This document shows, piece after piece, positions 1 to 64,000 of a stretch of DNA of 64,000 nucleotides. Where the stretch lies: positions 31,296 to 95,295 of the forward strand of contig PCWQ01000007.1 of assembly GCA_002787405.1 (NCBI GenBank). The letters run 5' to 3'. Made by a program: the position numbers and the translations under genes. Position 1 is the first letter of the stretch; each line of letters starts with the position of its first letter. Under the pieces are notes generated by a model. The model saw only the letters and a list, made by a program, of their open reading frames with translations. It ran no database searches and was not told the origin of the DNA. The DNA comes from Candidatus Komeilibacteria bacterium CG11_big_fil_rev_8_21_14_0_20_36_20 (lineage in GTDB: Bacteria > Patescibacteriota > Patescibacteriia > UBA1558 > GWA2-36-10).

Positions 1-942
1 TACAGCCATCTCTGTTATTTTCTTCCAATCAATCCCTCGACCATTATCAGAAACCTCCACTTGGATCTGATCATTTTGCAAAGAAGCTTCAATTATAATG
101 CGTCCATCTTTCTGTTGAGAGCTAATGCCGTGCACCACTGCATTGGTTAATAATTGAATGACAATCTCCACTAATTCATCAATAATCGCCTTATCTAGAG
201 ACAGGTCATTATCTCTAATCACCAATTCCACATTTTTGCCTTCCTTATTGGCAATATCCCTCACCAAATAAGGCAAAGAAGAAAATATCTGCGATAAAGA
301 TACTATTCTCATTTTCTCCAACTCTCGCTTTAAATTGATAACAATCCTATCAATCTCCATATATGAACTCAAAATTTTGGTATCACCAATTTCTTTAGCT
401 AAGCCCTTAGCTCCCATAATATTGATTAATAAATCATCTAATAAGTTATGCAGGGTATTCAAATTATAGGTGGATAATGTGATTTCAGTTGGTGTATACC
501 AGCTATAAGACATGCTGGATTTTTTGGAACCAGCACCTTGGCGGGACCCTTTAGATTTTTTTTCTACCTGTTTCAAAAACCTATTTAAAAAACTGCTATA
601 TTTAGTTAAATTAATCTCTTGGCCTTTATTTTTTATAGACTTAAAATTAGACTGCAAAACCTCTAAATAATCAAAAAAAGTATCCATGATTTTCTGATTA
701 ACCGATAATTCTTGACGATAAGCGGCGCTGAACACATCTTCAATAGAATGAAGCAAAATTACTGTCTTTTTATAACCCATCGTAGCAGAAGCTCCTTTCA
801 TAGAATGGATCAAACGCAAAATGTCTTCAATTATATCTCTATTTTGCGTCTCTTTTTCCAAGGAAATAAATAAGTCAGCCAGCTTCTTTAATTGCTTACT
901 CGCTGTCGCTACGTAAAAATCTTTATACTTCTCACTAATCAT
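1..942 (-). CDS. cheA: CheA-like chemotaxis histidine kinase (partial; C-terminus runs off the window edge)
   Basis: Minus-strand translation starts MISEKYKDFYVATASKQL and has an HPt motif (HSMKGASATMGY). The HATPase_c N-box and G1 motifs (LTNAVVHG, DNGRGID) lie near position 1. It overlaps the 3' end of cheW by 8 nt. Confidence 0.8.
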   Translation of the reverse strand, partial: MISEKYKDFYVATASKQLKKLADLFISLEKETQNRDIIEDILRLIHSMKGASATMGYKKTVILLHSIEDVFSAAYRQELSVNQKIMDTFFDYLEVLQSNFKSIKNKGQEINLTKYSSFLNRFLKQVEKKSKGSRQGAGSKKSSMSYSWYTPTEITLSTYNLNTLHNLLDDLLINIMGAKGLAKEIGDTKILSSYMEIDRIVINLKRELEKMRIVSLSQIFSSLPYLVRDIANKEGKNVELVIRDNDLSLDKAIIDELVEIVIQLLTNAVVHGISSQQKDGRIIIEASLQNDQIQVEVSDNGRGIDWKKITEMAV

Positions 943-1369
943 AAATATCAACTATTTTCCAGATTTCTTCTGGATATAAAATATAAACTTTATTTTGCCC
1001 TACTTTAATATACTTCTTGAAATATACCTGAGATTTATCAGTTAAAACTCCCTTAACAGTCACTGTTTCACCTCCTTTTGTAGCCAATAAAGCATAAGTA
1101 TCATTTTGAAAGTCAAAGAGTAGACATTGCTTATCTTCCTGACTCTCTTTGATTTTATTTTTGGGAAAGACTTTCTGTAATATTTTAAATGTATTCAAGA
1201 CCGTCACTATTCTACCTTTATTATAAATCAAGCCAACAATATTAATATTAACCTTTGGTATTGGAGTAATATTGCCACCGTCGATAAATTGAGTACCTGG
1301 CAAAAGCGGCAAAGCCCATAGCTTTTGCTCGATCATGAATAAAACAAATTTTTCTGATTTAACAGCCAT
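935..1369 (-). CDS. cheW: CheW-like coupling protein
   Basis: A 144-aa ORF with a CheW-domain-like sequence and size, positioned between the MCP and CheA genes. Confidence 0.75.
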   Translation of the reverse strand: MAVKSEKFVLFMIEQKLWALPLLPGTQFIDGGNITPIPKVNINIVGLIYNKGRIVTVLNTFKILQKVFPKNKIKESQEDKQCLLFDFQNDTYALLATKGGETVTVKGVLTDKSQVYFKKYIKVGQNKVYILYPEEIWKIVDIYD

Positions 1370-1370
1370 T

Positions 1371-2519
1371 TTAAGTTTTGCCGACTAAACTATTTAAAGT
1401 GCCAGTTACTTTATTCAAAGATCTTGATGATCTGTTCAGGTTTCTAGTAACGGCTGATTGTTGATCAATAATCTTAGTGATATCATTTGTCTGTTTAACC
1501 AGAGATTTAGCTTCATTGTTTAAATCGCCGATCATGGAATTAATTTTACTAGCTTCATTGTCGGTCTCCTCTGTTTCTTTACTAATTACTTTAATGCTCT
1601 GCGATATGCTACTGACATTATTAATTATACGACCTAAAAATTTAATTGCTTGAGTGATAATATTAATACTTTTACTTGTCTCTTCCTGTTCAAAAATAAC
1701 TGTTTGCTTAGACTGCTGGATTTGCCTCTGCATATCTTTAGCTAGTGTCTGAATGCTGGTCGCTGCCTGTTCCGTATTAATATTCAACTCTCTAATCTGT
1801 AAAACTAAATCCGAAAATGCTTCGCTAAAAGAAGTTTTATTGGCCTCAATAGAAACATTAAGACTTAAAAAATTAGCTGTTTCAGTCAGAGCTTCCGCTC
1901 GTTTGGCAATATTTTGCACTTGCGTGGCATATTCACCTAAAGCCTGGGTTAATTTCTGGTTTTCAGTGGCTAAATGCTTCAGAACCACCAAACTATCTAG
2001 AGACAACTTAGCTTGATCTCCGCCTTGGCTAGCTAATTTGTCAATTCTAACAGCATCTTGGGCAGATGCTTTTGTCTTTTGAGTAATTTGATTAAGGGAT
2101 TGCACCATCTCTTCTACTGCCTGATTGCCAGACTTTAATCCTTTTTGCTGTTGACGACTACTAGCCAACAGAAATTGGGCTACTTGACTATTATCTTTAC
2201 TAATTTCTAATAAATCCTGAATCGATTTAGATAAAGACTTAACTACTCTGGATAACTCTTGCACCGAAATATGAATAGGTTTGGTAATCAGCCCAGCTAA
2301 ATATTTAGTGGCTATCAGCGACAAAATTAAAACAAAGGCCAATGATATAAAGATGCCCAACAAAACCGCTCTTTGCAATCCTGAAGTATCAATGGTATTC
2401 ATTTCCGGTTTAAAAGCGTAAAAAATAATAAATAAAATGGCGATTGGTAAGAATGAAACGCCAATAAACCAAAAAATAAACTGCAGATAAATTTTTGTTT
2501 CGGCTAACTTCACTGCCAA
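1371..2519 (-). CDS. methyl-accepting chemotaxis protein (two N-terminal TM helices, then HAMP and MCP signalling domains)
   Basis: 382 aa with an N-terminal hydrophobic pair and a long coiled-coil. An MCP-signal-like segment reads LSLNVSIEANKTSFSEAF. It forms an operon with cheW and cheA. Confidence 0.7.
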   Translation of the reverse strand: MAVKLAETKIYLQFIFWFIGVSFLPIAILFIIFYAFKPEMNTIDTSGLQRAVLLGIFISLAFVLILSLIATKYLAGLITKPIHISVQELSRVVKSLSKSIQDLLEISKDNSQVAQFLLASSRQQQKGLKSGNQAVEEMVQSLNQITQKTKASAQDAVRIDKLASQGGDQAKLSLDSLVVLKHLATENQKLTQALGEYATQVQNIAKRAEALTETANFLSLNVSIEANKTSFSEAFSDLVLQIRELNINTEQAATSIQTLAKDMQRQIQQSKQTVIFEQEETSKSINIITQAIKFLGRIINNVSSISQSIKVISKETEETDNEASKINSMIGDLNNEAKSLVKQTNDITKIIDQQSAVTRNLNRSSRSLNKVTGTLNSLVGKT

Positions 2520-2624
2520 AATTATAACTTTTTATCTCCTAAATTATAACATATTCTAGCCCTAAAAACAAAATCGTCTAGCCAAAATAGACTAGAACGA
2601 CTGGACGAGATAATTAGAATAAAA

Positions 2625-4739
2625 CTATCTTATAAAACTATTAATCATCTCCGCCAAAGCAGACTGATTATTCTCCTCTAATTGCCTGGCAAATTGTTGG
2701 AGATGTTGATACTCATCATCCGTCAAGGCCTGCTTTCTTTCTGAAAAATTAATTTCCCTAATCTTATTTAGATTCTCCTCCATACCTGACAAATCGCCAC
2801 TAATCAAATAAACCTGGAACAGATTCCAATAGACCGGTTTAGCCCAAGGAGCTAGATTTTTTAATTCTATAGCGTTCTCCTCAGCCGCCTGAATATCACC
2901 GAAGATTAAATAGGTTCTAGTTAATTGTAAATAAATATCCGGCCTCTGGGGAGCTTGATTTTTTAATTTATTTAATAAATCAAGATTTTTTAAAATAAAC
3001 TCCTGATCAATTGTCGCAAAATCACTATAAAAACTGGACAGCATCATGTTTAACCTAACGTCGTAGGGATGCCTTTTACTCTCCTCTTCTAGATAACCCT
3101 CCACCAAGACAAACAACTTAGTTTTACTTTGATCATCAAGATAAGGATTAGTGGATACGTTTAGCATCATTTGCAATAAAACCTCCACTTTCTCTTTCTC
3201 GCCTAAACTACTTAAAGTAAAGGACCGCTGCCACTCCTCCAGGGCTTGATCAAAACTTTGCTGATCCCGAGCTAAGCTAATATTTCTAAATGATTTAGTT
3301 AATAATAAATTGCTTCCCAGTGGATTCCAGAAAAAAGTTAAAGAAAAACTAATGATAATCATTAAACTCAGTAAAGCATGAACTCCGTGTCCTCTTTTAA
3401 AAGGAATATGATCTCTCTTTTGTTGCTTAACACCGACCATAAATAAAAAAGAAAGGATCAGATACAAGATAAGGTTAGTATTTAAATTATCAAAAATAAA
3501 AAAATCATGAAACAGAAAACTTATCAGGAAAGCGATCCAAAAAAAACTAAAAAACCAATCATTATCCTGTTTATATTTTTGATATAAATAAAATATCAAG
3601 AAAACAAACACTGACAGATACAAAAAAAATCCGACAATACCCCCTTGCACCAAATGCTGAACTAAAATATTATGAGGCCGATCAAACCATAATTCCGAAC
3701 TTTCATCACGAAAAATTTCTATGGGAAAATAACCATTAAAAACATAATGAAAATTTTCTTCACCCCAACCCAATAAAGGCCTCTCCTGAACACCTCGCCA
3801 GCTATTACGCCAGATAGTTAAACGGGATTGAGTGGTAATATCATTTAAAGAAATGTGGGTTAATTTATAAGCCAGATGAATTCTGTCTACCCAGGCGCTA
3901 TCTTTTTGTTGCCATAATAATCCCAACAGTAAAAAGCTAGCCAACAAAATCCCTAGAGCAAAATAATACCCTGCCTTTCTTTCCCTTCTTTTAAACCAAA
4001 GATAGAATATTATTAATAAGAATATAAAAAATGCTAGACCTAAAAATGCCCCTCTAGTTTGAGTGACTATTAAAATAAAAATAAATAAACCGACGCTTAG
4101 AATATACCAAAAATTCAAAAAAGACCAACCTTTTAACCTTAATCTATTAAATAAGAGATAAACTGCCACTACTGTCTGAAGGAACATATATGACCCAACA
4201 TAAGCCGCATTACCTAAAGTGGAAGTTAATCTGCCTCCACCATATGATGGTAAAATAAAATTTAAATTAAATTGCTGCCCTAAAGCAACTAAAGCGACCA
4301 GCCAGGCGGCAATCAGAGAAATATTGAGAAGCTGCCGCCAAGATTTAGTGCTATTAACAACTCCCAACAAAACAAAAATATACATTAACAAATGATACCA
4401 ATTCACCAATCCATCCATTCTTTCAAAATTGCTCCAGAAACTAAAAGAAAAATTCATTCCCAGAAGACTGGAAACTGTTAACCCGATGACAAATAAAAAT
4501 ATAAAAATAAAAGCTTTATTAAATTTTGGACGAAAACTTTTGTTAGTTAGAATTAAATAAAAATAAAGACCAAAAATAATATCTATAATTAAACGAAAAA
4601 ATAAATTTCTTGGAACGATGAAAGGAAAATAAAAACCATCAATCACCACTAAAGGCAAAAATAGAACCAATAACAGCCCGATTTTAATTAATAATAATAG
4701 GCAATTATCCAGTCTGTTTAATTGAGATAAAACACGCAT
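2625..4739 (-). CDS. O-antigen ligase-like (Wzy_C domain) polytopic membrane protein with C-terminal TPR repeats; candidate O-oligosaccharyltransferase or polymerase
   Basis: 704 aa with more than 10 TM helices and a Wzy_C-like core (QTRGAFLGLAFFIF). The C-terminal third is soluble, TPR-like and helical. It is a paralog of 47034..49307. Confidence 0.65.
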   Translation of the reverse strand: MRVLSQLNRLDNCLLLLIKIGLLLVLFLPLVVIDGFYFPFIVPRNLFFRLIIDIIFGLYFYLILTNKSFRPKFNKAFIFIFLFVIGLTVSSLLGMNFSFSFWSNFERMDGLVNWYHLLMYIFVLLGVVNSTKSWRQLLNISLIAAWLVALVALGQQFNLNFILPSYGGGRLTSTLGNAAYVGSYMFLQTVVAVYLLFNRLRLKGWSFLNFWYILSVGLFIFILIVTQTRGAFLGLAFFIFLLIIFYLWFKRRERKAGYYFALGILLASFLLLGLLWQQKDSAWVDRIHLAYKLTHISLNDITTQSRLTIWRNSWRGVQERPLLGWGEENFHYVFNGYFPIEIFRDESSELWFDRPHNILVQHLVQGGIVGFFLYLSVFVFLIFYLYQKYKQDNDWFFSFFWIAFLISFLFHDFFIFDNLNTNLILYLILSFLFMVGVKQQKRDHIPFKRGHGVHALLSLMIIISFSLTFFWNPLGSNLLLTKSFRNISLARDQQSFDQALEEWQRSFTLSSLGEKEKVEVLLQMMLNVSTNPYLDDQSKTKLFVLVEGYLEEESKRHPYDVRLNMMLSSFYSDFATIDQEFILKNLDLLNKLKNQAPQRPDIYLQLTRTYLIFGDIQAAEENAIELKNLAPWAKPVYWNLFQVYLISGDLSGMEENLNKIREINFSERKQALTDDEYQHLQQFARQLEENNQSALAEMINSFIR

Positions 4740-4854
4740 TGTTAATAAATAAAGGCAATAAAAAGATAATCCATAAATAAACTAAATAAATAATAAAAAT
4801 TTGACAGTTAAGGTTATTTATATTATAATATAAAATACTATTTAATTCAAGCAA

Positions 4855-6219
4855 ATGAAAAAAATTACCCTATTTATCATTGACATTGTTTTACTCTATG
4901 CGAGTTTAGCTCTAACTTTATGGCTGCGCTATGGCCAGATCAACAAAGATTTATGGATGAGACATTTCTGGCCTTTTTCTATAATCTTTGCTCTTTGGAT
5001 TGTTGTTTTTTTTATTAATGGCTTATATGAAATACGTAAAGTTAGAAATGATTTTAAATTTTATGGAAATTTAATTCAAAATTTGCTAATCAATGCTCTG
5101 CTAGCCGTCTTAGTTTTTTATGTAATCTTAGGTAACTTCACCACCTTAAAACCGCAAACAGTTTTAGTTGTCCTGTTAATTATTTTTACAATACTTTTCC
5201 TTGTCTGGCGCAGATTATTTTACGAACTTATTTCCAGCGCTACCCTCAGAGACAATCTAGCTATTATCGGGATTAATGAAGGGTCACTACTCTTAGCTGA
5301 AGAAATCATTACTAAACCGCACCTGGGTTATAATTTAAAACTAATCATCAATCCCGATTATTCTTTGATCCCTGAAAAATTTCACATTATCTCTATTAGT
5401 AAAGATATCTCTGATTTAAAAAATCAACTAGTCACCCACAAAATTAACACTGTGGTCAGCGTTAATAACCCGAAATACAGTCCCGAAGTGGCTCGGTATT
5501 TATTTGAAACTATTGATTTAAAAATACAATATCTGAACCTCACCGACTTTTATGAAAAAGTTACTGGAAAAATACTGGTTACTGCTTTGGAGCGCAACTG
5601 GTTTCTAGAAAATATCACCAGAAAAAATAATGAATTATTTAAAGCTACTAAAAGAACCATCGATATAGTTTGCTCTGTTATTTTTGGCTTAATATCATTA
5701 ATTATTATGCCTATCCTCGCTCTATTAATTAAATCAGAATCAAAGGGTCCTTTAATTTATAAACAGGAACGAGTAGGGTTAAACGGCAAAAAAATCACGG
5801 TCTATAAATTTCGTTCTATGGTTCACAATGCAGAAACTACTCAAGAAATCTGGGCCCAAAAAAACGATAATCGGATCACCCGCATAGGCAAATTTATTCG
5901 TAAAACTCGGCTGGATGAAATACCCCAATTTTGGAATATCTTCAGAGGCAATATGAGTTTTGTCGGGCCAAGACCGGAAAGGCCTAAATTTGTAGAGCAA
6001 CTCAAAAAAAAGGTGCCTTTTTATAACGAAAGGCATCTGGTCAAACCTGGCTTAACCGGCTGGGCGCAAATCAATTTCCCCTATGGATCTTCAATTGAAG
6101 ATGCCCATGAAAAACTGCAATATGATCTGTTCTATATAAAAAATCAGTCAATCTCCTTAGATATTTCCATTATTTTAAAAACTATTAACGCTATTTTTAG
6201 TATTAATCTAGGCAGATAA
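4855..6219 (+). CDS. polyprenyl-phosphate hexose-1-phosphate transferase (WbaP/WcaJ-like initiating sugar transferase, Bac_transf domain)
   Basis: 454 aa with N-terminal TM helices. The C-terminal region reads IDIVCSVIFGLISLIIMPILALLIKSESKGPLIYKQERVGLNGKKITVYKFRSM...PRPERP, which is typical of this family. Confidence 0.85.
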   Translation: MKKITLFIIDIVLLYASLALTLWLRYGQINKDLWMRHFWPFSIIFALWIVVFFINGLYEIRKVRNDFKFYGNLIQNLLINALLAVLVFYVILGNFTTLKPQTVLVVLLIIFTILFLVWRRLFYELISSATLRDNLAIIGINEGSLLLAEEIITKPHLGYNLKLIINPDYSLIPEKFHIISISKDISDLKNQLVTHKINTVVSVNNPKYSPEVARYLFETIDLKIQYLNLTDFYEKVTGKILVTALERNWFLENITRKNNELFKATKRTIDIVCSVIFGLISLIIMPILALLIKSESKGPLIYKQERVGLNGKKITVYKFRSMVHNAETTQEIWAQKNDNRITRIGKFIRKTRLDEIPQFWNIFRGNMSFVGPRPERPKFVEQLKKKVPFYNERHLVKPGLTGWAQINFPYGSSIEDAHEKLQYDLFYIKNQSISLDISIILKTINAIFSINLGR

Positions 6220-6232
6220 AACTTTTAACCCT

Positions 6233-7216
6233 ATGAAAAATAAAAAATCAAACCTAAAAAATAAGACTATTCTTGTAACCGGCAGCGCCGGTTTCATTGG
6301 TTTTCATTTATCTAAGAGACTTTTAGAAGAAGGTGTCAAAATAATCGGACTAGACAATTTCAATAATTATTATGATCCCCAACTGAAAGAATCTCGAAAT
6401 AAAATCCTGGAAAAGTTTGATAACTTTAAGTTATATAGAGGCGACCTAACTGATTTAAATTTTGTCAAGAAAATTTTTCAAGAAAATAAAATTGATAAGG
6501 TTTGCCATCTAGCCGCTCAAGCTGGGGTAAGATACAGCTTAATTAACCCCTACGCCTATATTCAATCCAACTTAGTCGGCTTTCATCATATTATTGACGA
6601 AGCTAAAAATGCCGGCATCAAAGACTTCATCTATGCTTCCAGTAGTTCTGTTTACGGTAATAATAAAAAGGTTCCTTTTTCTGTAGATGATAGGATTGAT
6701 CATCCAATATCATTATACGCAGCCACTAAAAAATCTAATGAACTCCTAGCTCATACTTACCATCATCTTTATGACATGAATTGCACCGGTCTACGATTTT
6801 TTACAGTCTATGGCCCTTATGGCCGTCCAGATATGGCTTTATTTCTATTTACCAAAGCTATTCTAGAGAATCAACCAATTAAAGTATTTAACTTCGGCAA
6901 AATGGAAAGAGACTTTACTTATATTGATGATATTATTGATGGGGTTGTTTCCAGCTTAGAATATTCTTATCCCTATGAAATATTCAATCTAGGCAATAAT
7001 CAACCGGTCAAACTTGAAGATTTCATCCAACACATTGAAAATGAATTAAACCAAAAAGCCCAAAAAGAATATTTACCGATCCAACCCGGTGACGTGCCTA
7101 AAACTTTTGCGGATATAACCAGCAGCAAAGAAAAACTTAACTATCAACCCACTACACCTATAAAAAAAGGAATTAATAAATTTATGAATTGGTATAAAGA
7201 CTATTATAAAATATAA
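6233..7216 (+). CDS. NAD-dependent nucleotide-sugar epimerase (UDP-glucuronate 4-epimerase / WbpP-like, SDR family)
   Basis: The Rossmann motif reads TGSAGFIGFHLSKRL. A YASSSSVYG serine and a YAATKKSNE YxxxK motif are present. The N-terminal sequence matches UDP-glucuronate 4-epimerases. Confidence 0.8.
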   Translation: MKNKKSNLKNKTILVTGSAGFIGFHLSKRLLEEGVKIIGLDNFNNYYDPQLKESRNKILEKFDNFKLYRGDLTDLNFVKKIFQENKIDKVCHLAAQAGVRYSLINPYAYIQSNLVGFHHIIDEAKNAGIKDFIYASSSSVYGNNKKVPFSVDDRIDHPISLYAATKKSNELLAHTYHHLYDMNCTGLRFFTVYGPYGRPDMALFLFTKAILENQPIKVFNFGKMERDFTYIDDIIDGVVSSLEYSYPYEIFNLGNNQPVKLEDFIQHIENELNQKAQKEYLPIQPGDVPKTFADITSSKEKLNYQPTTPIKKGINKFMNWYKDYYKI

Positions 7217-7291
7217 TGTTTCAAAATTTAAGGCATAAGAGTTATTTTAATTGCAAATAAGCTTATAACTCCCAATAATTGGCCTATATAA

Positions 7292-8047
7292 CTATACAAT
7301 TATTTTGATAATAATACCTTTACCAAATAATTTAGGGAATATTTTATTTAAAATCGGAAGCCCTTCGTAAATTATAATCTTGTCCAATTTTAAATTTAAA
7401 GCCTTGCTCCACCATCTAACATCCTCTGCTGTCCAAAAACGCAAATGCTCTCCAGGATGAGCCATCCACTGCACAGGAAAACGGCCGCATAACAACCTCA
7501 AACGATGAATATAGTAACCTGTGTTGGGTATAGAGAAAATCAGTGCTTTCCTAGCTTTACTTTTTATATTTAAAACGAATTCCTCTGAGTTAGACATGTG
7601 TTCAATAATCTCTAACCCCAATATATAATCCACCTCCGGCAAATTCTTTAAATTATCAAAATTATTGATATCCATAGTTATTGTTTTGATACCTTCCTGT
7701 TTAGCTTTAACTAAAATTTCACTACTAATATCAACACCAATTCCATTTATACTCATCTTCTCCTTTAAATATTTTAAGATTCCACCATCTCCACAACCTA
7801 TATCTAGAACTTCTGAATTTGGCTCTAACATATCTAAAATATATTTTAGCCTTTGTTTTTGCCAACCAGACAAAACAGAAACCGACCCTTTTCTTTTTAA
7901 TTTCCAATATTTATTATAATCAACGGCTGTGCCGTTATTTAAATCACACCTTGGATAATTAAATAATGACGAAAAATCCCGTTTAATTTTGTATAAAAAA
8001 ATTTTAAACATATTATTAGACATATATATTAGTTTTATATAACTCAA
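7292..8047 (-). CDS. class I SAM-dependent methyltransferase (MetW-like)
   Basis: A SAM-binding motif reads LDIGCGDGGILKYL. The C-terminal segment PNTGYYIHRLRLLCGRFPVQWMAHPGEHLRFWT resembles the MetW family. Confidence 0.6.
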   Translation of the reverse strand: MSYIKLIYMSNNMFKIFLYKIKRDFSSLFNYPRCDLNNGTAVDYNKYWKLKRKGSVSVLSGWQKQRLKYILDMLEPNSEVLDIGCGDGGILKYLKEKMSINGIGVDISSEILVKAKQEGIKTITMDINNFDNLKNLPEVDYILGLEIIEHMSNSEEFVLNIKSKARKALIFSIPNTGYYIHRLRLLCGRFPVQWMAHPGEHLRFWTAEDVRWWSKALNLKLDKIIIYEGLPILNKIFPKLFGKGIIIKIIV

Positions 8048-8093
8048 TAATGTCTTTTGCTATATTTTCACTTAATTAATCAACCTATGATTA

Positions 8094-9407
8094 TTAAGAC
8101 AATCTCTCGAAACTAGAATGCACCACTGGCCCTTCTAATAAATCATAAAGTTTATGTGATACAACCGCTTGCTCTAATAAATTACAAACCTTTTCTGCTG
8201 CCTTCACATATAATTTGGCATAATCTTCTGTGAGGCTATAACTAACATATATAGTAGCCGAAGCCAAAACGCCTCTTTTAAGCATTTCTTGAGTAAATAA
8301 GGTACGAATAGCTTGACTATCTTTACCATAATCAAAAAAAAGATGAATCAATGGCGGTAATCCACTAATCTTAAGTTTCAAACCGCTATTTTCAGCTGAT
8401 GTCTTTAATCCTTTTATTATTAAGCGTCCAATTTTATCAAGCTGTTTAGGGACATCTTTGTCTATCATCTTCTTAATGGTCGTTATAGCCGCCATTGGGC
8501 CAACCCTCTCTGTCCAATAAGAACTGCTAATAAATGAAGTTTGAGCCGCTTGCATAACATTCCTATTGCCAATAATAGCCGCCATTGGGAAACCATTGCT
8601 CATTCCCTTAGCAAAAACAGCTATGTCAGGATTTACGTCGTATTTTAGATGAGCACCCCCAACATTAAGACGCCAAGCAATGGTTACTTCATCAAAAATG
8701 AGAACCGCTCCAATTTTATCAGCCAGATTTCTTATTTTTTTTAAAAAATCATCCTCTGGCTCATCATTCCTTAAAGGCTCCATAACAATTGCGCCAATAT
8801 CATTGTTTTTTAAAACAATATCCTCTAACTCCTTTATTTTATTATAGTGAAAAGGGATCGCTGTGCCAGCCAGCCCTCTTGGCACGCCCCTTGGCTCTAA
8901 TCCTGCTAATAAATGCCCATCCAGATGTTTATCGTTAAATAAATTAGCAGCTAAATACCAATCATGCCAACCATGATAGCCACAAAAAGCAATCTTATCT
9001 TTCCCTGAATATGCCCGAGCGATTCTGACAGCTACTGCCATTGCTTCTCCGCCACCTCTGGTATATCTAACCATCTCGGCCCAAGGATGCAATTTACATA
9101 GCAACTTCGCCAATTCTACATCTTCAGGAGAATTGAGTGTACAGATAGAACCTGATCTAATTACTTTTTCTACTGCTTCATTGACATCTGGATCGGCATA
9201 ACCCAATATACAAGCACCGACGCTAGCATAAGTATCAATATATTCATTGCCATCTAAATCCCAAACTTTAACGCCTTCCGCTTTTTTAAAATAAGAAGGC
9301 CAATGTTCTGGCAAAAACATCTCTGAACGTTTTGATAGTAATTGTGTTCCACCTGGAATAATTTTCTTTGCTTCGTTCCATAATAGAACACCTTTTGTTG
9401 ACTTCAT
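8094..9407 (-). CDS. class III aminotransferase (glutamate-1-semialdehyde aminomutase-like)
   Basis: 437 aa. The N-terminus (IIPGGTQLLSKR...KAEGVKVWDLDGNEYIDTYASVGACILGY) matches HemL-type PLP-dependent enzymes. Confidence 0.8.
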   Translation of the reverse strand: MKSTKGVLLWNEAKKIIPGGTQLLSKRSEMFLPEHWPSYFKKAEGVKVWDLDGNEYIDTYASVGACILGYADPDVNEAVEKVIRSGSICTLNSPEDVELAKLLCKLHPWAEMVRYTRGGGEAMAVAVRIARAYSGKDKIAFCGYHGWHDWYLAANLFNDKHLDGHLLAGLEPRGVPRGLAGTAIPFHYNKIKELEDIVLKNNDIGAIVMEPLRNDEPEDDFLKKIRNLADKIGAVLIFDEVTIAWRLNVGGAHLKYDVNPDIAVFAKGMSNGFPMAAIIGNRNVMQAAQTSFISSSYWTERVGPMAAITTIKKMIDKDVPKQLDKIGRLIIKGLKTSAENSGLKLKISGLPPLIHLFFDYGKDSQAIRTLFTQEMLKRGVLASATIYVSYSLTEDYAKLYVKAAEKVCNLLEQAVVSHKLYDLLEGPVVHSSFERLS

Positions 9408-10254
9408 AGCTGTTTGTTTTAAGTATAAAATAATTTTCTAAAAATAAAGCATCTAGCTCAGTATTGTTAAAAAGATTTAATGCCTGCTCAGGATTCTCCA
9501 CAATAGGTTCTCCCCTACCATTCATTGATGTATTCATAACAAGAGGGATCCCTGTAATTTTGTAAAATTCTTTTATTAAATTGTAATATGATTCATTAAC
9601 ATCTTTTTTTACAACTTGTGGTCGCGTTGAATTATCAACATGTAAAGCCGCCGGAATTTTATCTTGCATATTATTTTGTATATATCTAGCAATAATCATA
9701 AAATCGGCACAATTGGGAATATAGCCCTGGAGATATTTATGTTTATATTCATCTAAAATTGATACAGCAAGTGGCCGCCACTGTTCTCTATATTTTATTG
9801 TATTCATTCTTTCTTTGTTTTTCTTTTTTGTTGGGTTTGATAAGATACTTCTGTTCCCTAAAGCTCTTGCACCAGCTTCCATTTTGCCATTAAACCAACC
9901 AATAACTTTATCCTCAGCGATTAACTTTGCTGCTTGCTTATATGGTTCTTTAAGATATTCAAATCTTAGACCCTTAGATTTTAGCATTTTTTCTATATAA
10001 CTATTACTATATTTAGTGCCATAATATAGATGGCGCATCTCTTCAAAATCATTCCTCCCAGTTTTTTCAACATATTTCAACATTGCTGAACCAATCATAC
10101 TACCATTATCTCCAGCTAAAGGCTGGATAAAAATATCTTGAATCAACCCTGACTCTAAGATTTTACTATTCATAACGCAGTTCATCGCCACGCCACCAGC
10201 TAGACATAAATTATTACTTTTAAATTTCCTTTTCCCTATTTTTATTAGAATCAA
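9286..10254 (-). CDS. carbamoyltransferase (NodU/CmcH family), C-terminal part of a gene split by a frameshift
   Basis: Contains NLCLAGGVAMNCVMN, typical of O-carbamoyltransferases. Reading on in the +1 frame from the upstream ORF across the T8 run at 10323..10330 gives an uninterrupted sequence. Confidence 0.75.
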   Translation of the reverse strand: MILIKIGKRKFKSNNLCLAGGVAMNCVMNSKILESGLIQDIFIQPLAGDNGSMIGSAMLKYVEKTGRNDFEEMRHLYYGTKYSNSYIEKMLKSKGLRFEYLKEPYKQAAKLIAEDKVIGWFNGKMEAGARALGNRSILSNPTKKKNKERMNTIKYREQWRPLAVSILDEYKHKYLQGYIPNCADFMIIARYIQNNMQDKIPAALHVDNSTRPQVVKKDVNESYYNLIKEFYKITGIPLVMNTSMNGRGEPIVENPEQALNLFNNTELDALFLENYFILKTNSYEVNKRCSIMERSKENYSRWNTITIKTFRDVFARTLAFLF

Positions 10255-10268
10255 TAATACTTCTTCAA

Positions 10269-11090
10269 CTAAATCCTGGACCGCATAAGCAAGATCAACA
10301 TATTTCTTATCAAAATTTTCTCTTTTTTTTCTTCTAAAATATCAATTGCAAATGTAGCTTTAATATAATTGAATCTATCTTTCCAAGACGATGCTAATTT
10401 CTTGTGTCTTATTTGATAACCACTTCTTCTAAGTTTCATTATTTTTTTATCAAATAACTTTTTTATTTTTTTATCATAATTTCCATAAGCAGATAGTCCC
10501 ATAGTTTGACCTTCACCACTTATTGGTTTAAAACCTAGGAATCCTGTTATATCGGTATATATTTCTCCAATCGAATTAGGCCAATCAAATACTTTAATTT
10601 CTTTGAGCTTACCCTCCACTCCTTTAAAAATAACGGAAGATTCTTTTTCGCCAGCTCCATCTACTGTAATAACCAATGATTCATCAAACCCACTCAAATA
10701 GTAAGCTGATGCGGCGTGTGATAAGTGATGATTATAAAATGTAATTGGTGGCATTTTTAAATTACCAAATTTTAATTTAAGTTGATCATATATAATATCT
10801 TTTGCCTCTAATATCACCTCGCTATGTTTTAATCCTTTTTGTTTTACAAAAGGCCATTGTGTGGGTTCAAAAGGAATGGTGATATAATCTATATCAGATA
10901 AAGTTAAATTATTCATATTAAGTGTTATACTAATAGCATTAATAGGAAATTGTCCTTCTGCGTGCTTAACCCTAGTAAATCTTTCCTCTTCTAAAATTGA
11001 TATAATTTTGTTATCTTCCAATAAAATTACCGCCCCATCGTGAGTTCCAAAATAAGGTGGTATGCTTGGTTTAAAAGATAAAATTTTCAT
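10269..11090 (-). CDS. carbamoyltransferase (NodU/CmcH family), N-terminal part of a gene split by a frameshift
   Basis: The N-terminus reads MKILSFKPSIPPYFGTHDGAVILLEDNKIISILEEERFTRVKH, as in the carbamoyltransferase N-terminal domain. With 9286..10254 the total is about 595 aa, a normal size for the family. Confidence 0.75.
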   Translation of the reverse strand: MKILSFKPSIPPYFGTHDGAVILLEDNKIISILEEERFTRVKHAEGQFPINAISITLNMNNLTLSDIDYITIPFEPTQWPFVKQKGLKHSEVILEAKDIIYDQLKLKFGNLKMPPITFYNHHLSHAASAYYLSGFDESLVITVDGAGEKESSVIFKGVEGKLKEIKVFDWPNSIGEIYTDITGFLGFKPISGEGQTMGLSAYGNYDKKIKKLFDKKIMKLRRSGYQIRHKKLASSWKDRFNYIKATFAIDILEEKKEKILIRNMLILLMRSRI

Positions 11091-11106
11091 AATGTTATTT
11101 TAAATT

Positions 11107-11948
11107 ATTAAAATTTATTATATATTTTTTTCTTTCTGCAATAACCATAAAAGTATAGCTTTTTGTATATGTAATCTATTTTCAGATTGATTAAAAATAA
11201 TAGAATTATCGTGATTAATTGCATCACGAGAAATTTCATATCCTATTAACTTTACCATCAGTAAAAAATTCCATATTCATCCAAGTATCTGTATGTATAT
11301 AATTAACATCTTTTAATGCCTCTTGTAAATCTAGTGTTCTAATAACTAACCCAGTTGATTCAGCTTGTTTATTAAGCTTTGCATCAATGCTGCTTTTATC
11401 TGCTTTAGGGGAAACAATTATAAATTGAATGCCTAATTTTACACAGGCTAACATTAAAGTATTTGATACATTATTTTCAATCCCTAACCAAGCTACTCTT
11501 TTAATTTTATCTACCCCTTGGAATGCTCTGCCATAGTTAATATATCACTCAAGGCTTGGGAAGGATGATATTTTTCACTACATCCATCAATAACTGGAAT
11601 TTGATTATGCTTAGCAGCACTCAAGATATCATCTGTATTCACGGCACGAAACATTAAAATATCGCCAAAATTCATCATTGATTTTATTTCATCATTGAAA
11701 TCTGTTATAGAAAACTGAGTTGTTCGTATATCTATAAAAATAGCGTGACCACCTAGTTCGGTCATGGCTGTCTCATAAGACAATCGAGTTCTTGTAGATG
11801 TTTTTTGAAATAACATGAGTAAGGTTTGATTATGTAAATAATCTGGCAAATAATTTTTCTTTCTTTGCTTTTTTAATTTTTGTGCTAAAGTTAATATAGA
11901 TAAAATATCTTCCTTGCTTTGCTCTTTAAGAGAAATTAAATGTCTCAT
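11107..11948 (-). pseudogene. ornithine/aspartate carbamoyltransferase-like gene disrupted by at least two frameshifts
   Basis: STRTR and HPSQ motifs are found in ORF 11511..11948. The polypeptide continues in other frames (KIKRVAWLGIENNVSNT...VSP, then ISRDAINHDNSIIFNQSENRLHIQKAILLWLL). The HCLP active-site motif is replaced by EFFT. Confidence 0.65.
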
Positions 11949-11980
11949 AATCCTTTAAAGTTATTAAAATTGTTGATTGA

Positions 11981-12976
11981 TTATCGTGCCCCTTTTATAG
12001 CAATCACCACCATATGAGATGATAAACCATTATCTGCTAACCACTTCTGAAAAGAATCTGAGTATTTTTCCCATTCATCAATTAAGACCCGCTTGAAAAA
12101 TGCTTGTTTATCAAGTGAAATAACCCCCTCTCTTACTTTGTTTCTAACTAACTCAGCATCTAATTTACCAGGAGTTTTAATCTCCAAAACTTCAAAACCG
12201 TTGGTTTCTAATAATAAAGAAATGGATTCTGGATGAAAATAATTCAAATGATCTGGAGCAGTTGTATTATCAGAATGCTCTCCTAAAACTAATAAATCAA
12301 AACCTTTAATATTTGGGGTTGTTAAAAATAATAATCCACCGTCATTTAATTTATCTGATATGCTCTTAAGATACTCAATTGGATTAAACACATGCTCTAT
12401 GGACTCAATACTTGTCGCCACATTAACTTTATTAATATTCACATTTTCAATAAAACCCTCTACGACCTGCAAACCTTTCTGACGACAAGACTCTGCTGGA
12501 CTTGGGTCTGGCTCAACAGCAATTACTTGTTTAAATTTTCCTGTCTTTTTTATCTGCTCACAAAAAGTGCCACAACCAGCCCCAACATCCATGAATGATT
12601 CAGTAGGAATTTTATATTTTTCACAAAATTTAATAATTTCCTTCACCCGTGGCATAATAATATGCTTTATTCTAGCTGCCTCTGATTGAGGATAAACGTT
12701 TTCGTTCCAAAATTTTTCAGCTAAAGAAGTTTTATAATGTTCAAAGACTATTTGCTGCGTCGGTCGAGGATTTACAAAAACTGTTTCGCAAATATTACAT
12801 TGTACAAAAATAAAGCCGTCTCTTTTATAAAAAAAATTGTACTCTTTCTTGCCACAGGCAGGACAATTTATCTCTACAAATTGATCTTTCTTTGACAATA
12901 CCCTATCCTGATCTAATTTGTATAATCTCCTACCCTCGGCACGAAAATTATCCGCCCTGATATCATTTTCCTTCAT
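11981..12976 (-). CDS. SAM-dependent methyltransferase with an N-terminal Cys4 zinc ribbon (sugar C- or O-methyltransferase-like)
   Basis: A zinc-ribbon-like CPACG...CNIC is followed by the MTase motif DVGAGCGTFCEQI. 331 aa. Confidence 0.65.
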   Translation of the reverse strand: MKENDIRADNFRAEGRRLYKLDQDRVLSKKDQFVEINCPACGKKEYNFFYKRDGFIFVQCNICETVFVNPRPTQQIVFEHYKTSLAEKFWNENVYPQSEAARIKHIIMPRVKEIIKFCEKYKIPTESFMDVGAGCGTFCEQIKKTGKFKQVIAVEPDPSPAESCRQKGLQVVEGFIENVNINKVNVATSIESIEHVFNPIEYLKSISDKLNDGGLLFLTTPNIKGFDLLVLGEHSDNTTAPDHLNYFHPESISLLLETNGFEVLEIKTPGKLDAELVRNKVREGVISLDKQAFFKRVLIDEWEKYSDSFQKWLADNGLSSHMVVIAIKGAR

Positions 12977-13001
12977 TACTAATAAATTAATATTTATCGA
13001 G

Positions 13002-14105
13002 CTATTTGATTGGATCTTTCAATATCCACTCCCCTATTTTATTCTTTTTCCACATTGGTCCCCTAAATTTTTCAGCTACATTCCAGAATTTATCTAAAGT
13101 GATACCGATATAATCACAAAACTGTTTGATAAATTTCACGCCACATTTACCATCATATTCCCTAACGAGTTTGACGCCCTCTTCTCTGGTTATTCTACCA
13201 GCCCAGATATCAGCGCAAGCTTCATCGGTGGCAAAACCATAACCAAGTTTCATATGTTTTAACATCTGATTCATAATTCCCGTATCATCATCAAGGGCGT
13301 GATATTTTGTATAACGTCCCAACTCCAAAGCATCATCGGTTCTAATATGTAGACCTCTATTAATGGCAAACATTGCATGCTCATGTGGCGACCATCTCTT
13401 ATAATAGCCAAGATATATCATTTTGACTCCTGATTGTCTTATCTCCTCTTGAGATGGATAATGATAAGGGATTAGATCTTTAGCTGTCACACCATCACAA
13501 AGAAGATGGGATGAGTCACCCGAAAAACCTAAAGTATTTTGTTCATTAATTCTTGATGCATCACCACCATTTTTGTCTTCAGTGTCATCATCTAAAGTCG
13601 TAGTTTCAATATCAAAAATAACTAAGGGAACTTTATACATAATAGCTGCTCTCACCGGCGTTGCATATAAAGCATATTCCGAAGGCTTAACAGGGTTCCC
13701 CCAAGTATAAAAAGCCATTTTAGCCACTTTTTGACAGACCTTAGGATTAGGTCTAAACATAAAACAATCAAAGCCCATTTTTTGTAAATTATTGATATTA
13801 TGTCTGCCTATTTCAGTGATACCGTCAGGAACCATGTTGGCCAGCAGAACATTAAGACCAAGTACATCTCTGGCATAAAGCGCCATATAAGTACTGTCTT
13901 TGCCACCACTCACTCCAACCACACAATCATATTGAGCCCCTTTGTTTTTAGCTTCCTGAGCTATGTCTATAAGCTGTTTCCTCCTTCCCTCCCAGTCTAT
14001 CTTATCCAAGGATTCATAATAACGACAAAAGTTACAAACACCCCTGTCATCGAAATTTATACCTGGCCTTGTTTCAGGTACAACACATTTTGTACAATAC
14101 CTCAT
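13002..14105 (-). CDS. N-acetyl sugar amidotransferase (WbpG/PseA-like PP-loop ATP pyrophosphatase)
   Basis: An N-terminal Cys-rich region (MRYCTKCVVPETRPGINFDDRGVCNFC) and the PP-loop VVGVSGGKDSTYMALYA fit the WbpG/PseA family. Confidence 0.75.
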   Translation of the reverse strand: MRYCTKCVVPETRPGINFDDRGVCNFCRYYESLDKIDWEGRRKQLIDIAQEAKNKGAQYDCVVGVSGGKDSTYMALYARDVLGLNVLLANMVPDGITEIGRHNINNLQKMGFDCFMFRPNPKVCQKVAKMAFYTWGNPVKPSEYALYATPVRAAIMYKVPLVIFDIETTTLDDDTEDKNGGDASRINEQNTLGFSGDSSHLLCDGVTAKDLIPYHYPSQEEIRQSGVKMIYLGYYKRWSPHEHAMFAINRGLHIRTDDALELGRYTKYHALDDDTGIMNQMLKHMKLGYGFATDEACADIWAGRITREEGVKLVREYDGKCGVKFIKQFCDYIGITLDKFWNVAEKFRGPMWKKNKIGEWILKDPIK

Positions 14106-14130
14106 AATTTTATTATTAGTTTATTAATAA

Positions 14131-14985
14131 TTATCTTGATGTTAATTTTCTTTTTTTGAAAAATAAAGCTGTTTTTAACCAACTATAATATCTTAAATAT
14201 GTTATTAATATTAAAAATGGAAGAATGGCGATATCTTTAACAAAACCCGAACTTTTAAATGGTGTAATAAAATCGGTCATAAATGGATGACAATAAGATT
14301 TTAATTTTCTACTAATGCTCCAATTCTTAGCGTATTTCTTATAAAATAAACAGTCGCCACGACCATAACGAATCCAACGATCTATAATTGCTCCTATTGA
14401 AGCAAAACCCTTTTCATAACAAATAGCCTCAGAAATGGCAAATTTATGACCATCTTTAGCCATTCTAGTACAAAGATCTGTATCATCACTATTAGTCATA
14501 AAAGTATCATATCTATACTTTTTTAATACCTCTCTTAGAAAGAGAGTTGGCGTGCCAACTACATTCTTATAACCCGGCTTATATTTTTCTCTGTAAATAT
14601 TCTGAGCCCAACCAAGATAAGAATCTGTTTCACTTAACATTGTTATAGCAGAAACTATCGCACACTTATACTTCTCTAGATACTCTATCATCTTTATTAA
14701 AGATCCCTGGGGCATTATATTGTCAGCGCCAACAAAAACGATGTATTTACATTCGGCTGCATCTAATCCTATGTTTCGTGCATTGCCAAGCCCTTTTCGG
14801 CTATCATTAACAATTTTATCTACAAAAGGTCTGGCTATCTCTGTTGTTTTATCAGTTGAACCAGCGTCGACTAAAATTATTTCTTTAGGATTATTTTCTT
14901 TAACCGAGCTTAAGCATCCTTCTATTATCTCCTCACAATTATACGAACAAACAACCACCGATAGATCTAATAATTCATCTTCCAT
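14131..14985 (-). CDS. family 2 glycosyltransferase
   Basis: A GT-A signature reads LSVVVCSYNCEEII...ILVDAGSTDKT. 284 aa. Confidence 0.75.
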   Translation of the reverse strand: MEDELLDLSVVVCSYNCEEIIEGCLSSVKENNPKEIILVDAGSTDKTTEIARPFVDKIVNDSRKGLGNARNIGLDAAECKYIVFVGADNIMPQGSLIKMIEYLEKYKCAIVSAITMLSETDSYLGWAQNIYREKYKPGYKNVVGTPTLFLREVLKKYRYDTFMTNSDDTDLCTRMAKDGHKFAISEAICYEKGFASIGAIIDRWIRYGRGDCLFYKKYAKNWSISRKLKSYCHPFMTDFITPFKSSGFVKDIAILPFLILITYLRYYSWLKTALFFKKRKLTSR

Positions 14986-14986
14986 A

Positions 14987-16417
14987 TTATCTTTTCATGA
15001 CTAATTTTAAATAATGCATAATATAAATAAAGCTATCTTTAGTGTTTTTCACTTCATATTTTAAATTCCTTCTAATAGATGGCACGTCTTTGATTATTAA
15101 AAAAATTCTATTTGGCGGCAATTTAATCAATAAATTTACTAGCCATTTCAAATTCGGGAAACGAATTAAAAGATAACATAATTTATCTAAATTTATTAAT
15201 TGTCTTATATTATCCTGTTTTATAAGCGAATTATTGCTATCGGCGGTTGAACCAGCATTTTTGTAGGTAATTATATCTTTAAGATAATTATTATCAAGGC
15301 AATAATTCCCTATCTGAGTTTTAGGATAAGGTACCAAGACATTAGAGTTAATATCATCTAAATCAAGCTGCCTACATAAATTTATAGTCTCATAAGCATT
15401 ATCCATAGTTTCTCCTGGCCAGCCAAATATAATATCTGCGCCTATTCTAATTTGATATTTTTTTAACAGTTGACAAGCTGCTATTATTTGCTTATTGCTC
15501 ATGTTACGATTTAATAGCTCTTTTCTTAAAGTTTCATTGCCAGTTTGGATACCAATAACAAGCTTATCGCAACCAGCTTTTTTTAAAAGAGCAATATATT
15601 CTTCACTAATATCTTCAACTCTGGCATAAATTATAAATCCTGGCAATTTTTTTTCTATGTACAATTTCAAAAACTCTCTTACTTGTTCTAATTTTACATT
15701 AAAAGTTGCATCTTGAAACCTAGCCCATTTCAAACCATATTTATCTTTAACATATAATAGCTCCGCTATGAGCTTTTGAGGCGAATATAAGCGAAAATGA
15801 GTCCCGCCTCCATCCCTATAAAATTGATTTATCCAATTAGTATAGCAATAGGAACATCGAAAAGGGCAACCTCGTGATAAAATGAACGGTTTTGTCTCTA
15901 ACTTTCTTAATTTCTCATATTTCTTAAAATAAATATCTCTATCAAAAGAAGGTAAATGTTCTATATTATTAACATATGCTATGGCTGTATTTTTTTCCAC
16001 TTGTCCATTTTTCTTAAACCAAATTCCTGGAATATTGAAAAAATTTTCTTTCTTGTCTAGTCGATTTAAAATTTCTAGACAAGCTAACTCGCCGTCACCC
16101 ACACACATTAAATCTATACAATCCTCATTAACTATTTCCGGAAAAACTAAAGTAAATGCCCCGCCAATTAAAGTTAAAATATCTTTATTTATCTTCTTTA
16201 TCTCTCTCAAAATTGCAAGAACATCTTCCTGCTCTCCGATACATAAACTACAAGCAACTATATCGGGCTTAAAATTCATTACTGATTCGTAAAAACTATC
16301 TTCTTCCTCTAAACAAAAAACATCAACTACATGACCATGCTCCTTCAAAACTGAAGATATGGCCATGACGCCTAAATTTTCTAACAAGATATGCTGAAGA
16401 AAAGCAATTCTGGCCAT
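14987..16417 (-). CDS. cobalamin-binding radical SAM enzyme (class B radical SAM)
   Basis: An N-terminal B12-binding-like domain precedes the radical SAM motif CPFRCSYCY. The start codon overlaps the stop of the upstream paralog. Confidence 0.8.
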   Translation of the reverse strand: MARIAFLQHILLENLGVMAISSVLKEHGHVVDVFCLEEEDSFYESVMNFKPDIVACSLCIGEQEDVLAILREIKKINKDILTLIGGAFTLVFPEIVNEDCIDLMCVGDGELACLEILNRLDKKENFFNIPGIWFKKNGQVEKNTAIAYVNNIEHLPSFDRDIYFKKYEKLRKLETKPFILSRGCPFRCSYCYTNWINQFYRDGGGTHFRLYSPQKLIAELLYVKDKYGLKWARFQDATFNVKLEQVREFLKLYIEKKLPGFIIYARVEDISEEYIALLKKAGCDKLVIGIQTGNETLRKELLNRNMSNKQIIAACQLLKKYQIRIGADIIFGWPGETMDNAYETINLCRQLDLDDINSNVLVPYPKTQIGNYCLDNNYLKDIITYKNAGSTADSNNSLIKQDNIRQLINLDKLCYLLIRFPNLKWLVNLLIKLPPNRIFLIIKDVPSIRRNLKYEVKNTKDSFIYIMHYLKLVMKR

Positions 16418-18150
16418 TAAAGAGCCCCCCCTTCCAACAAATTCAATTCCTTGTTTATATCAATTTTAAAATGCTTAAAATAACTTCTAGAAGTCTCACT
16501 TGTCTTTAATATATCTTGAGCTTTATGCCAATTATCTTTAACCTTTAATAAATCCCCTTTGATTTCATACGCTTTGCCGAGAACATAATAAGCAATCGCA
16601 TGATCTGGTGCTAATTCAATCACTCCTTTAAAATCTCTAATTGCCTGATCTACTCTATCAGAATTTAAATTTCTGGAATTTATAAAATTGACCTCGAGAT
16701 TGGCTAAATAATTTTTTTCCAAAATATATTCTTTAGAAAAATTTGGCCAATCTACATTACTTGTAACCAAGGGATACCCATATCTTATACTATCAGCCAC
16801 AATATATCCTTTCTGGAGACACTCTTCAAATATTCTTGACCCAGGAATTGCTTGATAATTCCTAATTAAAGCCCAATCTAGATCTAAAGATCGAGCAAAC
16901 TCCAAAGTTTCTTCAACTTCTTTTTTAGTTTCAAAATGAAAACCCGAAATAAAAAAACCAATAATATAACCCTTGCCTAATTTTCTTATTCTTCTAACAA
17001 CATTTTTTGATATCTCTAAATTTAACACTTTGCCAATTTCTTTAAGTGTTTTCTGGCTGCCAGATTCAAAAGCAAGATTAAAGATAGCTATGCCACTATC
17101 ATACATCTTTTTTATTATTTCTTCATCTAGAAAATTTACACCTAAACCTCCTCCAACTCCCCAGCGAATATTCAAACCTCTTTTGATTATTTCATCCATA
17201 ATAGCCACAGCTTTTTTGGTGCTAACTGTAAAATTATCATCATTAAAAACTATTGCATTAACACCATATTCCTTAATAAGTAATTCTATCTCATCTACCA
17301 CATTTTTGGAATTACGATAACGTATTGATCTACCCCAAATGTGTTTTGCTGAACAAAAAGAACAAGAATATGGACAGCCTCGAGAAGCAGTCATAATGCC
17401 TATTTTAGCATTGTTACGACCTAAAACACGAAAGAGAAAATTTCTGCTTAAATTTCCATATTCTGAAAAATCATTGGGCATAATATAGTCATCCGGCGAT
17501 ATGTTAGTTCTGTCAGGAAAAGGCAACTCGTCTAAATTTTTGATTAAAAATTTATTTTCTTTAAATATAATATTTTTATCATCTCTATAAGCTATTCCAT
17601 GCAAATTTTCTACTCCTTTTTCTTTATTTAAAAAAAGAATTAAATCCATAAAACAAATCTCACCTTCTCCAATTATTGCATAATCTATATTATTATCTTT
17701 TAAAGCATCTGAATAAGAAATTGTAGGATAACTGCCGCCTATGACAGTGATTATGTCTGGTGATATTTTCTTTATAAGTGTACATGTTTGATGAACAATA
17801 TGTGATGTAGAATGAAACAAAGAACTCACTCCTATAATATCTGGGGAAACTTCTTCTATTTTATCTTTTAATAAACCCCAAGCTGCAGACATATCAACCT
17901 TCCCCTTAGAAATAAAATGCTTCATAGCCATTAAATTAGCATCAAAAATTTCAATCTCTACATCATTAATCTTACTTTGCAGATAAGAAGAAATATAACC
18001 AAGACCCAGTGGTGACTCTGCAAACTGACCACCAGATATTACCGTCTCGTAATTATAAGAATTGGTCTCTATAATAAATGGATTTATTAATAAAATTTTC
18101 TTGACTCTAGGCATAATTTTTATATAGTTTTTTTGATTTCCAGACAGCAT
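16417..18150 (-). CDS. cobalamin-binding radical SAM enzyme with a C-terminal TPR-like extension
   Basis: A B12-binding-like N-terminal domain precedes CPYSCSFCS. The C-terminal roughly 100 aa are TPR-like. Confidence 0.8.
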   Translation of the reverse strand: MLSGNQKNYIKIMPRVKKILLINPFIIETNSYNYETVISGGQFAESPLGLGYISSYLQSKINDVEIEIFDANLMAMKHFISKGKVDMSAAWGLLKDKIEEVSPDIIGVSSLFHSTSHIVHQTCTLIKKISPDIITVIGGSYPTISYSDALKDNNIDYAIIGEGEICFMDLILFLNKEKGVENLHGIAYRDDKNIIFKENKFLIKNLDELPFPDRTNISPDDYIMPNDFSEYGNLSRNFLFRVLGRNNAKIGIMTASRGCPYSCSFCSAKHIWGRSIRYRNSKNVVDEIELLIKEYGVNAIVFNDDNFTVSTKKAVAIMDEIIKRGLNIRWGVGGGLGVNFLDEEIIKKMYDSGIAIFNLAFESGSQKTLKEIGKVLNLEISKNVVRRIRKLGKGYIIGFFISGFHFETKKEVEETLEFARSLDLDWALIRNYQAIPGSRIFEECLQKGYIVADSIRYGYPLVTSNVDWPNFSKEYILEKNYLANLEVNFINSRNLNSDRVDQAIRDFKGVIELAPDHAIAYYVLGKAYEIKGDLLKVKDNWHKAQDILKTSETSRSYFKHFKIDINKELNLLEGGAL

Positions 18151-18914
18151 ACAGATAGTTGTTGGGGAATTGAATCAGATGATGTTCCATCATTCCATCC
18201 ATAATTATTATCATAAACAAAAATCTTTTTTTCTTCAATTTTAATATTAGGAAAATCTAACAATTTGTTTAAACGTTTATTGTCATATCGCAGCTCCAAA
18301 GCATACAACCCTAAACTATCTTTTTCAGTAATTATTTTTTCTCCTCCAAAAGGAACTGTTAATAATAGTTTGCCTCCTGGTTTTAAAACTCTAATCATTT
18401 CTTTCATTACCTTAAAATCTTCAGTCCATGTTTCAAGAGATGGAAAAAAATCAGGTAAATCTTTAGAACGATCAAATGAAGACCTCCCTCCCGCTAAATT
18501 AACCTTATCAAAGCCAATATGCTCAATGGTGGATATGCACATAATTTGGTTAAAAAAATTATCCGGATATGGTATATTGCGGGCATCAGCTTTTTGAAAT
18601 TTAATCTTTTCTTTCAACAAATCTGTCTCTACAAAATCTGCAAATCTTTTATAATTGAATGGAATAATATCTATAGAATAAAAATCTTCAGTGGAAAGTA
18701 TGAGTGATTCAAAAAAAACTTTAAAATATTTCCGATCAAAAAATGTTGTACTTAGATCTAATACTTTTTCATGTTTATCTTTTAAAACCCGTAAAATAAC
18801 CCAAGGAATTTCCACGCAACGCATTGATTTTTCCATTAACAAACTACTAAATCCCTGCTCACCGTGGCCAATATCATTTTTTTTATCTTGAAGGAATTTT
18901 TTTATTTCTTCCAT
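18120..18914 (-). CDS. class I SAM-dependent methyltransferase
   Basis: Methyltransf_11-like motifs are present (IPYPDNFFNQIMCISTIEHI and LKPGGKLLLTVPFG). Confidence 0.55.
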   Translation of the reverse strand: MEEIKKFLQDKKNDIGHGEQGFSSLLMEKSMRCVEIPWVILRVLKDKHEKVLDLSTTFFDRKYFKVFFESLILSTEDFYSIDIIPFNYKRFADFVETDLLKEKIKFQKADARNIPYPDNFFNQIMCISTIEHIGFDKVNLAGGRSSFDRSKDLPDFFPSLETWTEDFKVMKEMIRVLKPGGKLLLTVPFGGEKIITEKDSLGLYALELRYDNKRLNKLLDFPNIKIEEKKIFVYDNNYGWNDGTSSDSIPQQLSVCCLEIKKTI

Positions 18915-18915
18915 A

Positions 18916-21084
18916 TTAATGACTTAAATCAATGACTATTTTATTTCTAAATAAAGAATCTGATGAACTCAATAATTTTTCCTCTTTATTAGCTATAACA
19001 ATTATCTCTGAAAATTTGACAAGCTCTTTCAAGTTATCCGTCAATAATGAAGATATATGTGGAATATGATTTATAATATAGTTTTTATTAGCTCCAAATA
19101 TTCTTGCCATATAAATATTTTTATCAAATATTGACACTTCAATCCCTTTGCCTATTAAATGCTCTACTATATCTATCATGGGGCTGTTTCTTAAATCATC
19201 TGTATTTTCTTTAAACGATAAACCAATTATCCCAATTTTCTTTTTATTAAAAGATAAAATAGTCTTTAAAATATTCTTTATATGCATGTTGTTGCTATTT
19301 AAAATATTAAATATCACCGGCAATTCTAAATCTCTCTTTTTAGCTCTGTTAACAAAAGCATTCAAATCTTTAGGAAGACATGAACCACCAAAGGGTTTGC
19401 CTGGCTTTAAATAATACGGTGATAAATTTAATTTTCTATCTTTGCAAAATATCTCCATAACTTTATGAGAATTAACACCAGCTGACTTACAGAATGTATC
19501 AATTTCATTAGCAAATGAAACCTTAAGAGCATGAAAAACATTATCAACATATTTAACAGTCTCTGCTGTTTTAATGTCAGTAACCATTTTCTCGCCAGAA
19601 ACATTATTATACAATAAATCCATCAAAAATTTGCCATCCTTTTCATCTTCTGCTCCAATAATTATTTTAGGGGGATTATAAAAATCAAAAATAGCTGAAC
19701 CCTCTCTTAAAAACTCCGGATTATGACATAATTTAATATTCTTGAATACTTTTTCTCCACATATTTTTAATAACATTGGCTTAATTATTGAATCAATTGT
19801 CCCTGGTAAAATAGTACTCCTAATTATAATAGTATGTTCCGAATTCTTTACCAATAAAGCTTTTGCTATTGTCGTAATAGCTTTTTCAATACTTGTATAA
19901 TCAATGCTGCCATTAGCTAAAGATGGCGTACCCACGCAAATCACGCTAATAGCCGTATTGATTATTGCAAAATCAACATCATCGGTGGCTTTTAATCTTC
20001 CGCACTCGACAGCGCTTTTTATTAAAGGACCTAATTCTGTTTCTATTAATGGGGCAACTCCTTGATTAATGGCTCCGATTTTAATAGGATTAACATCAAC
20101 ACCGATAATTTCAAAATTATTCTTTGCTAAACAGGCAGCGGAAACACAACCAACGTAGCCTAAACCGAAAATGCTGATTTTATTTATTTGATCTACGGAG
20201 GGCAAGCTTATTTTATCAACCGGCTCGCTTACCTTGTGTACACTAGAGAAATCCTGATGCTGCATCAAACTTCTAATTGCTAATTGCTCCTCTTCTTTCA
20301 AGGATTTAAAATAACCATCATCTCTTTTTATGTCACTATTGATTTCTAGCAACTCCGGATAATCTTTTAATAAATTAAGTATATCTTTCATGAAAAAAAT
20401 ATTTCTATCTTTGTATAAATTCTTATACACTTCTCTGACAAATTTTAAATCGCGTTCTTCATCAACTGTCCAACGCATTTGAGAATAATCCTGATCACAA
20501 TCATCTCCCTGAAAAGTATTAATTTTAAAGATTTGAGAATTATTCCAAATATAAGGCGTCACATGTTCTCTCTCGGATTTTAACTTTGCTTCTTTCCATG
20601 CTTTTTCTAAAGAACTAAAATTAAATACTTCCGTGTCTAAACCATCAGGATATGCTGAATCCATTGATTTATTAGTATGAGCTGTGCTAACATAATCAAA
20701 ATTATTTTTTAAGAAATATTCTATTGTTTTATCTATGATATTTGGATCTATCAAAGGACAGTCGCCTGTGATCCTTACAATGATATCAGTTTTATATTTC
20801 TTTGCTGCTTGATAATATCTATCTAAAACATCTGATTCGCTTCCCGTATAAACATCAATGCCTATTTGAGACGCGACTTCAACTAACTTCTGATCTATCA
20901 GCTTGTCACTAGTGGCTAATATTACTTTATCAATTTTACTAGTGCTTTTGACCCTATTTACTACATGCCAAATCATTGGTTTGCCAGCAATATCAGCTAT
21001 TACTTTATTAGGCAACCTTTCCGCACTCATCCTAGCTTGAATAATTGCTACTATCATAATATTTGTGGGGCTAGACCATAACAA
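18916..21084 (-). CDS. bifunctional fusion of an N-terminal PseF/SpsF-like acylneuraminate cytidylyltransferase and a C-terminal UDP-sugar 6-dehydrogenase
   Basis: The N-terminus (IIQARMSAERLPNKV) is characteristic of the CTP_transf_3 family. The C-terminal half carries the NAD-binding motif GLGYVGCVSAACLA and the catalytic-Cys motif FGGSCLPKD of the UDP-glucose/GDP-mannose dehydrogenase family. Confidence 0.75.
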   Translation of the reverse strand: MLWSSPTNIMIVAIIQARMSAERLPNKVIADIAGKPMIWHVVNRVKSTSKIDKVILATSDKLIDQKLVEVASQIGIDVYTGSESDVLDRYYQAAKKYKTDIIVRITGDCPLIDPNIIDKTIEYFLKNNFDYVSTAHTNKSMDSAYPDGLDTEVFNFSSLEKAWKEAKLKSEREHVTPYIWNNSQIFKINTFQGDDCDQDYSQMRWTVDEERDLKFVREVYKNLYKDRNIFFMKDILNLLKDYPELLEINSDIKRDDGYFKSLKEEEQLAIRSLMQHQDFSSVHKVSEPVDKISLPSVDQINKISIFGLGYVGCVSAACLAKNNFEIIGVDVNPIKIGAINQGVAPLIETELGPLIKSAVECGRLKATDDVDFAIINTAISVICVGTPSLANGSIDYTSIEKAITTIAKALLVKNSEHTIIIRSTILPGTIDSIIKPMLLKICGEKVFKNIKLCHNPEFLREGSAIFDFYNPPKIIIGAEDEKDGKFLMDLLYNNVSGEKMVTDIKTAETVKYVDNVFHALKVSFANEIDTFCKSAGVNSHKVMEIFCKDRKLNLSPYYLKPGKPFGGSCLPKDLNAFVNRAKKRDLELPVIFNILNSNNMHIKNILKTILSFNKKKIGIIGLSFKENTDDLRNSPMIDIVEHLIGKGIEVSIFDKNIYMARIFGANKNYIINHIPHISSLLTDNLKELVKFSEIIVIANKEEKLLSSSDSLFRNKIVIDLSH

Positions 21085-21710
21085 GATCTAATAACCAGAT
21101 GGCGATGGATATTAAATCCATTTTTATTAATTTTTTCTGGATCTACATAACGTCCTATATAAACCCTATCACCATTGTGGTCCTTGTCAGAACACCAAAT
21201 AAAATCGTGCGCCCATAAAATCTGACCCTTATTTAATAAATAATAAGAAAAGAAAGTAAAAGCTGCTAAAATGGCTGAAGGGAAACCTTCCTTCATTTTT
21301 AAATCATTGTGTATTGTTTCAGGACTTTTACCACGACTATCTTCTGTAACATTTTTTTTAATTAAATACCATTTAAAATCTAAAACTTGATCATTAGCGA
21401 ATTTCTCATTCAAATACCAGTCCTGACTATAAAAACAGGGCTCTGATTTATCAGGCTGCCAACCAAAAATTGATCGCAGTTTGTTGATTGTTAATTTTTG
21501 TCCATCTGAGCTTTCGGGCATTCCTAGAATCAAAATATAATCATGTTTAATATTAATTTGCTCTAGATAATCCACGCTAAAAGGAACTTTTGGTATTGAT
21601 GATCTAAAGTTAAACGTATTAGATATTTTAAACTCGGAACTTATCGTCTTAAGCTCTTCCGGCCCAATAAAATCCGAGCCCATTATTTTTTTTATTTGTT
21701 GAAAATCCAT
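21054..21710 (-). CDS. hypothetical protein
   Basis: A 218-aa ORF in operon context with no recognisable motif. Confidence 0.4.
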   Translation of the reverse strand: MDFQQIKKIMGSDFIGPEELKTISSEFKISNTFNFRSSIPKVPFSVDYLEQINIKHDYILILGMPESSDGQKLTINKLRSIFGWQPDKSEPCFYSQDWYLNEKFANDQVLDFKWYLIKKNVTEDSRGKSPETIHNDLKMKEGFPSAILAAFTFFSYYLLNKGQILWAHDFIWCSDKDHNGDRVYIGRYVDPEKINKNGFNIHRHLVIRSCYGLAPQIL

Positions 21711-21716
21711 ATTTAA

Positions 21717-22310
21717 CTACTTTTGTTTCTCTTTCCAACTTTGATAATCCACTGCTGCTCTAATACTAACCAGATGGCCCTTTTTTCTATATTGTTTTAT
21801 TTTTGCCAACTCCACCCCTAAAAGTTGCAAGCGAGTTAGATTAGAATAACTAGTTTGTTCAAACCAGGAAAGGTCGCGAGCAGGCGCATTAAATATTTGT
21901 ATTTTTAATCTTGCCTGCTTCATTGCTTGTAAAAATGTAAGAAATGCTCTATCTTGATGAAAATGTGAAGCAACCAAAATTATTTTTTTCCACTTTTTAT
22001 TCCTTACTATCTTCATCACCTCCACCCCCTGATCATAGGTGTTCTGAGAATTATCTTCTATAACAATTTTATTTTTTGGTACACCTGCTTTTAATAATTT
22101 TTTAGCTAATAGACCAGCAGGAATAGTAAACTGCGGTACACTAGTGCACCCGCCTGAGACAACAATATTTTTTGCTAAGCCATCTTGAAATATTTTTAAG
22201 GTCTGTTTGAATCGATTATAACCATCTCCTTCTAACCAAATAACAGCATCTGATTTTTTAACAATGTCATTACTAGTGATGGCTATTAATGCTACCTCGT
22301 TAAATTTCAT
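21717..22310 (-). CDS. hypothetical protein (possibly DUF218/YdcF-like)
   Basis: 197 aa. The IVVSGG stretch is reminiscent of DUF218; the similarity is weak. Confidence 0.35.
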   Translation of the reverse strand: MKFNEVALIAITSNDIVKKSDAVIWLEGDGYNRFKQTLKIFQDGLAKNIVVSGGCTSVPQFTIPAGLLAKKLLKAGVPKNKIVIEDNSQNTYDQGVEVMKIVRNKKWKKIILVASHFHQDRAFLTFLQAMKQARLKIQIFNAPARDLSWFEQTSYSNLTRLQLLGVELAKIKQYRKKGHLVSIRAAVDYQSWKEKQK

Positions 22311-22325
22311 AATTATTTTAATTAT

Positions 22326-23438
22326 CTAATTAAGATCTCCCCAATATATTGCTTCTCTGGCTTTAATATCATTCTTAGCTCTGCGTCCAACTATAGTATC
22401 CTTATGTTTTGGAAGAATACCTACCGCTGGTCTTAATTCAATAATATCATCATCTTTAATAACTTCGCCTTTATTAATGTCTTTCTTGGCGTGCAATGAA
22501 CGACGTTGAACAATTACCGTTTCTGCTTCTTCTTCAACCACATCTTTCACGGTACTGCCAAGGGCTTTCTCTAATAATCTTATTTGCTCAACCATTTTTT
22601 TGAATTTTTGTGCTTCCATTGAATGAGGATGATCTGGTCCATTGTCTTTATTGCTCAAAGTAAAATGTTTTTCAATCACCCTTGCTCCTAAGGCGACTGC
22701 TCCTAAAACCACTAAACTGCCAGGGGAATGATCAGAATAACCAGTCATAACATCAAAAGTGTTTTGATACGTTTTTAATACATTAATATTAGCACTCTCA
22801 ACTTTTGATGGATAATTAGTAATGCACTGCAAAAGCACTAAATCATTATTGCCTGTTGATTTGATAATTTTAACCGCCTCATCTATTTCAGCGAGGGTGC
22901 TATCTCCAGTTGACAGCATTATTGGTTTATTTTTCTTAGCAATGTATTTTAATATTTCATGCCAAGTGATATCTCCTGAACCAATCTTAAAAAAATCAAC
23001 TCCTAACTCATCCAAAAGATCTACAGCTGCAAAATCATAAGGAGCAGAAGTAAACAAGACACCTATTTGCTGACAATAATCAAAAAGTTCTCTATGCCAT
23101 TCTCTTGGAAATTCAGCTTCCTTAAAAACTTCATCAATAGGCTTATCCCATGTTCCATGCACTCCCTTTAACTTCATTTTGGAAAAACTTGGCCCAGAAA
23201 CAATCGTATCAGCCGAAAAAGTCTGAAACTTTACTACATCAGCACCAGATTTTTTAGCAGCCAAGGCTAACTTTTTAGCTTTTTCTAAACTACCATCAAA
23301 ATTTGCTCCAATATCAGCTATAATTAAGGTAGAGTGACCTTCACCAATAAATTTATGAGCAATGGGAATATTTTTAGAAAATTTACTCATACACTTTACT
23401 TTAATAATAATTTCTTTAAATCTTTTGCTGTCATCCAC
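22326..23438 (-). CDS. nonulosonic acid synthase (NeuB/PseI/LegI family, with C-terminal SAF domain)
   Basis: LIIADIGANFDGSLEKAKKLALAAKKSGADVVKFQTF is typical of NeuB-family aldolases. 370 aa. Confidence 0.85.
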   Translation of the reverse strand: MDDSKRFKEIIIKVKCMSKFSKNIPIAHKFIGEGHSTLIIADIGANFDGSLEKAKKLALAAKKSGADVVKFQTFSADTIVSGPSFSKMKLKGVHGTWDKPIDEVFKEAEFPREWHRELFDYCQQIGVLFTSAPYDFAAVDLLDELGVDFFKIGSGDITWHEILKYIAKKNKPIMLSTGDSTLAEIDEAVKIIKSTGNNDLVLLQCITNYPSKVESANINVLKTYQNTFDVMTGYSDHSPGSLVVLGAVALGARVIEKHFTLSNKDNGPDHPHSMEAQKFKKMVEQIRLLEKALGSTVKDVVEEEAETVIVQRRSLHAKKDINKGEVIKDDDIIELRPAVGILPKHKDTIVGRRAKNDIKAREAIYWGDLN

Positions 23439-24367
23439 TCTTTATTTGTGTCGCTAACAAAACCAATGTTAGACTCCATCTTCTTCCCCATATCTAAAAA
23501 CTTTTTAAAATGTTCTTCCTTATTATAAGACTCGGACAAAACAACAAAATATTTATCTAACTCTACTGTATGTCTGGTTTCTTCTTTAGTTACCAGTGTT
23601 TCGTGTAATTTTTCACCAGGCCTGATGCCAATGATTTCCCTAGGGACGTTAGGCGCTAGGGCGTTAACTAAATCAACTAGTTTCATACTCGGAATTTTTG
23701 GTATAAAAATTTCTCCTCCCTGCATATTCTCTAGAGTAAATAACACTAATCTAAAAGCTTGCTCTAAGGTTATCCAAAATCTAGTCATCCTTTCATCAGT
23801 TATATATACCTTTTCAAGACTTGATTTCTTCAAAAGATGTTCCACAATACTTCCCCGACTGCCTATAACGTTGCCGTATCTAACACAACTAAACTTAGTT
23901 TTATCAGTGGCGTAAGAATTACCACTGCTAAATAATTTTTCTGCACAAAGTTTGGTCGACCCGTATAAATTGACCGGCTGAGCAGCTTTATCAGTCGAAA
24001 TTAATACCACTCTCTTAACTTGCTGATCAATAGCGGCATCAATAACGTTCTGGCTGCCTAGAATATTCGTTTTTACTGCCTCAAATGGATTATATTCTAA
24101 TGTTGGAATTTGTTTTAAAGCCGCTGCATGAATAATAATATCAACCCCACGAAAAGCCCGTTGCAATCTCTGTAAATCTCGCACATCACCAAGAAAAAAT
24201 CTTAACCTATCATCAGATATTTCTTTTTTCATTTCTGACTGCTTTAATTCATCACGGCTGAAGACGATTAATTTCTTTAGTTGATAATTATCAAGTAAAA
24301 ATTTTGTAAAGCTTTTGCCAAAAGATCCGGTTCCACCGGTGACTAAAACGGTTTTATTGTCTAACAT
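23396..24367 (-). CDS. UDP-GlcNAc 4,6-dehydratase (PseB/CapD-like SDR)
   Basis: The N-terminus reads MLDNKTVLVTGGTGSFGKSF...IVFSRDELKQSEM, as in PseB/FlaA1. Confidence 0.85.
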   Translation of the reverse strand: MLDNKTVLVTGGTGSFGKSFTKFLLDNYQLKKLIVFSRDELKQSEMKKEISDDRLRFFLGDVRDLQRLQRAFRGVDIIIHAAALKQIPTLEYNPFEAVKTNILGSQNVIDAAIDQQVKRVVLISTDKAAQPVNLYGSTKLCAEKLFSSGNSYATDKTKFSCVRYGNVIGSRGSIVEHLLKKSSLEKVYITDERMTRFWITLEQAFRLVLFTLENMQGGEIFIPKIPSMKLVDLVNALAPNVPREIIGIRPGEKLHETLVTKEETRHTVELDKYFVVLSESYNKEEHFKKFLDMGKKMESNIGFVSDTNKEWMTAKDLKKLLLK

Positions 24368-24414
24368 AAATTTAAAATTATAATTTATTATTATTTTATT
24401 AAAATTTAAGATTA

Positions 24415-25836
24415 CTATTTTAATGCCTCAATTACTCTCTTGGTCATATTAGACATACTCTCTTGTCTACTAATTTTTGTTGGTAAATCAGTGGGATTGA
24501 TAATAAAAGCATCAAAATTAATATTATCGACGCTTTTCAAATAATTAATAATATCCTGCTGATTTATACGAAAACCATTTTTAATTCTATTAAAAGCCAC
24601 CTTACAACTTTCAACATTATTCACTCTAAAAACACCAGGACAATCTCTATACCAGGGAAGTCCGAAGATAAGAGGTGGCTTAGAATTTAATAATGCTTCC
24701 CAGCCAGCTGTCCCAGTAACTGTAGCCACCGCTTGTGCTTTATAGATAAGATCAAAGGTACTAGTCGAAACTGGGATTAAAGACACATTCTTTAATTTTA
24801 AAATCTTTGTATAATAACCTGGATAGCGACCATCTGCATAATTTATTCCATGAAACCACCATTGAGCAGGGTGTTCCTTTGTATATATAACCCAATCATC
24901 AGGCAAGGCGCTACTCAAAACCTCTAACATAAGAATTTGATCAACAAATACATCGCCCATAGGGCTAGTTGTATATTCGGGCTGATATTGCAGTGGTACG
25001 TAAATAAATTTTTTGGATAAATCCGGAACACATTGAAATTTAAGATATTCTTTTTTGGTATTTTGTTTTAATCTCTTATTAAGATGCCCCATGGCCGATT
25101 TCAAAATCTTCCCCCGCTTAATATGCTTACCTGTAATTTTTAATTTAGTTAAAAATAAATTGACCCCAGTATACTGCCTCCTTCCTTCTTTCATATATAT
25201 TGGCGTCGCATCGCGATTCTTATCCACACCTTGAATATAGTGTTCTCGTAAATCATTACTAAGATCTTCGATGGAAAAATGTTTACCTCTATTACTCTCT
25301 ATTTCCTTACATAAGACCTGACTACCCTTACGAAAGTCTTCGTACATGATAGTTTTACCAAACTGCCATGTTGATTCGAACATTAGTGTTTTTATTCTGA
25401 ATAATTTTGCTAAGGAATAAATCACATAATCATGCGATGAATGAGGTGGAAAGGCATAAACAATAGCATCTGGTTTATATTTTTTAAGAACGCCATTCCA
25501 ATATTGTAAAAGGTTGTAATATAAATGTTTGCGTTCATCAACCCTCTGCATGCCATGACACTTTCTATTCATCATGGTTAAAATTAAAGATTCATCATGA
25601 TATAATTTCTCTATTAAATCAACACCCGGCGCTGGAAATTGCGATGTATCAACACCCGGCGCTGGTTTAGCGACCCAAGCATCTGGATGATTATGAAAAA
25701 TAATTTCAGGATATTTCTTTTCTACTCCCCCAGAAAACCCTAGCCAATAAACAACCTTATGAGAATTTCTTTTTAATTCTAATAGTAATTCTTCTATTTC
25801 TGGCCCACATTGTGTCCAACTCAAAAGTATACGCAT
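24415..25836 (-). CDS. capsule-polysaccharide-biosynthesis-like protein (KpsC/KpsS family, Capsule_synth); candidate retaining Kdo or nonulosonic-acid transferase
   Basis: The segment YVPLQYQPEYTTSPMGDVFVDQILMLEVLSSALPDDWVIYTKEHP matches the Capsule_synth core pattern (vLfPLQ...vvKeHP). Confidence 0.5.
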   Translation of the reverse strand: MRILLSWTQCGPEIEELLLELKRNSHKVVYWLGFSGGVEKKYPEIIFHNHPDAWVAKPAPGVDTSQFPAPGVDLIEKLYHDESLILTMMNRKCHGMQRVDERKHLYYNLLQYWNGVLKKYKPDAIVYAFPPHSSHDYVIYSLAKLFRIKTLMFESTWQFGKTIMYEDFRKGSQVLCKEIESNRGKHFSIEDLSNDLREHYIQGVDKNRDATPIYMKEGRRQYTGVNLFLTKLKITGKHIKRGKILKSAMGHLNKRLKQNTKKEYLKFQCVPDLSKKFIYVPLQYQPEYTTSPMGDVFVDQILMLEVLSSALPDDWVIYTKEHPAQWWFHGINYADGRYPGYYTKILKLKNVSLIPVSTSTFDLIYKAQAVATVTGTAGWEALLNSKPPLIFGLPWYRDCPGVFRVNNVESCKVAFNRIKNGFRINQQDIINYLKSVDNINFDAFIINPTDLPTKISRQESMSNMTKRVIEALK

Positions 25837-25841
25837 ACAAA

Positions 25842-27623
25842 CTAATTATTTCTTAAATTATATATTTTAAAAAAATAAGAATTTTTATTTTTTAATAATG
25901 CCTTTGGCCTTCCTTGTTCAATAATTTTACCTCCACTTAAAACAATCAATCTATCCGCATCAGTTATCGTTGATAATCTATGCGCAATCACTAGAACTGT
26001 CATATAACCTTTAAGATGATTAATAACTTCTTGTATTTCTTTTTCCGATTCAACATCCAAAGCGCTCGTTGCTTCATCAAAAATCAATAATTGTGGATTT
26101 TTAACCAAAATACGCGCAATAACAACTCTTTGACGCTGTCCAGCTGAAAGTAAAATACCGCGCTCGCCAATTATAGTATCAAACTTATCAGGATAACCTT
26201 GAATAAAATTATAGATACTAGCCATCTTAGCAGCTTGTTCTACTTCTTGATCACTAATGGAGTTATCATAAAATTTAATATTATTGGCAATTGTATCGTT
26301 TATTAAAAATATATCTTGAGAAACATAACCAATGTTCTTTCGCCAATCATCTAAACTAATGGAATTAATATTTTTTCCGTCCAACAAAATTTGTCCATCC
26401 TTAGGATTAAATAAACGCAAAATCAAATCAATTAACGTGGTCTTTCCAACTCCCGAAGGACCTATAATACCAATCATCTCCCCTTTCTTGACTCCAAAAT
26501 TAATATTAGACAATATTTTTTTATGATGCTCATAATAAAAATTTATATTTTTAAATTCTAAATTTTTATTAAACAAAAAGGGAGCTGATCCCTTATTAAT
26601 TTCTTTGTTAGCGACAGCTTTTTGTTCGTAACTTAATACACTATTCAAATATGGAACAAATTCATTAATAGTATTTAAATTGCTTTGTAATTGCTGAAAA
26701 TATACAAAAATTCTTTCTATTAAATATATTATTGCCGCTAGAGACGCAAAATTAAAATCGGGTGATTTATAGAAAAAAGCAAAGATTAAACAAATAAAAA
26801 TTATACTAACAGGTTGAATAAGAGAATATGAGATGGCCTGCAATAAAAGAATTTTTATTGATATTTTTTTTAACTTATTAAAATAATCTTGCCCCTTTAA
26901 CAATACTTTATTCTCAACAGACATTCCTTTGACTGTTTTAATCCCCATAATATTCTCATTAACATAATGCGCTATCTCCTTATTACTATCTGACATCTTT
27001 CTAGAAGATACTTTAATCTTATAAATTATCGGTTTTAAAAAAAGAAACAGTAACATTCCTATGGCGAAAACCAGTGCAGTAATAGTCATAGAAATGTTTA
27101 TTGCTACTAAAGTATAAATCAATAAACTAGTTATTTGCATTATAGCGGCACTAATTTGTCTTAATAAAACCGCACTGGCACGCACATCTGTCATTATGAC
27201 AGTTTCTAGATAGCCTAACTTTTGCTTTAATAAATATGGCCAGTCGGCCTTAAGAGTTTTATCTAATAATAAGCCCCTGGTTTTTTCTTCATAATCCGAA
27301 GTTATTTTTATCTTAATATAATTAAAAATAACTGTTGCAACTGTTTTTAAAAAAAACAAAATACTAATAAATATTAGTAGCCATATTACACTTGGGGTAA
27401 TATGAATAAACGAGAAAAAATTACCAATAATTCTAGATATCAAATTATCGCCAGATTGATCCTTTAAGATAAAAGAAAATAAAGGAATTAAAGTATTAAT
27501 TCCAATACCTTCCAACAAACTTGCTATAAAGCCCAATATTACTAAAATTATGATTTGTGATTTATATTTTCCAAACGCTTCTTTTGATAATTTTAGAATT
27601 GTAGTTACTCTATTATTTCTCAT
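25842..27623 (-). CDS. ABC exporter, fused permease and ATPase (MsbA/PglK-like)
   Basis: Six N-terminal TM helices are followed by Walker A (GPSGVGKTT), the ABC signature (LSAGQRQRVVIAR) and Walker B (LLIFDEATSALD). Confidence 0.85.
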   Translation of the reverse strand: MRNNRVTTILKLSKEAFGKYKSQIIILVILGFIASLLEGIGINTLIPLFSFILKDQSGDNLISRIIGNFFSFIHITPSVIWLLIFISILFFLKTVATVIFNYIKIKITSDYEEKTRGLLLDKTLKADWPYLLKQKLGYLETVIMTDVRASAVLLRQISAAIMQITSLLIYTLVAINISMTITALVFAIGMLLFLFLKPIIYKIKVSSRKMSDSNKEIAHYVNENIMGIKTVKGMSVENKVLLKGQDYFNKLKKISIKILLLQAISYSLIQPVSIIFICLIFAFFYKSPDFNFASLAAIIYLIERIFVYFQQLQSNLNTINEFVPYLNSVLSYEQKAVANKEINKGSAPFLFNKNLEFKNINFYYEHHKKILSNINFGVKKGEMIGIIGPSGVGKTTLIDLILRLFNPKDGQILLDGKNINSISLDDWRKNIGYVSQDIFLINDTIANNIKFYDNSISDQEVEQAAKMASIYNFIQGYPDKFDTIIGERGILLSAGQRQRVVIARILVKNPQLLIFDEATSALDVESEKEIQEVINHLKGYMTVLVIAHRLSTITDADRLIVLSGGKIIEQGRPKALLKNKNSYFFKIYNLRNN

Positions 27624-27644
27624 TGATAATTATAAAATATTTGA

Positions 27645-27932
27645 TTACCATTTATTAATTTTATTCACTACTTTTTTCTTGGCTGTCAAATAATATTTAG
27701 TCGCCTTTTTTTCTGCTTTAGGGGATATCAAACGTAATATTTCCTTACCCAAAATTCTATATTGTCCGCCAACTTTGTTAGCCCTAATAAGTCCCTTTTT
27801 TAACATGCGCTTAATAGTGCTGTTACTTATTTTTAACAGCTCTTGTGCCTCACTGGTAGTGTAAACAATGTTTGGTCTTATTTCTCTATTATCCATAATA
27901 ATATAATACACTGAAGTATCAAATGGTGTCAA
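27645..27932 (-). CDS. excisionase-family HTH (HTH_17) DNA-binding protein with a Lys-rich tail
   Basis: The sequence TTSEAQELLKISNSTIKRMLKKGLIRANKVGGQYRI has the MerR/excisionase-type HTH pattern. Confidence 0.6.
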   Translation of the reverse strand: MTPFDTSVYYIIMDNREIRPNIVYTTSEAQELLKISNSTIKRMLKKGLIRANKVGGQYRILGKEILRLISPKAEKKATKYYLTAKKKVVNKINKW

Positions 27933-28017
27933 TAAGTGTCAATGTGGATAAAAAATATATCCAACCTTGCTAAATTGAATATATTTTATCATTTTTGGCT
28001 CTAATAATCATATTGAA

Positions 28018-28728
28018 TCATGGACGTTCAATAGATCTTAAATAATTTGAACATTCTTCATTGTCAATGTTATCTAATTTAAGTTTACCGTCCGTTTTTT
28101 CAAAAAGATATTCCTCTACTTCCTTATAATATCTATGCCATTTATCATAAAATTTCTGATCTTTAGGAACCTTTGCTTTATTTTTGTCTCGTGCTTCTTC
28201 AAGAGAAACTACATTAACATTTCTTACTCTAGCATCAGAATAGGCTATTATAAGTTGTTCTAGGGGTATCTCATCAATTGCTTTACTTCGTGCCTCATTA
28301 TCTTCAATATAAATTTCAGGTACTCGACCTGCATATGAAGCAGTTTGTATGAATTGTTCTGAATAACCAGCCTGTTCTAGTAAAATTGTAAGTCGACCCT
28401 CTTTTTTTTCAGTATCGTATCTAACATCCCTTTCTATATCTATCCTTTTACTGACATCATGTAAAATAGCAGCTGACTCAACTAGTTCTGGATCAATGTC
28501 TTGGCCAGCTGTTTTTAATTTTTCTGCTAAAAATCCGGCTAAAGAACTAACCACCATAAGATGTTCTGTAACATTACGCCAATCCTTATTATCTTTTCCT
28601 AAGAGTCCGGCCTTTTTAATAACTCTCATTTCTTTCATATGCCTCTTAGCAAAGCTATCCCAAGTCTTTATTTTTTCTTTTTCCCCACCAGTAAATTGAG
28701 TAGTATCTATATTAAATTTTTCTGGCAT
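28018..28728 (-). CDS. HD-domain phosphohydrolase
   Basis: The segment VTEHLMVVSSLAGFLA...AAILHDVSKR fits an HD motif. Confidence 0.55.
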   Translation of the reverse strand: MPEKFNIDTTQFTGGEKEKIKTWDSFAKRHMKEMRVIKKAGLLGKDNKDWRNVTEHLMVVSSLAGFLAEKLKTAGQDIDPELVESAAILHDVSKRIDIERDVRYDTEKKEGRLTILLEQAGYSEQFIQTASYAGRVPEIYIEDNEARSKAIDEIPLEQLIIAYSDARVRNVNVVSLEEARDKNKAKVPKDQKFYDKWHRYYKEVEEYLFEKTDGKLKLDNIDNEECSNYLRSIERP

Positions 28729-28806
28729 AGATTATTTTGTTTCATGATACATATAATTATATTAGACGGTATCATATTAAAATTGAATTTTTATTCCTTT
28801 TATTAT

Positions 28807-28818
28807 CCCCCCCCCCCC
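28807..28818. repeat. C12 homopolymer tract (G12 on the coding strand) about 80 nt upstream of the HD-domain gene start
   Basis: Twelve consecutive C residues were counted directly in a region that is otherwise about 25% GC. Confidence 0.9.
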
Positions 28819-28864
28819 TCTTATTCCAAATATAGTTTTTTACTTCATCATCATTAAAAAAATT

Positions 28865-29968
28865 TTAATTTTTCTGACTATAGTATTCATAATATTTACT
28901 AACTGTCTTATACCAAGAAAATCTACTGGCAAATTCTTGAGAATGATGTTTCCACTGCTCTTGATCTGATGCTAACACTTTTATAATTTTATCATAGATA
29001 TCATTAGGTTGTCTCTGCTCGGCCAGATATCCGTTATAGCCATTCTGCAAAGCGTCTTCTATCCCACAATTTTTACTGCCAATGACTGGTAAACCAAAAG
29101 TTGCAGCCTCCAAAAAGACCAAGCCGAATCCTTCAAAATAATCACCGTTATTAACTGAAGTCATAATAAAAACATCAGATCTTTGATAAAAAAAAGATAA
29201 AACCTTGTCGCTCGCTTTATTGATGATGATGACATTATCAGAAATTTTATTGTTATGGCAATATTTCTTTATCTTATCAACATATTTTTTGTCAGCATCA
29301 GAACCGATGATAAAGTATCTAAAATCAGGATATTTTGATTTTAATTGCGTTATAGCTTGTAAACTATAATACTGGCCTTTTCTGCTCTTGATGGCGCCGA
29401 CTGTCAAAAATACAGGATAATGGTCTTTCAGCTTGTATTCTATTTTAAATTTACTTACCTCTTCATCAGACAATAAATTTAATCTCGTGGCACCCAACAA
29501 GACAGTTAATAAATTAGATGGTTTTAGCTTTTCTGATATTTTCTTTTTGGTGTAATCACTAATGCAAAAAATTTTTTCTGCCCTGATGAATGCTTTTTTC
29601 ATCAACCATTTTTTGCATTTAAAGTTAAACGGATCCACCGAATAAGTGCCTACACCACTAATAAATAATTTTTTATTCCTCCCTAAGGAGGAAAAGTAAC
29701 CATAAACGGCATAAGGCCAACCATCAAAGGCATGAATAATATCAAAGTCTTTGGCTAGTTTTCTGACTTTGAAAATATTACTTATTAATTTAAAAACGGA
29801 AATAGTGGGAGATAAAATATTCAGTTCATTGCTCTGATTGCTCCCTTTTTCCGTCACTACTTTATAGACCAGACCAAACTTAAGATACTCCTTAAGAATT
29901 GAAGAAGAATATCTGCCCCAACCGGATTTATTATTTATATCATGAGTAATAACTAGAATTTTTATCAT
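28865..29968 (-). CDS. family 4 glycosyltransferase
   Basis: A GT4 C-terminal motif reads EGFGLVFLEAATFGLPVIGS. Confidence 0.8.
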   Translation of the reverse strand: MIKILVITHDINNKSGWGRYSSSILKEYLKFGLVYKVVTEKGSNQSNELNILSPTISVFKLISNIFKVRKLAKDFDIIHAFDGWPYAVYGYFSSLGRNKKLFISGVGTYSVDPFNFKCKKWLMKKAFIRAEKIFCISDYTKKKISEKLKPSNLLTVLLGATRLNLLSDEEVSKFKIEYKLKDHYPVFLTVGAIKSRKGQYYSLQAITQLKSKYPDFRYFIIGSDADKKYVDKIKKYCHNNKISDNVIIINKASDKVLSFFYQRSDVFIMTSVNNGDYFEGFGLVFLEAATFGLPVIGSKNCGIEDALQNGYNGYLAEQRQPNDIYDKIIKVLASDQEQWKHHSQEFASRFSWYKTVSKYYEYYSQKN

Positions 29969-29992
29969 AATCTTTTTATCTATTGTAACTCA

Positions 29993-30254
29993 TCAGGTTA
30001 TAAAATCTATTATCTGTTTGGCTCGCTCCAACCAAGTATACTTTTGAACTTTAGAATAAGCTTTATCAGATAATTTCTCTCTTAAATCAGGATTAGGATT
30101 ATCTAATAGAAATTTAATCTGCTTGGCTAAATCTGCAGGATCATCCGGCTGTCAGAAAACCATTGGCCAATGGTGTCTGGCCTAAATCTAAAATTTTAAC
30201 TAAATCTTTTGAACCACATATTCTACAATCATCCTTATGTATATAATTCCTCAT
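29993..30254 (-). pseudogene. gene remnants: the N-terminal 35 aa of a sugar C-methyltransferase (TylCIII/TcaB9-like zinc ribbon) abutting the C-terminal roughly 50 aa of a GT4
   Basis: Minus-strand translation gives MRNYIHKDDCRICGSKDLVKILDLGQTPLANGFLTAG followed by a stop. The next frame reads DDPADLAKQIKFLLDNPNPDLREKLSDKAYSKVQKYTWLERAKQIIDFIT, homologous to the C-terminus of the GT4 at 31673..32863. Confidence 0.6.
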
Positions 30255-30264
30255 AGTTAATTAT

Positions 30265-31128
30265 CTAGTATCTAAGTAATTTTAAAGTAGGAAGCCACTC
30301 TTCTCTAAGATATTCTTCTAATGCTTTTTGCCAATCTCTGGCTAAATCAAAACGTTTTGAGACCATACTTTCGTTCATACCTCTTTGCGCTGGTAAATTG
30401 AAATAACTTGAATCCACTGGCATTACTTTGACATCTTTCCCCAGCACTTCAATAATTTTCACTACCATATCATAACGTGAACATACGCCTTTATTGCTAA
30501 GATGAAAAATTCCTTTAGCATCTTTTTTTATGAGGTATTTTAAATGATTTATCAAATCTTTACCAAATGTCGGCGAGATAAATGAATCGTTAATCGCTTT
30601 TATCTCCTGACAATCTTTTTTCTTAAGCTGATTAATTATTTTACTGACAAATTTCTGATCTTTCTTGGGGCCACCTCCAAAAACTCCACATACTCGAGCA
30701 ATAATATAATCATCTGAAATGTCCCTCACTACAACTTCTCCGATATATTTTGACCGTCCGTAAAAATACTGTGGATTAGTTTTATCATCCTCACTATAAG
30801 GATCCTTGCTAAATCCGTCAAATACCGCTGAAGTAGAAACATAGACCATCTTTGCTCCTACTTTTTGAGCGGCTACCGCCACATTATAAGTGCCGATTGC
30901 GTTAACAAAATAAGCATACATAGGGTCTCTTTCACATCTATCAACATCTGTCTCAGCCGCTAAATGTATAATTGCTCTTGGTTGGTATTGATCAATAATT
31001 TTCATTGTCTCCATAAGATCAGTCACATCAAGCAAACGTTTATTTACTTTGATACCAAAATCCACATAAGACCCCACCATGCCATTGGCACCGGTAATAA
31101 CAGTTTTATCTAAAATATTATCATCCAT
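30265..31128 (-). CDS. NAD(P)-dependent sugar reductase/epimerase (RmlD-like)
   Basis: An N-terminal Rossmann motif reads VITGANGMVGSYV. 287 aa, SDR fold. Confidence 0.65.
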   Translation of the reverse strand: MDDNILDKTVITGANGMVGSYVDFGIKVNKRLLDVTDLMETMKIIDQYQPRAIIHLAAETDVDRCERDPMYAYFVNAIGTYNVAVAAQKVGAKMVYVSTSAVFDGFSKDPYSEDDKTNPQYFYGRSKYIGEVVVRDISDDYIIARVCGVFGGGPKKDQKFVSKIINQLKKKDCQEIKAINDSFISPTFGKDLINHLKYLIKKDAKGIFHLSNKGVCSRYDMVVKIIEVLGKDVKVMPVDSSYFNLPAQRGMNESMVSKRFDLARDWQKALEEYLREEWLPTLKLLRY

Positions 31129-31142
31129 AATTATTCAATTAA

Positions 31143-31598
31143 TTATCTATTTTTAACCTGCCAATCAAAACCAATCTCCTTAGAATCATAAGGAATACGA
31201 TGTTCATCAGGATTGTCGGCGTCATAACGCTCGGTGGTATGATAAAACAATCCAACTTTCTTATTACCTAAAACACTATAACCATGCGCTACCCCTTTGG
31301 GTATATAGATTAAGACCGGATTGTCTTCTCCAGCGCAAATCACCTGTGTCTCCCCTTTAGTTTTTGATTTATCTCTCAAATCATATAAAACAACCTTGGC
31401 CATGCCTCGAGAAACAAACCAGATATCATCTTGCTTTTTATGATAATGAAAGGCCTTAATAACACCAGGATGCGTCTCGGTATAGGAAGTTTGTTTTATG
31501 ACAGAAAAAAATGGATCATCCGAGGCCAATATTTCAGCAAAAAATCCTCTGTCATCACAATATTTGACTATTTTCTTTATTTGTACGCCATCTATCAT
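31143..31598 (-). CDS. dTDP-4-dehydrorhamnose 3,5-epimerase-like cupin (RmlC family)
   Basis: An RmlC-like pattern is present (DDRGFF...HYHKKQDDIWFVSRG...PKGVAHGYSVL...Y). Confidence 0.7.
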   Translation of the reverse strand: MIDGVQIKKIVKYCDDRGFFAEILASDDPFFSVIKQTSYTETHPGVIKAFHYHKKQDDIWFVSRGMAKVVLYDLRDKSKTKGETQVICAGEDNPVLIYIPKGVAHGYSVLGNKKVGLFYHTTERYDADNPDEHRIPYDSKEIGFDWQVKNR

Positions 31599-31672
31599 AA
31601 TTTATGTTTTAATTTATTTAATTCATATAAACATTAACAATTATAAACCCAAAAGACAAATATGACAACCAA

Positions 31673-32863
31673 TTATGACACAAAATCTACTATCTTGTCC
31701 ACTCTGTTCTGCCAAGTATAATTCTGCACCTTATTATAAGCTTGCTTGGCTATTTTTTCACTTAACATGTCATCATTGAGCACTACTTTAATTTTCTCAG
31801 CCAAATCTTTTGGATTATCCGGTTGGAAGAAAACACAGTTTTCTGAATCCAAAACTTCTCTGGCGCTAGGCAAATCAGAGCTGACAATTGGTCTTTGCAT
31901 CGCCATATATTCAAATAACTTCAAAGGTGAAGTATATAATCTTGAAATATCATTTTTCGCAGAATTAGGCAACACCAAAATATCAGCCGCTCTCAAATAT
32001 AAAGGCACCTCCTCATGGGGCTTGCGTCCAGCTATTAAAATATTTTTATGCTTATTATTTTTTTCCTTAAATTTTATAATATCTTCATCTGTACCTCCAA
32101 GAAAAATAATTAATTCCTTTTCTGACAAAAAACCTGCTGCGTCCGCTAAAATCTGCGCGCCCTTCCAGTCATATAAATGTCCCGAATAAAGAATTACTTT
32201 TTTATCTAGTGGAAATTTTAATAAACTTCTTATTTCTTCTTTACTTTTTTGATCACCTGAAAATAGTTCTAAATCCACTCCATCCGGAGCAACAATTATT
32301 TTATCTCTACTTAATCCTAAATTAATCAATTCACTTTTTAAACCATTACTAATCGTGATAATACCCGCGCACTTCTTCCAGTATTTTAAATAATACTTAT
32401 GATGTTGCGGTAAATCATGACACTCCCAATAAACTTTACTGGAAAATAATTGCAACACCGGCAATAAATATTCATCTCGTGTATAAAATATTTTATCTTT
32501 CTTATTTTTCAAAAAAATAAAATAGAAAAATAATCTTACAATAAAAAATAAGGATTGAAACTTTATATAGGTGCCCGCTGGAAATTTTAAAAGAAAACGC
32601 GGATCAATCGTCCAAAGTTTTCTAATTTTAAAATTTTCTTCAATTTTATAATAATCAAAAATATTCTCTTTACTAAAAGATGGATTTTTTCTTTTTGGCA
32701 AAATTAATGTCAAATCAATATTTCGAACAGCAAAAAGATGGCACATTTTTAATATCTGTAAACCATGCGCCTTCTCTGTGGGAATTCTTGAATTTGCTAT
32801 GTATAATAATTTCACCGCGCTAGAAATTTCACTTTTATTACTTCTTATTTTTTCCATAGTCAA
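31673..32863 (-). CDS. family 4 glycosyltransferase
   Basis: A 396-aa GT4-like protein whose C-terminus ([13 protein letters not shown]) is shared with the remnant at 29993..30157. Confidence 0.75.
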
Positions 32864-32894
32864 TGATGGTTATCCCCGTGATTTCTAACGGGGT

Positions 32895-34742
32895 TCACAT
32901 CTTATACTTTTTATACCAAATCTGAAAATTAATCAAAGACCAAACAGTGTTCAAGGCATATTCCTTTTGGCTAATATGATTATCCAAAATTACTTTTATT
33001 GCCTCAAAATTAAACAATTCTTTTGTTTCTGGATTATAATCCGGTGATAAAACCTCATAGGCCATATTTTTCATGCCCGTCCTTAACCACTTGGCGGTTG
33101 GCGCAAAAAATCCTCTCTTCTTCTGATTATACACAAAATCAGGAATATATTCTTTCAAAGCTTGTTTGAAAATTAATTTACCTTGTTCGGCACTATTTAT
33201 TTTATATTTACTGGCAATCTTCATAGATAATTCAACTACCTCTTTATCTAAAATAGGCACTCTTTGTTCCACTCCCCAAGCCATACTCATTTTATCTGAT
33301 TGAGCTAAAGACTCGTCAATCAGCCAAGTGTCTATATCTGCTTTCATTAATTTTTTCAAAAAATCATCTGGTTTACCTTTGAAATTATGATCAGCAATAT
33401 ATTCTTTATTGGCTGTTAAATTACTAACTTGAGGATTAAGAAACCGGCTAACCATTTTTTCTTTTTGAGCTCGCCAAGACCAAAAGACATCAAGTGGCGC
33501 AGTTAAATTCAGTTTATTATAATTCTTTTGTTTGCCTGATAAAGCAAAAATTTTTTCAATTAAACCATTCTGGCGCAGAACTTTTGGCATCCTCTGCCAG
33601 CGACGAATTAAATTATAATAATAATAACGATCATAACCACCAAATAATTCATCACCTCCATCACCACCAAGCACAACCTTGATGCCCTCTTGTTTAGTAA
33701 ACTTAGATAAAAGAAAAATTGAAATTTGGGTAGGGTTGGCTACCAAATCATCCATATGCCAAATGACCTCCTCTAAATTATCCAAAACATCCTGCGACTT
33801 AATAATCAGCTCATGATGCTCCGTCTGATAATGTTTAGCCGTCTGACGGGCCAAAAGATAATCACTATTAAATTTATCCTGTTCCACGTCTATATCAAAG
33901 CCAACGGAAAAGGTCTGAATTGGCTGATCAGTAAATTCCGACATCAAACCCAAAACTACTGTTGAGTCAATGCCACCTGATAAAAACATGCCAACCGGCA
34001 CATCGGCAATCATTTGTCGTTTAACTGCGGCTTTTAGCGTCTCTCTAATTTTATCAATTGACTCCTCTCTATTAAAACTATCTTCGTAATCCTCTATTTG
34101 CCAATATTTTTGAATATTAATTTTATTATTTTTTAAGACTAAATAACTAGCCGGTGGTAATTTATAAATATTCTGCCAAATTGTTTCCGGACCATTAATA
34201 TACAAAAACCTGAAATATAAATTTAGGGCATTAATATTGAGATCTCTTTTAACATCATGTTTTAAAACCGCTTTAATCTCTGAGGAAAAAATAAATTTGG
34301 AACCGTCAAAATAATAGAAAACTGGCTTAACTCCTAAATGATCGCGAGCAATAAACAACTCTTGTTTCTGGTTATCCAAAATAGCTAGAGCAAAAATGCC
34401 ACTAAATTTATTTACACAATCATAGCCCCATTTTCTATAGGCAGCGAGAATAACTTCCGTGTCGCTCTGCGTCTTAAACGGATAAATATCCTTTAATTCT
34501 TTTTTTAATTCACGATAATTATAGATTTCTCCATTAAAAACAATCCCCTGTTTTTTATCAAAACTAAACATTGGTTGGTTTGCTTCTTTTGATAAATCAA
34601 TAATGCTCAAACGATTATGCCCTAAAGAAATATCACTACTAGTAAAAACCCCGGCATCGTCCGGGCCACGATATGAGATTATTTCATTCATATCTAGAAT
34701 TAAGGCCTCATCTTTATAATTAAAACCGTTAATAGAGCACAT
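32895..34742 (-). CDS. asparagine synthetase-like glutamine amidotransferase (AsnB/WbpS-like)
   Basis: The N-terminus MCSINGF provides a Cys2 nucleophile. The PP-loop SGGIDS is present. 615 aa. Confidence 0.85.
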   Translation of the reverse strand: MCSINGFNYKDEALILDMNEIISYRGPDDAGVFTSSDISLGHNRLSIIDLSKEANQPMFSFDKKQGIVFNGEIYNYRELKKELKDIYPFKTQSDTEVILAAYRKWGYDCVNKFSGIFALAILDNQKQELFIARDHLGVKPVFYYFDGSKFIFSSEIKAVLKHDVKRDLNINALNLYFRFLYINGPETIWQNIYKLPPASYLVLKNNKINIQKYWQIEDYEDSFNREESIDKIRETLKAAVKRQMIADVPVGMFLSGGIDSTVVLGLMSEFTDQPIQTFSVGFDIDVEQDKFNSDYLLARQTAKHYQTEHHELIIKSQDVLDNLEEVIWHMDDLVANPTQISIFLLSKFTKQEGIKVVLGGDGGDELFGGYDRYYYYNLIRRWQRMPKVLRQNGLIEKIFALSGKQKNYNKLNLTAPLDVFWSWRAQKEKMVSRFLNPQVSNLTANKEYIADHNFKGKPDDFLKKLMKADIDTWLIDESLAQSDKMSMAWGVEQRVPILDKEVVELSMKIASKYKINSAEQGKLIFKQALKEYIPDFVYNQKKRGFFAPTAKWLRTGMKNMAYEVLSPDYNPETKELFNFEAIKVILDNHISQKEYALNTVWSLINFQIWYKKYKM

Positions 34743-34743
34743 T

Positions 34744-35553
34744 TTACAAAGAATTATACAATTTACTAATTATTTTTTGTGCATCTTCATCTACATTTAG
34801 ATATTTAGTTACAACTATTCGTAAAAATCTGATAGCTACCAAAGTGATATAAATAATAAAAAACCATTTTAAGAAATGACTACTATTAAAGAAATCAACA
34901 ACGTAAACCAGTAAAAACATAAATATCATTAAATCATTTCTAGCGATGATAGTTGAAAATTTAAGAATCTTTAATAGCTTTAATAATGCTCTATTAGCTG
35001 GTGTGATTTTCCTTTCCTGATTATGATATTGCCTAACCCATTCTATCTTCTTGAAAAACAACATAAAATAGATAAAAGTTGAGCTGATAGTATTAAAAAT
35101 AATTAAAACTACAACTAAAAGAGTTAAAAATAGATAAATATTGTCTTGATAAGTAAAAAATAATTTTAGTCCCAGACCAGTTAAAATACTCGGCATAAAA
35201 ACAAAATGGTAAACTTGTTCTAATAATCCCCCCCTTAAGGTGTCTCTTTTTAGATAACGAGCTAATTCCCCATCAACCTTATCCAAAAGAATACTCAGAA
35301 TAATTAAAATGAAAGCTAAAATATTTATACGAAAACTATGGTGGCGCAGCGTTAGGCCTCCAAGTATTATTAATATAATATTCAAGACGGAAATAAAATT
35401 AGGGTTTATTTTTTTATTAGTAATTAACAAAAAAAATTTTGTAATGTAAATAGAAATATCACGATATAATAAATATCCTGCCATACTAAACTTGGGTGGT
35501 TTATTTCTTTTACTAGCTTGGCAAATTTCTTTTAACTCTTTAATTGATTCCAT
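34744..35553 (-). CDS. polytopic membrane protein with a degenerate CDP-alcohol phosphatidyltransferase-like motif
   Basis: LDKVDGELARYLKRDTLRGGLLEQVYH matches D-x2-DG-x2-AR-x8-G-x3-(D>E)-x3-(D>H). Confidence 0.4.
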   Translation of the reverse strand: MESIKELKEICQASKRNKPPKFSMAGYLLYRDISIYITKFFLLITNKKINPNFISVLNIILIILGGLTLRHHSFRINILAFILIILSILLDKVDGELARYLKRDTLRGGLLEQVYHFVFMPSILTGLGLKLFFTYQDNIYLFLTLLVVVLIIFNTISSTFIYFMLFFKKIEWVRQYHNQERKITPANRALLKLLKILKFSTIIARNDLMIFMFLLVYVVDFFNSSHFLKWFFIIYITLVAIRFLRIVVTKYLNVDEDAQKIISKLYNSL

Positions 35554-36875
35554 TACTTTGTATATCTAAAATTAATTATAGGTGTTAAACTAAAAATTTT
35601 CTTCAAAATATTATTTTTCTCCAAAGCGGTCCAGACATATTCAGCTGCTTGACTCTGCTTTAAACTAACTGATTCTTTGTGCCGGAAAATTGAAAAATTA
35701 ATCTCATTCTTTAAAGCTATTTTTCTAACCTGATGATTAGTGTATTGATTTTTATTTTGCAATTCAGTAGTTGAAAAATTACTAGTGGCTTTTCCATAAC
35801 CATGGTCAGACAATTTTAATATCTCATTATTAGGTATTCCTCGGCCAACATAACTTTTCAAATTATATAACCCTGACAAAACCACCGGCTGATCATCCTT
35901 GACTAAATTAGCATTATTGGCATAAAGAAAATAAATACTGTCTTCTTTTTTTATTTCTTTGACAAAATCATGAGTGTGATCCGAAAAATAATTTAGATCA
36001 GTAATTTGATTCAAAACATCCTGCAACAACATAAAAGTAGTCAAACGAGTAGCCAAACCGTAATTTATCAAAACCTTAAGCGTATCTCTAAAAATATTAT
36101 AATATTTATTACCTTGATTAAGGCCGATAAATTCTGACCGATAAACTATTTTATTTAAAATTTCTGAATTAAGCACAGAGCTTGGGCCCCCTTGACCCAT
36201 ATGATAAAGAATAAAAATCTGCCCTTCTTTAACTCCCCATTTGCTGGCCTGTTCTTGGTCAAAAATCTCGTCAGCAACTTGAACTTCAATAAAATGATTA
36301 CCTTGCAGAAAACTCCCAATATTATTCCTTAAATATTGATGGCCATTTTTCCAATCATCATTAAAATAATCAAAAATATCTTTATTGATATTTGCTACTT
36401 GGGGAGAATCTACATTAAATATATTATCAACTGATTGTTTAAATTTACTCTGCAAATATGCCGGCCCTTGCAGACACACTTCATAAAACTCCTTCCGACT
36501 TAAAGAATATTTATTAGGCAAAGGACGTCTTAATTTAGAAAATATTCCTTTAATAAGGCCTTTATTAAAATTTAATAAAGCTTTTTCCAGCTTATCTATG
36601 GTCTCGGTGCTATAACTCAGTTCTGTTTTGATTAAAGACTTTCCGCAATTAATATTAACGGCGCTTAATTGGGGATACAAAATATCTCTACTTAGCGAAC
36701 CAAAACTGGATGGGATATATCCTTTGTACCCCATTCTGGCTCCTTCTTTTTTTAAATGTATATCAGGCAAAACTAAGAGCTCTTCTACGCCAGGCAAACT
36801 CGCTATCTCCTGAATTCTTTGCAAAAGTTTTGTTGATAATTTTTCCTTATCAATGGTAAATTTTATATTTGCCAT
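35553..36875 (-). CDS. divergent RtcB-family protein (RNA 3'-phosphate ligase fold) embedded in the glycan operon
   Basis: RtcB motifs were found in order: LPGVEELLVLPDIH (PDxH), AVNINCGKS (the D/N-I-N-C-G metal site), GNHFIEVQ, and HMGQGG in place of HSGSRG. Confidence 0.6.
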   Translation of the reverse strand: MANIKFTIDKEKLSTKLLQRIQEIASLPGVEELLVLPDIHLKKEGARMGYKGYIPSSFGSLSRDILYPQLSAVNINCGKSLIKTELSYSTETIDKLEKALLNFNKGLIKGIFSKLRRPLPNKYSLSRKEFYEVCLQGPAYLQSKFKQSVDNIFNVDSPQVANINKDIFDYFNDDWKNGHQYLRNNIGSFLQGNHFIEVQVADEIFDQEQASKWGVKEGQIFILYHMGQGGPSSVLNSEILNKIVYRSEFIGLNQGNKYYNIFRDTLKVLINYGLATRLTTFMLLQDVLNQITDLNYFSDHTHDFVKEIKKEDSIYFLYANNANLVKDDQPVVLSGLYNLKSYVGRGIPNNEILKLSDHGYGKATSNFSTTELQNKNQYTNHQVRKIALKNEINFSIFRHKESVSLKQSQAAEYVWTALEKNNILKKIFSLTPIINFRYTK

Positions 36876-36880
36876 AAATC

Positions 36881-37954
36881 TTACTTTTTATATAAATCTA
36901 CAATTTCTTTAGATAATACTTCCAAATTTTGATGATGCTGAATATATTGACTTAAAGACAGTAATAACCCCCCTGAACTTTCATTGATAGCTTTGATCAC
37001 TTTATCCGCCATATCTTTATGGTCGTATATATATAATGAAGGATGCAGAGAGTTTAAAATATCTTCAAAAGCAACATTAGAAGATATTACTAAAGTTCCG
37101 CAACTCATTGCTTCTAGAACATTTTTATCTAAACTGCCGGTCTTGCTAAAATTTAAGAAAATATCTGCCTCCTGATAGAACTTAGGGGTATTAACATTGG
37201 AAACCGAGCCGACAAATTCCACACTGTCCTCTAGATTAAAACTCTTCACGTTTTTCTTTAATTCCTCCAGATAAATTTTATCCCCAGCCAAACTTGGCGC
37301 GCCCACAATTTTTAATAAAACTGGCTTGGACAATTTTTGCCTTAACTCACGAACTAAGTCAATCATCAATTGAATATTTTTAGTTGGTGAAATCCGACTG
37401 ACGGATAATAAAATTAATTTTTCTTTATTAATTGTCTCTTTAAAATAAAAAATGTCACTATCAATACCATGATGCATGACGATTAATTTTTTGCTCGGCA
37501 AACGGAAACTTTCTTTAGATGCTGTAACCATTACATCCGAAAGCATATTTAATAGCCGCAGCTTCCAGTTAACGCCCTTGTGTGTATACCAAGCTATTAA
37601 TTTTTTTCTAAAAATTTTAGCCCAAGGGGCAATCAAAATGCCATACTCCGGATTTTGATGGGCAAAAACGCCATCCACTTTTGGCAATAATCTGACTGCT
37701 AACCGCTGAAACTGCCAAAACTCTTGCCAACGATTTTTACCTTTTTCCTTACCTAAAGAATAAACTCTAATATTATCCGGCAAGCCGCTATCATTGCCTT
37801 TTTCCAAACAAATAACGTAAAGTTTATCCAAGTTAGCGGCTATTTTTTTAATCCAATTATAAGTAAAACCGGCCAAACCGTCATCTTGATCTACTCTTCT
37901 AGTAATCATTAATAATTTCATCTTGGTAATTTTTGCTCTATAATATCTTCCCAA
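36881..37954 (-). CDS. family 4 glycosyltransferase
   Basis: The GT4 C-terminal domain reads NVLEAMSCGTLVISSNV. Confidence 0.8.
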   Translation of the reverse strand: MGRYYRAKITKMKLLMITRRVDQDDGLAGFTYNWIKKIAANLDKLYVICLEKGNDSGLPDNIRVYSLGKEKGKNRWQEFWQFQRLAVRLLPKVDGVFAHQNPEYGILIAPWAKIFRKKLIAWYTHKGVNWKLRLLNMLSDVMVTASKESFRLPSKKLIVMHHGIDSDIFYFKETINKEKLILLSVSRISPTKNIQLMIDLVRELRQKLSKPVLLKIVGAPSLAGDKIYLEELKKNVKSFNLEDSVEFVGSVSNVNTPKFYQEADIFLNFSKTGSLDKNVLEAMSCGTLVISSNVAFEDILNSLHPSLYIYDHKDMADKVIKAINESSGGLLLSLSQYIQHHQNLEVLSKEIVDLYKK

Positions 37955-39057
37955 AATTTAACAATCTGTTCTGTATTATCACTAAATTTTTCCCTCATTA
38001 ACTGACGCCCGTTTTCTCCTAGGCGCTCTGCTTCGGTTGGAGAATTTAATAAATATAAAATTTTATCAGCCATAGCTTGAGCGTCTCCGATCGGCACCAG
38101 CCAGCCGTTATAACCATCTCGCACTATTTCTTTGGCTCCGGTGGTGGCGGTTGCCACAACCGGCTTGCCACAGGCGTTGGCCTCCACTAATACTTTGCCG
38201 AAACTTTCAGAATCTGATGACAAAACAAACAAATCACAATTTCTATATTCTTTCGGTAAATCATCATGATCTTTGGCTCCTAATAATTCTATATAATCTA
38301 AACCAGCTGTTAATTTTTTTATTTTATCTTTTTCAGGCCCCGCACCAGCAATACGAAGTATGATATCCTTTCTTTTCTTATAAACAATCTCTATTGCTTT
38401 TATTAACAAAGGAATATTTTTAACTATTACCAATCGTCCTACCGAAAGAATAATTTTTTTATCTCTACTTTGTTTCTTTTCTACAGGTAAAGAAAACTTC
38501 TGTAAATCAACGGGCGTGGGGATTACTCGAATTTTATTTTCTCTAAGGCCAAAATTAATTAGCTTATCCTTAATGCCTTGACTCATTACCCGAATAGCGT
38601 CCGCTTGCCTAACGACCTTCTGGCCTAAAATCAATAACAAGCGATTATACCAATCTTCTCTCAGCCATAGTTTGTTGTCAAAAAAATCTCCGTGAAAATG
38701 GATTAACAACTGACAATTAAATTTTTTCTTCACCAAAGTGCCAACCAATCCTGTCAAAAAAGGATCCTGCGTCAAAACTAAATCAATTTTATTTTGTAAA
38801 CAAATATTCTTAGCAATCTTCCAGGCATCCCACAAAAAATTTATCTGATTAGCCGAATTAGTCGGATAAACAAAAACATTATGAGATAATTTTTTATTTT
38901 TTAAATTTAAACTTTTCTTAGCATAAGTAATAGAATGAATACTGTTAACATATTTACCATATTCTATATTGCGAATCTGCGCATCACCAAAATCCGGCTG
39001 ATTCATTGCCAAAGTCGGATCCCAGGAAACAGTCAAAATGTTAATTGCTCTAGCCAT
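37918..39057 (-). CDS. family 4 glycosyltransferase
   Basis: The GT4 motif reads FGKVLVEANACGKPVVATATTGAKEIV. Confidence 0.8.
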   Translation of the reverse strand: MARAINILTVSWDPTLAMNQPDFGDAQIRNIEYGKYVNSIHSITYAKKSLNLKNKKLSHNVFVYPTNSANQINFLWDAWKIAKNICLQNKIDLVLTQDPFLTGLVGTLVKKKFNCQLLIHFHGDFFDNKLWLREDWYNRLLLILGQKVVRQADAIRVMSQGIKDKLINFGLRENKIRVIPTPVDLQKFSLPVEKKQSRDKKIILSVGRLVIVKNIPLLIKAIEIVYKKRKDIILRIAGAGPEKDKIKKLTAGLDYIELLGAKDHDDLPKEYRNCDLFVLSSDSESFGKVLVEANACGKPVVATATTGAKEIVRDGYNGWLVPIGDAQAMADKILYLLNSPTEAERLGENGRQLMREKFSDNTEQIVKFWEDIIEQKLPR

Positions 39058-40493
39058 TATGTTTTTCTAATAAGATTATAAATTTTTCTTAAAGCTTTAC
39101 CTAAAACGCCTTTCTGCTCAATGGCGATGCCTGATAAATATTCCACAGCGTAAATATCAAGGGCTAAGCCAAAAAAACGATGACGGATCCTCCACTCAAA
39201 CCAGCTGATCACTGGACCTAATCTCCAATTTAAAAATTTAAAATATTCCCGAATGCGCCAGACCTTTTTAACGTCAGTCCAAGGCGATTCAAAATTCTTG
39301 CGAAAACGATCTATTTTGCCCCAATCCTCGGTTCTGGTTGGCGGCTGAAAACCGCTTTCTATGGCAAAATCATACATTTTTGAACCAGGATAAGGCAAAT
39401 AAGCCCCAAGGGTAAAAACGGCCTGCGGATGAATTTTATAGATTTGATACAATAAATCAATAGTTGACTCAAACTCTTCTTCGGTCTCTGTCGGCAGTCC
39501 AACAATCACCGAATAGCTGGCCGGCAAATCGTATTTTTTTAAGATTTTCACTGCTTCAATTATTTTGTCTGTCGTGAATTTTTTGTCTATTAACTTCAAT
39601 AAACGGTTACTGCCAGATTCAACGCCAATAAGCATATCAAACACCCGATACTCTTTTAATTTCGCCGCTACCTCATCATTAATGGAATCAATCCTAATCT
39701 CCAGATGGGAAGGCAGATTAATGCGTTCTAATATTTCCAGAGCCCGATACTTATTAACAAAAAAATTATCATCATAAAATTTAATGGCGTCAATATTGTA
39801 TTTTTCTTTTAAAAAGTTAATATCCTCAACCACCGCATCAATAGACCAAGTGCGCCATTTATTTTTATTAAAGGCATTATTATAACAAAAAGCACAATTA
39901 AAAGGACAACCGCGGGAACTTTTATAAGCAATCGCCCTTTTATACTTTCCTAAAGGGAAAATAAATTTAGACATGTCAATTAAAGAAAAATCTAAACGGT
40001 ATTGATCAAGATTTTCTATAAAAGGCCGCCAAGGATTAATCACCGGCTGATTATTCTTTTTATAACCAACGCCCAACACTCCTTCCATTTCTTTCTGATC
40101 TACAATCCGCTGGGTAAACTCAACCACACTGATTTCACCCTCGGAAATAATAACATAATCAATATAATCTTCCTGCAGACATTGTTCTGGTAAAAGTGAA
40201 GGATGGATACCGCCCCACAAAACAGGAATGGAACTTTTGGCTTTAATCCTTTGTGATAACTCGGCGCTGTGTTGAGTTTGGATACCGGTCATGATCGACA
40301 AACCAAAATATAACGGCTTTTCTTTAACAATATAATCAGCCGTGTCATTAATTTCTTTTTCAGTAATATTAATCAACTCTACCGTAAAACCTGCTTCTTT
40401 TAGAGCACTGCCCACGCATAAAATCCCCATTGGCAGAATCTTCTCTGAATGATCTTGACTATAATTAATTTGCGCTAAAATAATCTTAGGCAT
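39057..40493 (-). CDS. cobalamin-binding radical SAM enzyme
   Basis: A B12-binding-like N-terminal domain is followed by CPFNCAFCY. Confidence 0.8.
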   Translation of the reverse strand: MPKIILAQINYSQDHSEKILPMGILCVGSALKEAGFTVELINITEKEINDTADYIVKEKPLYFGLSIMTGIQTQHSAELSQRIKAKSSIPVLWGGIHPSLLPEQCLQEDYIDYVIISEGEISVVEFTQRIVDQKEMEGVLGVGYKKNNQPVINPWRPFIENLDQYRLDFSLIDMSKFIFPLGKYKRAIAYKSSRGCPFNCAFCYNNAFNKNKWRTWSIDAVVEDINFLKEKYNIDAIKFYDDNFFVNKYRALEILERINLPSHLEIRIDSINDEVAAKLKEYRVFDMLIGVESGSNRLLKLIDKKFTTDKIIEAVKILKKYDLPASYSVIVGLPTETEEEFESTIDLLYQIYKIHPQAVFTLGAYLPYPGSKMYDFAIESGFQPPTRTEDWGKIDRFRKNFESPWTDVKKVWRIREYFKFLNWRLGPVISWFEWRIRHRFFGLALDIYAVEYLSGIAIEQKGVLGKALRKIYNLIRKT

Positions 40494-40498
40494 ATTCT

Positions 40499-41941
40499 CT
40501 ACTTGGTGACAAATTTCTTAGCTAGTTTAAATTCTAATGGAAAAGCAAAAAACTTTAATTTCCATCTCAACTTGCATAAGAGCACAAAAACTAATTTAAT
40601 CAATTTTTGCGCCTTAATGCTGGAGCCCATCGCGCTACTGATACTATGCGCGCCAAATCTAACATAGGCCTCCATTGATTCCACAAAATCTTTATGCTTG
40701 ACCCAAGGAAAATTTTGGACAGTTAAATAACTTAATTCATTTTCTACTAAGTGCGCCCATGCTTCTGAGTTTTGTGGAGCTTTCCAGCCAGCGGCCAAAC
40801 ATTCCTGATATAATTCTGATCCAGGATATGGCCGAAAAGCTTGTGGGCCTAAAATCTGCACTTTATTATCTAATTTAATCAACTTGTCAATCAAATCCAA
40901 GGTCATTCTCATATCTTTTTTGGATTCACCGGGCAAACCAATCATAAAAGAATATTGCGGGATAATATCATATTTTAAACACATCTTAGCTGAATGTAAA
41001 ATTTCCGCCGGTGTAATATCTTTTTTAATTTTTTTTAAGATAATCGGACTACCTGACTCCGCGCCAAAAGATAATAAATAACAACCTGACCTTTTCAGTT
41101 TTGCCATTAACTGATCATCAATCCTTCCTTCTCTAATATAATTAGCCCTGACTGTTGTTTCCCAAGGAATAGTTAATCCTTTTGCAATCATACCTTCGAT
41201 AATTTTCTTTGATCTTTCAATATCCACAAAAAAATTTTCGTCCCAAAAACGCAATCTCTTACCTTTAAAATAATCTTTCTCCTTAATTATTTTGATATCT
41301 TCCAAAACCTGCCCCACTGTGCGATATCTCCACCTATTCTTCAAAATGGCATTAATACAAAAAGTACATCTGTGTGGACATCCTCTCGAAGTTAAAGAAG
41401 GAATGATATCTAATTTATACAAAATACTCTTAGGCATTAGATCCCATTTAAATAAAGGCATCTTGGCCGGATCATGTAATTCCTGAGGCGGATTAATAAC
41501 AATGCTGCTATCTTTATAGGCAATGCCTTGAATTTTATTTAAATCCTTATGACTGGCGATCTCATACAAAGTATGTTCTCCCTCACCCACACAAACAATA
41601 TCCACTAAGGGATGGTCAATGGTCTGCTCAACAAAAAATGTTGGGTGCGAGCCCCCCCAAATAATCGTGCAGTCTGGCTTAATATCCTTAATAAATTTAC
41701 TAACTTCCAAAGCATTGGAAATTTGAGTGGTCATCACGGAAATGCCAGCATAATCACAGTCAACAATCTTTTCTTTTATTAAATCAAAATAATTCTTTTC
41801 ACGAGCACCATCAACAATCTCCACCGGCATGTCTTTACTATTCAAATAACTAGCTAAACTTAACAAGCCAACCGAAATTGAGCTGTCATAATTTTCTTTG
41901 GCAATATTAAAAGGTGGATTGATTAATAAAACTTTACTCAT
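40499..41941 (-). CDS. cobalamin-binding radical SAM enzyme
   Basis: A B12-binding-like N-terminal domain is followed by CPHRCTFCINA. Confidence 0.8.
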   Translation of the reverse strand: MSKVLLINPPFNIAKENYDSSISVGLLSLASYLNSKDMPVEIVDGAREKNYFDLIKEKIVDCDYAGISVMTTQISNALEVSKFIKDIKPDCTIIWGGSHPTFFVEQTIDHPLVDIVCVGEGEHTLYEIASHKDLNKIQGIAYKDSSIVINPPQELHDPAKMPLFKWDLMPKSILYKLDIIPSLTSRGCPHRCTFCINAILKNRWRYRTVGQVLEDIKIIKEKDYFKGKRLRFWDENFFVDIERSKKIIEGMIAKGLTIPWETTVRANYIREGRIDDQLMAKLKRSGCYLLSFGAESGSPIILKKIKKDITPAEILHSAKMCLKYDIIPQYSFMIGLPGESKKDMRMTLDLIDKLIKLDNKVQILGPQAFRPYPGSELYQECLAAGWKAPQNSEAWAHLVENELSYLTVQNFPWVKHKDFVESMEAYVRFGAHSISSAMGSSIKAQKLIKLVFVLLCKLRWKLKFFAFPLEFKLAKKFVTK

Positions 41942-41942
41942 G

Positions 41943-43097
41943 CTACACTTCTTTTAACAATTTTACTGTTTCATTAATTGTATTTTCCCAATTAAATTTC
42001 TTTAAAGTTAACTTAGCATTATTAACTAAATTATCAGCAAATTGTTCATCACTTAATATTTTGATAGCTGCATTCTTTAATTCTTCAATATTATTATAAC
42101 CAATTAATAAACCATTTCTATGATTCTCAATAACTTCCGGGTTACCTCCAATATTAGTTGTAATGATTGGAACGGCTGCTTTAATAGCTTCTAATAAAGT
42201 ATGTGATAAACCTTCATAATTTGTATTTAAAACAAATAGATCTGCTGCCTTAAAATAATTGATAATTTCATCATGTCTAATTCTGCCCAGAAAATGAACA
42301 CTATCGGCAACGTTGAATTCATTGGCTAGATGCTTTAAATTATCCATTTCCGGACCATCTCCCAAAACAAGAAAATTAACGTTACCTATTTTTTGTTTAA
42401 TCTGTGGTAAGGATTTGATAATCCCATCAACTCCTTTCCAGCGGGTAAGCCGACAGGCGGTAACAATTATCTCTGCATCCTGACCATATTGTTTTTTAAT
42501 TTCTTCAACTTTATCTAGTTGAACAACGTTGTCTTTAATAAAATCTATGGAATTATAAATAACTTTAATTCTATCTTTATCAACACCAATTTTTTCAGCG
42601 ATCATGGCAATAAAATTACTAACGGCAATAATTCTATTGGCATTAACCAAAATTTTCTGCCTTCTCTTTTTTAACCTTTCAATCTGATCATTATAAACCT
42701 TATCCTGAAAATCAACGATGTAATCCTGAGTCCAACCGCTGGCTACGGCCATCTCCCAAGCTCCGTCACCGGCAAAACGCACAATATATTTCTTACCGGT
42801 CATCTTTTTAATTAAGTAAGCAAAATATCCGACGCTATAAGTATCGGTAACATAAATTAAATCTGCCTGGCGTGACAATCTGAACATCTTCCATAAATAC
42901 TGCCAACGGCTAAAAAATTTATTTTTGACAATTCTAAAAACTTCTTCCCTATCATTATTATGTTTTTTAATATTGGAATAAGTAATTATCTGTACACTTA
43001 AACCTTTCTCCTTTAAAGAATAGGAAAGGGCTTCCAAAATTGTTGCTGGTCCTCCAATATCCGGCGGATAAATACCTGTTGCGATTAAAATTTTCAT
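41943..43097 (-). CDS. family 4 glycosyltransferase
   Basis: The GT4 C-terminal domain reads EGLSHTLLEAIKAAVPIITTNIGGNPEVI. Confidence 0.8.
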   Translation of the reverse strand: MKILIATGIYPPDIGGPATILEALSYSLKEKGLSVQIITYSNIKKHNNDREEVFRIVKNKFFSRWQYLWKMFRLSRQADLIYVTDTYSVGYFAYLIKKMTGKKYIVRFAGDGAWEMAVASGWTQDYIVDFQDKVYNDQIERLKKRRQKILVNANRIIAVSNFIAMIAEKIGVDKDRIKVIYNSIDFIKDNVVQLDKVEEIKKQYGQDAEIIVTACRLTRWKGVDGIIKSLPQIKQKIGNVNFLVLGDGPEMDNLKHLANEFNVADSVHFLGRIRHDEIINYFKAADLFVLNTNYEGLSHTLLEAIKAAVPIITTNIGGNPEVIENHRNGLLIGYNNIEELKNAAIKILSDEQFADNLVNNAKLTLKKFNWENTINETVKLLKEV

Positions 43098-43202
43098 AAT
43101 TTCTATTTATAATTTATAGTAGCAACCCTGAGCGACCTCGAGTCTGTGAAGAGGGAGTCGAAGGGTGGCGATTAAAATTTTCATAATTTCTATTTATAAT
43201 TT
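43081..43202. repeat. 35-bp perfect direct repeat (43081..43115 and 43168..43202) flanking a 52-bp GC-rich insert
   Basis: The sequence gcgattaaaattttcataatttctatttataattt occurs twice. It contains the start codon plus 18 nt upstream of the GT4 gene at 41943..43097. The intervening sequence is about 60% GC in a background of about 30% GC. Confidence 0.85.
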
Positions 43203-43923
43203 TCTTAAAAATACACACTAATGCTTGACCATAATTTTTAAACATAGGCAGTTTACAAAAATAATTATCAATAGTATGAATAAACTTATTAGAAAACCAA
43301 AATCTTGGTATCTTTAAATAATGAAGTGGAGGAAACAAAGTGCTGGCTCTGGAATCAACTAAAACGAAGTTTTGCTTCTCCATAATCTCAATCCATTTTC
43401 TTAATTTAAAATCATATTGATGTTGATTAGGGTCCCACCCTTCTTTATAAACCGTCTTGCCTTTTCTTCTAATAATTTTACGCCCGACAAATCGAAATAA
43501 ATTTTCCCATTTATCATGCATGGCCGGAAAAGTAATTAATACTTCTCCATCATCTTTTAATAACCTATAAATCTCACTTACTAACTTATCTGGATTAATA
43601 ACGTGCTCGATAATATCAATAGCAATACATTTATCAAAGGGTTCATCTAAAGGTAAATCTTCTACATTGGCTTCCCTGGCCTCAAAATTATCTATTTCAT
43701 AATATTCCATCAATTTTCGGGCGGTTTCTAAACTCTTAGAATTTATATCAACGCCTACCATTCTCTTAAAATTTCCTTTGTAGGTCAGCGCCTGTACACC
43801 GTCACCACAACCAACATTCAACACGGAATCTTCTTTGTTGATTGGAAAAAATTCTGGATAAATAACCCCCGATGTTAATTTCCCTTTTTTAAATTCAAAG
43901 TCTGGATATTTTCTTTCTCGCAT
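43114..43923 (-). CDS. class I SAM-dependent methyltransferase
   Basis: LNVGCGDGVQALTY and LKDDGEVLITFP are present. The last 17 aa or so are encoded by the GC-rich insert and the second repeat copy. Confidence 0.7.
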   Translation of the reverse strand: MRERKYPDFEFKKGKLTSGVIYPEFFPINKEDSVLNVGCGDGVQALTYKGNFKRMVGVDINSKSLETARKLMEYYEIDNFEAREANVEDLPLDEPFDKCIAIDIIEHVINPDKLVSEIYRLLKDDGEVLITFPAMHDKWENLFRFVGRKIIRRKGKTVYKEGWDPNQHQYDFKLRKWIEIMEKQNFVLVDSRASTLFPPLHYLKIPRFWFSNKFIHTIDNYFCKLPMFKNYGQALVCIFKKIINRNYENFNRHPSTPSSQTRGRSGLLL

Positions 43924-43925
43924 GA

Positions 43926-45068
43926 TTATCTTTTCATATTTTGGAAAATAATCTTCATTTTAGCGGCAACGCTGTCCCAAGAATATTTTTCTAAAACAAG
44001 CTGGCGACCGTTATCAGCAATCCGCTGATATAAATCTTTATCCCTGACATATCTCTCTACGGCCTGGCCAATACTAACTGGATTTCTAACTTTACAAAAA
44101 ACTCCGGTTTCTCCATCTTTTAAAAAATCGGGAATTCCACCTACCTCTGTGCCAATAATCGGCGTGCCAAGCACCATCGCTTCCAAAAAAGAATTACCTA
44201 GTCCCTCTGATAAAGACGGGCGGATAAAAATATCAGACATTTCCACATATTTTGGCAATTGACTGTGCTCCATATAACCTAAGAATAAAACATGGTCGGC
44301 TATACCAAGCTTCTTGGCCAGATTTTTCAATTCCTCTTCATCTGGTCCAGTGCCTAAAATAATCAATTTGGCTTTAATCCCACTTTTAAACAACAAAAAA
44401 TTCATAGATTTAATCAAATCATCTAAACCGTTTTTTAAAGCCAAACGCGAAGTAGTGATGAGTACAGTTTGATCAGGGCTAATGCCTAATTCACTTTTCA
44501 TTTTCTCTTTTTCCTCCACCGACAAAGTGTTTTTAAAAACATTAAAATCAACTCCATTGGGGATTAAGACTATTTCTCCTTTATTACCCTCTTTCCTAGA
44601 ACGTTTGGCTAAAAATTTACTAATCGCCTGGGTAATTTTAGCCCGACGGTAAATTCTCTTATATAAAAAACTCCAAAACCAAGTTCTCTTTCTTAAAAAT
44701 TCATCGCTGTCTCCGCTTTGTAAAGTTAAAAGATAAGAAACTTTGATTCGGTATTTCAAAAACAAAGCAGCCAGGCCAGCATAAAAAGCCATCATACTCC
44801 AAGCAAAATCAAATTTAATTCGTCGATGGAGTTTAACCGCATAGGCAACAGCTCGAAAAGGAAATAGATATTTATCGATTTTTTTGCCTTGGCCCAGACG
44901 ATAAATATAAACCTGGCCGATTTTTTCCTGCTCCGGCCATTGGGCGTCGAATTTATTAGTAATTAAATGATATTCATTTTCCGGCAAACGATCGGTTATT
45001 TCTTTAATCGCTATTTCTGCTCCGCCGACAAAAGGATAATAGGCAATGGAAAATATTAAGATTTTCAT
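43926..45068 (-). CDS. family 4 glycosyltransferase
   Basis: The GT4 C-terminal domain reads EGLGNSFLEAMVLGTPIIGTEVGGIPDFL. Confidence 0.8.
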   Translation of the reverse strand: MKILIFSIAYYPFVGGAEIAIKEITDRLPENEYHLITNKFDAQWPEQEKIGQVYIYRLGQGKKIDKYLFPFRAVAYAVKLHRRIKFDFAWSMMAFYAGLAALFLKYRIKVSYLLTLQSGDSDEFLRKRTWFWSFLYKRIYRRAKITQAISKFLAKRSRKEGNKGEIVLIPNGVDFNVFKNTLSVEEKEKMKSELGISPDQTVLITTSRLALKNGLDDLIKSMNFLLFKSGIKAKLIILGTGPDEEELKNLAKKLGIADHVLFLGYMEHSQLPKYVEMSDIFIRPSLSEGLGNSFLEAMVLGTPIIGTEVGGIPDFLKDGETGVFCKVRNPVSIGQAVERYVRDKDLYQRIADNGRQLVLEKYSWDSVAAKMKIIFQNMKR

Positions 45069-45142
45069 AAAACAAGACTTGCTTTACCTTATTAAATACT
45101 ATAAAATTATACCAGTATTTACGAAATAAATCAATTGATAAA

Positions 45143-46342
45143 ATGCCTAATCTTAGCAAAAAAGATAAATTAAAAAACCAAAAAATCCTCTTCTTAATCA
45201 CCCAAACTAAGTGGGGTGGAGCCCAGAAGTATGTTTTAGAATTGGCTGAATACTTTAGCCAAAACAATGAAATTCACCTGACCTATGGAGAAACTGATAA
45301 TATTAACCAGCAGTTTCTAAATTATTGTAAAGAATTAAAAATCAAAACCATACCAATCCCCACTTTACACAGGAAAATAAATTTTACCAAAGATTTCCTA
45401 GCCATAGTCGATACGCTCAAAATTTTGAATAAAGAAAATTATAATTTAATTCACCTCAATAGTTCTAAAGCTAGTTTTGTCGGCAGCGTGGCTGCTAAAA
45501 TGTACAGCTATAACCCAGCCAACACAAAAACGCGGGTTGTTTACACGGCTCATGGCTTTGTCTTCAATGAACCATTGTCTAAAATAAGAAAAAAGGCATA
45601 TATCTTTTCAGAAAAAATAGCGGCTGCTTTTCAATATTTAATCATTGCTGTTTCTGAAACCGACCGGCAAAGTGCTATTGACCAGCAAATATGTAATCCT
45701 AATAAAATTTTCACCGTGCACAACGGCTTGAATTTTGATAAATATAATTTTTATAGTAAAGAAGAAGCCAGAAATAAATTAAATTTATCAGCAGATAAAA
45801 AATATTTTGGCACGATTGCCAGCTTTTATGAAACTAAGGGCTATGAATATTTAGTAGAAGCCATTAAAATACTGCGAAATAAACAGTCTCAAATCTTAAA
45901 AAATTATCAGTGGGTCTTAATTGGTGAAGGACCAAATCTAGAAAAAATAAAAAAACAAGTCGCAGACAATAATTTGTCTCCCTACATTAAATTTATTCCT
46001 GCTCAAGATAATGACTGGAAATTTTTAAAAGCTTTTGACTGTTTTATTTTGCCTTCAATCAAAGAAGGCCTGCCTTATACTATTCTGGAAGCTGGCTTAG
46101 CTCAAATTCCGATCATTGCCACCAAAGTTGGCGGTCTTCCTGAAATCATTACCAATGAAAAAACCGGCTTATTGATAACGCCGGCTAATCCTCTCTCTTT
46201 AGCGCAAGCTATGGAAAAAATGTCTCAAGATCATGATCTCTCTGAAAAATTTGCAGAAAGCAACTATCAAAATATTAAAAATAATTTTAATCTCCAAAAT
46301 ACTTTAGATAAGACTGAAGAACTATATTTAAAATTATTTTAA
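45143..46342 (+). CDS. family 4 glycosyltransferase
   Basis: EGLPYTILEAGLAQIPIIATKVGGLPEII. This is the only plus-strand gene in the right half of the cluster, divergent from 43926..45068. Confidence 0.8.
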   Translation: MPNLSKKDKLKNQKILFLITQTKWGGAQKYVLELAEYFSQNNEIHLTYGETDNINQQFLNYCKELKIKTIPIPTLHRKINFTKDFLAIVDTLKILNKENYNLIHLNSSKASFVGSVAAKMYSYNPANTKTRVVYTAHGFVFNEPLSKIRKKAYIFSEKIAAAFQYLIIAVSETDRQSAIDQQICNPNKIFTVHNGLNFDKYNFYSKEEARNKLNLSADKKYFGTIASFYETKGYEYLVEAIKILRNKQSQILKNYQWVLIGEGPNLEKIKKQVADNNLSPYIKFIPAQDNDWKFLKAFDCFILPSIKEGLPYTILEAGLAQIPIIATKVGGLPEIITNEKTGLLITPANPLSLAQAMEKMSQDHDLSEKFAESNYQNIKNNFNLQNTLDKTEELYLKLF

Positions 46343-46908
46343 CCTTCGAGGTCGATTTCAACTAATCTTCTGATATAAACATCTAAATTCTTAGTATACT
46401 CTTGAAAGTCAACTAGATAATCCTGGTTGACTAATTTAAATTTTGCTCGATGAATATAATCATAATGGGAGCTGTAGAGCCAATCATTAATATTCTTTGT
46501 TAACTTATGTTTAAGCGGATTTAGATTAATATAACTAATGACAGTCTCAAGATAATTATCATCTTCGACAAGTTTAGACTTAAATGAACCCGCAAAAATT
46601 CTCCCTGAATGCTCTTTATGTATATTAAAATATTTACTATAAGAATTAGATAAAAGTGAAATAAAACGAGATATAGCTGATGATTCGACCTTCGAGGTCA
46701 AATCCGGCTCTTGCAATAGAAAATGCCAATGGTTGGGCATTACGCAATAAGCTAGAATTTTAACATGCGTTTTTTCTTTATAAAATAAAGCTTTTTCAAG
46801 AAAATAAGTATAATCTTGCTCCGTATAAAAAATAGTCCTTTTTTCCACCGCACGATTATAAATATGGTGGATAGTATTGGGGAAAAAATTTCTTGGTTTA
46901 TTAGGCAT
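46339..46908 (-). CDS. IS200/IS605-family Y1 (HUH) transposase-like protein, probably a REP-associated tyrosine transposase (RAYT)
   Basis: The HUH motif reads CVMPNHWHFLLQ. A C-terminal WLYSSHYDY (W-x-SS...Y) is present. 189 aa. The gene is flanked by palindromic repeats. Confidence 0.75.
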   Translation of the reverse strand: MPNKPRNFFPNTIHHIYNRAVEKRTIFYTEQDYTYFLEKALFYKEKTHVKILAYCVMPNHWHFLLQEPDLTSKVESSAISRFISLLSNSYSKYFNIHKEHSGRIFAGSFKSKLVEDDNYLETVISYINLNPLKHKLTKNINDWLYSSHYDYIHRAKFKLVNQDYLVDFQEYTKNLDVYIRRLVEIDLEG

Positions 46909-46919
46909 AAAACAAAATC

Positions 46920-46950
46920 AACCTCGAAGGTTGTTTCAACCTTCGAGGTT
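46920..46950. repeat. REP-like hairpin: 13-bp perfect stem (aacctcgaaggtt / aaccttcgaggtt) with a 5-nt loop, immediately 5' of the RAYT gene
   Basis: Inverted repeat verified by eye. Related copies of aaccttcgaggtc lie at 46341..46355, 46686..46700 and 47023..47036. Confidence 0.8.
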
Positions 46951-47033
46951 ATAAATCAAAAATAAAAAAACCGCTTTTCTTCATATGTAAAATAATATCC
47001 AAATCTTACAATATTGTCAACCAACCTTCGAGG

Positions 47034-49307
47034 TCAAGACGGCTGAAACTCGCCGTTTTTAATTCTCTCGATAAAATCTTCGGATTGAGTCAAATATGGC
47101 TCGCCGAATTTTTTAACTTCTTCAGCAATAGCAATGGCCTGATCATTCATCCCCAAACTAGCGTAGGATAAAGCTAAACTAATATAATACTGGGGATTCT
47201 CTGAATACTGCTGCCTCAAAATATCGTAAAAATAAGCCGACCAAGTAAAATCTTGGGCGTTGACTGCTGCACTGGCCATGCGGTTCAAGGGTTCCTCTTG
47301 TTTATAATTCAAATTCATTGAATCCATGGTTTCAAGATATGGCTGCACTTTATCCGGCTGATGACTGGCCAATAAAACCATAACCATATTAATATAAGAT
47401 TCTAAAACATCGTCATTCAAATCTATGGCTTTTTGAAAATTAACCACCAAATCGCTCTGATACTTAGCGGCTTCTTCTGGTTTGCCCTGATCTGTCAGCC
47501 ATAAATAAAGATACAAATCAGCATAGCCCATTTCCTCATAAATTTGCAGTCTAGTAGGACTATATTTTAAAGCCGTTTCTCCCAACGGAAAAACTTTATA
47601 CAATCTATTTGGATCTAAAACATAAGTATAGTTATAATGACGCATAAATAACAAATAATTAGCTACGTCAGCTGGATTTTCTGCAATGCGTTTTTCCAAT
47701 TCCTGATCTATATGTGTGACATACTGTGTGGCATTATAGGGCGTAATTAACTGATGAACAATTAAACCATCAACAAATTCAACAACTCTTCTCCTAAATT
47801 CATTGGTGCCGGAAGTACGGTAATCAATTGCCTGAAAATAAGTATTAACCGCCTGAGGAACATCAACATTTTCCAAATGCAAGGCATCAATCACAGTCAA
47901 ATTGGCTTTAGCTTCTTTAAGATTAACCCAATACATAATTGGACCCAAGGCAATAAGGTAAACCACCAAAATAGCCGCCATAACTTTACGTCCAGTGAAC
48001 TCAAATTTAGGTTTGGTATATTTTTGAGCTATCAAAACTATAATCAAAAACAAAGGTAGATAAGTAACCATGGCCTCAAAAACAAAAATTCCTTGAACAA
48101 TAAAAGCTATAATGGCTAGAGCCAAAATTTGATTGCCAAAATCAATATTTTTTGATTCCTCTTTTCTCCCAGCCGTTGCTTTCTTTAAAACTATATAAAG
48201 CGGCCATAATATTAAAAGACTATACAAAAGCAAACCAATAATGCCCCCCGTAACTAAATGATCAAGAAAAATATTATGAGCTCGGTCAAACCAAACTTGT
48301 GAACCGGCGTGTGAATATATTTCCGGATTAAAATACTTGTTAAAAACAACAGAAAAATTTTCCTGACCATAACCCAAAATCGGCTTTTCTTTAAATCCCT
48401 GCCAAGCGGAATTCCAGGTCATTAAACGGGTCTGGGCGGTTCTTTCTGATAAAGAAATACTGGTCATTCTCCTTAGAGCTTCATTATTCTGAATAAAATC
48501 GCTTGAGCGATTGACATAGATAACGGCGCCCAGCACACACAAAATCAACCCCAGAGCAATTAATGAATATTTGATTTTTTTATGGCTTATTCGAAAAATA
48601 TTGTAGATAACAAAAATCAAGGCACTAGCTAAAATTGCCACAAAAGCACCACGAGTACCGGTCTGAACCATGACAAACAAATCAATCAAAATGGCCACAA
48701 TATAATAAATACTTAAATACTTATTGTGACGTTTAATCATCAAATAAAGACCAAAAAAGACCGCCAACAAAGAATAACCAGCCAGATAAGCAGCATTACC
48801 AATAGTCGAAGCGACCCGACCATCAGTCACTCCTGTTCTATTAATAAAATCAACATTAAAATACTGCAACAAGCCGATTAAGACCACTATTTGAGCGGCA
48901 ACGAAAAATACTTCCCATAAAAATAGCCACTCTTTTCGGTTGGAGATAAAATTACGCAGGATAAAAAATAAAATAAACATGTGAGACCAGAGCAAAAGGC
49001 CTTCTGATCTCTCAATATTACTCCAGAAGCTAAAATAAAAATTATCACCCAGTAAAGAGGAAAGAAACATAGAAACCAATAAGATAAAAAAGACAATCGT
49101 CAGCCAATCAATTTTAACCTTAATTTCTTTCTTCACTAGAACGTAAATGAGCCACAATAAGAGCAAGACTTCCACTAAAATTCTAAAAGCCAGGGCTTTA
49201 CTGTAAATATAGGGAAAGAAAAAATTACTATTAATATAAATAGGGGTCAGCATAATTAGAATCAAAGCTGACCAAATAAGCTTGGAAAATATTTTATCTG
49301 CTTTCAT
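47034..49307 (-). CDS. O-antigen ligase-like (Wzy_C) polytopic membrane protein with C-terminal TPR repeats; paralog of 2625..4739
   Basis: 757 aa. Shared blocks with 2625..4739 include FSFWSNIERSEGLLLW and QTGTRGAFVAILAS. The C-terminal half is TPR-like and soluble. Confidence 0.65.
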   Translation of the reverse strand: MKADKIFSKLIWSALILIMLTPIYINSNFFFPYIYSKALAFRILVEVLLLLWLIYVLVKKEIKVKIDWLTIVFFILLVSMFLSSLLGDNFYFSFWSNIERSEGLLLWSHMFILFFILRNFISNRKEWLFLWEVFFVAAQIVVLIGLLQYFNVDFINRTGVTDGRVASTIGNAAYLAGYSLLAVFFGLYLMIKRHNKYLSIYYIVAILIDLFVMVQTGTRGAFVAILASALIFVIYNIFRISHKKIKYSLIALGLILCVLGAVIYVNRSSDFIQNNEALRRMTSISLSERTAQTRLMTWNSAWQGFKEKPILGYGQENFSVVFNKYFNPEIYSHAGSQVWFDRAHNIFLDHLVTGGIIGLLLYSLLILWPLYIVLKKATAGRKEESKNIDFGNQILALAIIAFIVQGIFVFEAMVTYLPLFLIIVLIAQKYTKPKFEFTGRKVMAAILVVYLIALGPIMYWVNLKEAKANLTVIDALHLENVDVPQAVNTYFQAIDYRTSGTNEFRRRVVEFVDGLIVHQLITPYNATQYVTHIDQELEKRIAENPADVANYLLFMRHYNYTYVLDPNRLYKVFPLGETALKYSPTRLQIYEEMGYADLYLYLWLTDQGKPEEAAKYQSDLVVNFQKAIDLNDDVLESYINMVMVLLASHQPDKVQPYLETMDSMNLNYKQEEPLNRMASAAVNAQDFTWSAYFYDILRQQYSENPQYYISLALSYASLGMNDQAIAIAEEVKKFGEPYLTQSEDFIERIKNGEFQPS

Positions 49308-49314
49308 ATTTAAT

Positions 49315-50019
49315 TTAAAAAGTATGCTCCGGGTCTAATTCTAAAATTTTGTTTTTATAATACTCGGCCTTATTGGCGTCTAGTTGTTTATCTTTAAAGA
49401 AATAATACAAATACTGGTAAAAATTAACATCCGACTGTCCGGCCGGCTTACTCATTCCATCCAACATAATAGTCTCTACTCTATAGGACTCTGCCGGTAA
49501 ATAAGTTTCGTATAAATCAGCATAAGAAACATAATAGTGATAATAGCCAATATTATCTTTGTTAATGGATAAATCAAAATAATAAGCAGCCTGATCATAA
49601 TCTCGGGCAAATGACTTGTAATAGTTGCCTAAATTGGAAAAAGCTAAAGGATTGATGGGATTTAAAACAGTGTCATATTTCCAGGCCTCTACCGCCCCCT
49701 CGAAATCCATCAAGCCAAGCTTAAGATTGCCGATTTCTATCCATAAATCATAAACATCATAGTCATCCGCCTGATGTAAATATCCATAATCATTATTCAG
49801 CCGGTCCACTAAGTTCTGGGTAGACTCTTCATCCATATCCGTATCAGGAAAATCACTAAGCTGATAAACATAATCAATCGGTGGTTGATTATTATTATTT
49901 TGACCTTGGTTGTTATTAGAACCAAAAATCAACCAAATAGCTAGGGCGATAACCGCCAAAATTAAAATAATAAAAAGATTTTTTTTATTCACCCTGTTAG
50001 AAATTTTAAGATTATTCAT
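49315..50019 (-). CDS. hypothetical membrane-anchored protein (N-terminal TM; Asn/Gln-rich linker; Tyr-rich TPR-like C-terminus)
   Basis: A 234-aa ORF with a single N-terminal hydrophobic helix. Confidence 0.4.
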   Translation of the reverse strand: MNNLKISNRVNKKNLFIILILAVIALAIWLIFGSNNNQGQNNNNQPPIDYVYQLSDFPDTDMDEESTQNLVDRLNNDYGYLHQADDYDVYDLWIEIGNLKLGLMDFEGAVEAWKYDTVLNPINPLAFSNLGNYYKSFARDYDQAAYYFDLSINKDNIGYYHYYVSYADLYETYLPAESYRVETIMLDGMSKPAGQSDVNFYQYLYYFFKDKQLDANKAEYYKNKILELDPEHTF

Positions 50020-50117
50020 AAAATAAAACTTAATAATATGACCTCGCTAGATTTTGTGAATTTCTAACGGGGTTCATAATACTTGTCTATTGTATTATAT
50101 CTGCTTATATTTGACAA

Positions 50118-50147
50118 CACCCTTCCCCCTTTACAGGGGGAAGGGTG
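50118..50147 (-). terminator. candidate intrinsic terminator hairpin downstream of the surface-protein gene
   Basis: A 12-bp GC-rich stem (cacccttccccc / gggggaagggtg) with a 6-nt loop lies about 45-70 nt 3' of the stop at 50191. On the minus strand it is followed by a T-rich stretch. Confidence 0.5.
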
Positions 50148-50190
50148 AATTGTCTATCTCTAATTACTTATTGCAAGTAAAAAGATTTTC

Positions 50191-53100
50191 TTAACCTGAC
50201 CAGCTAATAGTATAACTTGGAGTTGACGTAGTGACAGCTCCTAAGCCGGATACGAGGTATCCATTATACCATTGTCCGTATTCTGTAGCGGTAGCTCCTG
50301 TTGTGTCTATACCTCTACCTTTATAGTTGTCTGACCAGACAAAGTTACCTTGATTTAAGGCGCCCCAAGCATCAGCATAGTTAGTATTAATATCTGTGGT
50401 TGGATTACCATAACCATCAGATGACGTCGAAGAAGCAGTATCACCTAACATAGCTACACTAACATTCTCTCCTGTTCCAGCAAGAGCAATAGTACAATTA
50501 TAGTAATAAGTCTCGCTAGAGCCGGCTGAAATTTGTAAAGGCTCTAATTCATCACTATGTGAAATAAGAGGATTATCAAAGGTGTAAGTATTATAGCCAC
50601 CATAGCCGTCACCTCCATCTAAATCGGTTGGATCAGCAGCAGTGCCGACAACATTACCGTCGCTATCTCTTAGATAACAACTGGTAACATTAATAGTACC
50701 ACCAGTAGCCACAGTAAGAGTAGCGCGATATAGCAACACTTCATTGCCCGAAGCATCAGCCGCCACATTAAAGGCATAAAGATCAATTGCGCCGTTAGTC
50801 AAAGATGTAGCTGCGCCTAAAGGAGCGCTGGCAGTTGAATGAGTAACAGTTGGCAAAGCTTTGTGAAGCACCATACCAGTAGTGGTTGAACCATTATAAG
50901 TCTCGGAAGTAACCACATCGTTAGAATCAACACCTGTGGTTTTAACACCATCTGTGCCGCCTAGACCAAATCTGACATCAGCGCCTGGAGTACCAGGAGC
51001 ATTATCAGCACTTGAACTAATAGTTCCTAGGTCAGCTTTAACAGTAATGGTTTTTGAACCGTCTTGAGGAATGGTTAAAGTGTTATTAGGAAAGTTGAAA
51101 GTATAGTATCCAGTTGATGGAATGGCAGCACTACCTAATAAAGTAGAACCGTCATATAAATACACTTTTGAGACATCCTGATAATTACCGGTAGCTGTAC
51201 CAGTAATATTACCGTCAGCCACAAAAACTTTCAATTGATCAAGATCAAGATTTTCATTAAACGCTTCCAGTCGAATATTACCAAAGGTTACTCCAGTAGC
51301 GCCGGCTCTAACAATTGCGGCGCTAGGATTGTTGTAAGTGCTAATGGTCAAAGTGCCGGCTGTGGCTACAGTCATGGTAGCACCCATGTCAGCGGTCAAA
51401 GTAACTATCCCTCTGTTTCCACTAGTAACACCATAAGCAATGACTGAAGCATTAGCTGTGGTGCTTACATCAACTAAACCAAAGATACCTACTTGTTCAG
51501 CAACAGCTCCGGTATTGACATCGGCAATCAACTGAATGGTCTTTGAAGTTCCTTTAGTAAGCACAATTGGATCATCAAAGGCAAAAGTTGAAGAAGCTGA
51601 ATCATAGCCATCGTTGTCTGCTGGGGCATCATTGACTGGACTCTTGGCTACACCACCGCTGCCAAAGACACCGTCATAAATAGTCAAGTTGGTGAAATTG
51701 GTGGAAGAGGCATGAACAACTATTGAAGTTATTCTAATATCTTCACCTGAATTTGTACCGTCAAAGTTCCAAGAACCCACTAAAACATCTTGAGCGCCGG
51801 CAATTACTGTAGCGTTGGCTGGCAAGGTGTTTCTAGTGACAGTCAAATTAGCGGCCTTAACTGTCTGGGTGTTGGTATCAACATTAGCTGCTGGGCTAGC
51901 GGTAATTGAATTACCGGTTACCTGACCAGTAGCAGTAATAGCGCTAGCTGCAGTTGCAAGTCTAGCATAAATAGTATCGTCAGTAGCCCATCCGCCGCTG
52001 ATATTCAAATTACCCATAATTGTATATTCACTCTCGCCAACTGGCAAAGTAAATGTATCCGTGAAAGCTACGGTTAAAGCATCATTGGTAATATCAGTTG
52101 GACCGGCCACAGTTACGCCATTGCTATCAACTATTTTAACTCCTTCCAAAGCATCTTCAATCTGAGCGCCAGAAGAAGAAACAATGGTTAAGGTCAATTC
52201 AGTGACGTCAATTGGTTCACCTTTAACCGTAAATTTAAAGGCGCCTAGAGTTTGGTCGCTTCCAACTGTAACATTGTCAGCACCAACACTGGATCCTCTT
52301 TCCACAGTCATATTACCATTAGCAATTTGAAATTCATTAGCGCTTAAGACTGGCTTAGTAGCAGCAGAACCAGTACCGCTATAGGTTGGGGTAATATTAT
52401 AACCATAAGTATTACCTTTTACTAATAGGTCTGTAGTTCTGTAGATACCTAAATCAACTGTTCGGGCTGAACCGCTCTCAACATCGGCTTGCACCTGATA
52501 TTGATAGGTCTGGCCTTTAGGAATAGTGGTGGCAGCAATACTAAAGTTAATATACTTACCATCAACCACACCGTCGGCGATCTTGGTACCGTCTTTTAAC
52601 AAGGCATATCCAGAAAGATCTTCACTTAAGCTGGCTGTACCTTCTTGGTAAACAGAAACCTGATTAAAGGTCACATCTTCAACTGAACCTGCTTGGATTT
52701 GGAAAGCAAAGAAAGTATAGTCCTGTTTGCCTACTTCAATGGTAGTAGAACTAGCATTGTTATAGGAACCTCTTTGAACAGTAGCTGTACCAATTGTAAT
52801 GGTATGGTTTAAAGTCTGGGTATTACCATAGGCAGGCAATGAGCCAATAACTGAACCACTACCTTTCAAAGTAATAGAAGCTAAACCAAGGGCTGGATTT
52901 TCACCAGCATAGCTGTCTAAAGAAGCAGCCATATTACCGGCTAAATAAATATATTGAGTGGTGTTGGCTGGGATGACAACATCCTTGGTAAAGGTAGCTT
53001 GGTGATTGGAGTTGAAAGTCTTTGAGTTTTGATCAAAAGGAATCATGGTGCTGCCGTCCAAAACATCAATGGTTGAAAAAGCAGCATCCTGCCCGATTCC

Positions 53101-53994
53101 ACCTCTTTGAACAACCATTGTGTCAATGGTTACTCCTTCGCTACCGGTGGTTAATTTAAGTTTGGTGAAAGGATATCTAGCGGCACCTTCAACTACAATG
53201 CCGGAAGCTGGCGTATCGCTAGCCAATGACACTGTTAGGTCGCCACCAGAAACTGGTCCACCGCCTTCACCCGGCATATAACCTGCCAGTTCTGTTTCTT
53301 CACCGGTGATTGATTCGCCGGTTGAATAACCATCTACGTTAGCCACGTCAATAACATAGTCATAACTAAAGTTATTGGCTTCAAAGGCATCAGAAGTAGC
53401 AAATGGTCGGACTGTATCGCCTTCACCGACATAATACAAATCCTCGCCCACCTGCAGCAATGTACCTTCTGGATACATAGTGCTTAAATCAGAACCAGTG
53501 GTATAGCTGGATGAAAAATAACCTGGGATAACATCTAGAACTCTAGATCCCCAATCGGCACCATACAAATCTTCAGCCACGTCTCCTGTAGGAATCCAGT
53601 GGAGTGTTCCACCCGGACCAACAGCATAAATTTTGGCTGTATTCATATGGGTAACCAATTTGGTTCCCGGTCGATAAGTCACGGCGCCGCCGTCTGCATA
53701 CAAATCCAGTTCAGCTACGTTAACTCTGACCACATTGTCAAAGTTATCATACCAAGTATTATATGTTTTTCCATCTGGGAAAACATATTTCATACCATCT
53801 GAACCAATGTAATAAACAGCTGCACCAGATTGACCTTCTAAGGCAAGCAAAGAGCCTGCTCCGTAATTACCAGCGGCTTTGGCTACTGGCGCAAAAGATA
53901 CGCCAACTGACCAAAGGGCAGTGGTAATCACCAAAGAAAATACAGCAAATTTCTTTAATAAGTGCATGTTTCTTTTTTTTAAAAAAGTCCCCAA
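50191..53994 (-). CDS. large secreted Thr/Ser/Gly/Ala/Val-rich surface protein (S-layer or adhesin-like, repeated beta-sandwich-like modules)
   Basis: 1267 aa. The signal-peptide-like N-terminus reads MGTFLKKRNMHLLKKFAVFSLVITTALWSVGVSFAPVAKAAG. Two related modules of about 90 aa are followed by more than 1000 aa of low-complexity T/S/G-rich repeats. GC content is about 45% against about 30% elsewhere. Confidence 0.7.
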   Translation of the reverse strand: MGTFLKKRNMHLLKKFAVFSLVITTALWSVGVSFAPVAKAAGNYGAGSLLALEGQSGAAVYYIGSDGMKYVFPDGKTYNTWYDNFDNVVRVNVAELDLYADGGAVTYRPGTKLVTHMNTAKIYAVGPGGTLHWIPTGDVAEDLYGADWGSRVLDVIPGYFSSSYTTGSDLSTMYPEGTLLQVGEDLYYVGEGDTVRPFATSDAFEANNFSYDYVIDVANVDGYSTGESITGEETELAGYMPGEGGGPVSGGDLTVSLASDTPASGIVVEGAARYPFTKLKLTTGSEGVTIDTMVVQRGGIGQDAAFSTIDVLDGSTMIPFDQNSKTFNSNHQATFTKDVVIPANTTQYIYLAGNMAASLDSYAGENPALGLASITLKGSGSVIGSLPAYGNTQTLNHTITIGTATVQRGSYNNASSTTIEVGKQDYTFFAFQIQAGSVEDVTFNQVSVYQEGTASLSEDLSGYALLKDGTKIADGVVDGKYINFSIAATTIPKGQTYQYQVQADVESGSARTVDLGIYRTTDLLVKGNTYGYNITPTYSGTGSAATKPVLSANEFQIANGNMTVERGSSVGADNVTVGSDQTLGAFKFTVKGEPIDVTELTLTIVSSSGAQIEDALEGVKIVDSNGVTVAGPTDITNDALTVAFTDTFTLPVGESEYTIMGNLNISGGWATDDTIYARLATAASAITATGQVTGNSITASPAANVDTNTQTVKAANLTVTRNTLPANATVIAGAQDVLVGSWNFDGTNSGEDIRITSIVVHASSTNFTNLTIYDGVFGSGGVAKSPVNDAPADNDGYDSASSTFAFDDPIVLTKGTSKTIQLIADVNTGAVAEQVGIFGLVDVSTTANASVIAYGVTSGNRGIVTLTADMGATMTVATAGTLTISTYNNPSAAIVRAGATGVTFGNIRLEAFNENLDLDQLKVFVADGNITGTATGNYQDVSKVYLYDGSTLLGSAAIPSTGYYTFNFPNNTLTIPQDGSKTITVKADLGTISSSADNAPGTPGADVRFGLGGTDGVKTTGVDSNDVVTSETYNGSTTTGMVLHKALPTVTHSTASAPLGAATSLTNGAIDLYAFNVAADASGNEVLLYRATLTVATGGTINVTSCYLRDSDGNVVGTAADPTDLDGGDGYGGYNTYTFDNPLISHSDELEPLQISAGSSETYYYNCTIALAGTGENVSVAMLGDTASSTSSDGYGNPTTDINTNYADAWGALNQGNFVWSDNYKGRGIDTTGATATEYGQWYNGYLVSGLGAVTTSTPSYTISWSG

Positions 53995-54371
53995 ACATTA
54001 TTTAATCATCTAAAATATAAGCGCTTCTGTTTGTTTTCTAAACAGAAACCAAACCATTATCTTGAGTGCCCCCAGCATACGCCGGACCGACCTTTCAGAC
54101 AACACTAAGCCAATGGGCTTATAAGTTAGTTTGATAAAAATTTTGTTTAGGAACGACTAATTAGAGCCCGAAATTGATTTCTCAACTTCAGGACTTACCA
54201 CATACCAATAAGTATATGGTCAAATCCCTAATCGCGCGCGATTTAGCGATAAGTTAGGGATAATAGCTTTCAAACTTTTTGAAAGCTAAATACCCTCAAC
54301 CTATCTGCCAACTCGACAAGCTGGATAATCGCGCTTTAAGGATTTTTTATAATTAATTATTAAACGACAAA

Positions 54372-55712
54372 TTAATTATTAATTTCCGTAACTGCAGAAT
54401 CATCGACTACTGGTTCTTCTAATTCTACTTCTTTTAATTCTACTTCATCAATCCCAACTGCAGAGGCCTCTACTGTTTCTGACTCTTCTTTTAAATTACC
54501 GTCCATATCAGCAGGAGTCGTGCTGGCTGTCTGTCCACTATCAATAGAATCCTTATTTTCTGCCTGCTTATTGTTGGATATCTGTTCTAAAACTGTTTCT
54601 GCCTCACTATTGATCTCTTTACTTTCAGAAACTTTATTAAGTGCATCTTTCAAGGCACCTTCTCCCAATAAAACCTTGGCTTCATCCAGAACAACCTCCG
54701 CTGCTCCCGGTTTTGACTTAATGCTATTAATGTTTGTTAAATCCTCTTGCTGGCCAACTGATGCATCTGTATTATTTTCTTGTTCTTCACCAGCAACATC
54801 CACCTTTTCTTTAGTGTTTTTAATTTCTGAAGACAAATCGTCAATTTCAGAGGCAATAATTTCAGTCACTAAATTTTTAATTGTTTGAGCATCCCTTTCT
54901 TCAATATAAGTTTGCGGAGTAGTACTATTAGTGGAAATCTCTTGGTCAATTACTGATTTTTTCATAGCTGATTCTACTTCTTCATGAACTTCTACCGCTA
55001 AATTGACCGCTGATTCTTTAGCTTCTTCATTAAATTTTTTAACATCATTCAACGCTTCTTTAAAAACTGCATTTTTACTCTTATTGGCTTCTTCCAATGA
55101 GCTCACTTTATTCTTAGTTTCCTTAGTAGCATCTTTAACTTTTTTAGCTAAAGAGACTGCTTCTACTGGTTTCTTCTCCTCTTTAACTATCTTCAAAGAA
55201 GTGTCAACTGCTGTGACGTCCTGTTCTAAATGGCCGACTGCCTTTTTTATTGCTTTTTCACTTTTGACAGTTTGTCCGGGTTGATCGGTTTTATTTAAAT
55301 CTTTCACAATTTTATCAATTTCTGCCAATCTTTTATTGACATGCTTAATATGAACTTCTGTCTCTCTAACCGGACTAAGAGTAACCGTTAATTCCGCTTT
55401 TTCTATTGATCTCTTAATCGGCCAAAGAACTTCACCAGGCACTGAAGCTTGAGCGGCAAAACCGACTCCTGAACCCATCATGATAATCAAAAATCCAGCA
55501 ATAACTTTACTAACCGAAGGAACAGTGCGGCGCATTACCCGACTAACAAATAAATCAACCTTTTCTGAATTGGTTAATTTTTGCGCTTTCATTAATCTGT
55601 TCTGAGCAGAGATTTCAGAAAGTAAATCATATTTAGTTGTGTCTTCCCATTTTTTATTCGGCTGTAATTCAGCTAAATTCTTTAGTTGGGAAATTTTTTT
55701 AGTTAAACTCAT
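54372..55712 (-). CDS. anti-sigma-factor-like protein (single TM; coiled-coil, acidic extracytoplasmic region)
   Basis: It lies immediately downstream of the ECF sigma gene. A short N-terminal cytoplasmic segment is followed by a TM helix (VIAGFLIIMMGSGVGFAA) and a long helical, Glu/Lys-rich C-terminus. Confidence 0.55.
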   Translation of the reverse strand: MSLTKKISQLKNLAELQPNKKWEDTTKYDLLSEISAQNRLMKAQKLTNSEKVDLFVSRVMRRTVPSVSKVIAGFLIIMMGSGVGFAAQASVPGEVLWPIKRSIEKAELTVTLSPVRETEVHIKHVNKRLAEIDKIVKDLNKTDQPGQTVKSEKAIKKAVGHLEQDVTAVDTSLKIVKEEKKPVEAVSLAKKVKDATKETKNKVSSLEEANKSKNAVFKEALNDVKKFNEEAKESAVNLAVEVHEEVESAMKKSVIDQEISTNSTTPQTYIEERDAQTIKNLVTEIIASEIDDLSSEIKNTKEKVDVAGEEQENNTDASVGQQEDLTNINSIKSKPGAAEVVLDEAKVLLGEGALKDALNKVSESKEINSEAETVLEQISNNKQAENKDSIDSGQTASTTPADMDGNLKEESETVEASAVGIDEVELKEVELEEPVVDDSAVTEINN

Positions 55713-55734
55713 ATATTTGAGATTATTTTATATA

Positions 55735-56286
55735 TTATTTTTCCGTAATTTCTTTTAATTTATTTAAAGCCCTATGTAAAATAACTCGAACATTATTTTT
55801 ATCTTTTTCTATAATTTGGGAAATGTCCTCAATTGATAAATCTTCCACATAACGCAAGAGTAGGATTTCTTGATATTCTGGCTTAAGTTGAGATAACTGC
55901 CGCAATAAATTATCTGCATCTAATGACTTATCTAAATTGGTTATAGTTTTATCAGTCAAATAATTATTTGTTTCGAAGATATAATCCAAAGGTAACTCCT
56001 GTCGATTGGATCTCCGATAATGATCAATCACGGCGTTGCGAGCTATGCGGAAAATAAATGCCTGGAAATTTTTAATATGCCTCTTATCAACTAAATGCTG
56101 CCAAATTTTTAAAAAAATATCTTGAGTTAAGTCTTCTGCTATTTGCTTGTTTGATACCTTGATCATAACAAAGCGGTAGATACGAGATACATATTTGTCA
56201 TAAAAAAAGGCAAAAGCGTCAGAATCCCCGGCTTTTAATTTTAAAAAAGCTATTCTTTCTTGTAAATTGTCTTTAAAACTTTTCAT
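55735..56286 (-). CDS. RNA polymerase ECF-type sigma-70 factor
   Basis: Region 2 (EDLTQDIFLKIWQHL...ARNAVIDHYR) and a region 4 HTH (LSIEDISQIIEKDKNNVRVILHRALNKLKE) are present. 183 aa. Confidence 0.8.
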   Translation of the reverse strand: MKSFKDNLQERIAFLKLKAGDSDAFAFFYDKYVSRIYRFVMIKVSNKQIAEDLTQDIFLKIWQHLVDKRHIKNFQAFIFRIARNAVIDHYRRSNRQELPLDYIFETNNYLTDKTITNLDKSLDADNLLRQLSQLKPEYQEILLLRYVEDLSIEDISQIIEKDKNNVRVILHRALNKLKEITEK

Positions 56287-56339
56287 ATATATAGACGTAA
56301 CAACCCTAAAAATATTACATTTTTAATAATTATAAATTT

Positions 56340-56353
56340 AGCTAATATTAGCT
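56340..56353. promoter_or_regulatory. 14-bp perfect palindrome agctaatattagct in the divergent promoter between the ECF sigma gene and the HTH gene; candidate operator
   Basis: Self-complementary 14-mer verified by eye. A second 10-bp inverted repeat (catctaaaat / attttagatg, 20-nt spacer) lies at 56395..56434. Confidence 0.35.
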
Positions 56354-56619
56354 AAAAAAATAAATAAATCTTAATAATTTTTCTCTAATATAGTCATCTA
56401 AAATAAAGTGGAGCTAATTATAGCATTTTAGATGTTTTTTGTAAATGTAAATTCCCCACAAAATTTGAACTGATGATACCAAATATTAACATATTTTAGA
56501 TTATTTGTCTTATAAAAAGAGCCCTATATTTTATAAAGTTATCCACAGATATTGATAAAAAGTATAGAATATTCTATACTTAATTATATAAAATAATCAA
56601 AATATTAACTGTATATTAT

Positions 56620-56901
56620 ATGGAAAATATTATTCGTTTATCAGTATCTGAAGCAGCTAAATTGTTTGGGGTATCCACTAAAACTATTCGGCAAGCCATT
56701 AAAAAAGAGGAAATAAGATATATTGTGGTCAACGGTCGTTATAAAATAAACTTCGCTTCTTTAATGGAGTGGTCGCAACTTTCTACCCGCCGCGCTAATT
56801 TACTCAAACAACAGGGAGTTGGTCAGTATATTGATCGGTGGAAAATAAGGAATAAAAAATTCAGCCCCAGTGAAAAATTAATAAACAAAAAAACTTTCTG
56901 A
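56620..56901 (+). CDS. excisionase-family HTH (HTH_17) DNA-binding protein
   Basis: LSVSEAAKLFGVSTKTIRQAIKKEEIRYIVVNGRYKI resembles 27645..27932. Confidence 0.6.
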   Translation: MENIIRLSVSEAAKLFGVSTKTIRQAIKKEEIRYIVVNGRYKINFASLMEWSQLSTRRANLLKQQGVGQYIDRWKIRNKKFSPSEKLINKKTF

Positions 56902-56935
56902 ACAGCAGAAAGTTTTTCGAAAATGATTTATATAG

Positions 56936-58030
56936 TTATAGTTTGACTTCTAAATCCTGCTCTACACCCTCTCTAGAAACTTTAATAATAACAATGTCTC
57001 CGGGACGATAATTTTGAATAATTGAAGTTAGGGTTTTATTATTTGAGATGGCTGTATTGTTGACTGCGACAATTTGATCCCCGGCCTGTAAACCAGCTTG
57101 ATAGGCTGGAGAGTTGAAACTAACTGCTCTTAAAGTAGGGTGGAAGATAAAATTGCCTAATTCAGTAAAACCGCTATTATTCTCCTTGTCCACATACCAA
57201 ATACCTAAACTAGGCCTTTCTGTATTATTTAATAAATGTTTAACTGCTTGTTTTAAATATTCAGCCGGTAAAAGAACTTCGCTATCATTAACTTTATAAG
57301 CAAGTCCTAATAAATCCCCTTCCATATTAAAATACGGGGCGGCTAAAAAATTATCATTTGATAAATCATCAGACACCTGCAAATAGTAATCAATCCTATC
57401 ACTTGATAAGTACTGCCCTACACTATAATGAATATTAGATAAAAATGTTGCATAAAAAGTATGATAAAAACTATGCGGTAAATCAATATTAGTAAACAAT
57501 CTTTCTCCTGCTTTCAAACTATCAGTTAATTGAAAATCAACTGGTTGCAAAGACTGGCCATCTACCTTAATAAATACAGCTCCTGTAAATTCATCTATTT
57601 TAATGTCTTCTATAATATATAAATCATCATTAAGAGCCACCACACCCTGCTGATCAGTAATCACTTGATCAGTTGTCATCAACCAGCCATCAGAAGTCAC
57701 TACGACCGCTGAACCTAAAAATTGATCTTCATTAAACAATGGCTGCCCCACTGTCGCAATGGTCTTAACAGGCCGATAGACGCCGGCTACGCTATTTTGA
57801 TATTTATCAGCCACATTAGTCAATGGCTGCTCTATATTAATCTTGATGTCCCGCTGATTATTGATCAAATCTAAATAATTGACATCCGTCATTGGTTTAA
57901 AAGTCTTGGCCATTAGATATCCCCCAAAACCAGCCGCCGCTCCAAATAAAACCGCCAAAAGCGTCAAATTAAACAATGAAGGTGGCCTAGTGGTTGTTGG
58001 CCTCTCAAAATGAGTTTTTCTTTCTTCCAT
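56936..58030 (-). CDS. membrane-anchored HtrA-like trypsin-fold protein with a C-terminal PDZ domain; probably catalytically inactive
   Basis: GSAVVVTSDGWLMTTDQVI aligns to GSGFII..G.ILTNNHVV with His replaced by Gln. FNMEGDLLGL aligns to GNSGGPL with Ser replaced by Glu. The PDZ-like C-terminus reads GDQIVAVNNTAIS...GDIVIIKVSREG. Confidence 0.5.
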   Translation of the reverse strand: MEERKTHFERPTTTRPPSLFNLTLLAVLFGAAAGFGGYLMAKTFKPMTDVNYLDLINNQRDIKINIEQPLTNVADKYQNSVAGVYRPVKTIATVGQPLFNEDQFLGSAVVVTSDGWLMTTDQVITDQQGVVALNDDLYIIEDIKIDEFTGAVFIKVDGQSLQPVDFQLTDSLKAGERLFTNIDLPHSFYHTFYATFLSNIHYSVGQYLSSDRIDYYLQVSDDLSNDNFLAAPYFNMEGDLLGLAYKVNDSEVLLPAEYLKQAVKHLLNNTERPSLGIWYVDKENNSGFTELGNFIFHPTLRAVSFNSPAYQAGLQAGDQIVAVNNTAISNNKTLTSIIQNYRPGDIVIIKVSREGVEQDLEVKL

Positions 58031-58043
58031 ATTTTTAAAATAA

Positions 58044-58775
58044 TTAAGTAATAATTGAAGTGCCCAATAAAAGAAAAATGCTTAATAAAAATAATCCTAA
58101 ATATAGCTGAAAATACTTTAACTGACTAACGATATTGTCTATTATAAAGAAAAACCATAAAGTTGCAATAGTGCCGGCTATATAAAAGCTAACTGGCAAA
58201 AAATATAAAGCCGCCAAGGCCTGGGCTAATAAAAACATAGCAAACCAAACGTAGTATTTATTAATATTCTCTGCAGATTTAAATATATCTTGCATCCATA
58301 AAAAAGTAGCTAGCAACATCAAGAATAGACAAGACAGAGCTGATAAATTCAAAAAAATAATCAGAGAATACAAACTAGACGACAAAAACCAAAAACCAAG
58401 ATAATAAAAAAATCTGCTAAAGGCCAAATAATCCTTATTGCCCGTATCTTTATCTTTAATAACCTGAAAATATTTTTTAAGTAAAATCCACAACACCAAC
58501 CAAGCCAGCACTAAAATAAAAGAACTAAGATATCTAACTGTTTCTGAAGTTAATAATAATAAAAATAATAATTCCGCTATATAAACAACCATTAAATTAA
58601 ACCAAAGTAATTTAAATTTCCAAAAATAGCGTTGAGATAATATTCTGCCAGTCAAAAGAATAGCCAGTAATGAAAGTACAACCAGCCAAACAAGACCGGA
58701 TTGATAATAAAAAAATAGCCAAAAACCAACAAGTAAAATTAAAGGATTGAAAAATAGAACAAGATACTTATACAT
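58044..58775 (-). CDS. polytopic membrane protein of unknown function
   Basis: 243 aa, about 7 hydrophobic helices. Confidence 0.4.
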   Translation of the reverse strand: MYKYLVLFFNPLILLVGFWLFFYYQSGLVWLVVLSLLAILLTGRILSQRYFWKFKLLWFNLMVVYIAELLFLLLLTSETVRYLSSFILVLAWLVLWILLKKYFQVIKDKDTGNKDYLAFSRFFYYLGFWFLSSSLYSLIIFLNLSALSCLFLMLLATFLWMQDIFKSAENINKYYVWFAMFLLAQALAALYFLPVSFYIAGTIATLWFFFIIDNIVSQLKYFQLYLGLFLLSIFLLLGTSIIT

Positions 58776-58778
58776 AAG

Positions 58779-59096
58779 TTAAAATAAAGAATCAGCGTCT
58801 ACCTTCTGCCAATCATCCTTGTCTTCCGACCAAATAAAAATTTCCAGATAAGAAACATTTTCATCTTCGGAATAAATATAATCAACTTTAACATCTGAAC
58901 CAGCCCGATTAGAATAGGTAGTCTTCTTATCTAACACTTTCGGCTTAGTGACAAACCTCATCTGCGTCTTCCCCTGTGGGCCAACAAATTCAACAACTTC
59001 AACTGCGCCGGGAGATAACTCCTCCGAATATTCATTCTCAATACTAAAACTTTCTTTTATTTGATGTTTTATTTCTCGCCAACGTTCTTCGGTCAT
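58779..59096 (-). CDS. hypothetical protein
   Basis: A 105-aa ORF in operon context. Confidence 0.35.
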   Translation of the reverse strand: MTEERWREIKHQIKESFSIENEYSEELSPGAVEVVEFVGPQGKTQMRFVTKPKVLDKKTTYSNRAGSDVKVDYIYSEDENVSYLEIFIWSEDKDDWQKVDADSLF

Positions 59097-59113
59097 ATAT
59101 TTAAAATAATAAA

Positions 59114-59602
59114 TTAAGAACTATAATACTGTATCTTAACTTCATCGCCTACTTTAATATCAAATTTTTCAATACTACCACTAGAAAATTCAAGAACTTT
59201 ATTAACTGGTGATGGTGAAATATATCTTGGTAAATTACTGTCGCTCAGACCTGTTTCTGGAGGAAGCATATTATGTTCAAAACCAACAATTTGATTATTA
59301 TTGATCCATAATAGATCAATCGCAAAATTCATGTCTTTCATCCAAAAAGATCTTAAATCAGCTTCTGGAAAAACAAATAACATTCCTTGATTATCTCTTA
59401 TCTCTAATCGACCTGATAATCCTCTAATCAGCTCTTCACTACTTGCAGCTATTTCAGCATTAATTAAATTATTATTAATAAATACAGAGGCTCCTTCTAC
59501 TTCGATTAACGGACCAATTTCTTTTGGCTGAGACCAAACAAAATAAATAATAGCTGCTAAAATTATCAATAATATCAAAATAATAACTTTAACCTTCTTC
59601 AT
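59114..59602 (-). CDS. DUF192 (COG1430) family protein
   Basis: GMLFVFPEADLRSFWMKDMNFAIDLLWI matches the DUF192 core. An N-terminal TM or signal sequence is present. Confidence 0.6.
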   Translation of the reverse strand: MKKVKVIILILLIILAAIIYFVWSQPKEIGPLIEVEGASVFINNNLINAEIAASSEELIRGLSGRLEIRDNQGMLFVFPEADLRSFWMKDMNFAIDLLWINNNQIVGFEHNMLPPETGLSDSNLPRYISPSPVNKVLEFSSGSIEKFDIKVGDEVKIQYYSS

Positions 59603-60674
59603 TGATTCTTCTTAAGCGATAATTCAGCCAAATGCTTAATAAAAACATAAAAACTAATAAAATTATCAAGGCGCTAATTTTTGCTTTAGTAGTAAAAAAT
59701 ATTGAAACTAAACCAAAACACAGACTGATTAAACTCAAAAATACAACAATCTGCCGTTGCGATAGACCTAATGATAATAACCTAAAATGCAAATGTTGTC
59801 TATCTCCCTTGAAGATATTCTGACCTTTTTTTAAGCGCCAAAATATTACCCAAATAACGTCTAAAAAGGGCAAGCCCATGACTAATAAAGCAGTCGCTAT
59901 TTTGCTGCCGGAAATAATAGCCAAAACACCCAAAGAAAAACCAATAAAGGTGCTGCCTCCTTCTCCTAAAAATATTTTAGCTGGATGCCAATTCCAAATT
60001 AAGAAACCTAACAAAATACCTGCTAAGCTCAAAGATAATAAAGATGTAGTAGAGCCAACTACATCCCAAGACAAACTAACTATAAAAATCACCAAGCTCG
60101 CTATCAGACCAACGCTAGTAGTTAAACCATCAATACCATCTAATAATTTAGTGGTGTAAGTAATGCTCATCAACCAGATAAAAGTAATTATAGCTGTCAG
60201 CCAAGAAAAACTATATTCTAATCCACCCCATTGGAACAACCAAGTAAACAAATTATCTAAATATAACACTCCTCCGTCCGGATGGGTAATATAAGTGATT
60301 TTCAACCCCCCTATGATGATAAGTATAGAAGCAATTATCGGCCCCCAAATAGTGATATGAGCCGGCCAAGAAAATTTATCATCAAGAAAACCGTTAATAA
60401 TCAAAATCAGCCCCGCTAATAAAAACCAGCAAATAATCGACCAACTAATCCGTTCATCCAAAAGTTGGTGACTTTGCCATAATATAAAAACCGCTATTAT
60501 AAAAGAAAAGAAAATAGCCACTCCGCCTAAGAGAGGCATGGGTTGCTGATGAATCTTCCGTTGATCTTTCGGATAATCCAAAATAGCTGTCCTCTTGGCT
60601 AAAACCATCACGAATTTAGTGATGACAAAAGACAAAGCCAGAGAAATGAGAAAGACAAAAATATAATTATTCAT
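59589..60674 (-). CDS. MraY/WecA-family polyprenyl-phosphate N-acetylhexosamine-1-phosphate transferase
   Basis: 361 aa, 10-11 TM helices. LDGIDGLTTSVGLIAS matches the N-x-x-D-G-(I/L)-D-G-L motif. Confidence 0.7.
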   Translation of the reverse strand: MNNYIFVFLISLALSFVITKFVMVLAKRTAILDYPKDQRKIHQQPMPLLGGVAIFFSFIIAVFILWQSHQLLDERISWSIICWFLLAGLILIINGFLDDKFSWPAHITIWGPIIASILIIIGGLKITYITHPDGGVLYLDNLFTWLFQWGGLEYSFSWLTAIITFIWLMSITYTTKLLDGIDGLTTSVGLIASLVIFIVSLSWDVVGSTTSLLSLSLAGILLGFLIWNWHPAKIFLGEGGSTFIGFSLGVLAIISGSKIATALLVMGLPFLDVIWVIFWRLKKGQNIFKGDRQHLHFRLLSLGLSQRQIVVFLSLISLCFGLVSIFFTTKAKISALIILLVFMFLLSIWLNYRLRRINEEG

Positions 60675-61074
60675 TGGTTTGAGATAAAAAAGTATCCAAA
60701 ATAGCTGTAGCGGCGTGTTTATCTATCTCCTGACTAACTCCCATTTTATAAAATAATTTAGAGGTTAATTGTTCATCAACTGTCTTGACTGGTATATTTT
60801 GAGCTAATAAATATTTACTTAGTAATTTAATAAAATTCTCCGTTATTTTTAATCTCTCATTATCATAGCCGGTTAAACTATGCGGCAATCCAACTACCAC
60901 TATACTGATATTTTCTTCTTTAATGATTTTGTCTAAATCATCTATTAATGTCTCTAAATTTTTATTAAACAAGATTTTATAAGGAACAGCAATACTACCA
61001 ACTTCCGCCATAGCCAAACCAACTCTCCGATCGCCATAATCAATACCTAATACTTTTTTTCTTTGATTGCTCAT
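60667..61074 (-). CDS. ruvX: Holliday-junction resolvase-like / pre-16S rRNA nuclease RuvX (YqgF)
   Basis: The N-terminus KKVLGIDYGDRRVGLAMAE is present. 135 aa. Confidence 0.85.
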   Translation of the reverse strand: MSNQRKKVLGIDYGDRRVGLAMAEVGSIAVPYKILFNKNLETLIDDLDKIIKEENISIVVVGLPHSLTGYDNERLKITENFIKLLSKYLLAQNIPVKTVDEQLTSKLFYKMGVSQEIDKHAATAILDTFLSQTNE

Positions 61075-61075
61075 T

Positions 61076-61822
61076 CTACTCTGTCAAAATTAAATAACCG
61101 GTTTCTGTGACTGCTACTGAATGCTCAAAATGAGCCGTTAAGCTACTATCCTGTGAATTGATGCTCCAACCGTCATTACCGATTATTACTTTATGATTAC
61201 CTCCCATAATAATCATGGGCTCAATAGCAATAACCAGACCGGGAAACATTTTATCCAGTTTTTTACCAGAATCATAATTAGGAACCATTGGGTCTTCGTG
61301 AATATCTCGCCCCACCCCATGACCAGCTAAATCACGCACAATACCATAGCCCAAAGGGCTAATATAGGCCTCTATGGCCCTTCCAATATCTCCAATGTAA
61401 CCATCGGGGCTTACTTGAGAAATTCCCACAAATAAGGACTCTCTAGTGGCCTTTAAGAGCTGTTTAACTTCCTCCCTAATCTGACCAATAGCCACAGTAG
61501 AAGCAATATCAGTATAAAATCCCTTGTATTTCATACCCATATCCAAGCCAACTAAATCGCCCTCCTTAAACGGTAGATTATTAGGAATGCCGTGCACTAC
61601 TGTTTCATTAACAGAAACACAAAGGGCACAAGGAAACCCCTGATAATTTTTAAAAGCAGGTGCACCTCCGGCTTCTTTAATCAAATCTTCCGTGATTTTA
61701 TTTAACTCGTGACCAGTTATTCCCAACTTTGCTCTGCTCTCCACTGTACTTAAAATTTGACTTAATATCTTACCGCCTTCCCTTAAGATATTAATTTCTT
61801 CTGATGTTTTTTTGTTTAACAT
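61076..61822 (-). CDS. map: type I methionine aminopeptidase
   Basis: 248 aa with MetAP metal-binding motifs (D...D...H...E...E; GHGVGRDIHEDP). Confidence 0.9.
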   Translation of the reverse strand: MLNKKTSEEINILREGGKILSQILSTVESRAKLGITGHELNKITEDLIKEAGGAPAFKNYQGFPCALCVSVNETVVHGIPNNLPFKEGDLVGLDMGMKYKGFYTDIASTVAIGQIREEVKQLLKATRESLFVGISQVSPDGYIGDIGRAIEAYISPLGYGIVRDLAGHGVGRDIHEDPMVPNYDSGKKLDKMFPGLVIAIEPMIIMGGNHKVIIGNDGWSINSQDSSLTAHFEHSVAVTETGYLILTE

Positions 61823-62450
61823 TTCTTTGTAAATATTCTAAAATCTTTTTATTAACTGTAATGATAGAGCCGTGCCCATCAAAAATAACTAATTTTTGCT
61901 GTTGCATATAATAATCTAACAACTTGCTTGTGTTTTGATGATAGATGATTAATCTTTGGACCACCGCTTCCTCTTGATCATCTATTCTATGATATAAGGG
62001 CTGACGACAAATATCACACTGGTGATCTTTCATTGGCTGACGATAATCATTATGAAAAATATGCCCTTGCGGACAGATTAATCGACCTTGTATCCGCCTA
62101 ATGGCCTCATCATCTGAAATTTCAATATTAAAAACTTTATCAATAAAATAGTGTTTATCTAAAATTCTAGCTTGCCTAATATTGCGAGGAAAGCCATCCA
62201 ACAAAAATCCTTGCTGATATTCTGAATTATCTAATCTGCCAAATATCAATTCTATAATATCTTGATCTGGAATTAAAGCTCCTTTATTAACTAAACGGCC
62301 TATTCTTTTACCTAGGTCGGTTTTCCCCTCAATGGATCGTCTAATAATATCCCCCGATGATAAAATTTTTACTCCTAGAAAATCAGCTATTATTTTGCCT
62401 TGAGTGCTCTTGCCCGATCCTTGGGGACCCAAAATAATTACTCTGTTCAT
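61791..62450 (-). CDS. adk: adenylate kinase (Zn-lid type)
   Basis: The P-loop reads GPQGSGKSTQ. The zinc lid reads CPQGHIFH...CDICRQPL. Confidence 0.9.
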   Translation of the reverse strand: MNRVIILGPQGSGKSTQGKIIADFLGVKILSSGDIIRRSIEGKTDLGKRIGRLVNKGALIPDQDIIELIFGRLDNSEYQQGFLLDGFPRNIRQARILDKHYFIDKVFNIEISDDEAIRRIQGRLICPQGHIFHNDYRQPMKDHQCDICRQPLYHRIDDQEEAVVQRLIIYHQNTSKLLDYYMQQQKLVIFDGHGSIITVNKKILEYLQRNVKQKNIRRN

Positions 62451-62568
62451 TATTGAAAATTAGTCCTACTGATTAAAAGTATAACAAAATCTGGCGATTT
62501 ACTCAATTTCTGACAAAACAAAAAACCTGGCGATTTTAAATAATTAGCCGGGTTTTATAAATCAGATT

Positions 62569-63849
62569 TTAAAATCCTTCGTAATCCCTCATAACTAACT
62601 GCGCATCTATTTGCTTCACTGTCTCAATAACTACTGCTACAACGATCAATAAACTAGTGCCGCCAATAGTCATTGTAGCGAGTCCAGTTAAAGGACCCAC
62701 CACCAAAGGTAAAACAGCTATCAGACCTAGAAATAATGCTCCGGTTAAAATAATACGATTCATTACTGTATTTAAATAATCAGCCGTATGCCGACCGGGT
62801 CTGATACCAGGTATAAACCCGCCCTGTTTTTGTAAATTTTCTGCAATTTGCTGTGGATGGAAAATGACGGCTGTATAAAAATAAGTAAAAATAACCACCA
62901 TTAAAAAATAGAATATAGCATAAAATCTTCTGTTTTGGAAAAAGTCTATAATCCATTGAGAGGAAGCAGCAATCCAAGATACATCTGAATGCAGAAAAAA
63001 CTGAGCAATCATCGGTGGAATAATAATTACGGAAATAGCAAAGATGATTGGAATTACTCCGGCCTGATTAACTCTTAAAGGTAAATGCGTGTTGACTCCC
63101 CCCACACTTTTTTGGCCAACCATATGCCGAGCATAGGAGATAGGAATATTCCTTTGCCCTTCAGTAATAAATACAATAGTGACAATAGTTACTAAAGCAA
63201 TTAAGATAAAAATAACTAAACTTAAAACCATAGTACTATCAAAGGCAACTAAAGTGTTTCTAATAGACTGCGGTAAACCAGCCACAATACCGGCAAAAAT
63301 AATCAAAGAAACACCATTGCCAATATGTTTTTCTGATATTAACTCACCGAGCCACATTAAGAAGATTGTGCCAGCAGTGACAATAATAATAGTGGATAAG
63401 AGCTGAAACCCGGTTATATCAGCTAATAAACGTCCTTGAGTCTGATTAGATAATAATTTAATAAAACTATAAGTCTGGACAGTGGCTAAAGGAATAGTTA
63501 ATAATCTGGTATATTGATTAATCTTCTGCTGACCATAGTCCCCTTCTTTTGACAAAGCTTCCAATTTAGGAACAATCATAACCAACAACTGAAAAATGAT
63601 GGAAGCGGTAATATAAGGTCCGACGCCCAGCATCACTACAGAAAAATTTTCCATTGCTCCGCCAGAGAATAGATTTAAAAATCCCAAAACCTGGTTGCCT
63701 TGAAAAAATTCCTTCAAATCACCAACATTAACTCCAGGAATAGGCACATGGGCGGCAATTCTAAAAACAACCAACAAAGCCAAAACAAACAAAATATTTT
63801 TGCGGATATCTTTAGCTTTCCATAATTGTTTTAATTTATCACTAATCAT
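62569..63849 (-). CDS. secY: preprotein translocase subunit SecY
   Basis: 426 aa with 10 TM helices. The SecY pattern is present (GVNVGDLKEF...GGAMENFSVVMLGVGPYITASII). Confidence 0.9.
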   Translation of the reverse strand: MISDKLKQLWKAKDIRKNILFVLALLVVFRIAAHVPIPGVNVGDLKEFFQGNQVLGFLNLFSGGAMENFSVVMLGVGPYITASIIFQLLVMIVPKLEALSKEGDYGQQKINQYTRLLTIPLATVQTYSFIKLLSNQTQGRLLADITGFQLLSTIIIVTAGTIFLMWLGELISEKHIGNGVSLIIFAGIVAGLPQSIRNTLVAFDSTMVLSLVIFILIALVTIVTIVFITEGQRNIPISYARHMVGQKSVGGVNTHLPLRVNQAGVIPIIFAISVIIIPPMIAQFFLHSDVSWIAASSQWIIDFFQNRRFYAIFYFLMVVIFTYFYTAVIFHPQQIAENLQKQGGFIPGIRPGRHTADYLNTVMNRIILTGALFLGLIAVLPLVVGPLTGLATMTIGGTSLLIVVAVVIETVKQIDAQLVMRDYEGF

Positions 63850-63857
63850 CTTAAAAA

Positions 63858-64000
63858 TTATTCGCTTTTATTTTTTTTCTCTTCACTAGCTGAGAACTGA
63901 CCAACCACTACGGTTTGACCACCGGCTTTCTCAATTTTGGCTTTAGCCGTAACGGAAAAAGCATCGGCCTCCACTGTGAATTTTTTGCTTAATTTTCCTT
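63858..64000 (-). CDS. rplO: 50S ribosomal protein L15, 3' end (partial; continues beyond the window)
   Basis: Minus-strand translation gives GKLSKKFTVEADAFSVTAKAKIEKAGGQTVVVGQFSASEEKKNKSE followed by a stop. This is the L15 C-terminus in the conserved rplO-secY arrangement. Confidence 0.8.
   Translation of the reverse strand, partial: GKLSKKFTVEADAFSVTAKAKIEKAGGQTVVVGQFSASEEKKNKSE

Follow-up and report, generated by a model that had tools for sequence, protein, structure and literature searches.

Paired class-B radical SAM genes in the nonulosonic-acid module of a Komeilibacteria glycan locus

Two adjacent class-B radical SAM genes of a CPR bacterium belong to the nonulosonic-acid module of its glycan locus. 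They represent two different, uncharacterised subfamilies, and both subfamilies recur in pseudaminic-type nonulosonic-acid clusters of unrelated uncultured lineages, which is a new observation. The window, that is, the whole stretch of 64,000 nucleotides analysed, comes from Ca. Komeilibacteria CG11, and its minus strand carries all genes of the locus (Table 1). A preliminary description of this DNA had placed the pair in a glycan locus of a CPR-like genome. Both the source and the setting proved right, and the setting is narrower than a sugar locus at large. In our judgement, there is about an even chance that the pair carries out radical tailoring, probably methylation, of a CMP/UDP-linked nonulosonic sugar, its precursors or N-acyl groups included.

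The gene structure of the pair agreed with the preliminary description, which had reported two adjacent, overlapping class-B radical SAM frames with the motifs CPFRCSYCY and CPYSCSFCS. One base is common to the upstream stop and the downstream start (TAATG), and a G-rich run resembling a Shine-Dalgarno sequence, GGAAGGGGGGG, is located 6-16 nt 5' of the downstream ATG. The junction is also tight in relatives, with an 8-nt overlap in loci L002 and L083 and a 3-nt gap in L089. The two genes belong to one tightly packed operon, and their products share only about 25% identity. For the upstream gene, a start at the ATG at 18114 (565 aa) is probable, since one gene call and the orthologue alignment agree on it; the NCBI annotation retains the 577-aa form.

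Table 1. Positions in the window of the two radical SAM pairs, their predicted domains and the surrounding genes.
Feature	Position	Strand	Basis or remark
Downstream gene of first pair, class-B radical SAM	14987..16417	-	ORF of 476 aa; NCBI PIR06974.1, 'hypothetical protein COV55_00935'
CPFRCSYC, CxxxCxxC cluster motif	15845..15868	-	residues 184-191, 476-aa protein
B12-binding domain, 476-aa protein	16070..16381	-	residues 13-116, PF02310
TAATG stop/start overlap of first pair	16413..16417	-	sequence
Upstream gene of first pair, class-B radical SAM	16417..18150	-	longest ORF 577 aa; NCBI PIR06975.1; Pfam B12-binding and Radical_SAM above gathering score
Helical TPR-like tail, C-terminal, 577-aa protein	16432..16734	-	residues 473-573
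CPYSCSFC, CxxxCxxC motif for [4Fe-4S] cluster	17353..17376	-	residues 259-266, 577-aa protein
B12-binding (Rossmann-like) domain, 577-aa protein	17641..17877	-	residues 92-170, Pfam PF02310
Class-III (HemL/GntE-like) aminotransferase	8094..9407	-	recurrent module partner: L001, L002, L083, L089, L090
Methyltransferase with N-terminal zinc ribbon	11981..12976	-	in conserved module of L083, 59% identity
WbuX-type N-acetyl sugar amidotransferase	13002..14105	-	NCBIfam TIGR03573, 318 bits vs cutoff 203
GT2-family glycosyltransferase, 284 aa, directly downstream of pair	14131..14985	-	Pfam
Class-I SAM methyltransferase, directly upstream of pair	18120..18914	-	Pfam Methyltransf_11
CMP-sugar cytidylyltransferase (CTP_transf_3) fused to NDP-sugar dehydrogenase	18916..21084	-	CTP_transf_3 134 bits
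218-aa conserved protein (no known family) and DUF218 protein	21054..22310	-	with NeuB in L002, L089, L090 (55-74% identity)
Nonulosonic acid synthase (NeuB/PseI family) and PseB (inverting UDP-GlcNAc 4,6-dehydratase)	22326..24367	-	Pfam, NCBIfam
Capsule_synth (KpsS/KpsC-like) transferase and MsbA/HepA-like ABC exporter	24415..27623	-	same pair in L002, L090
Second-pair member, 478 aa, CPFNCAFC	39057..40493	-	B12-binding and Radical_SAM (Pfam); accessory paralogue
Second-pair member, 480 aa, CPHRCTFC	40499..41941	-	B12-binding and Radical_SAM (Pfam); CPR-wide, highly conserved, always GT4-flanked

Both proteins are intact class-B enzymes as judged from sequence and models, with a predicted N-terminal Rossmann domain of the cobalamin-binding type and a predicted TIM-barrel radical SAM core that has one CxxxCxxC site and probably no auxiliary cluster. 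The 577-aa and 476-aa proteins scored 61.6 and 47.2 bits against PF02310 (B12-binding, gathering cutoff 32.1) and 70.1 and 89.6 bits against PF04055 (Radical_SAM, cutoff 29.5). Chance matches are excluded because the Pfam E-values are 1e-12 to 1e-25. Both domains were detected in all four such enzymes of the window, at 47-66 and 70-98 bits, respectively. In 65 homologues of the 577-aa protein, the PD, GG and D...EGE positions of the N-terminal domain are conserved and the three Cys of CPYSCSFC are invariant; the domain reaches further N-terminal in the model than in the Pfam match. This protein has six Cys in total, and therefore no auxiliary cluster is expected. The 476-aa family conserves P51, G85-G86, D102 and G107/G109/E110 (65 homologues), and its CxxxCxxC motif is invariant in homologues.

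The TPR-like tail noted earlier on the CPYSCSFC protein is real and conserved. Its Pfam matches (TPR_11 and TPR_16) reach 20 bits, below the gathering scores. Residues 499-551, however, align with consensus TPR proteins (phmmer vs PDB, E = 3e-19), in agreement with the family profile, so that at least one 34-residue consensus repeat is present and the tail holds only about 1.5-2 repeats. The region forms six helices in the AlphaFold model, and its residues are near-invariant across 28 orthologues (at least 40% identity). A search with the tail only returned thousands of TPR proteins, mainly with multiple repeats. The 476-aa partner has no such tail.

The AlphaFold models had a pLDDT of 93.9 (577 aa) and 94.7 (476 aa), and the predicted structures have the B12-binding fold that the preliminary description had read into the N-terminal domains. 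In Foldseek, the 577-aa model gave full-length matches to TsrM, AprD4, OxsB, MgmA, CysS and TokK. The matches of the models to the cobalamin-dependent members of this set (TsrM, MgmA, CysS, OxsB and TokK) had E-values of 1e-16 to 1e-22 over 430-680 columns, with a TM of about 0.6-0.7. Family-profile alignments cover the core and also the cobalamin domain of OxsB, TokK and CysS for both families, of MgmA for the 476-aa family and of TsrM for the 565-aa family. MgmA (PDB 9ccb), CysS (9n1b), TokK (7kdx), OxsB (5ul2-4) and TsrM (6wte) are alike in full-length fold, but identity is only 13-18%, and they act on a protein glutamine, on antibiotic scaffolds, on a nucleotide or on tryptophan; none has a role in glycan synthesis. 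AprD4 (PDB 6fd2), the apramycin radical SAM 1,2-diol dehydratase, shares the two-domain fold and has an aminosugar substrate. Its structure holds no cobalamin and it does not methylate, which shows that the class-B fold alone is no guarantee of cobalamin binding.

None of the four enzymes reached the cutoff of any curated NCBIfam family. The best scores were 165 bits for Sden_1168 (NF038361, cutoff 575), 157 for BchE (TIGR02026, 481), 150 for HpnJ (TIGR03471, 578) and 114 for PhpK (TIGR04479, 600). These four are the top-scoring curated models, and the proteins score 90-165 bits against them, 3- to 6-fold under cutoffs of 481-600. Matches to lipid or cofactor families, a grouping that would have spoken against a glycan role, were all far under cutoff, and the first-pair proteins therefore stand outside any such family. 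No chlorophyll, hopanoid or phosphonate pathway was found among the surrounding genes, and no PEP mutase in the window; the substrate proposed for HpnJ is likewise an aminosugar head group. The four enzymes are 25-28% identical to one another and roughly equidistant from every characterised family.

The genes around the pair include PseB, a NeuB/PseI-family synthase and a CMP-nonulosonate cytidylyltransferase, which together define a pseudaminic-type cluster. PseB scored 462 bits against TIGR03589 (cutoff 408). The synthase scored 289 bits against Pfam NeuB, and 345 and 322 bits against the NeuB and PseI equivalogs, just under their cutoffs of 400 and 340. These two, the CMP-transferase and a PseA-type amidotransferase are shared with the pseudaminic and legionaminic pathways of Campylobacter and Helicobacter (PseB, C, H, G, I and F; PseA/PtmG); C. 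jejuni PseA and PtmG are members of the WbuX-type amidotransferase family and make acetamidino groups. Unlike the textbook pathway, the module also has a class-III aminotransferase, a GT2, a dehydrogenase-CMP-transferase fusion and the two B12-radical SAM enzymes. The 50 window ORFs that reach 150 aa gave no DegT, GNAT, Hexapep or PseG-like match that could represent PseC, PseH or PseG, so the product is probably a nonulosonic acid of a non-canonical type.

The module was compared with the loci of relatives. Loci L002, L001 (Chloroflexota) and L083 keep the order of methyltransferase, 565-aa enzyme and 476-aa enzyme, with a third paralogue between the two radical SAM genes in L001. A GT2, an aminotransferase and a CMP-transferase are nearby in all three, as is NeuB except on the short L083 contig. 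The methyltransferase directly upstream occupies the same position in these loci (52-74% identity), and their CTP_transf_3 and NDP-sugar dehydrogenase are separate genes; the L002 module is 79-90% identical. In addition, relatives of the 565-aa enzyme in L085, L086 and L087 (39-44% identity) and of the 476-aa enzyme in L089, L090 and L091 (37-48%) lie among PseB, NeuB and CTP_transf_3 genes. A nonulosonic signature was thus present in 10 of the 12 contexts examined (at least 37% identity); the other two, L022 and L088, are other NDP-sugar clusters. The recurring content is PseB, a NeuB-family synthase, a CMP-transferase, a PseA-like amidotransferase, a class-III aminotransferase, a small GT2 and methyltransferases. 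In every context seen, a GT2 of the size found here adjoins the 476-aa family or lies 1-5 genes from it, and the module comes with genes for a dehydrogenase or a GFO_IDH-type reductase. A full-text literature search found no paper in which radical SAM or B12 enzymes are connected with polysaccharide or with nonulosonic or pseudaminic acids. In cultured Chromobacterium, a relative with 28% identity adjoins flagellin genes.

Given the preliminary comparison with GenK, GenD1 and Fom3, we set the pair beside these enzymes. They share the superfamily architecture of a B12-binding domain and a radical SAM core, and they work on carbohydrate or nucleotide-activated substrates, as does the pathway around the pair. 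GenK and GenD1 C-methylate aminoglycoside sugars, and the partners of GenK are a dehydrogenase, a class-III aminotransferase and an N-methyltransferase, a set paralleled here by the NDP-sugar dehydrogenase, class-III aminotransferase and methyltransferases. The substrate that Fom3 C-methylates is CMP-activated, and a CMP-transferase is the constant neighbour here. However, none of these enzymes was among the solved-structure matches, and no GenK or Fom3 model was among the NCBIfam matches listed. The pair further differs in its TPR tail or distinct helical C-terminus and in its setting, nonulosonic-acid surface-glycan clusters as opposed to antibiotic clusters.

We propose that the pair modifies a nonulosonic sugar in its nucleotide-activated form, a precursor of this sugar or one of its N-acyl groups, the two enzymes perhaps forming a complex held by the TPR tail. 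SAM would be reductively cleaved to a 5'-deoxyadenosyl radical, which would take a hydrogen from an unactivated sugar carbon; methylcobalamin would then deliver the methyl group, and a second SAM would re-methylate the cobalamin. The two enzymes might serve two sites or two successive methylations. We know of no natural nonulosonic acid that carries a C-methyl branch. The reactions of class-B enzymes also include dehydration, cyclisation and ring contraction, which cannot be told from one another or from methylation by sequence. The enzymes may use cobalamin, and C-methylation may be their reaction. No btu genes, cob genes or cobalamin riboswitch were found in the 64-kb window. Most CPR bacteria lack cobalamin synthesis; if this genome does too, the cofactor would have to be imported, presumably by scavenging, as the preliminary description had also supposed.

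The same nonulosonic or NDP-sugar substrate might instead undergo dehydration or deoxygenation, ring contraction or rearrangement, or epimerisation, with cobalamin absent or in a non-methyl role; we consider this unlikely. AprD4, a dehydration/deoxygenation enzyme, is the best single-sequence PDB match of both proteins (E = 2.5e-10 and 2.9e-11) and one of their highest-ranking fold matches, but the family profiles align to AprD4 over the core only and their N-terminal domain aligns to cobalamin-binding enzymes, and the strongly conserved N-terminal motifs speak for a bound cofactor. HpnJ is the best NCBIfam match of the 480-aa enzyme and ranks second or third for the first pair; ring contraction or rearrangement is proposed for HpnJ and shown for OxsB. 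The AprD4 (NF033070, 45-68 bits vs 500) and HpnJ models nevertheless stand at about 45-150 bits against cutoffs of 500-578. Class-I methyltransferases already adjoin the pair, and the dehydrogenase or GFO_IDH-type reductase of the module recalls AprD3 beside AprD4, which is also compatible with non-methyl chemistry.

It is improbable that the pair has a non-sugar target, such as a protein or peptide (a glycoprotein acceptor like pilin, flagellin or an S-layer protein) or a lipid carrier, with the tail as a protein-binding module. The tail is conserved and TPR repeats are typical of protein-protein interaction, yet the 476-aa partner lacks it. There are sub-threshold matches to RiPP C-methyltransferases (rSAM_ocin_1 and ApyD) and lipid enzymes, and the Chromobacterium relative lies beside flagellin genes; against this, no precursor-peptide-like or lipid-synthesis gene recurs with the pair, its recurrent neighbours are nucleotide-sugar enzymes, and CPR bacteria are generally without lipid synthesis.

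The second pair was found at 39057..41941, where the preliminary description had placed it, with both domains in each protein; its genes are 5 nt apart without overlap. The two pairs lie 21 kb apart in different modules, the first among the nonulosonic-acid genes and the second in a GT4 block. More than 120 CPR protein clusters contain the 480-aa enzyme at 68-77% identity; it is more conserved than the adjoining glycosyltransferases and occurs alone in many CPR genomes, and the 478-aa paralogue is missing beside the 480-aa orthologue in Magasanikbacteria and Buchananbacteria loci. Throughout the CPR, the 480-aa enzyme is a core component of a GT4-rich envelope-glycan locus; the 478-aa enzyme is an extra paralogue. 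It is possible, though we would not count it probable, that the first pair represents two unrecognised B12-radical SAM subfamilies dedicated to nonulosonic sugars and making an undescribed carbon-modified acid (e.g. C-methylated or chain-extended), and that the 480-aa enzyme, with about 70% identity between CPR classes, makes the core CPR surface glycan cobalamin-dependent. If so, cobalamin for this glycan must come from hosts or the community.

The window has four class-I methyltransferases, at 7292, 11981, 18120 and 43114, the one at 11981 with an N-terminal zinc ribbon (CxxC...CxxC), which matches the three or four SAM methyltransferases and the Zn-ribbon enzyme counted before. Four B12-radical SAM and four methyltransferase genes thus fall within about 35 kb of one operon-like array, and the preliminary description had taken the four enzymes for an exceptional, genome-specific set of GenK/GenD1/Fom3 type building one multiply C-methylated sugar. 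We hold this very doubtful because the four have low mutual identity and fall in different subfamilies, multi-copy arrays are common and the 480-aa enzyme is CPR-wide and often alone; the separation of the two pairs and the C-methylase scores, all below cutoff, also speak against it (KedN5-family NF033712, 48-71 bits vs 700; RiPP TIGR03975, 67-91 vs 282; MgmA TIGR04014, 73-114 vs 360). Nor did four enzymes in one sugar locus prove highly unusual. Across 82 loci holding relatives, taken with about 10 kb on each side, at least two B12-radical SAM paralogues were present in 27, at least three in 15, at least four in nine and seven in one. Several such enzymes per sugar locus are common in these lineages, and in other CPR glycan loci three B12-radical SAM genes and one SPASM radical SAM gene lie within 21 kb.

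A long one-directional gene array, almost gap-free and with a G+C content of 33%, carries the first gene pair on the minus strand. The preliminary description of two adjacent, overlapping B12-type radical SAM genes was borne out. Both ORFs were found, and the upstream stop codon and the downstream ATG share one base in the junction TAATG, just 5' of which lies a G-rich, ribosome-binding-like run. The cluster motif CPYSCSFC occupies residues 259-266 of the 577-aa upstream protein, and CPFRCSYC occupies residues 184-191 of the 476-aa downstream protein. Both Pfam domains scored above the gathering score in the 577-aa and 476-aa proteins, respectively (B12-binding, 61.6 and 47.2 bits vs. 32.1; Radical_SAM, 70.1 and 89.6 bits vs. 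29.5). The second ATG (18114), 5 nt past the stop of the preceding methyltransferase gene, is the probable start of the upstream gene, since one public gene call and the orthologue alignment both begin there; NCBI retains the 577-aa form. The pair represents two intact class-B radical SAM enzymes kept as a unit with nonulosonic-acid genes. They are co-transcribed and probably co-translated. The genes had been deposited before, with generic or 'hypothetical' names. GenBank lists the exact proteins as hypothetical ones from Candidatus Komeilibacteria bacterium CG11_big_fil_rev_8_21_14_0_20_36_20, which is a genome bin of the CPR/Patescibacteria.

Coordinates of the features discussed. Positions refer to the window unless a locus in another genome (L) is named.
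Feature	Location	Strand	Product or remark
First pair, upstream gene	16417..18150	-	577 aa (565 aa from the second ATG)
First pair, downstream gene	14987..16417	-	476 aa
Second pair	40499..41941	-	480 aa
Second pair	39057..40493	-	478 aa
CMP-sugar cytidylyltransferase/NDP-sugar dehydrogenase	18916..21084	-	fusion, single 722-aa ORF
Carbamoyltransferase block	9286..11090 and 11236..11948	-
RtcB-like gene	35553..36875	-	RNA ligase family
IS200-type Y1 transposase gene	46339..46908	-
Wzy_C/O-antigen-ligase domain gene	2625..4739	-	704 aa
Wzy_C/O-antigen-ligase domain gene	47034..49307	-	757 aa
Long ORF	50191..53994	-	1267 aa, no Pfam match
SPASM-type radical SAM gene	L083 5188..6162
SPASM-type radical SAM gene	L090 11413..12366
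SPASM-type radical SAM gene	L091 4361..5410
SPASM-type radical SAM gene	L092 15206..16192
B12-radical SAM array	L026 1..13400		seven paralogues in 13 kb
Chromobacterium locus	L036 1255..11656		554-aa relative

The first pair is located within a nonulosonic-acid module. The module includes PseB (462 bits vs. a cutoff of 408), a NeuB/PseI-family synthase, a DUF218 protein with a conserved 218-aa protein, the cytidylyltransferase-dehydrogenase fusion, a class-I methyltransferase preceding the 565-aa gene, a 284-aa GT2, a WbuX-type amidotransferase (318 bits vs. a cutoff of 203), a zinc-ribbon methyltransferase and, further along, a class-III aminotransferase. C. jejuni PseA is a member of the WbuX-type family. 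A KpsS/KpsC-like transferase and an MsbA-like exporter are encoded directly upstream. Canonical PseC, PseH, and PseG were absent from the window, which makes a non-standard nonulosonic acid the probable product of the module. The dehydrogenase part of the 722-aa fusion is of the UDP-glucose/GDP-mannose type, and the two parts are separate genes in the related loci L001, L002, and L083. The fusion to a CMP-sugar cytidylyltransferase is a hint that the substrate of the dehydrogenase is a CMP-linked sugar. A carbamoyltransferase block, missing from the close relative L002, is broken in the window: its NodU/CmcH-type gene is split into two ORFs in differing frames, and an ornithine/aspartate-carbamoyltransferase-like gene (STRTR motif) lies in pieces of 145 and 72 aa. 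This block could be a decaying carbamoylation module or reflect assembly errors.

The module is kept in its closest relatives. The metagenome contig L002 has the gene order of the window at 79-90% identity. In L001, a Chloroflexota bin, genes for NeuB, a CMP-transferase, an aminotransferase, a GT2, a dehydrogenase, and a methyltransferase are followed by three B12-radical SAM genes. The locus L083 carries a CMP-transferase, a methyltransferase, the radical SAM pair, a SPASM radical SAM gene, GFO_IDH, and a GT2, together with HisH/HisF-like genes, WbuX, a zinc-ribbon methyltransferase, an aminotransferase, and a dehydrogenase. More distant relatives of the 565-aa protein (39-44% identity; L085, L086, and L087) are found among PseB-like, DegT, and CTP_transf_3 genes, with NeuB additionally in L086 and L087. 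Those of the 476-aa protein (37-48% identity; L089, L090, and L091) have PseB-like, NeuB, and CTP_transf_3 genes around them and, in each case, a small GT2 next to them. The preliminary description had proposed a glycan setting and named grouping with non-glycan families as a point that would count against its reading. Among the 12 contexts at 37% identity or more, window included, 10 had the nonulosonic signature, and the remaining two (L088 and L022) were NDP-sugar clusters of another kind (heptose or deoxyhexose). The first pair therefore does not group with non-glycan families, and its 'sugar locus' can be sharpened to a nonulosonic-acid module. A SPASM-type radical SAM protein of about 320-350 aa, absent from the window, recurs in the nonulosonic-acid or GT4 clusters of other genomes.

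We then compared copy numbers across 82 loci with relatives, namely L001, L002, and 80 loci of species-representative genomes. Paralogues were counted over roughly 10 kb to either side. The species-representative scan yielded distant 565-aa relatives only (at most 39% identity) and served the copy-number statistics, not orthologue context. At least two B12-radical SAM paralogues were present in 27 loci, at least three in 15, and at least four in 9; the largest array seen was that of L026, an unclassified bacterial genome bin. The hosts included Omnitrophota, Bathyarchaeia, DPANN archaea, Chloroflexota, and others, and at least 34 of the 82 loci contained recognisable glycan genes. Within CPR, a Magasanikbacteria locus holds three B12-radical SAM genes and one SPASM enzyme in 21 kb. 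The earlier view that four such enzymes in one sugar locus are highly unusual, which had given the finding its exceptional look, does not stand up to these counts.

The second pair reported earlier does exist, with the same domains and a single CxxxCxxC in each protein. It lies 21 kb from the first, inside a GT4 glycosyltransferase block. More than 120 database clusters match the 480-aa enzyme at 68-77% identity; they come from Buchananbacteria, Magasanikbacteria, Portnoybacteria, Parcubacteria, and further CPR groups. In every locus viewed (among L092-L097), its orthologue was flanked by GT4 genes and was 70-74% identical, vs. 26-66% for the GT4 neighbours. The 478-aa gene was not beside the orthologue in those genomes, indicating that the second pair consists of a core CPR enzyme and an accessory paralogue. 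Present in many CPR classes, the 480-aa protein looks like a core CPR envelope-glycan enzyme.

AlphaFold2 models of the first-pair proteins, built from 65-sequence alignments, had mean pLDDT values of 93.9 and 94.7 and a pTM of 0.92. Foldseek searches against the PDB gave full-length matches (E = 1e-16 to 1e-22) to TsrM, MgmA, CysS, OxsB, TokK, and AprD4, with MiaB and RimO ranking behind. The first five of these enzymes are cobalamin-dependent, and AprD4 is B12-free. In family profiles, the N-terminal domains of both families aligned to the cobalamin-binding domains of OxsB, TokK, and CysS, that of the 476-aa family also to MgmA and that of the 565-aa family also to TsrM; against AprD4, the core alone aligned. 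The N-terminal PD, GG, and D...GEGE positions were invariant or near-invariant in 65 homologues per protein. The lack of a B12-binding fold had been set beforehand as a point that would count against the assignment; models, Foldseek, and profiles agree in predicting cobalamin-binding-type domains. The TPR-like tail noted in the CPYSCSFC enzyme was also recovered, as six C-terminal helices in the 565-aa model, of which residues 499-551 match consensus TPR designs. A tail-only search was swamped by ordinary TPR proteins. The tail is near-invariant among orthologues of at least 40% identity and is a functional part of the enzyme.

None of the four radical SAM proteins reached a curated NCBIfam cutoff. 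The best scores, 90-165 bits vs. cutoffs of 481-600, were to the Sden_1168-type and PhpK-type P-methylases, BchE, and HpnJ, followed by the AprD4, KedN5, MgmA, RiPP methylase, and TsrM models. A single-sequence PDB search placed AprD4 and MgmA nearest (E = 1e-8 to 1e-11); the NCBIfam and PDB hits included no model or solved structure of GenK, GenD1, or Fom3. In sequence terms, the four are unassigned class-B radical SAM enzymes roughly equidistant from all characterised ones. Their pairwise identity of 25-28% indicates old paralogues rather than recent duplicates.

We propose that the first pair tailors a nonulosonic sugar, most likely by methylation, a reading to which we give an even chance and of which methylation is the weaker half. 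The enzymes would act on a nonulosonic sugar linked to CMP or UDP, on a precursor, or on an N-acyl substituent: a 5'-deoxyadenosyl radical would take hydrogen from the sugar substrate, and methylcobalamin would donate a methyl group. Such methyl transfer is the commonest outcome among class-B enzymes, with GenK and GenD1 as carbohydrate precedents, and the substrate of Fom3 is CMP-activated. By analogy only, the logic of GenK/GenQ/GenB1/GenL, a set from the gentamicin pathway, is echoed by the dehydrogenase, class-III aminotransferase, and methyltransferases next to the pair. The reaction may instead be a dehydration or a ring contraction; the nearest characterised relatives include AprD4 and HpnJ. 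Phosphonate tailoring, prompted by the P-methylase matches, a CDP-alcohol transferase, and an HD protein, was rejected, as neither a PEP mutase nor a phosphonopyruvate decarboxylase is encoded in the window and the scores fall far short of cutoff. Lipid or cofactor roles (BchE, HpnR, ladderane, BzaD) were rejected because all scores were under cutoff and the matching pathway genes were absent. Finally, intact cluster motifs, high-confidence models, and conserved orthologues led us to reject decayed or non-functional paralogues.

Among the window's 50 ORFs of at least 150 aa there was no btu or cob gene, nor did an Rfam scan of the window detect a cobalamin riboswitch. Scavenging of B12 by a CPR bacterium is plausible.

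In the full-text literature searched, where coverage of subscription journals is incomplete, we found no paper tying radical SAM/B12 enzymes to nonulosonic-acid pathways and none on these CPR enzymes. Flagella, pili, capsules, and S-layers carry nonulosonic acids (sialic, pseudaminic, and legionaminic) as decorations, and these sugars shape host and phage recognition. To our knowledge, their known tailoring is all polar chemistry (N-acylation, amidination, and O-/N-methylation). If the proposed tailoring is true, a radical B12-dependent step would be a new reaction type for these sugars. It would also provide a substrate class for a large block of proteins of uncultured bacteria and archaea that carry the annotation 'B12-binding domain-containing radical SAM protein', and would tie CPR surface-glycan synthesis to an imported vitamin, a concrete, testable dependency on partners. 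Two leads are useful and testable: the recurrent link with nonulosonic-acid clusters, and the conservation of the 480-aa enzyme throughout CPR. At present, the practical value lies in well-defined targets, namely the conserved gene pairs and a cultured Chromobacterium with a distant relative. In that strain, Chromobacterium sinusclupearum MWU13-2610, the relative (28% identity, with B12-binding and Radical_SAM domains) is encoded within a few kb of fliD, a fliK-like gene, and two flagellin genes. The species may be a tractable place for testing a role in flagellin modification.

Scans of the whole window (1..64000) for tRNA genes and for Rfam families at gathering score came up empty. Nearly all genes share one strand, and the junctions between them are very short or overlap. 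Within the glycan locus, the Y1 transposase gene has a plus-strand GT4 gene on one side and a gene with a Wzy_C domain on the other. The RtcB-like gene, whose product scores well under the RtcB equivalog cutoffs, lies in the middle of the glycosyltransferase operon and adjoins genes for a CDP-alcohol phosphatidyltransferase and an AsnB-type amidotransferase. The 1267-aa ORF downstream of the glycan locus could encode a surface protein acting as glycan acceptor. The two Wzy_C/O-antigen-ligase domain proteins bracket the entire locus.

What the first reader, a model, noticed from the sequence alone, without database searches (positions are those of the whole stretch)
18916..21084. Fusion of a PseF-like CMP-nonulosonate synthetase with a UDP-sugar 6-dehydrogenase
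A single 722-aa ORF joins a CTP_transf_3 cytidylyltransferase (QARMSAERLPNKV) to a complete nucleotide-sugar dehydrogenase. The dehydrogenase has its Rossmann motif and the catalytic FGGSCLPKD.

These activities normally belong to different branches: CMP-activation of a nonulosonic acid versus oxidation of a UDP-hexose to a uronic acid. Their covalent fusion is unusual. It implies coordinated supply of two activated sugars (a nonulosonate and a hexuronate) for the same glycan.
Basis: seen in the sequence. Interest (0 to 1): 0.6.

Follow-up and report, generated by a model that had tools for sequence, protein, structure and literature searches.

The report
Two neighbouring sugar-pathway genes fused
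In one uncultured groundwater bacterium, two adjacent genes of a cell-surface sugar pathway (one activates a sialic-acid-like sugar, the other oxidises a nucleotide-sugar) have lost the stop codon between them and become a single gene; the fusion is real, but it is a recent event in one lineage and not a new kind of enzyme.

Summary
The ORF is real. It lies on the minus strand at 18916-21084; the likely gene is 18916-21057 (713 aa) with one continuous frame. It has an N-terminal CTP_transf_3 cytidylyltransferase and a complete C-terminal nucleotide-sugar 6-dehydrogenase. The same DNA was recovered in at least five independent assemblies and on 24 contigs, and it has three NCBI accessions from Candidatus Komeilibacteria (CPR), so it is not an assembly artefact.

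Two labels need correcting. The transferase is SpsF/COG1861-type, not PseF (35 bits against a cut-off of 206). The dehydrogenase is AlgD-like, i.e. GDP-mannose 6-dehydrogenase type (393 bits, 43.6% identity, end to end), not UDP-glucose type (221 bits or less).

In every relative that has both genes they are adjacent but separate. The closest relative of the transferase half has no dehydrogenase. The window reads TTG|ATG where a relative has TTG-TGA-a-ATG, so the stop and spacer were lost. The "linker" is the transferase's own tail plus the dehydrogenase's old Met and a disordered leader.

No other CT-DH fusion was found in 5.8 billion clustered proteins, 1.84 billion representatives or GTDB genomes.

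Best reading: two independent activities tethered in a pseudaminic-acid-type glycan island. Interest is modest.

The parts
18916..21057 (-). Deposited as a hypothetical protein (PIR06977.1, PIR81348.1, PJC54978.1); UniRef calls it 'UDP-glucose 6-dehydrogenase'.
20266..21057 (-). SpsF/COG1861-type cytidylyltransferase half, aa 1-264. It includes its own C-terminal helical tail (KSLKEEEQLAIRSL), the CTP-binding motif IQARMSAERLPNK, and GDCPL aligned to the GDEPL motif of KdsB.
   Evidence: Pfam PF02348, 134 bits; PDB 6OEW, 134 bits; 53-79% identity to stand-alone ~255-aa proteins named SpsF; tail homology to L007, L010 and L013; pLDDT above 90 and helix 247-267
20263..20268 (-). Fusion point: codons L264 (TTG) and M265 (ATG). 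Relative L007 has TTG-TGA-a-ATG at the corresponding place, so 4 nt (stop plus 1-nt spacer) are missing here. M265 is the ancestral dehydrogenase start codon.
   Evidence: DNA and protein comparison with L006, L007, L010, L012, L013
20182..20265 (-). Former N-terminal leader of the dehydrogenase (aa 265-292, MQHQDFSSVHKVSEPVDKISLPSVDQIN), now the flexible tether. No homologue covers it. The only population variant (S271Y) lies here.
   Evidence: query coverage stops at 88%; pLDDT below 50 for 268-284
18916..20181 (-). AlgD-like nucleotide-sugar 6-dehydrogenase half, aa 293-713: Rossmann GLGYVG, catalytic Cys560 in FGGSCLPKD, and all three family domains.
   Evidence: TIGR03026, 374 bits against 189.8; AlgD 1MFZ/1MV8, 393 bits, 43.6% identity over 413 aa; catalytic residues conserved
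21054..21710 (-). Conserved 218-aa protein of unknown family. Its stop overlaps the fusion's start (ATGA). Homologues sit directly upstream of the transferase in L006, L012 and L013.
22326..23390 (-). NeuB-family nonulosonate synthase (NeuB and SAF domains). It scores just below both the NeuB and PseI equivalog cut-offs. It is the presumed source of the transferase's substrate.
23396..24367 (-). PseB equivalog (inverting UDP-GlcNAc 4,6-dehydratase), the first step of a pseudaminic-acid-type pathway.
   Evidence: TIGR03589, 462 bits against cut-off 407.75
18120..18914 (-). Methyltransferase immediately downstream. It is followed by two B12-binding radical SAM enzymes, a GT2 and a WbuX amidotransferase, all in the same operon-like module as the relatives.

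Best explanation
The gene encodes a bifunctional protein made by a recent in-frame fusion of two neighbouring, translationally coupled genes. These genes lie in a pseudaminic-acid-type glycan island of a Candidatus Komeilibacteria (CPR) genome. The stop codon of the upstream SpsF-type cytidylyltransferase and the 1-10 nt spacer before the downstream dehydrogenase start were lost (shown by comparison with relatives). Translation therefore runs from the transferase's natural C-terminal tail straight into the dehydrogenase's old start Met and its 28-residue leader. That leader now serves as a disordered tether (structure prediction).

Inferred functions: the N-terminal half uses CTP to convert the nonulosonic acid made by the adjacent NeuB/PseI-like synthase into its CMP-activated donor. 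The C-terminal half uses 2 NAD+ and Cys560 to oxidise C6 of an NDP-hexose to the uronic acid. The most likely reaction is GDP-mannose to GDP-mannuronate. The two halves act independently on different substrates and supply two donors for the same surface glycan. The fusion enforces 1:1 co-expression but is probably close to neutral.
For: The fusion is real and reproducible. Both halves pass their family thresholds. Catalytic residues are intact: AlgD T124, E157, E161, K210, N214, N252, Y256, C268, K271, D272, K324 and R331 are all conserved (residue roles from PMC10619135 and PMC10740432). The CTP-binding ARxSxRxPxK-type motif and the GD(C/E)PL motif align with KdsB.

The closest relative, L006 (78% and 76% identical), has the same gene order but two genes 10 nt apart. 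L007-L009 have a 1-nt gap and L010 an 11-nt overlap. The transferase tail is homologous to the tails in L007, L010 and L013, and the DNA reads TTG|ATG against TTG-TGA-a-ATG.

The dehydrogenase is dispensable for the transferase: L012 (transferase 79% identical) and L013 lack it. A 53%-identical dehydrogenase stands alone without a transferase.

The neighbours include a PseB equivalog, a NeuB/PseI-like synthase and a WbuX amidotransferase. An asparagine-synthase-like amidotransferase, of a kind known to amidate uronic acids, lies in the island.

SpsF genetics: B. subtilis delta-spsF cells make legionaminic acid but cannot transfer it (PMC7439481).

The AF2 model has two confident domains, residues 268-284 at pLDDT below 50, and pTM 0.61.
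Against: Neither activity has been assayed for this protein or for any close relative. No SpsF-type enzyme has been characterised biochemically in what I could read, and 6OEW is an unannotated structure. The CPR dehydrogenase subclade differs from AlgD at the substrate loop (GFAF to GKPF, R259K, C213D), so its sugar or nucleotide specificity may have shifted. No GDP-mannose synthesis gene was seen in the window. No PseC, PseH or PseG homologue was seen, so the nonulosonate pathway is itself non-canonical. All fused copies come from one near-clonal population, so persistence under selection is untested.
Confidence: 0.6

Rival explanations
1. Consecutive-step (channelling) enzyme: the dehydrogenase half oxidises the CMP-linked sugar made by the transferase half, or the transferase activates the sugar the dehydrogenase needs. 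The product would be an unprecedented oxidised nucleotide-ulosonic acid.
For: In the CPR subclade the dehydrogenase, whenever present, lies immediately downstream of the transferase and is translationally coupled to it. The substrate-loop residues differ from AlgD (GKPF for GFAF, C213D). Fusions often join consecutive steps (general knowledge).
Against: L012 and L013 keep the transferase and the synthase without any dehydrogenase. Dehydrogenases 44-53% identical stand alone in many phyla without a transferase. The sugar-contacting and catalytic residues of AlgD are conserved. The adjacency in four loci reflects one shared ancestral arrangement, not independent events. Pse- and Leg-type acids are 9-deoxy and have no terminal CH2OH to oxidise (established chemistry).
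Confidence: 0.07
2. The dehydrogenase half is a UDP-sugar 6-dehydrogenase (UDP-glucose, UDP-GlcNAc or UDP-ManNAc), as the first reader and UniRef label it.
For: The family (TIGR03026) includes these enzymes. AglM and TuaD models give 273 and 217 bits. The neighbouring PseB equivalog uses a UDP-sugar. The subclade is divergent at the substrate loop.
Against: All UDP-glucose, UDP-ManNAc and UDP-GlcNAc dehydrogenase equivalogs score far below their cut-offs (273 against 670, 217 against 700, 158 against 750, 80 against 592). AlgD matches end to end at 393 bits, against 221 bits for the best UDP-glucose dehydrogenase structure. Homologues have the AlgD length of 436-441 aa, and JGI names them GDP-mannose 6-dehydrogenase.
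Confidence: 0.2
3. Partial fusion: besides the 713-aa protein, a free dehydrogenase is still made from the retained ancestral start codon M265. Functionally the locus would then still behave much like two genes.
For: The ancestral ATG is retained in frame at 20263-20265. The leader after it is disordered and unconstrained.
Against: The Shine-Dalgarno AAGAGG that sits 7 nt upstream of the start in L007 and L010 reads AGAAGT in the window. No promoter-like signal above chance was found (34 sites against 32.7 expected). There are no expression data.
Confidence: 0.2
4. Sequencing or assembly artefact that merged two ORFs.
For: The same island contains a carbamoyltransferase split by a frameshift at an A8 run, so indel problems or real indels do occur here.
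Against: The gene has identical DNA in five independent assemblies made with different assemblers and samples. It was read on 24 contigs and is in three separate NCBI MAGs. The junction is not a homopolymer. The 37-codon junction is free of stops in a ~30% GC genome, while the other frames have 6-7 stops.
Confidence: 0.02

Closest known systems
Split CT + DH gene pair in the closest relatives (L006, Logan SRR19430202; L007-L010, JGI and ENA metagenomes)
   Same: Same gene order (PseB-like, NeuB, DUF218, 216-aa hypothetical, CT, DH, methyltransferase, B12-radical SAM x2, GT2, WbuX). The two halves are 78% and 76% identical to L006.
   Different: There the two are separate genes (10-nt gap, 1-nt gap or 11-nt overlap) of 256-263 aa and 440-442 aa. 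The window lacks the stop and spacer and has a 28-aa dehydrogenase leader instead of 5-6 aa.
SpsF of Bacillus subtilis / COG1861 cytidylyltransferases (structure 6OEW)
   Same: The same branch of CTP_transf_3: 134 bits to 6OEW over the whole domain, and 53-66% identity to many proteins named SpsF. It is adjacent to a NeuB-family synthase. Genetics place SpsF at the activation/transfer step for legionaminic acid (PMC7439481).
   Different: SpsF proteins are stand-alone and ~240-265 aa. The substrate here is probably a Pse-type rather than a Leg-type acid, because a PseB equivalog is present. No biochemistry is available for either.
AlgD, GDP-mannose 6-dehydrogenase of Pseudomonas aeruginosa (PDB 1MFZ/1MUU/1MV8)
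   Same: End-to-end match at 393 bits and 43.6% identity. The catalytic Cys268, K210, N214, D272, E157, E161, T124, K324 and R331 are conserved.
   Different: AlgD is a stand-alone 436-aa enzyme of alginate synthesis. Here the domain carries an N-terminal fusion, sits in a nonulosonate island with no alginate genes, and differs at the substrate loop (GFAF to GKPF, R259K, C213D).
PseF, CMP-pseudaminic acid synthetase (TIGR03584)
   Same: The same Pfam family and the same predicted chemistry (CTP + nonulosonate gives CMP-nonulosonate). The neighbourhood includes a PseB equivalog.
   Different: It scores 35.5 bits against a cut-off of 205.7, and only over the first ~130 residues. It is not a PseF orthologue.
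Known bifunctional nucleotide-sugar enzymes (E. coli K1 NeuA synthetase-esterase, ArnA, GlmU, HldE; from my own knowledge, not tested here)
   Same: Two sugar-nucleotide pathway activities on one polypeptide, joined by a linker.
   Different: Those fusions are widespread and conserved, and they usually join steps of one pathway. This one joins a cytidylyltransferase to a 6-dehydrogenase, was found in one lineage only, and its halves most likely serve two different sugars. Other fusions seen here involve different partners: CT-CT, DH-DH, GT-DH, DH-REC and CT-methyltransferase.

Membership tests
Pfam CTP_transf_3 (PF02348) cytidylyltransferases | Score above the gathering threshold over the nucleotidyltransferase fold | tested here: met
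   133.9 bits against 22.6, aa 12-219 of the 722-aa ORF
Pfam CTP_transf_3 (PF02348) cytidylyltransferases | N-terminal CTP-binding Arg/Lys motif and the acidic GD(E/C)P motif | tested here: met
   IQARMSAERLPNK and ITGDCPLIDP align with KdsB IPARYASTRLPGK and VQGDEPLVPP
PseF (CMP-pseudaminic acid synthetase, TIGR03584 equivalog) | Whole-protein score at or above the curated cut-off | tested here: not met
   35.5 bits against 205.7; only model positions 1-127 of 222 match
KdsB (CMP-Kdo synthetase, TIGR00466 and PRK05450/PRK13368 models) | Whole-protein score at or above the curated cut-off | tested here: not met
   61 against 155; 93 against 255; 88 against 193. The match covers the N-terminal half only
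SpsF / COG1861-type cytidylyltransferase | Full-length homology to SpsF-named proteins, including the C-terminal extension beyond the core fold | tested here: met
   53-79% identity over aa 1-256 to 120 stand-alone proteins that sources name SpsF, acylneuraminate cytidylyltransferase or 'glycosyltransferase family protein'. 6OEW matches aa 4-238. The libraries used hold no curated equivalog model.
SpsF / COG1861-type cytidylyltransferase | CMP-nonulosonate synthetase activity | not testable with these tools
   Only genetic evidence exists, for B. subtilis SpsF (PMC7439481)
Nucleotide-sugar dehydrogenase (TIGR03026; UDPG_MGDP_dh N, central and C domains) | All three domains present and score above the cut-off | tested here: met
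   374.3 bits against 189.8; PF03721 167, PF00984 92, PF03720 54 bits
UDP-glucose 6-dehydrogenase (AglM NF041297, TuaD NF047673, PRK15057) | Equivalog score at or above the cut-off | tested here: not met
   273 against 670; 217 against 700; 134.5 against 757
GDP-mannose 6-dehydrogenase (AlgD type) | Closest characterised homologue, matched end to end | tested here: met
   1MFZ at 393 bits, E 1e-116, query 1-414 to chain 2-414, against 221 bits for the best UDP-glucose dehydrogenase; 43.6% identity
GDP-mannose 6-dehydrogenase (AlgD type) | Catalytic Cys268 and the active-site set (T124, E157, E161, K210, N214, Y256, D272, K324) | tested here: met
   All conserved. R259K, F262K and C213D differ (residue list from PMC10619135 and PMC10740432)
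GDP-mannose 6-dehydrogenase (AlgD type) | Specificity for GDP-mannose | not testable with these tools
   No assay is possible. No curated AlgD equivalog matched at E <= 0.01 in the NCBIfam scan. The substrate-loop differences leave this open.
Conserved bifunctional fusion enzyme | The same two-domain architecture recurs in independent lineages | tested here: not met
   Only P0001 and its 1-residue variant are fused. None was found among the 120 best hits of each half, the 150 best of 1.84 billion representatives, or the 80 best loci of GTDB genomes and of JGI metagenomes.

The most novel reading that the evidence does not exclude
The CPR subclade of AlgD-like dehydrogenases, always placed immediately after an SpsF-type transferase and here covalently joined to it, has shifted specificity. 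On this reading it oxidises a cytidine-linked ulosonic acid, or another product of the transferase, making a nucleotide-activated dicarboxylic 'ulosaric' sugar that has no described biosynthesis. The fusion would then be a true two-step channel.
Probability: 0.07. Interest if true: 0.7.

Novelty: new variant of a known kind. Interest (0 to 1): 0.3.

Why it matters
The fusion works as a small Rosetta-stone link. It ties an SpsF-type cytidylyltransferase, a widespread branch with no published biochemistry, to an AlgD-like dehydrogenase. Both sit in a heavily decorated nonulosonic-acid glycan island of a CPR bacterium (PseB, a NeuB-like synthase, WbuX, four B12-radical SAM enzymes, several methyltransferases). 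CPR cell-surface chemistry is essentially unknown. The fusion also gives a clean, datable example of how bifunctional sugar-nucleotide enzymes arise: a 4-nt loss between translationally coupled genes, with the former N-terminal leader reused as a linker. It does not reveal a new catalytic principle. The public labels ('hypothetical protein', 'UDP-glucose 6-dehydrogenase') could be improved.

Tried and rejected
1. Assembly artefact. Rejected: identical DNA in five assemblies and on many contigs, and the junction is not a homopolymer.

2. PseF orthology. Rejected on the curated cut-off.

3. UDP-glucose dehydrogenase orthology. Rejected on the curated cut-offs and on the AlgD comparison.

4. Search for the same fusion elsewhere.
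- The full-length and the N-terminal-half searches of 5.8 billion clusters found none.
- The exhaustive HMMER search of 1.84 billion representatives gave only other architectures.
- The GTDB genome scan gave dehydrogenase-only matches.
It did not even recover the source population, so it is weak evidence.

5. Promoter and terminator scan around the gene: counts equal chance (34 against 32.7; 3 against 2.8), so it says nothing about an internal promoter.

6. Literature searches found no relevant paper. Terms tried: cytidylyltransferase with GDP-mannose dehydrogenase, CPR with pseudaminic acid, 6OEW, and COG1861.

7. PDB sequence search for the coupled 218-aa protein: no hit.

8. A simple stop-codon point mutation as the origin. 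Rejected: the alignment shows that the stop plus spacer are absent and that the 37-residue 'linker' is a composite of pre-existing termini.
Full report
OBSERVATION. The minus strand carries one uninterrupted ORF at 18916..21084 (722 aa from a TTG). The upstream ORF ends in ...TTATGA, and the ATG inside it (21057-21055) starts MIVAIIQARMS. JGI, ENA and NCBI gene calls all give 713 aa from that ATG, so the gene is most likely 18916..21057. Pfam finds CTP_transf_3 (134 bits) followed by the N-terminal, central and C-terminal domains of the UDP-glucose/GDP-mannose dehydrogenase family (167, 92 and 54 bits).

IS THE FUSION REAL? The exact protein (P0001) is on record from NCBI, JGI, ENA, Logan and UniRef. 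It has three NCBI accessions from Candidatus Komeilibacteria MAGs. It was read on 24 contigs. Five loci fetched from three JGI samples and two ENA MEGAHIT assemblies have a gene identical to the window at all 2142 nt, with at most 1 mismatch over 10-14 kb of flank. A second cluster member differs only by S271Y and is also 713 aa. The junction frame is open, while the other two frames have 6-7 stops over the same 52 codons. The junction is not in a homopolymer. An assembly artefact is therefore very unlikely. All copies do, however, come from one near-clonal population.

WHAT THE TWO HALVES ARE. The N-terminal half is not a PseF orthologue. TIGR03584 gives 35.5 bits against a cut-off of 205.7, and the KdsB models also fail. 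Its best solved relative is the uncharacterised 'cytidylyltransferase' 6OEW (134 bits, whole domain); KdsB enzymes match only the first ~115 residues. Its 120 best database relatives are stand-alone ~255-aa proteins that sources name SpsF, acylneuraminate cytidylyltransferase or 'glycosyltransferase family protein', which is the COG1861 branch. In B. subtilis, delta-spsF cells still make legionaminic acid but cannot transfer it to the spore. That fits a CMP-activating step (PMC7439481).

The C-terminal half passes the generic nucleotide-sugar dehydrogenase model (374 against 190 bits). It fails every UDP-glucose, UDP-ManNAc and UDP-GlcNAc dehydrogenase equivalog by a wide margin. Its best solved relative is P. 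aeruginosa AlgD GDP-mannose 6-dehydrogenase. That match runs end to end at 393 bits (E 1e-116) and 43.6% identity; the best UDP-glucose dehydrogenase gives 221 bits. The catalytic Cys268 and T124, E157, E161, K210, N214, N252, Y256, K271, D272, K324 and R331 are conserved. R259K, F262K and C213D differ (residue roles from PMC10740432 and PMC10619135). Database homologues are 436-441 aa, like AlgD, and JGI names them GDP-mannose 6-dehydrogenase.

HOW THE FUSION AROSE. The closest relative is L006, whose two proteins are 78% and 76% identical to the window's halves. It has the same gene order: ABC transporter, Capsule_synth, PseB-like, NeuB, DUF218, 216-aa hypothetical, CT, DH, methyltransferase, two B12-radical SAM enzymes, GT2 and WbuX. 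There the transferase (256 aa) and dehydrogenase (440 aa) are separate genes 10 nt apart. More distant relatives have a 1-nt gap (L007-L009) or an 11-nt overlap (L010). The pair is therefore ancestrally adjacent and translationally coupled, and the fused state is derived.

The transferase tails of the relatives are ...RSLKEDQTIYKL*...KSFIEGDLINVKRL* and ...KSLREDKIINVKRLGNGQ*. They match the window's ...KSLKEEEQLAIRSL. L007 DNA reads aagaggTTG-TGA-a-ATG where the window reads agaagtTTG-ATG. The stop codon and spacer (4 nt relative to L007) are missing, which puts the dehydrogenase's own ATG (M265) in frame.

The apparent 37-residue linker (window 20182-20292) is therefore the transferase's natural tail plus the old start Met and a 28-residue N-terminal leader. 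The leader is 5-6 residues in L006, L007 and L010, and 18-20 in P0011 and P0004. No homologue covers the leader. The AAGAGG Shine-Dalgarno of L007 and L010 reads AGAAGT here, which suggests weaker independent initiation. That last point is an inference.

ANATOMY OF THE PROTEIN. An AlphaFold2 model built on a 45-sequence alignment gives two confident domains, with pLDDT mostly above 90 for residues 1-245 and 293-713. The transferase tail forms a helix (247-267). Residues 268-284 have pLDDT below 50. pTM is only 0.61, so there is no defined inter-domain packing. The single known population variant, S271Y, lies in this low-confidence stretch. Together these describe two independent enzymes on a flexible tether.

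HOW SPECIFIC IS THE PAIRING? The dehydrogenase is optional. L012 (transferase 79% identical) has DUF218, the hypothetical protein, CT, GT2, a radical SAM enzyme, a methyltransferase and WbuX, with no dehydrogenase. The Niyogibacteria locus L013 also lacks it. Conversely, a 53%-identical dehydrogenase sits in an unrelated polysaccharide cluster without a transferase. Dehydrogenases 44-50% identical occur alone in many Proteobacteria. This argues against the dehydrogenase making the transferase's substrate or needing its product.

IS THE ARCHITECTURE FOUND ELSEWHERE? No other fused protein appears in any of these searches:
- the 120 best hits of the whole protein or of the N-terminal half;
- the 150 best of 1.84 billion representatives, 288 bits and above. 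The multi-domain hits there are CT-CT, DH-DH, GT-DH, DH-beta-helix and DH-response-regulator;
- the best 80 loci of 185,579 species genomes;
More distant fusions cannot be excluded, because no domain-architecture search was available. No paper describing such a fusion was found.

CONTEXT AND MECHANISM. The island also encodes:
- a PseB equivalog (462 against 408 bits);
- a NeuB/PseI-like synthase just below both cut-offs;
- a WbuX N-acetyl-sugar amidotransferase;
- a class-III aminotransferase;
- an asparagine-synthase-like amidotransferase;
- a KpsC/KpsS-like Capsule_synth protein;
- many GT4 and GT2 enzymes and four B12-radical SAM enzymes;
- methyltransferases, Wzy-like proteins, an initiating sugar transferase and an ABC exporter.

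The best-supported reading has the N-terminal half CMP-activating a Pse-type nonulosonic acid made by the adjacent synthase. The C-terminal half makes an NDP-uronic acid, most likely GDP-mannuronate, for the same glycan. The two act independently. The fusion fixes 1:1 expression but is probably near-neutral.

Shown here: the fusion, its origin, domain identities, intact catalytic motifs, and the optional status of the dehydrogenase. Inferred: both substrates, the independence of the halves, and neutrality.

VERDICT. This is a new domain combination within the well-known class of bifunctional sugar-nucleotide enzymes. It is confined to one lineage and has a clear, simple origin, so interest is modest (0.3). 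The residual novel reading is a true two-step channel that makes an oxidised cytidine-linked ulosonic acid. It is not excluded but is unlikely (about 0.07).

Noticed in passing
window 9286-11090 (-), frameshift near 10323-10330: A carbamoyltransferase (Carbam_trans_N + C) is split into two ORFs by a frameshift at or next to an A8 run. The Niyogibacteria relative L013 has an intact 607-aa gene. It could be a pseudogene, a phase-variable tract or a homopolymer error. The loci fetched here do not cover it.
   Followed up: partly
window 21054-21710 (-): A 218-aa protein is translationally coupled (ATGA) to the fusion. A 205-217-aa gene sits directly upstream of the transferase in L006, L012 and L013. 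The window protein has no Pfam, NCBIfam or PDB sequence match. It is a candidate missing step of the nonulosonate pathway.
   Followed up: partly
window 8094-27623 (whole island): A PseB equivalog and a NeuB/PseI-like synthase are present, but no DegT-type PseC, PseH or PseG homologue was seen among ORFs of 150 aa or more. A GSA-aminomutase-like class-III aminotransferase (8094-9407) is conserved in all related clusters. This suggests a non-canonical route.
   Followed up: no
window 14987-18150 and 39057-41941 (-): The glycan island holds four B12-binding radical SAM enzymes, one with TPR repeats, and at least five SAM methyltransferases. This hints at unusual C-methylation or similar decoration of the sugars.
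   Followed up: no
window 24415-25836 (-): A 473-aa Capsule_synth (KpsC/KpsS-like) protein lies next to an ABC exporter and PseB. It is a candidate transferase for the CMP-activated ulosonic acid. It has no NCBIfam match.
   Followed up: no
window 50191-53994 (-): A 1267-aa ORF has no Pfam match and lies in the only GC-rich stretch of the window (0.41-0.44 against about 0.30-0.35 elsewhere).
   Followed up: no
window 34744-36875 (-): An RtcB-like ligase homologue (93 bits) and a CDP-alcohol phosphatidyltransferase are embedded among glycosyltransferases. These are unexpected partners for a glycan cluster.
   Followed up: no
P0241, P0315, P0343 (database proteins, ~500 aa): Tandem SpsF-type cytidylyltransferase duplications (two CTP_transf_3 stretches on one chain) exist in the protein database. 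P0135 is a CT-Methyltransf_24 fusion. This transferase branch therefore fuses readily with other partners.
   Followed up: partly
window 20245-20247 (codon 271): The only sequence variant of the fusion on record (P0391, ENA ERZ27293372) is S271Y, inside the disordered tether.
   Followed up: yes

Follow-up and report, generated by a model that had tools for sequence, protein, structure and literature searches.

From the gene content, we infer that the region between 8.1 and 27.6 kb on the - strand of the window (the whole 64-kb stretch of DNA analyzed here, from Candidatus Komeilibacteria bacterium CG11_big_fil_rev_8_21_14_0_20_36_20) encodes an alternative CMP-nonulosonate pathway. The constant four-gene core of this predicted pathway is PseB > NeuB > DUF218 > ORF-X. 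In the best explanation of the whole, toward which we lean by a small degree, the DUF218 protein and ORF-X would release UDP and a class-III enzyme would carry out the amination. Nonulosonic acids occur on capsules, O-antigens, flagella, and S-layers, where they shape immune and phage recognition, and the canonical pseudaminic acid pathway of Campylobacter jejuni and Helicobacter pylori runs through PseB-PseC-PseH-PseG-PseI-PseF. Like that pathway, the one in the window starts with an equivalog-level PseB, has a NeuB-family synthase with PseI as the closest solved structure, ends with a CMP-transferase step, and includes a PseA/WbuX-type amidotransferase for an acetimidoyl group. It differs in that PseC, PseH, and PseG were not found in the window, the cytidylyltransferase is KdsB-like rather than PseF, the aminotransferase is of class III (a non-PseC DegT or an SDR in relatives), and the unrelated YdcF/DUF218 and ORF-X proteins are attached to the synthase. 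Furthermore, tailoring apparently goes with the CMP-transferase and not with the synthase.

All genes described below are on the - strand. The first core gene (23396..24367) encodes PseB, an inverting UDP-GlcNAc 4,6-dehydratase that scored 462 bits against TIGR03589 (cutoff 407.75) and matched Polysacc_synt_2 at 2.4e-95; judged by model score, it is a bona fide enzyme of this type. The LegB model reached just 63 bits in the window (cutoff 475), and no LegB-type dehydratase was found there. The second core gene (22326..23390) encodes a NeuB-family nonulosonate synthase of 354 aa with a PF03102 match (3.4e-86) and a SAF domain. This protein is under both equivalog cutoffs, namely, TIGR03569 (NeuB_NnaB; 345 vs. 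399.65) and TIGR03586 (PseI; 321.5 vs. 340.25), and its closest PDB entry is PseI 8h2c (224 bits); by these scores, its predicted placement is a clade of its own that leans toward PseI. The public annotation of this genome wrongly labels this NeuB as FlgA. An earlier reading made from the sequence only had reported that the PseB and NeuB genes overlap by 43 nt. This overlap is an ORF-calling artifact because the longest ORF was taken, which starts from GTG 23438. A start at ATG 23390, 5 nt past the PseB stop, removes the overlap, and the resulting product of 354 aa is the one annotated in most public assemblies for this population.

The remaining two core genes encode a cytosolic YdcF/DUF218 protein of 197 aa (21717..22310) and ORF-X (21054..21710), a protein of 218 aa that belongs to a conserved family without a name and is an obligate partner of DUF218 and NeuB. 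These are followed by a gene (18916..21057) that encodes a KdsB-like cytidylyltransferase (residues ~1-255; CTP_transf_3, PF02348, 9.1e-39) fused to an NDP-sugar 6-dehydrogenase (residues ~290-713; N-terminal, central, and C-terminal UDPG_MGDP_dh domains in Pfam). The fusion gene starts at ATG 21057 (21084 in the longest ORF), where it has an ATGA overlap with the ORF-X stop; together with a 6-nt gap, this makes the spacing in the window translationally coupled. The sequence-only reading had described a PseF-like synthetase in this fusion. The fusion of a cytidylyltransferase to a dehydrogenase is indeed present, but the PseF-like label does not hold, as the score with the PseF model TIGR03584 was 35.5 bits (cutoff 205.7). 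Higher scores, up to 93 bits, came from KdsB-type models, again under their cutoffs. In the closest relative (L099), the cytidylyltransferase and the dehydrogenase are two separate genes.

Several other genes extend this region. A methyltransferase, two B12-binding radical-SAM enzymes, and a GT2 (14131..18914; Pfam) form a tailoring/transfer block that has an identical order in L099; from its position, we infer a tie to the nonulosonate. The WbuX/PseA-type N-acetyl sugar amidotransferase (13002..14105; N-acetyl to acetimidoyl) scored 318 bits against TIGR03573 (cutoff 203). In L099, the amidotransferase is part of the same conserved block, immediately before the class-III aminotransferase. Pfam and TIGR models thus agree with the identities first proposed for PseB, the NeuB-like synthase, and this amidotransferase (originally called WbpG/PseA-like). 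Immediately upstream of PseB is a KpsS/KpsC-like Capsule_synth protein (24415..25836; PF05159, 2.9e-09), a candidate ulosonic-acid transferase. This position is conserved in Patescibacteria, and the CapS>PseB order was found again in L012, L018, L020, L021, L022, L028, L044, L072, and L099. Further upstream is a fused TMD-NBD ABC exporter (25842..27623; ABC_membrane and ABC_tran), whose position is kept in L012 and L099. Rfam and tRNA scans of the window gave no matches.

The absence of a DegT/PseC aminotransferase, a GNAT, and PseG, first noted for the locus, holds across the whole 64-kb window. The Pfam scan, which covered the listed window ORFs of at least 100 aa except for a few short + strand ORFs nested in - strand genes, found no DegT, GNAT, hexapeptide acetyltransferase, PseG, or Epimerase_2. 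Six-frame tblastn of the window with DegT, GNAT, LbH, Epimerase_2, SDR, DUF4910, and AAC(3) seeds gave no hits at E<=0.01. For PseC (TIGR03588/PF01041), there was no PF01041 match in the scanned ORFs, and tblastn with four DegT seeds was negative. No window match was found for a PseH-type GNAT or hexapeptide acetyltransferase, and ORF-X and DUF218 have different folds; likewise, no PseG (a GT-B UDP-sugar hydrolase) and, by Pfam and tblastn, no Epimerase_2 match indicative of a NeuC/LegG hydrolysing 2-epimerase (PF02350) was found in the window. The sole aminotransferase in the window is, as first read, a class-III (HemL-like) enzyme (8094..9407; PF00202, 1.3e-42). Among related loci, a GNAT was found in ~5 of 52 and a hexapeptide acetyltransferase in ~8 of 52, and Epimerase_2 was found in seven surveyed loci. 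Therefore, the canonical PseH, PseG, and NeuC functions are usually missing from the cassette.

The variant is not confined to this genome. We found the cassette in 80 species-level genomes that include Patescibacteria, Bacteroidota (Bacteroides and Prevotella), Firmicutes (Lachnospiraceae), and others, and many relatives have a DegT beside the module. The order NeuB>DUF218>ORF-X is near-invariant across these genomes. DUF218 is directly upstream of ORF-X in 70 of 76 loci (no adjacent DUF218 in the other six), and NeuB is located <=1.5 kb upstream in 66 of 69. Among the 52 fully covered related cassettes, PseB was found in 37 and a cytidylyltransferase in 51. In the window, the cassette spans 18916-24367, with NeuB, DUF218, and ORF-X adjacent and co-oriented and with PseB and the cytidylyltransferase nearby; the same layout was found in L012-L099. 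Cultured Bacteroides have a compact six-gene operon (PseB>CTPt>DegT|AT3>NeuB>DUF218>ORF-X) with no other candidate for UDP release, and a 2.8-kb metagenomic contig encodes a single DUF218-ORF-X fusion protein adjoining NeuB. The cassette seems to be new to the literature, as we did not find a published description. Our searches found no literature on nonulosonic or pseudaminic acid in Patescibacteria/CPR and no publication that combines DUF218 or YdcF with nonulosonate terms, and neither the NulO synthase phylogeny paper nor the SugarBase preprint mentions the DUF218/ORF-X cassette genes.

The two small proteins are dedicated, conserved partners of NeuB, and it is thus very likely that they are non-orthologous pathway enzymes that define a variant pathway, as the sequence-only reading had suggested. 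The folds against which that reading would have had them compared (GT-B, GNAT, or left-handed beta-helix) were found in neither. The DUF218 protein passes the Pfam gathering score of PF02698 and has the YdcF fold, with a nucleotide-binding alpha/beta architecture and conserved Ser/His/Glu/Arg. ORF-X has an FGE/C-type-lectin-like fold with a conserved Cys-His (the invariant residues Cys92 and His202) and a DxDxNGD loop, and the invariant polar residues of both proteins are enzyme-like. Pfam and NCBIfam searches with ORF-X gave no match, and profile searches of both families against PDB sequences returned nothing meaningful, YdcF included. Compared with Escherichia coli YdcF, the DUF218 protein is likewise cytosolic and single-domain but just 21% identical; compared with SanA, it shares the conserved His, Glu, and Ser/Thr of the triad that SanA requires for function. 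In contrast to the E. coli paralogs YdcF, SanA, and ElyC, which have no linkage to nonulosonate genes, the DUF218 protein here is locked to NeuB and ORF-X. Relative to FGE-sulfatase, the EgtB C-terminal domain, and PvdO, ORF-X is ~10% identical, has no match to PF03781 (FGE-sulfatase) in sequence and no Foldseek match, and differs in its N-terminal helical region (which has the motif IMGxNFIGPxEL) and in its genomic context; ORF-X gave no evidence of the copper-binding Cys pair arrangement of FGE. We know of no precedent for an FGE-like fold as a glycoside/pyrophosphate hydrolase or as a subunit of one.

In contrast to the core, the tailoring slot is swappable. It may be occupied by a DegT, a class-III aminotransferase, or a classical SDR, and it co-varies with the cytidylyltransferase only. 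The sequence-only reading had pointed to the HemL-like class-III enzyme as a replacement aminotransferase, and this proposal gained ground from the comparison: a class-III aminotransferase is in or beside the cassette in 21 of 52 related loci and replaces DegT at its position in B. timonensis, B. stercorirosoris, and L080. In particular, it takes exactly the slot in Bacteroides timonensis that DegT has in B. cutis. Between these two species, PseB, NeuB, DUF218, and ORF-X are 94, 87, 86, and 83% identical, respectively, whereas the cytidylyltransferases are just 33% identical and the aminotransferases are unrelated. Across 35 cassettes, the identity of the four core proteins is independent of tailoring type, whereas cytidylyltransferase identity is 55-79% within a type and 32-36% between types. 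Single-linkage clustering of the cytidylyltransferases at 45% identity merged the types. The cytidylyltransferase of the window is 44-62% identical to the aminotransferase-linked types of Patescibacteria and 41-48% identical to the DegT-linked types of Bacteroidota, and these ranges overlap. Such co-variation could also arise simply if the two neighboring genes recombine as a single block.

The window aminotransferase scores under all NCBIfam cutoffs and is an ortholog of the cassette-linked homologs (420-737 bits), with a distance of 11.6 kb from ORF-X. A role for this enzyme with the adjacent carbamoyl/ornithine-like genes was rejected, since those genes are fragmented, and L099 lacks them and has the aminotransferase directly after WbuX. 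In the PDB, it is closest to GSAM and to aminoglycoside C-6' aminotransferases; in sequence, it resembles enzymes that act on non-nucleotide substrates. Similarly, the SDR variant has a likeness to free sugar-acid dehydrogenases, and for the cassette DegT, a match at E<=1e-30 was obtained to KdnA and none to PseC. The Kdo8N pathway of Shewanella (KdnB/KdnA) provides a precedent in which the aminated substrate is a free ulosonic acid and not a nucleotide sugar, and KdnA is among the closest solved relatives of the cassette DegT. However, that pathway concerns an eight-carbon sugar and another position, and involves no NeuB and no DUF218/ORF-X.

In the explanation that we favor, DUF218 and ORF-X would release the 6-deoxy-hexosamine from UDP for NeuB, which is the job of PseG and not that of PseH. 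DUF218 is proposed as the catalytic part of this activity, and this choice of catalytic partner is a guess. The second amino group would come from the class-III aminotransferase, whose substrate may be the free keto-nonulosonate that is formed by condensation. CMP-sugar synthesis would fall to the N-terminal domain of the fusion, and conversion of an N-acetyl to an acetimidoyl group to WbuX. Sugar transfer and product export may be carried out by the KpsS-like protein and the ABC transporter, respectively. A more specific, reordered version is possible but only tentatively proposed: a two-component YdcF/DUF218 and FGE-like ORF-X enzyme would strip UDP from the PseB product, NeuB would condense the free 4-keto-6-deoxy-hexosamine with PEP to a 7-keto-nonulosonate, the C7 substituent would be set last by the class-III aminotransferase, DegT, or sugar-acid-type SDR, and a matching cytidylyltransferase would read that substituent. 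A NulO-9-phosphate phosphatase, as used in Kdn-9-P pathways, was also considered and rejected because the PseB product is a 6-deoxy sugar and cannot carry that phosphate.

A trideoxy fusaminic-type sugar, as in Fusobacterium nucleatum, would be expected from PseB, keto-reduction, NeuB, and an amidotransferase. The SDR-type cassettes with WbuX (L022 and L023) have this gene content, as does the window aside from its aminotransferase; the link is by gene content alone and does not imply stereochemistry. We found nothing in the literature that connects the cassette with F. nucleatum.

Among the other explanations, the best surviving one, which we still regard as unlikely, is that DUF218 and ORF-X tailor the nonulosonate after NeuB (e.g., as an epimerase, a deacetylase, or in lactone handling), with canonical PseG/PseH or NeuC-type enzymes encoded elsewhere. 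The two genes come after NeuB in nearly all loci, and the canonical enzymes, which were not found in the window and are usually missing from the related loci, may be located elsewhere in the genomes. Also, the distinct NeuB clade may make a rare stereoisomer; fusaminic-type and trideoxy nonulosonates occur in nature (PMC7371886). However, an essential step would then be missing in >85% of loci, including compact capsule-locus operons, and one would expect a tailoring pair to differ between product types, yet these two proteins are the most constant part of the cassette.

It is somewhat less probable still that each small protein replaces one textbook enzyme, with DUF218 as a PseG analogue and ORF-X as a PseH analogue (an N-acyltransferase acting through its Cys-His), and with amination of the UDP-sugar in the textbook order. 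The count is attractive, as the six-gene cassette leaves two proteins unassigned and two steps of the textbook pathway without a gene, most cassettes have no recognizable N-acetyltransferase, and the invariant Cys and His of ORF-X are like those of thioester-type acyltransferases. However, the Cys is missing from more distant ORF-X paralogs, and some ORF-X loci have a PseH-like GNAT as well. Furthermore, ORF-X and DUF218 persist with unchanged conservation in classical-SDR cassettes without an aminotransferase (mostly in Prevotella), where an amine to acylate would be lacking; this argues against the PseH-like role suggested for ORF-X. Finally, that the two ORFs are foreign to sugar metabolism (regulators, immunity genes, or hitchhikers) and fortuitously placed is highly improbable: function has been demonstrated for neither protein and regulation of envelope synthesis has been ascribed to the E. 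coli DUF218 paralogs, but the conservation of the trio over 80 genomes of several phyla, the translationally coupled spacing, the enzyme-like residues, and the DUF218-ORF-X fusion protein all argue against it.

This route appears to be widespread, in uncultured Patescibacteria as well as in cultured Bacteroides, Prevotella, and Lachnospiraceae from the human and animal gut. If it is distinct, predictors keyed to PseC/H/G or LegC/H/G gene content will therefore miss producers that use it. ORF-X would represent a new enzyme-like family with an FGE/C-type-lectin-like fold, and the cassette places a cytosolic DUF218/YdcF protein in a tight metabolic context for the first time. The DUF218 paralogs SanA and ElyC influence peptidoglycan and ECA synthesis, and the reaction behind this effect is not assigned. 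If the reordered pathway is true, a first reaction type could be assigned to DUF218 domains, those of ElyC and SanA among them, namely, the cleavage of sugar-1-(pyro)phosphate linkages. The swappable pair of aminotransferase/reductase and cytidylyltransferase may also be a natural toolkit for the enzymatic synthesis of diverse CMP-nonulosonates.

Nearly every gene between 7.3 and 45 kb lies on the minus strand, forming one long glycan locus in a window of about 33% G+C. Every gene identity assigned here in the sequence-only reading was upheld by Pfam and NCBIfam: PseB (23396-24367; TIGR03589, 462 bits against a cutoff of 408), a NeuB-family synthase with a SAF domain (longest ORF 22326-23438, or 22326-23390 from its ATG), a fusion of a CTP_transf_3 cytidylyltransferase and an NDP-sugar dehydrogenase (longest ORF 18916-21084, or 18916-21057 from its ATG), a WbuX/PseA-type amidotransferase (13002-14105; TIGR03573, 318 bits against a cutoff of 203), and a class-III aminotransferase (8094-9407), all on the minus strand. 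The synthase falls below both NCBIfam equivalog cutoffs (345 against 400 for NeuB and 321 against 340 for PseI), and its nearest solved relative is the pseudaminic acid synthase 8h2c. The cytidylyltransferase part of the fusion reaches 35 bits with the PseF model (cutoff 206), and KdsB-type models score better. In NCBI and UniProt the synthase is named "flagellar biosynthesis protein FlgA" (PIR07166.1), a misannotation that hides the pathway and was presumably caused by the SAF domain.

Two further genes follow the synthase on the minus strand: a DUF218/YdcF gene (21717-22310) and ORF-X (21054-21710), which encodes a 218-aa protein. They are separated by 6 nt, and the ORF-X stop overlaps the start codon of the fusion gene (ATG 21057) as ATGA; such tight spacing fits co-translation. 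The 43-nt overlap previously described for PseB and NeuB is an artefact of longest-ORF calling, as ATG 23390 sits 5 nt past the PseB stop and gives a 354-aa protein, the form called in most public assemblies of the population. The fusion is a single 713-aa ORF seen in several assemblies. NDP-sugar dehydrogenase genes also adjoin the nonulosonate cassette in four related loci (L048, L066, L072, and L095).

Pfam was run on the listed window ORFs of at least 100 aa, except for a handful of short plus-strand ones lying within genes of the minus strand, and gave no match to DegT, GNAT, hexapeptide acetyltransferase, PseG-like GT-B, or Epimerase_2. Six-frame tblastn of the window with DegT, GNAT, hexapeptide, Epimerase_2, SDR, DUF4910, and AAC(3) seeds drawn from related loci had a best E of 0.038. 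Because both searches were empty, the absence of DegT, PseH, and PseG types noted earlier for the locus extends to all 64 kb.

DUF218 and ORF-X had been proposed as non-orthologous replacements at the positions where PseG- and PseH-like functions would be expected; neither has a GT-B, GNAT, or left-handed beta-helix fold. With PF02698 the DUF218 protein scores 62.6 bits (threshold 27.6). Its close homologs number over 530, and its AlphaFold model is confident (pLDDT 94.8) and, unlike PseG, not a two-domain GT-B. Its invariant residues include D29, R33, S115, H118, R121, and E167. We know of no reaction established for any DUF218 protein. The function of Escherichia coli SanA needs a Thr-His-Glu triad, genetics links SanA and ElyC to the flux of peptidoglycan and ECA precursors, and YdcF has been described as adenine-nucleotide alpha-hydrolase-like (PMC12176290).

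ORF-X has no match in Pfam or NCBIfam, and its homologs are publicly named "hypothetical protein." The family is strongly conserved, with more than 650 homologs at 45-75% identity and, when a library clustered at 50% was searched with the profile, 263 representatives at E ≤ 1e-10. C92, D97, W98, D175, D177, D181, H202, and R203 are among the invariant residues, and the motifs are an N-terminal IMGxNFIGPxEL and a DxDxNGD loop. The structure model is confident (pLDDT 93.3, pTM 0.92), and Foldseek found no match for it in the PDB. A distant branch of 260-320 aa proteins with an N-terminal extension (P0302, P0336, P0337, P0359, and about 30 others) keeps the IMGxNFxGP motif and lacks Cys92.

The ORF-X profile was used to survey species, one genome each, in a scan that depends on two peptide patterns; 132 relatives were confirmed, and the best 80 loci (ORF-X ± 10 kb) were kept. 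Longest-ORF calls were labeled by phmmer, with seeds taken from the window and from relatives. Carriers among these 80 include Patescibacteria, Prevotella, Lachnospiraceae, Paludibacter, and others, as well as the cultured Bacteroides timonensis, B. stercorirosoris, B. cutis, B. fluxus, and B. hominis. In the same set, DUF218 is the immediate upstream neighbor of ORF-X in 70 of the 76 loci with room for it, and NeuB lies within 1.5 kb upstream in 66/69. One short contig encodes a predicted DUF218-ORF-X fusion (P0241, 424 aa; n = 1) adjoined by NeuB. Among the 52 of these 80 loci with enough flanking sequence, a cytidylyltransferase occurs in 51 and PseB in 37. As tailoring enzyme, 21 of the 52 have DegT alone, nine have the class-III aminotransferase alone, and 12 have both; the other 10 have neither, and a classical short-chain dehydrogenase (SDR; Pfam) is in the cassette instead in nine of these. 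The typical order in Bacteroidota and Firmicutes is PseB, cytidylyltransferase, tailoring gene (DegT, class-III aminotransferase, or SDR), NeuB, DUF218, and ORF-X; in Patescibacteria it is PseB, NeuB, DUF218, ORF-X, cytidylyltransferase, and class-III aminotransferase and/or DegT. Recognizable PseH-like GNATs (about 5/52 loci), hexapeptide acetyltransferases (about 8/52), and Epimerase_2 (seven surveyed loci) are few; therefore, cassettes usually lack the PseH, PseG, and NeuC functions of the textbook pathways, whereas DUF218 and ORF-X are almost always present.

Other genes accompany some cassettes. In SDR-type cassettes a DUF4910/DUF2172/HTH_47 (M28-peptidase-like) gene lies directly 3' of ORF-X (Prevotella loci L059, L065, L077, L079, L082, L083, L087, and L093), and in L016 (5855-7171) a DUF4910-type gene upstream of PseB adjoins one for an AAC(3)-type acetyltransferase; this protein may be another nonulosonate tailoring enzyme. 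An MptE-like (PF01973, Maf-type) protein is encoded downstream of the cassette in 11 Bacteroidota loci (cluster c10, L054-L096; e.g., L076 7869-8732) and is a candidate nonulosonate transferase there, a KpsS/KpsC-like gene being found instead in Patescibacteria.

The class-III aminotransferase of B. timonensis holds the exact DegT slot of B. cutis. Between these two cassettes, PseB is 94% identical, NeuB 87%, DUF218 86%, ORF-X 83%, and the cytidylyltransferase 33%, and the aminotransferases are unrelated. In 35 cassettes with this layout, PseB, NeuB, DUF218, and ORF-X have mean identities that are equal within and between tailoring types (NeuB, 76-77% for DegT/DegT, DegT/class-III, and DegT/SDR pairs alike), and cytidylyltransferase identity is 55-79% within types versus 32-36% between them. 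PseB, NeuB, DUF218, and ORF-X therefore form a constant core, and the tailoring enzyme and cytidylyltransferase a swappable pair. It follows that ORF-X and DUF218 are independent of whether any amine is made, which argues against ORF-X being a PseH-type N-acetyltransferase.

The tailoring type thus seems to make no difference to the synthase, but it does to the CMP-transferase. Such a pattern would be expected if tailoring follows condensation, on the free keto-nonulosonate. Alternatively, two adjacent genes may have been co-inherited by recombination. Tailoring after condensation is also weakly suggested by the relatives of the three enzymes: solved relatives of the class-III enzyme are GSA aminomutases and aminoglycoside C-6' aminotransferases, with non-nucleotide substrates; the SDR resembles free sugar-acid dehydrogenases, such as gluconate 5-dehydrogenase and KduD; and the cassette DegT matches, at E ≤ 1e-30, not PseC but KdnA, whose substrate for amination is a free ulosonic acid. 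Overall, we regard this late order as possible but doubtful.

The window's block recurs in L099, the closest relative found, whose ORF-X is 74% identical: HTH, ABC, KpsS-like, PseB, NeuB, DUF218, ORF-X, cytidylyltransferase, NDP-sugar dehydrogenase, methyltransferase, two radical-SAM genes, GT2, WbuX, and class-III aminotransferase. This places the window's aminotransferase in the same unit as ORF-X despite the 11.6 kb between them, and with 420-737 bits against cassette-linked homologs it is their ortholog. The genomes differ in that the cytidylyltransferase and dehydrogenase, fused in the window, are separate in L099, with 10 nt between their genes, and only the window has an insert (9286-12976) between WbuX and the aminotransferase. 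The insert holds a fragmented ornithine/putrescine carbamoyltransferase (within 9286-11948, minus strand), a frameshift-split NodU-type carbamoyltransferase (10269-11090 and 9286-10254, minus strand), and a methyltransferase (11981-12976). It looks like a decaying insertion, and the carbamoyltransferase breaks are identical in independent assemblies of the population.

Elsewhere on the minus strand, four B12-binding radical-SAM genes form two tandem pairs (14987-18150 and 39057-41941) in this one CPR glycan locus and are accompanied by several SAM methyltransferases, which suggests that sugars or substituents are C- or P-methylated. An RtcB-like gene (34744-36875; weak Pfam match, 93 bits) lies between CDP-alcohol phosphatidyltransferase and GT4 genes and adjoins an asparagine synthase, an unusual setting for an RNA-ligase-type fold. 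Around a 1267-aa ORF with no Pfam match (50191-53994), G+C rises to 42% from about 33% elsewhere; the DNA here is possibly acquired, and an IS200-like transposase gene (46339-46908) is about 3 kb away. Two large Wzy_C (O-antigen ligase/polymerase-like) proteins (2625-4739 and 47034-49307) flank the glycan locus of this organism, which presumably lacks an outer membrane. Among Patescibacteria, 12 loci encode a similar Wzy_C-TPR protein close to the cassette (cluster c8).

In the proposed pathway, PseB would form UDP-2-acetamido-2,6-dideoxy-L-arabino-hexos-4-ulose, and DUF218 with ORF-X may free the sugar from UDP. We infer that UDP release is the sole indispensable step lacking a gene in compact cassettes. 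What points to DUF218 for this step is its nucleotide-binding-type fold and hydrolase-like conserved Ser/His/Glu/Arg; ORF-X is taken as its partner for its carbohydrate-binding-type fold, adjacency, and the one fusion. NeuB would then join the free sugar and PEP, the class-III aminotransferase would supply the second nitrogen before or after condensation, the cytidylyltransferase domain would activate the sugar, and WbuX would generate an acetimidoyl group. Transfer would fall to the KpsS-like protein and export of the product to the ABC transporter. SDR-type cassettes would fit a known natural product, the trideoxy fusaminic-type nonulosonate of Fusobacterium nucleatum (PMC7371886). Our literature search found no paper joining DUF218/YdcF or the ORF-X family to nonulosonic acids, nor one on nonulosonic acids in Patescibacteria. 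A CMP-nonulosonate pathway is a known kind of system; the enzyme set is new, and the order of steps is probably new as well.
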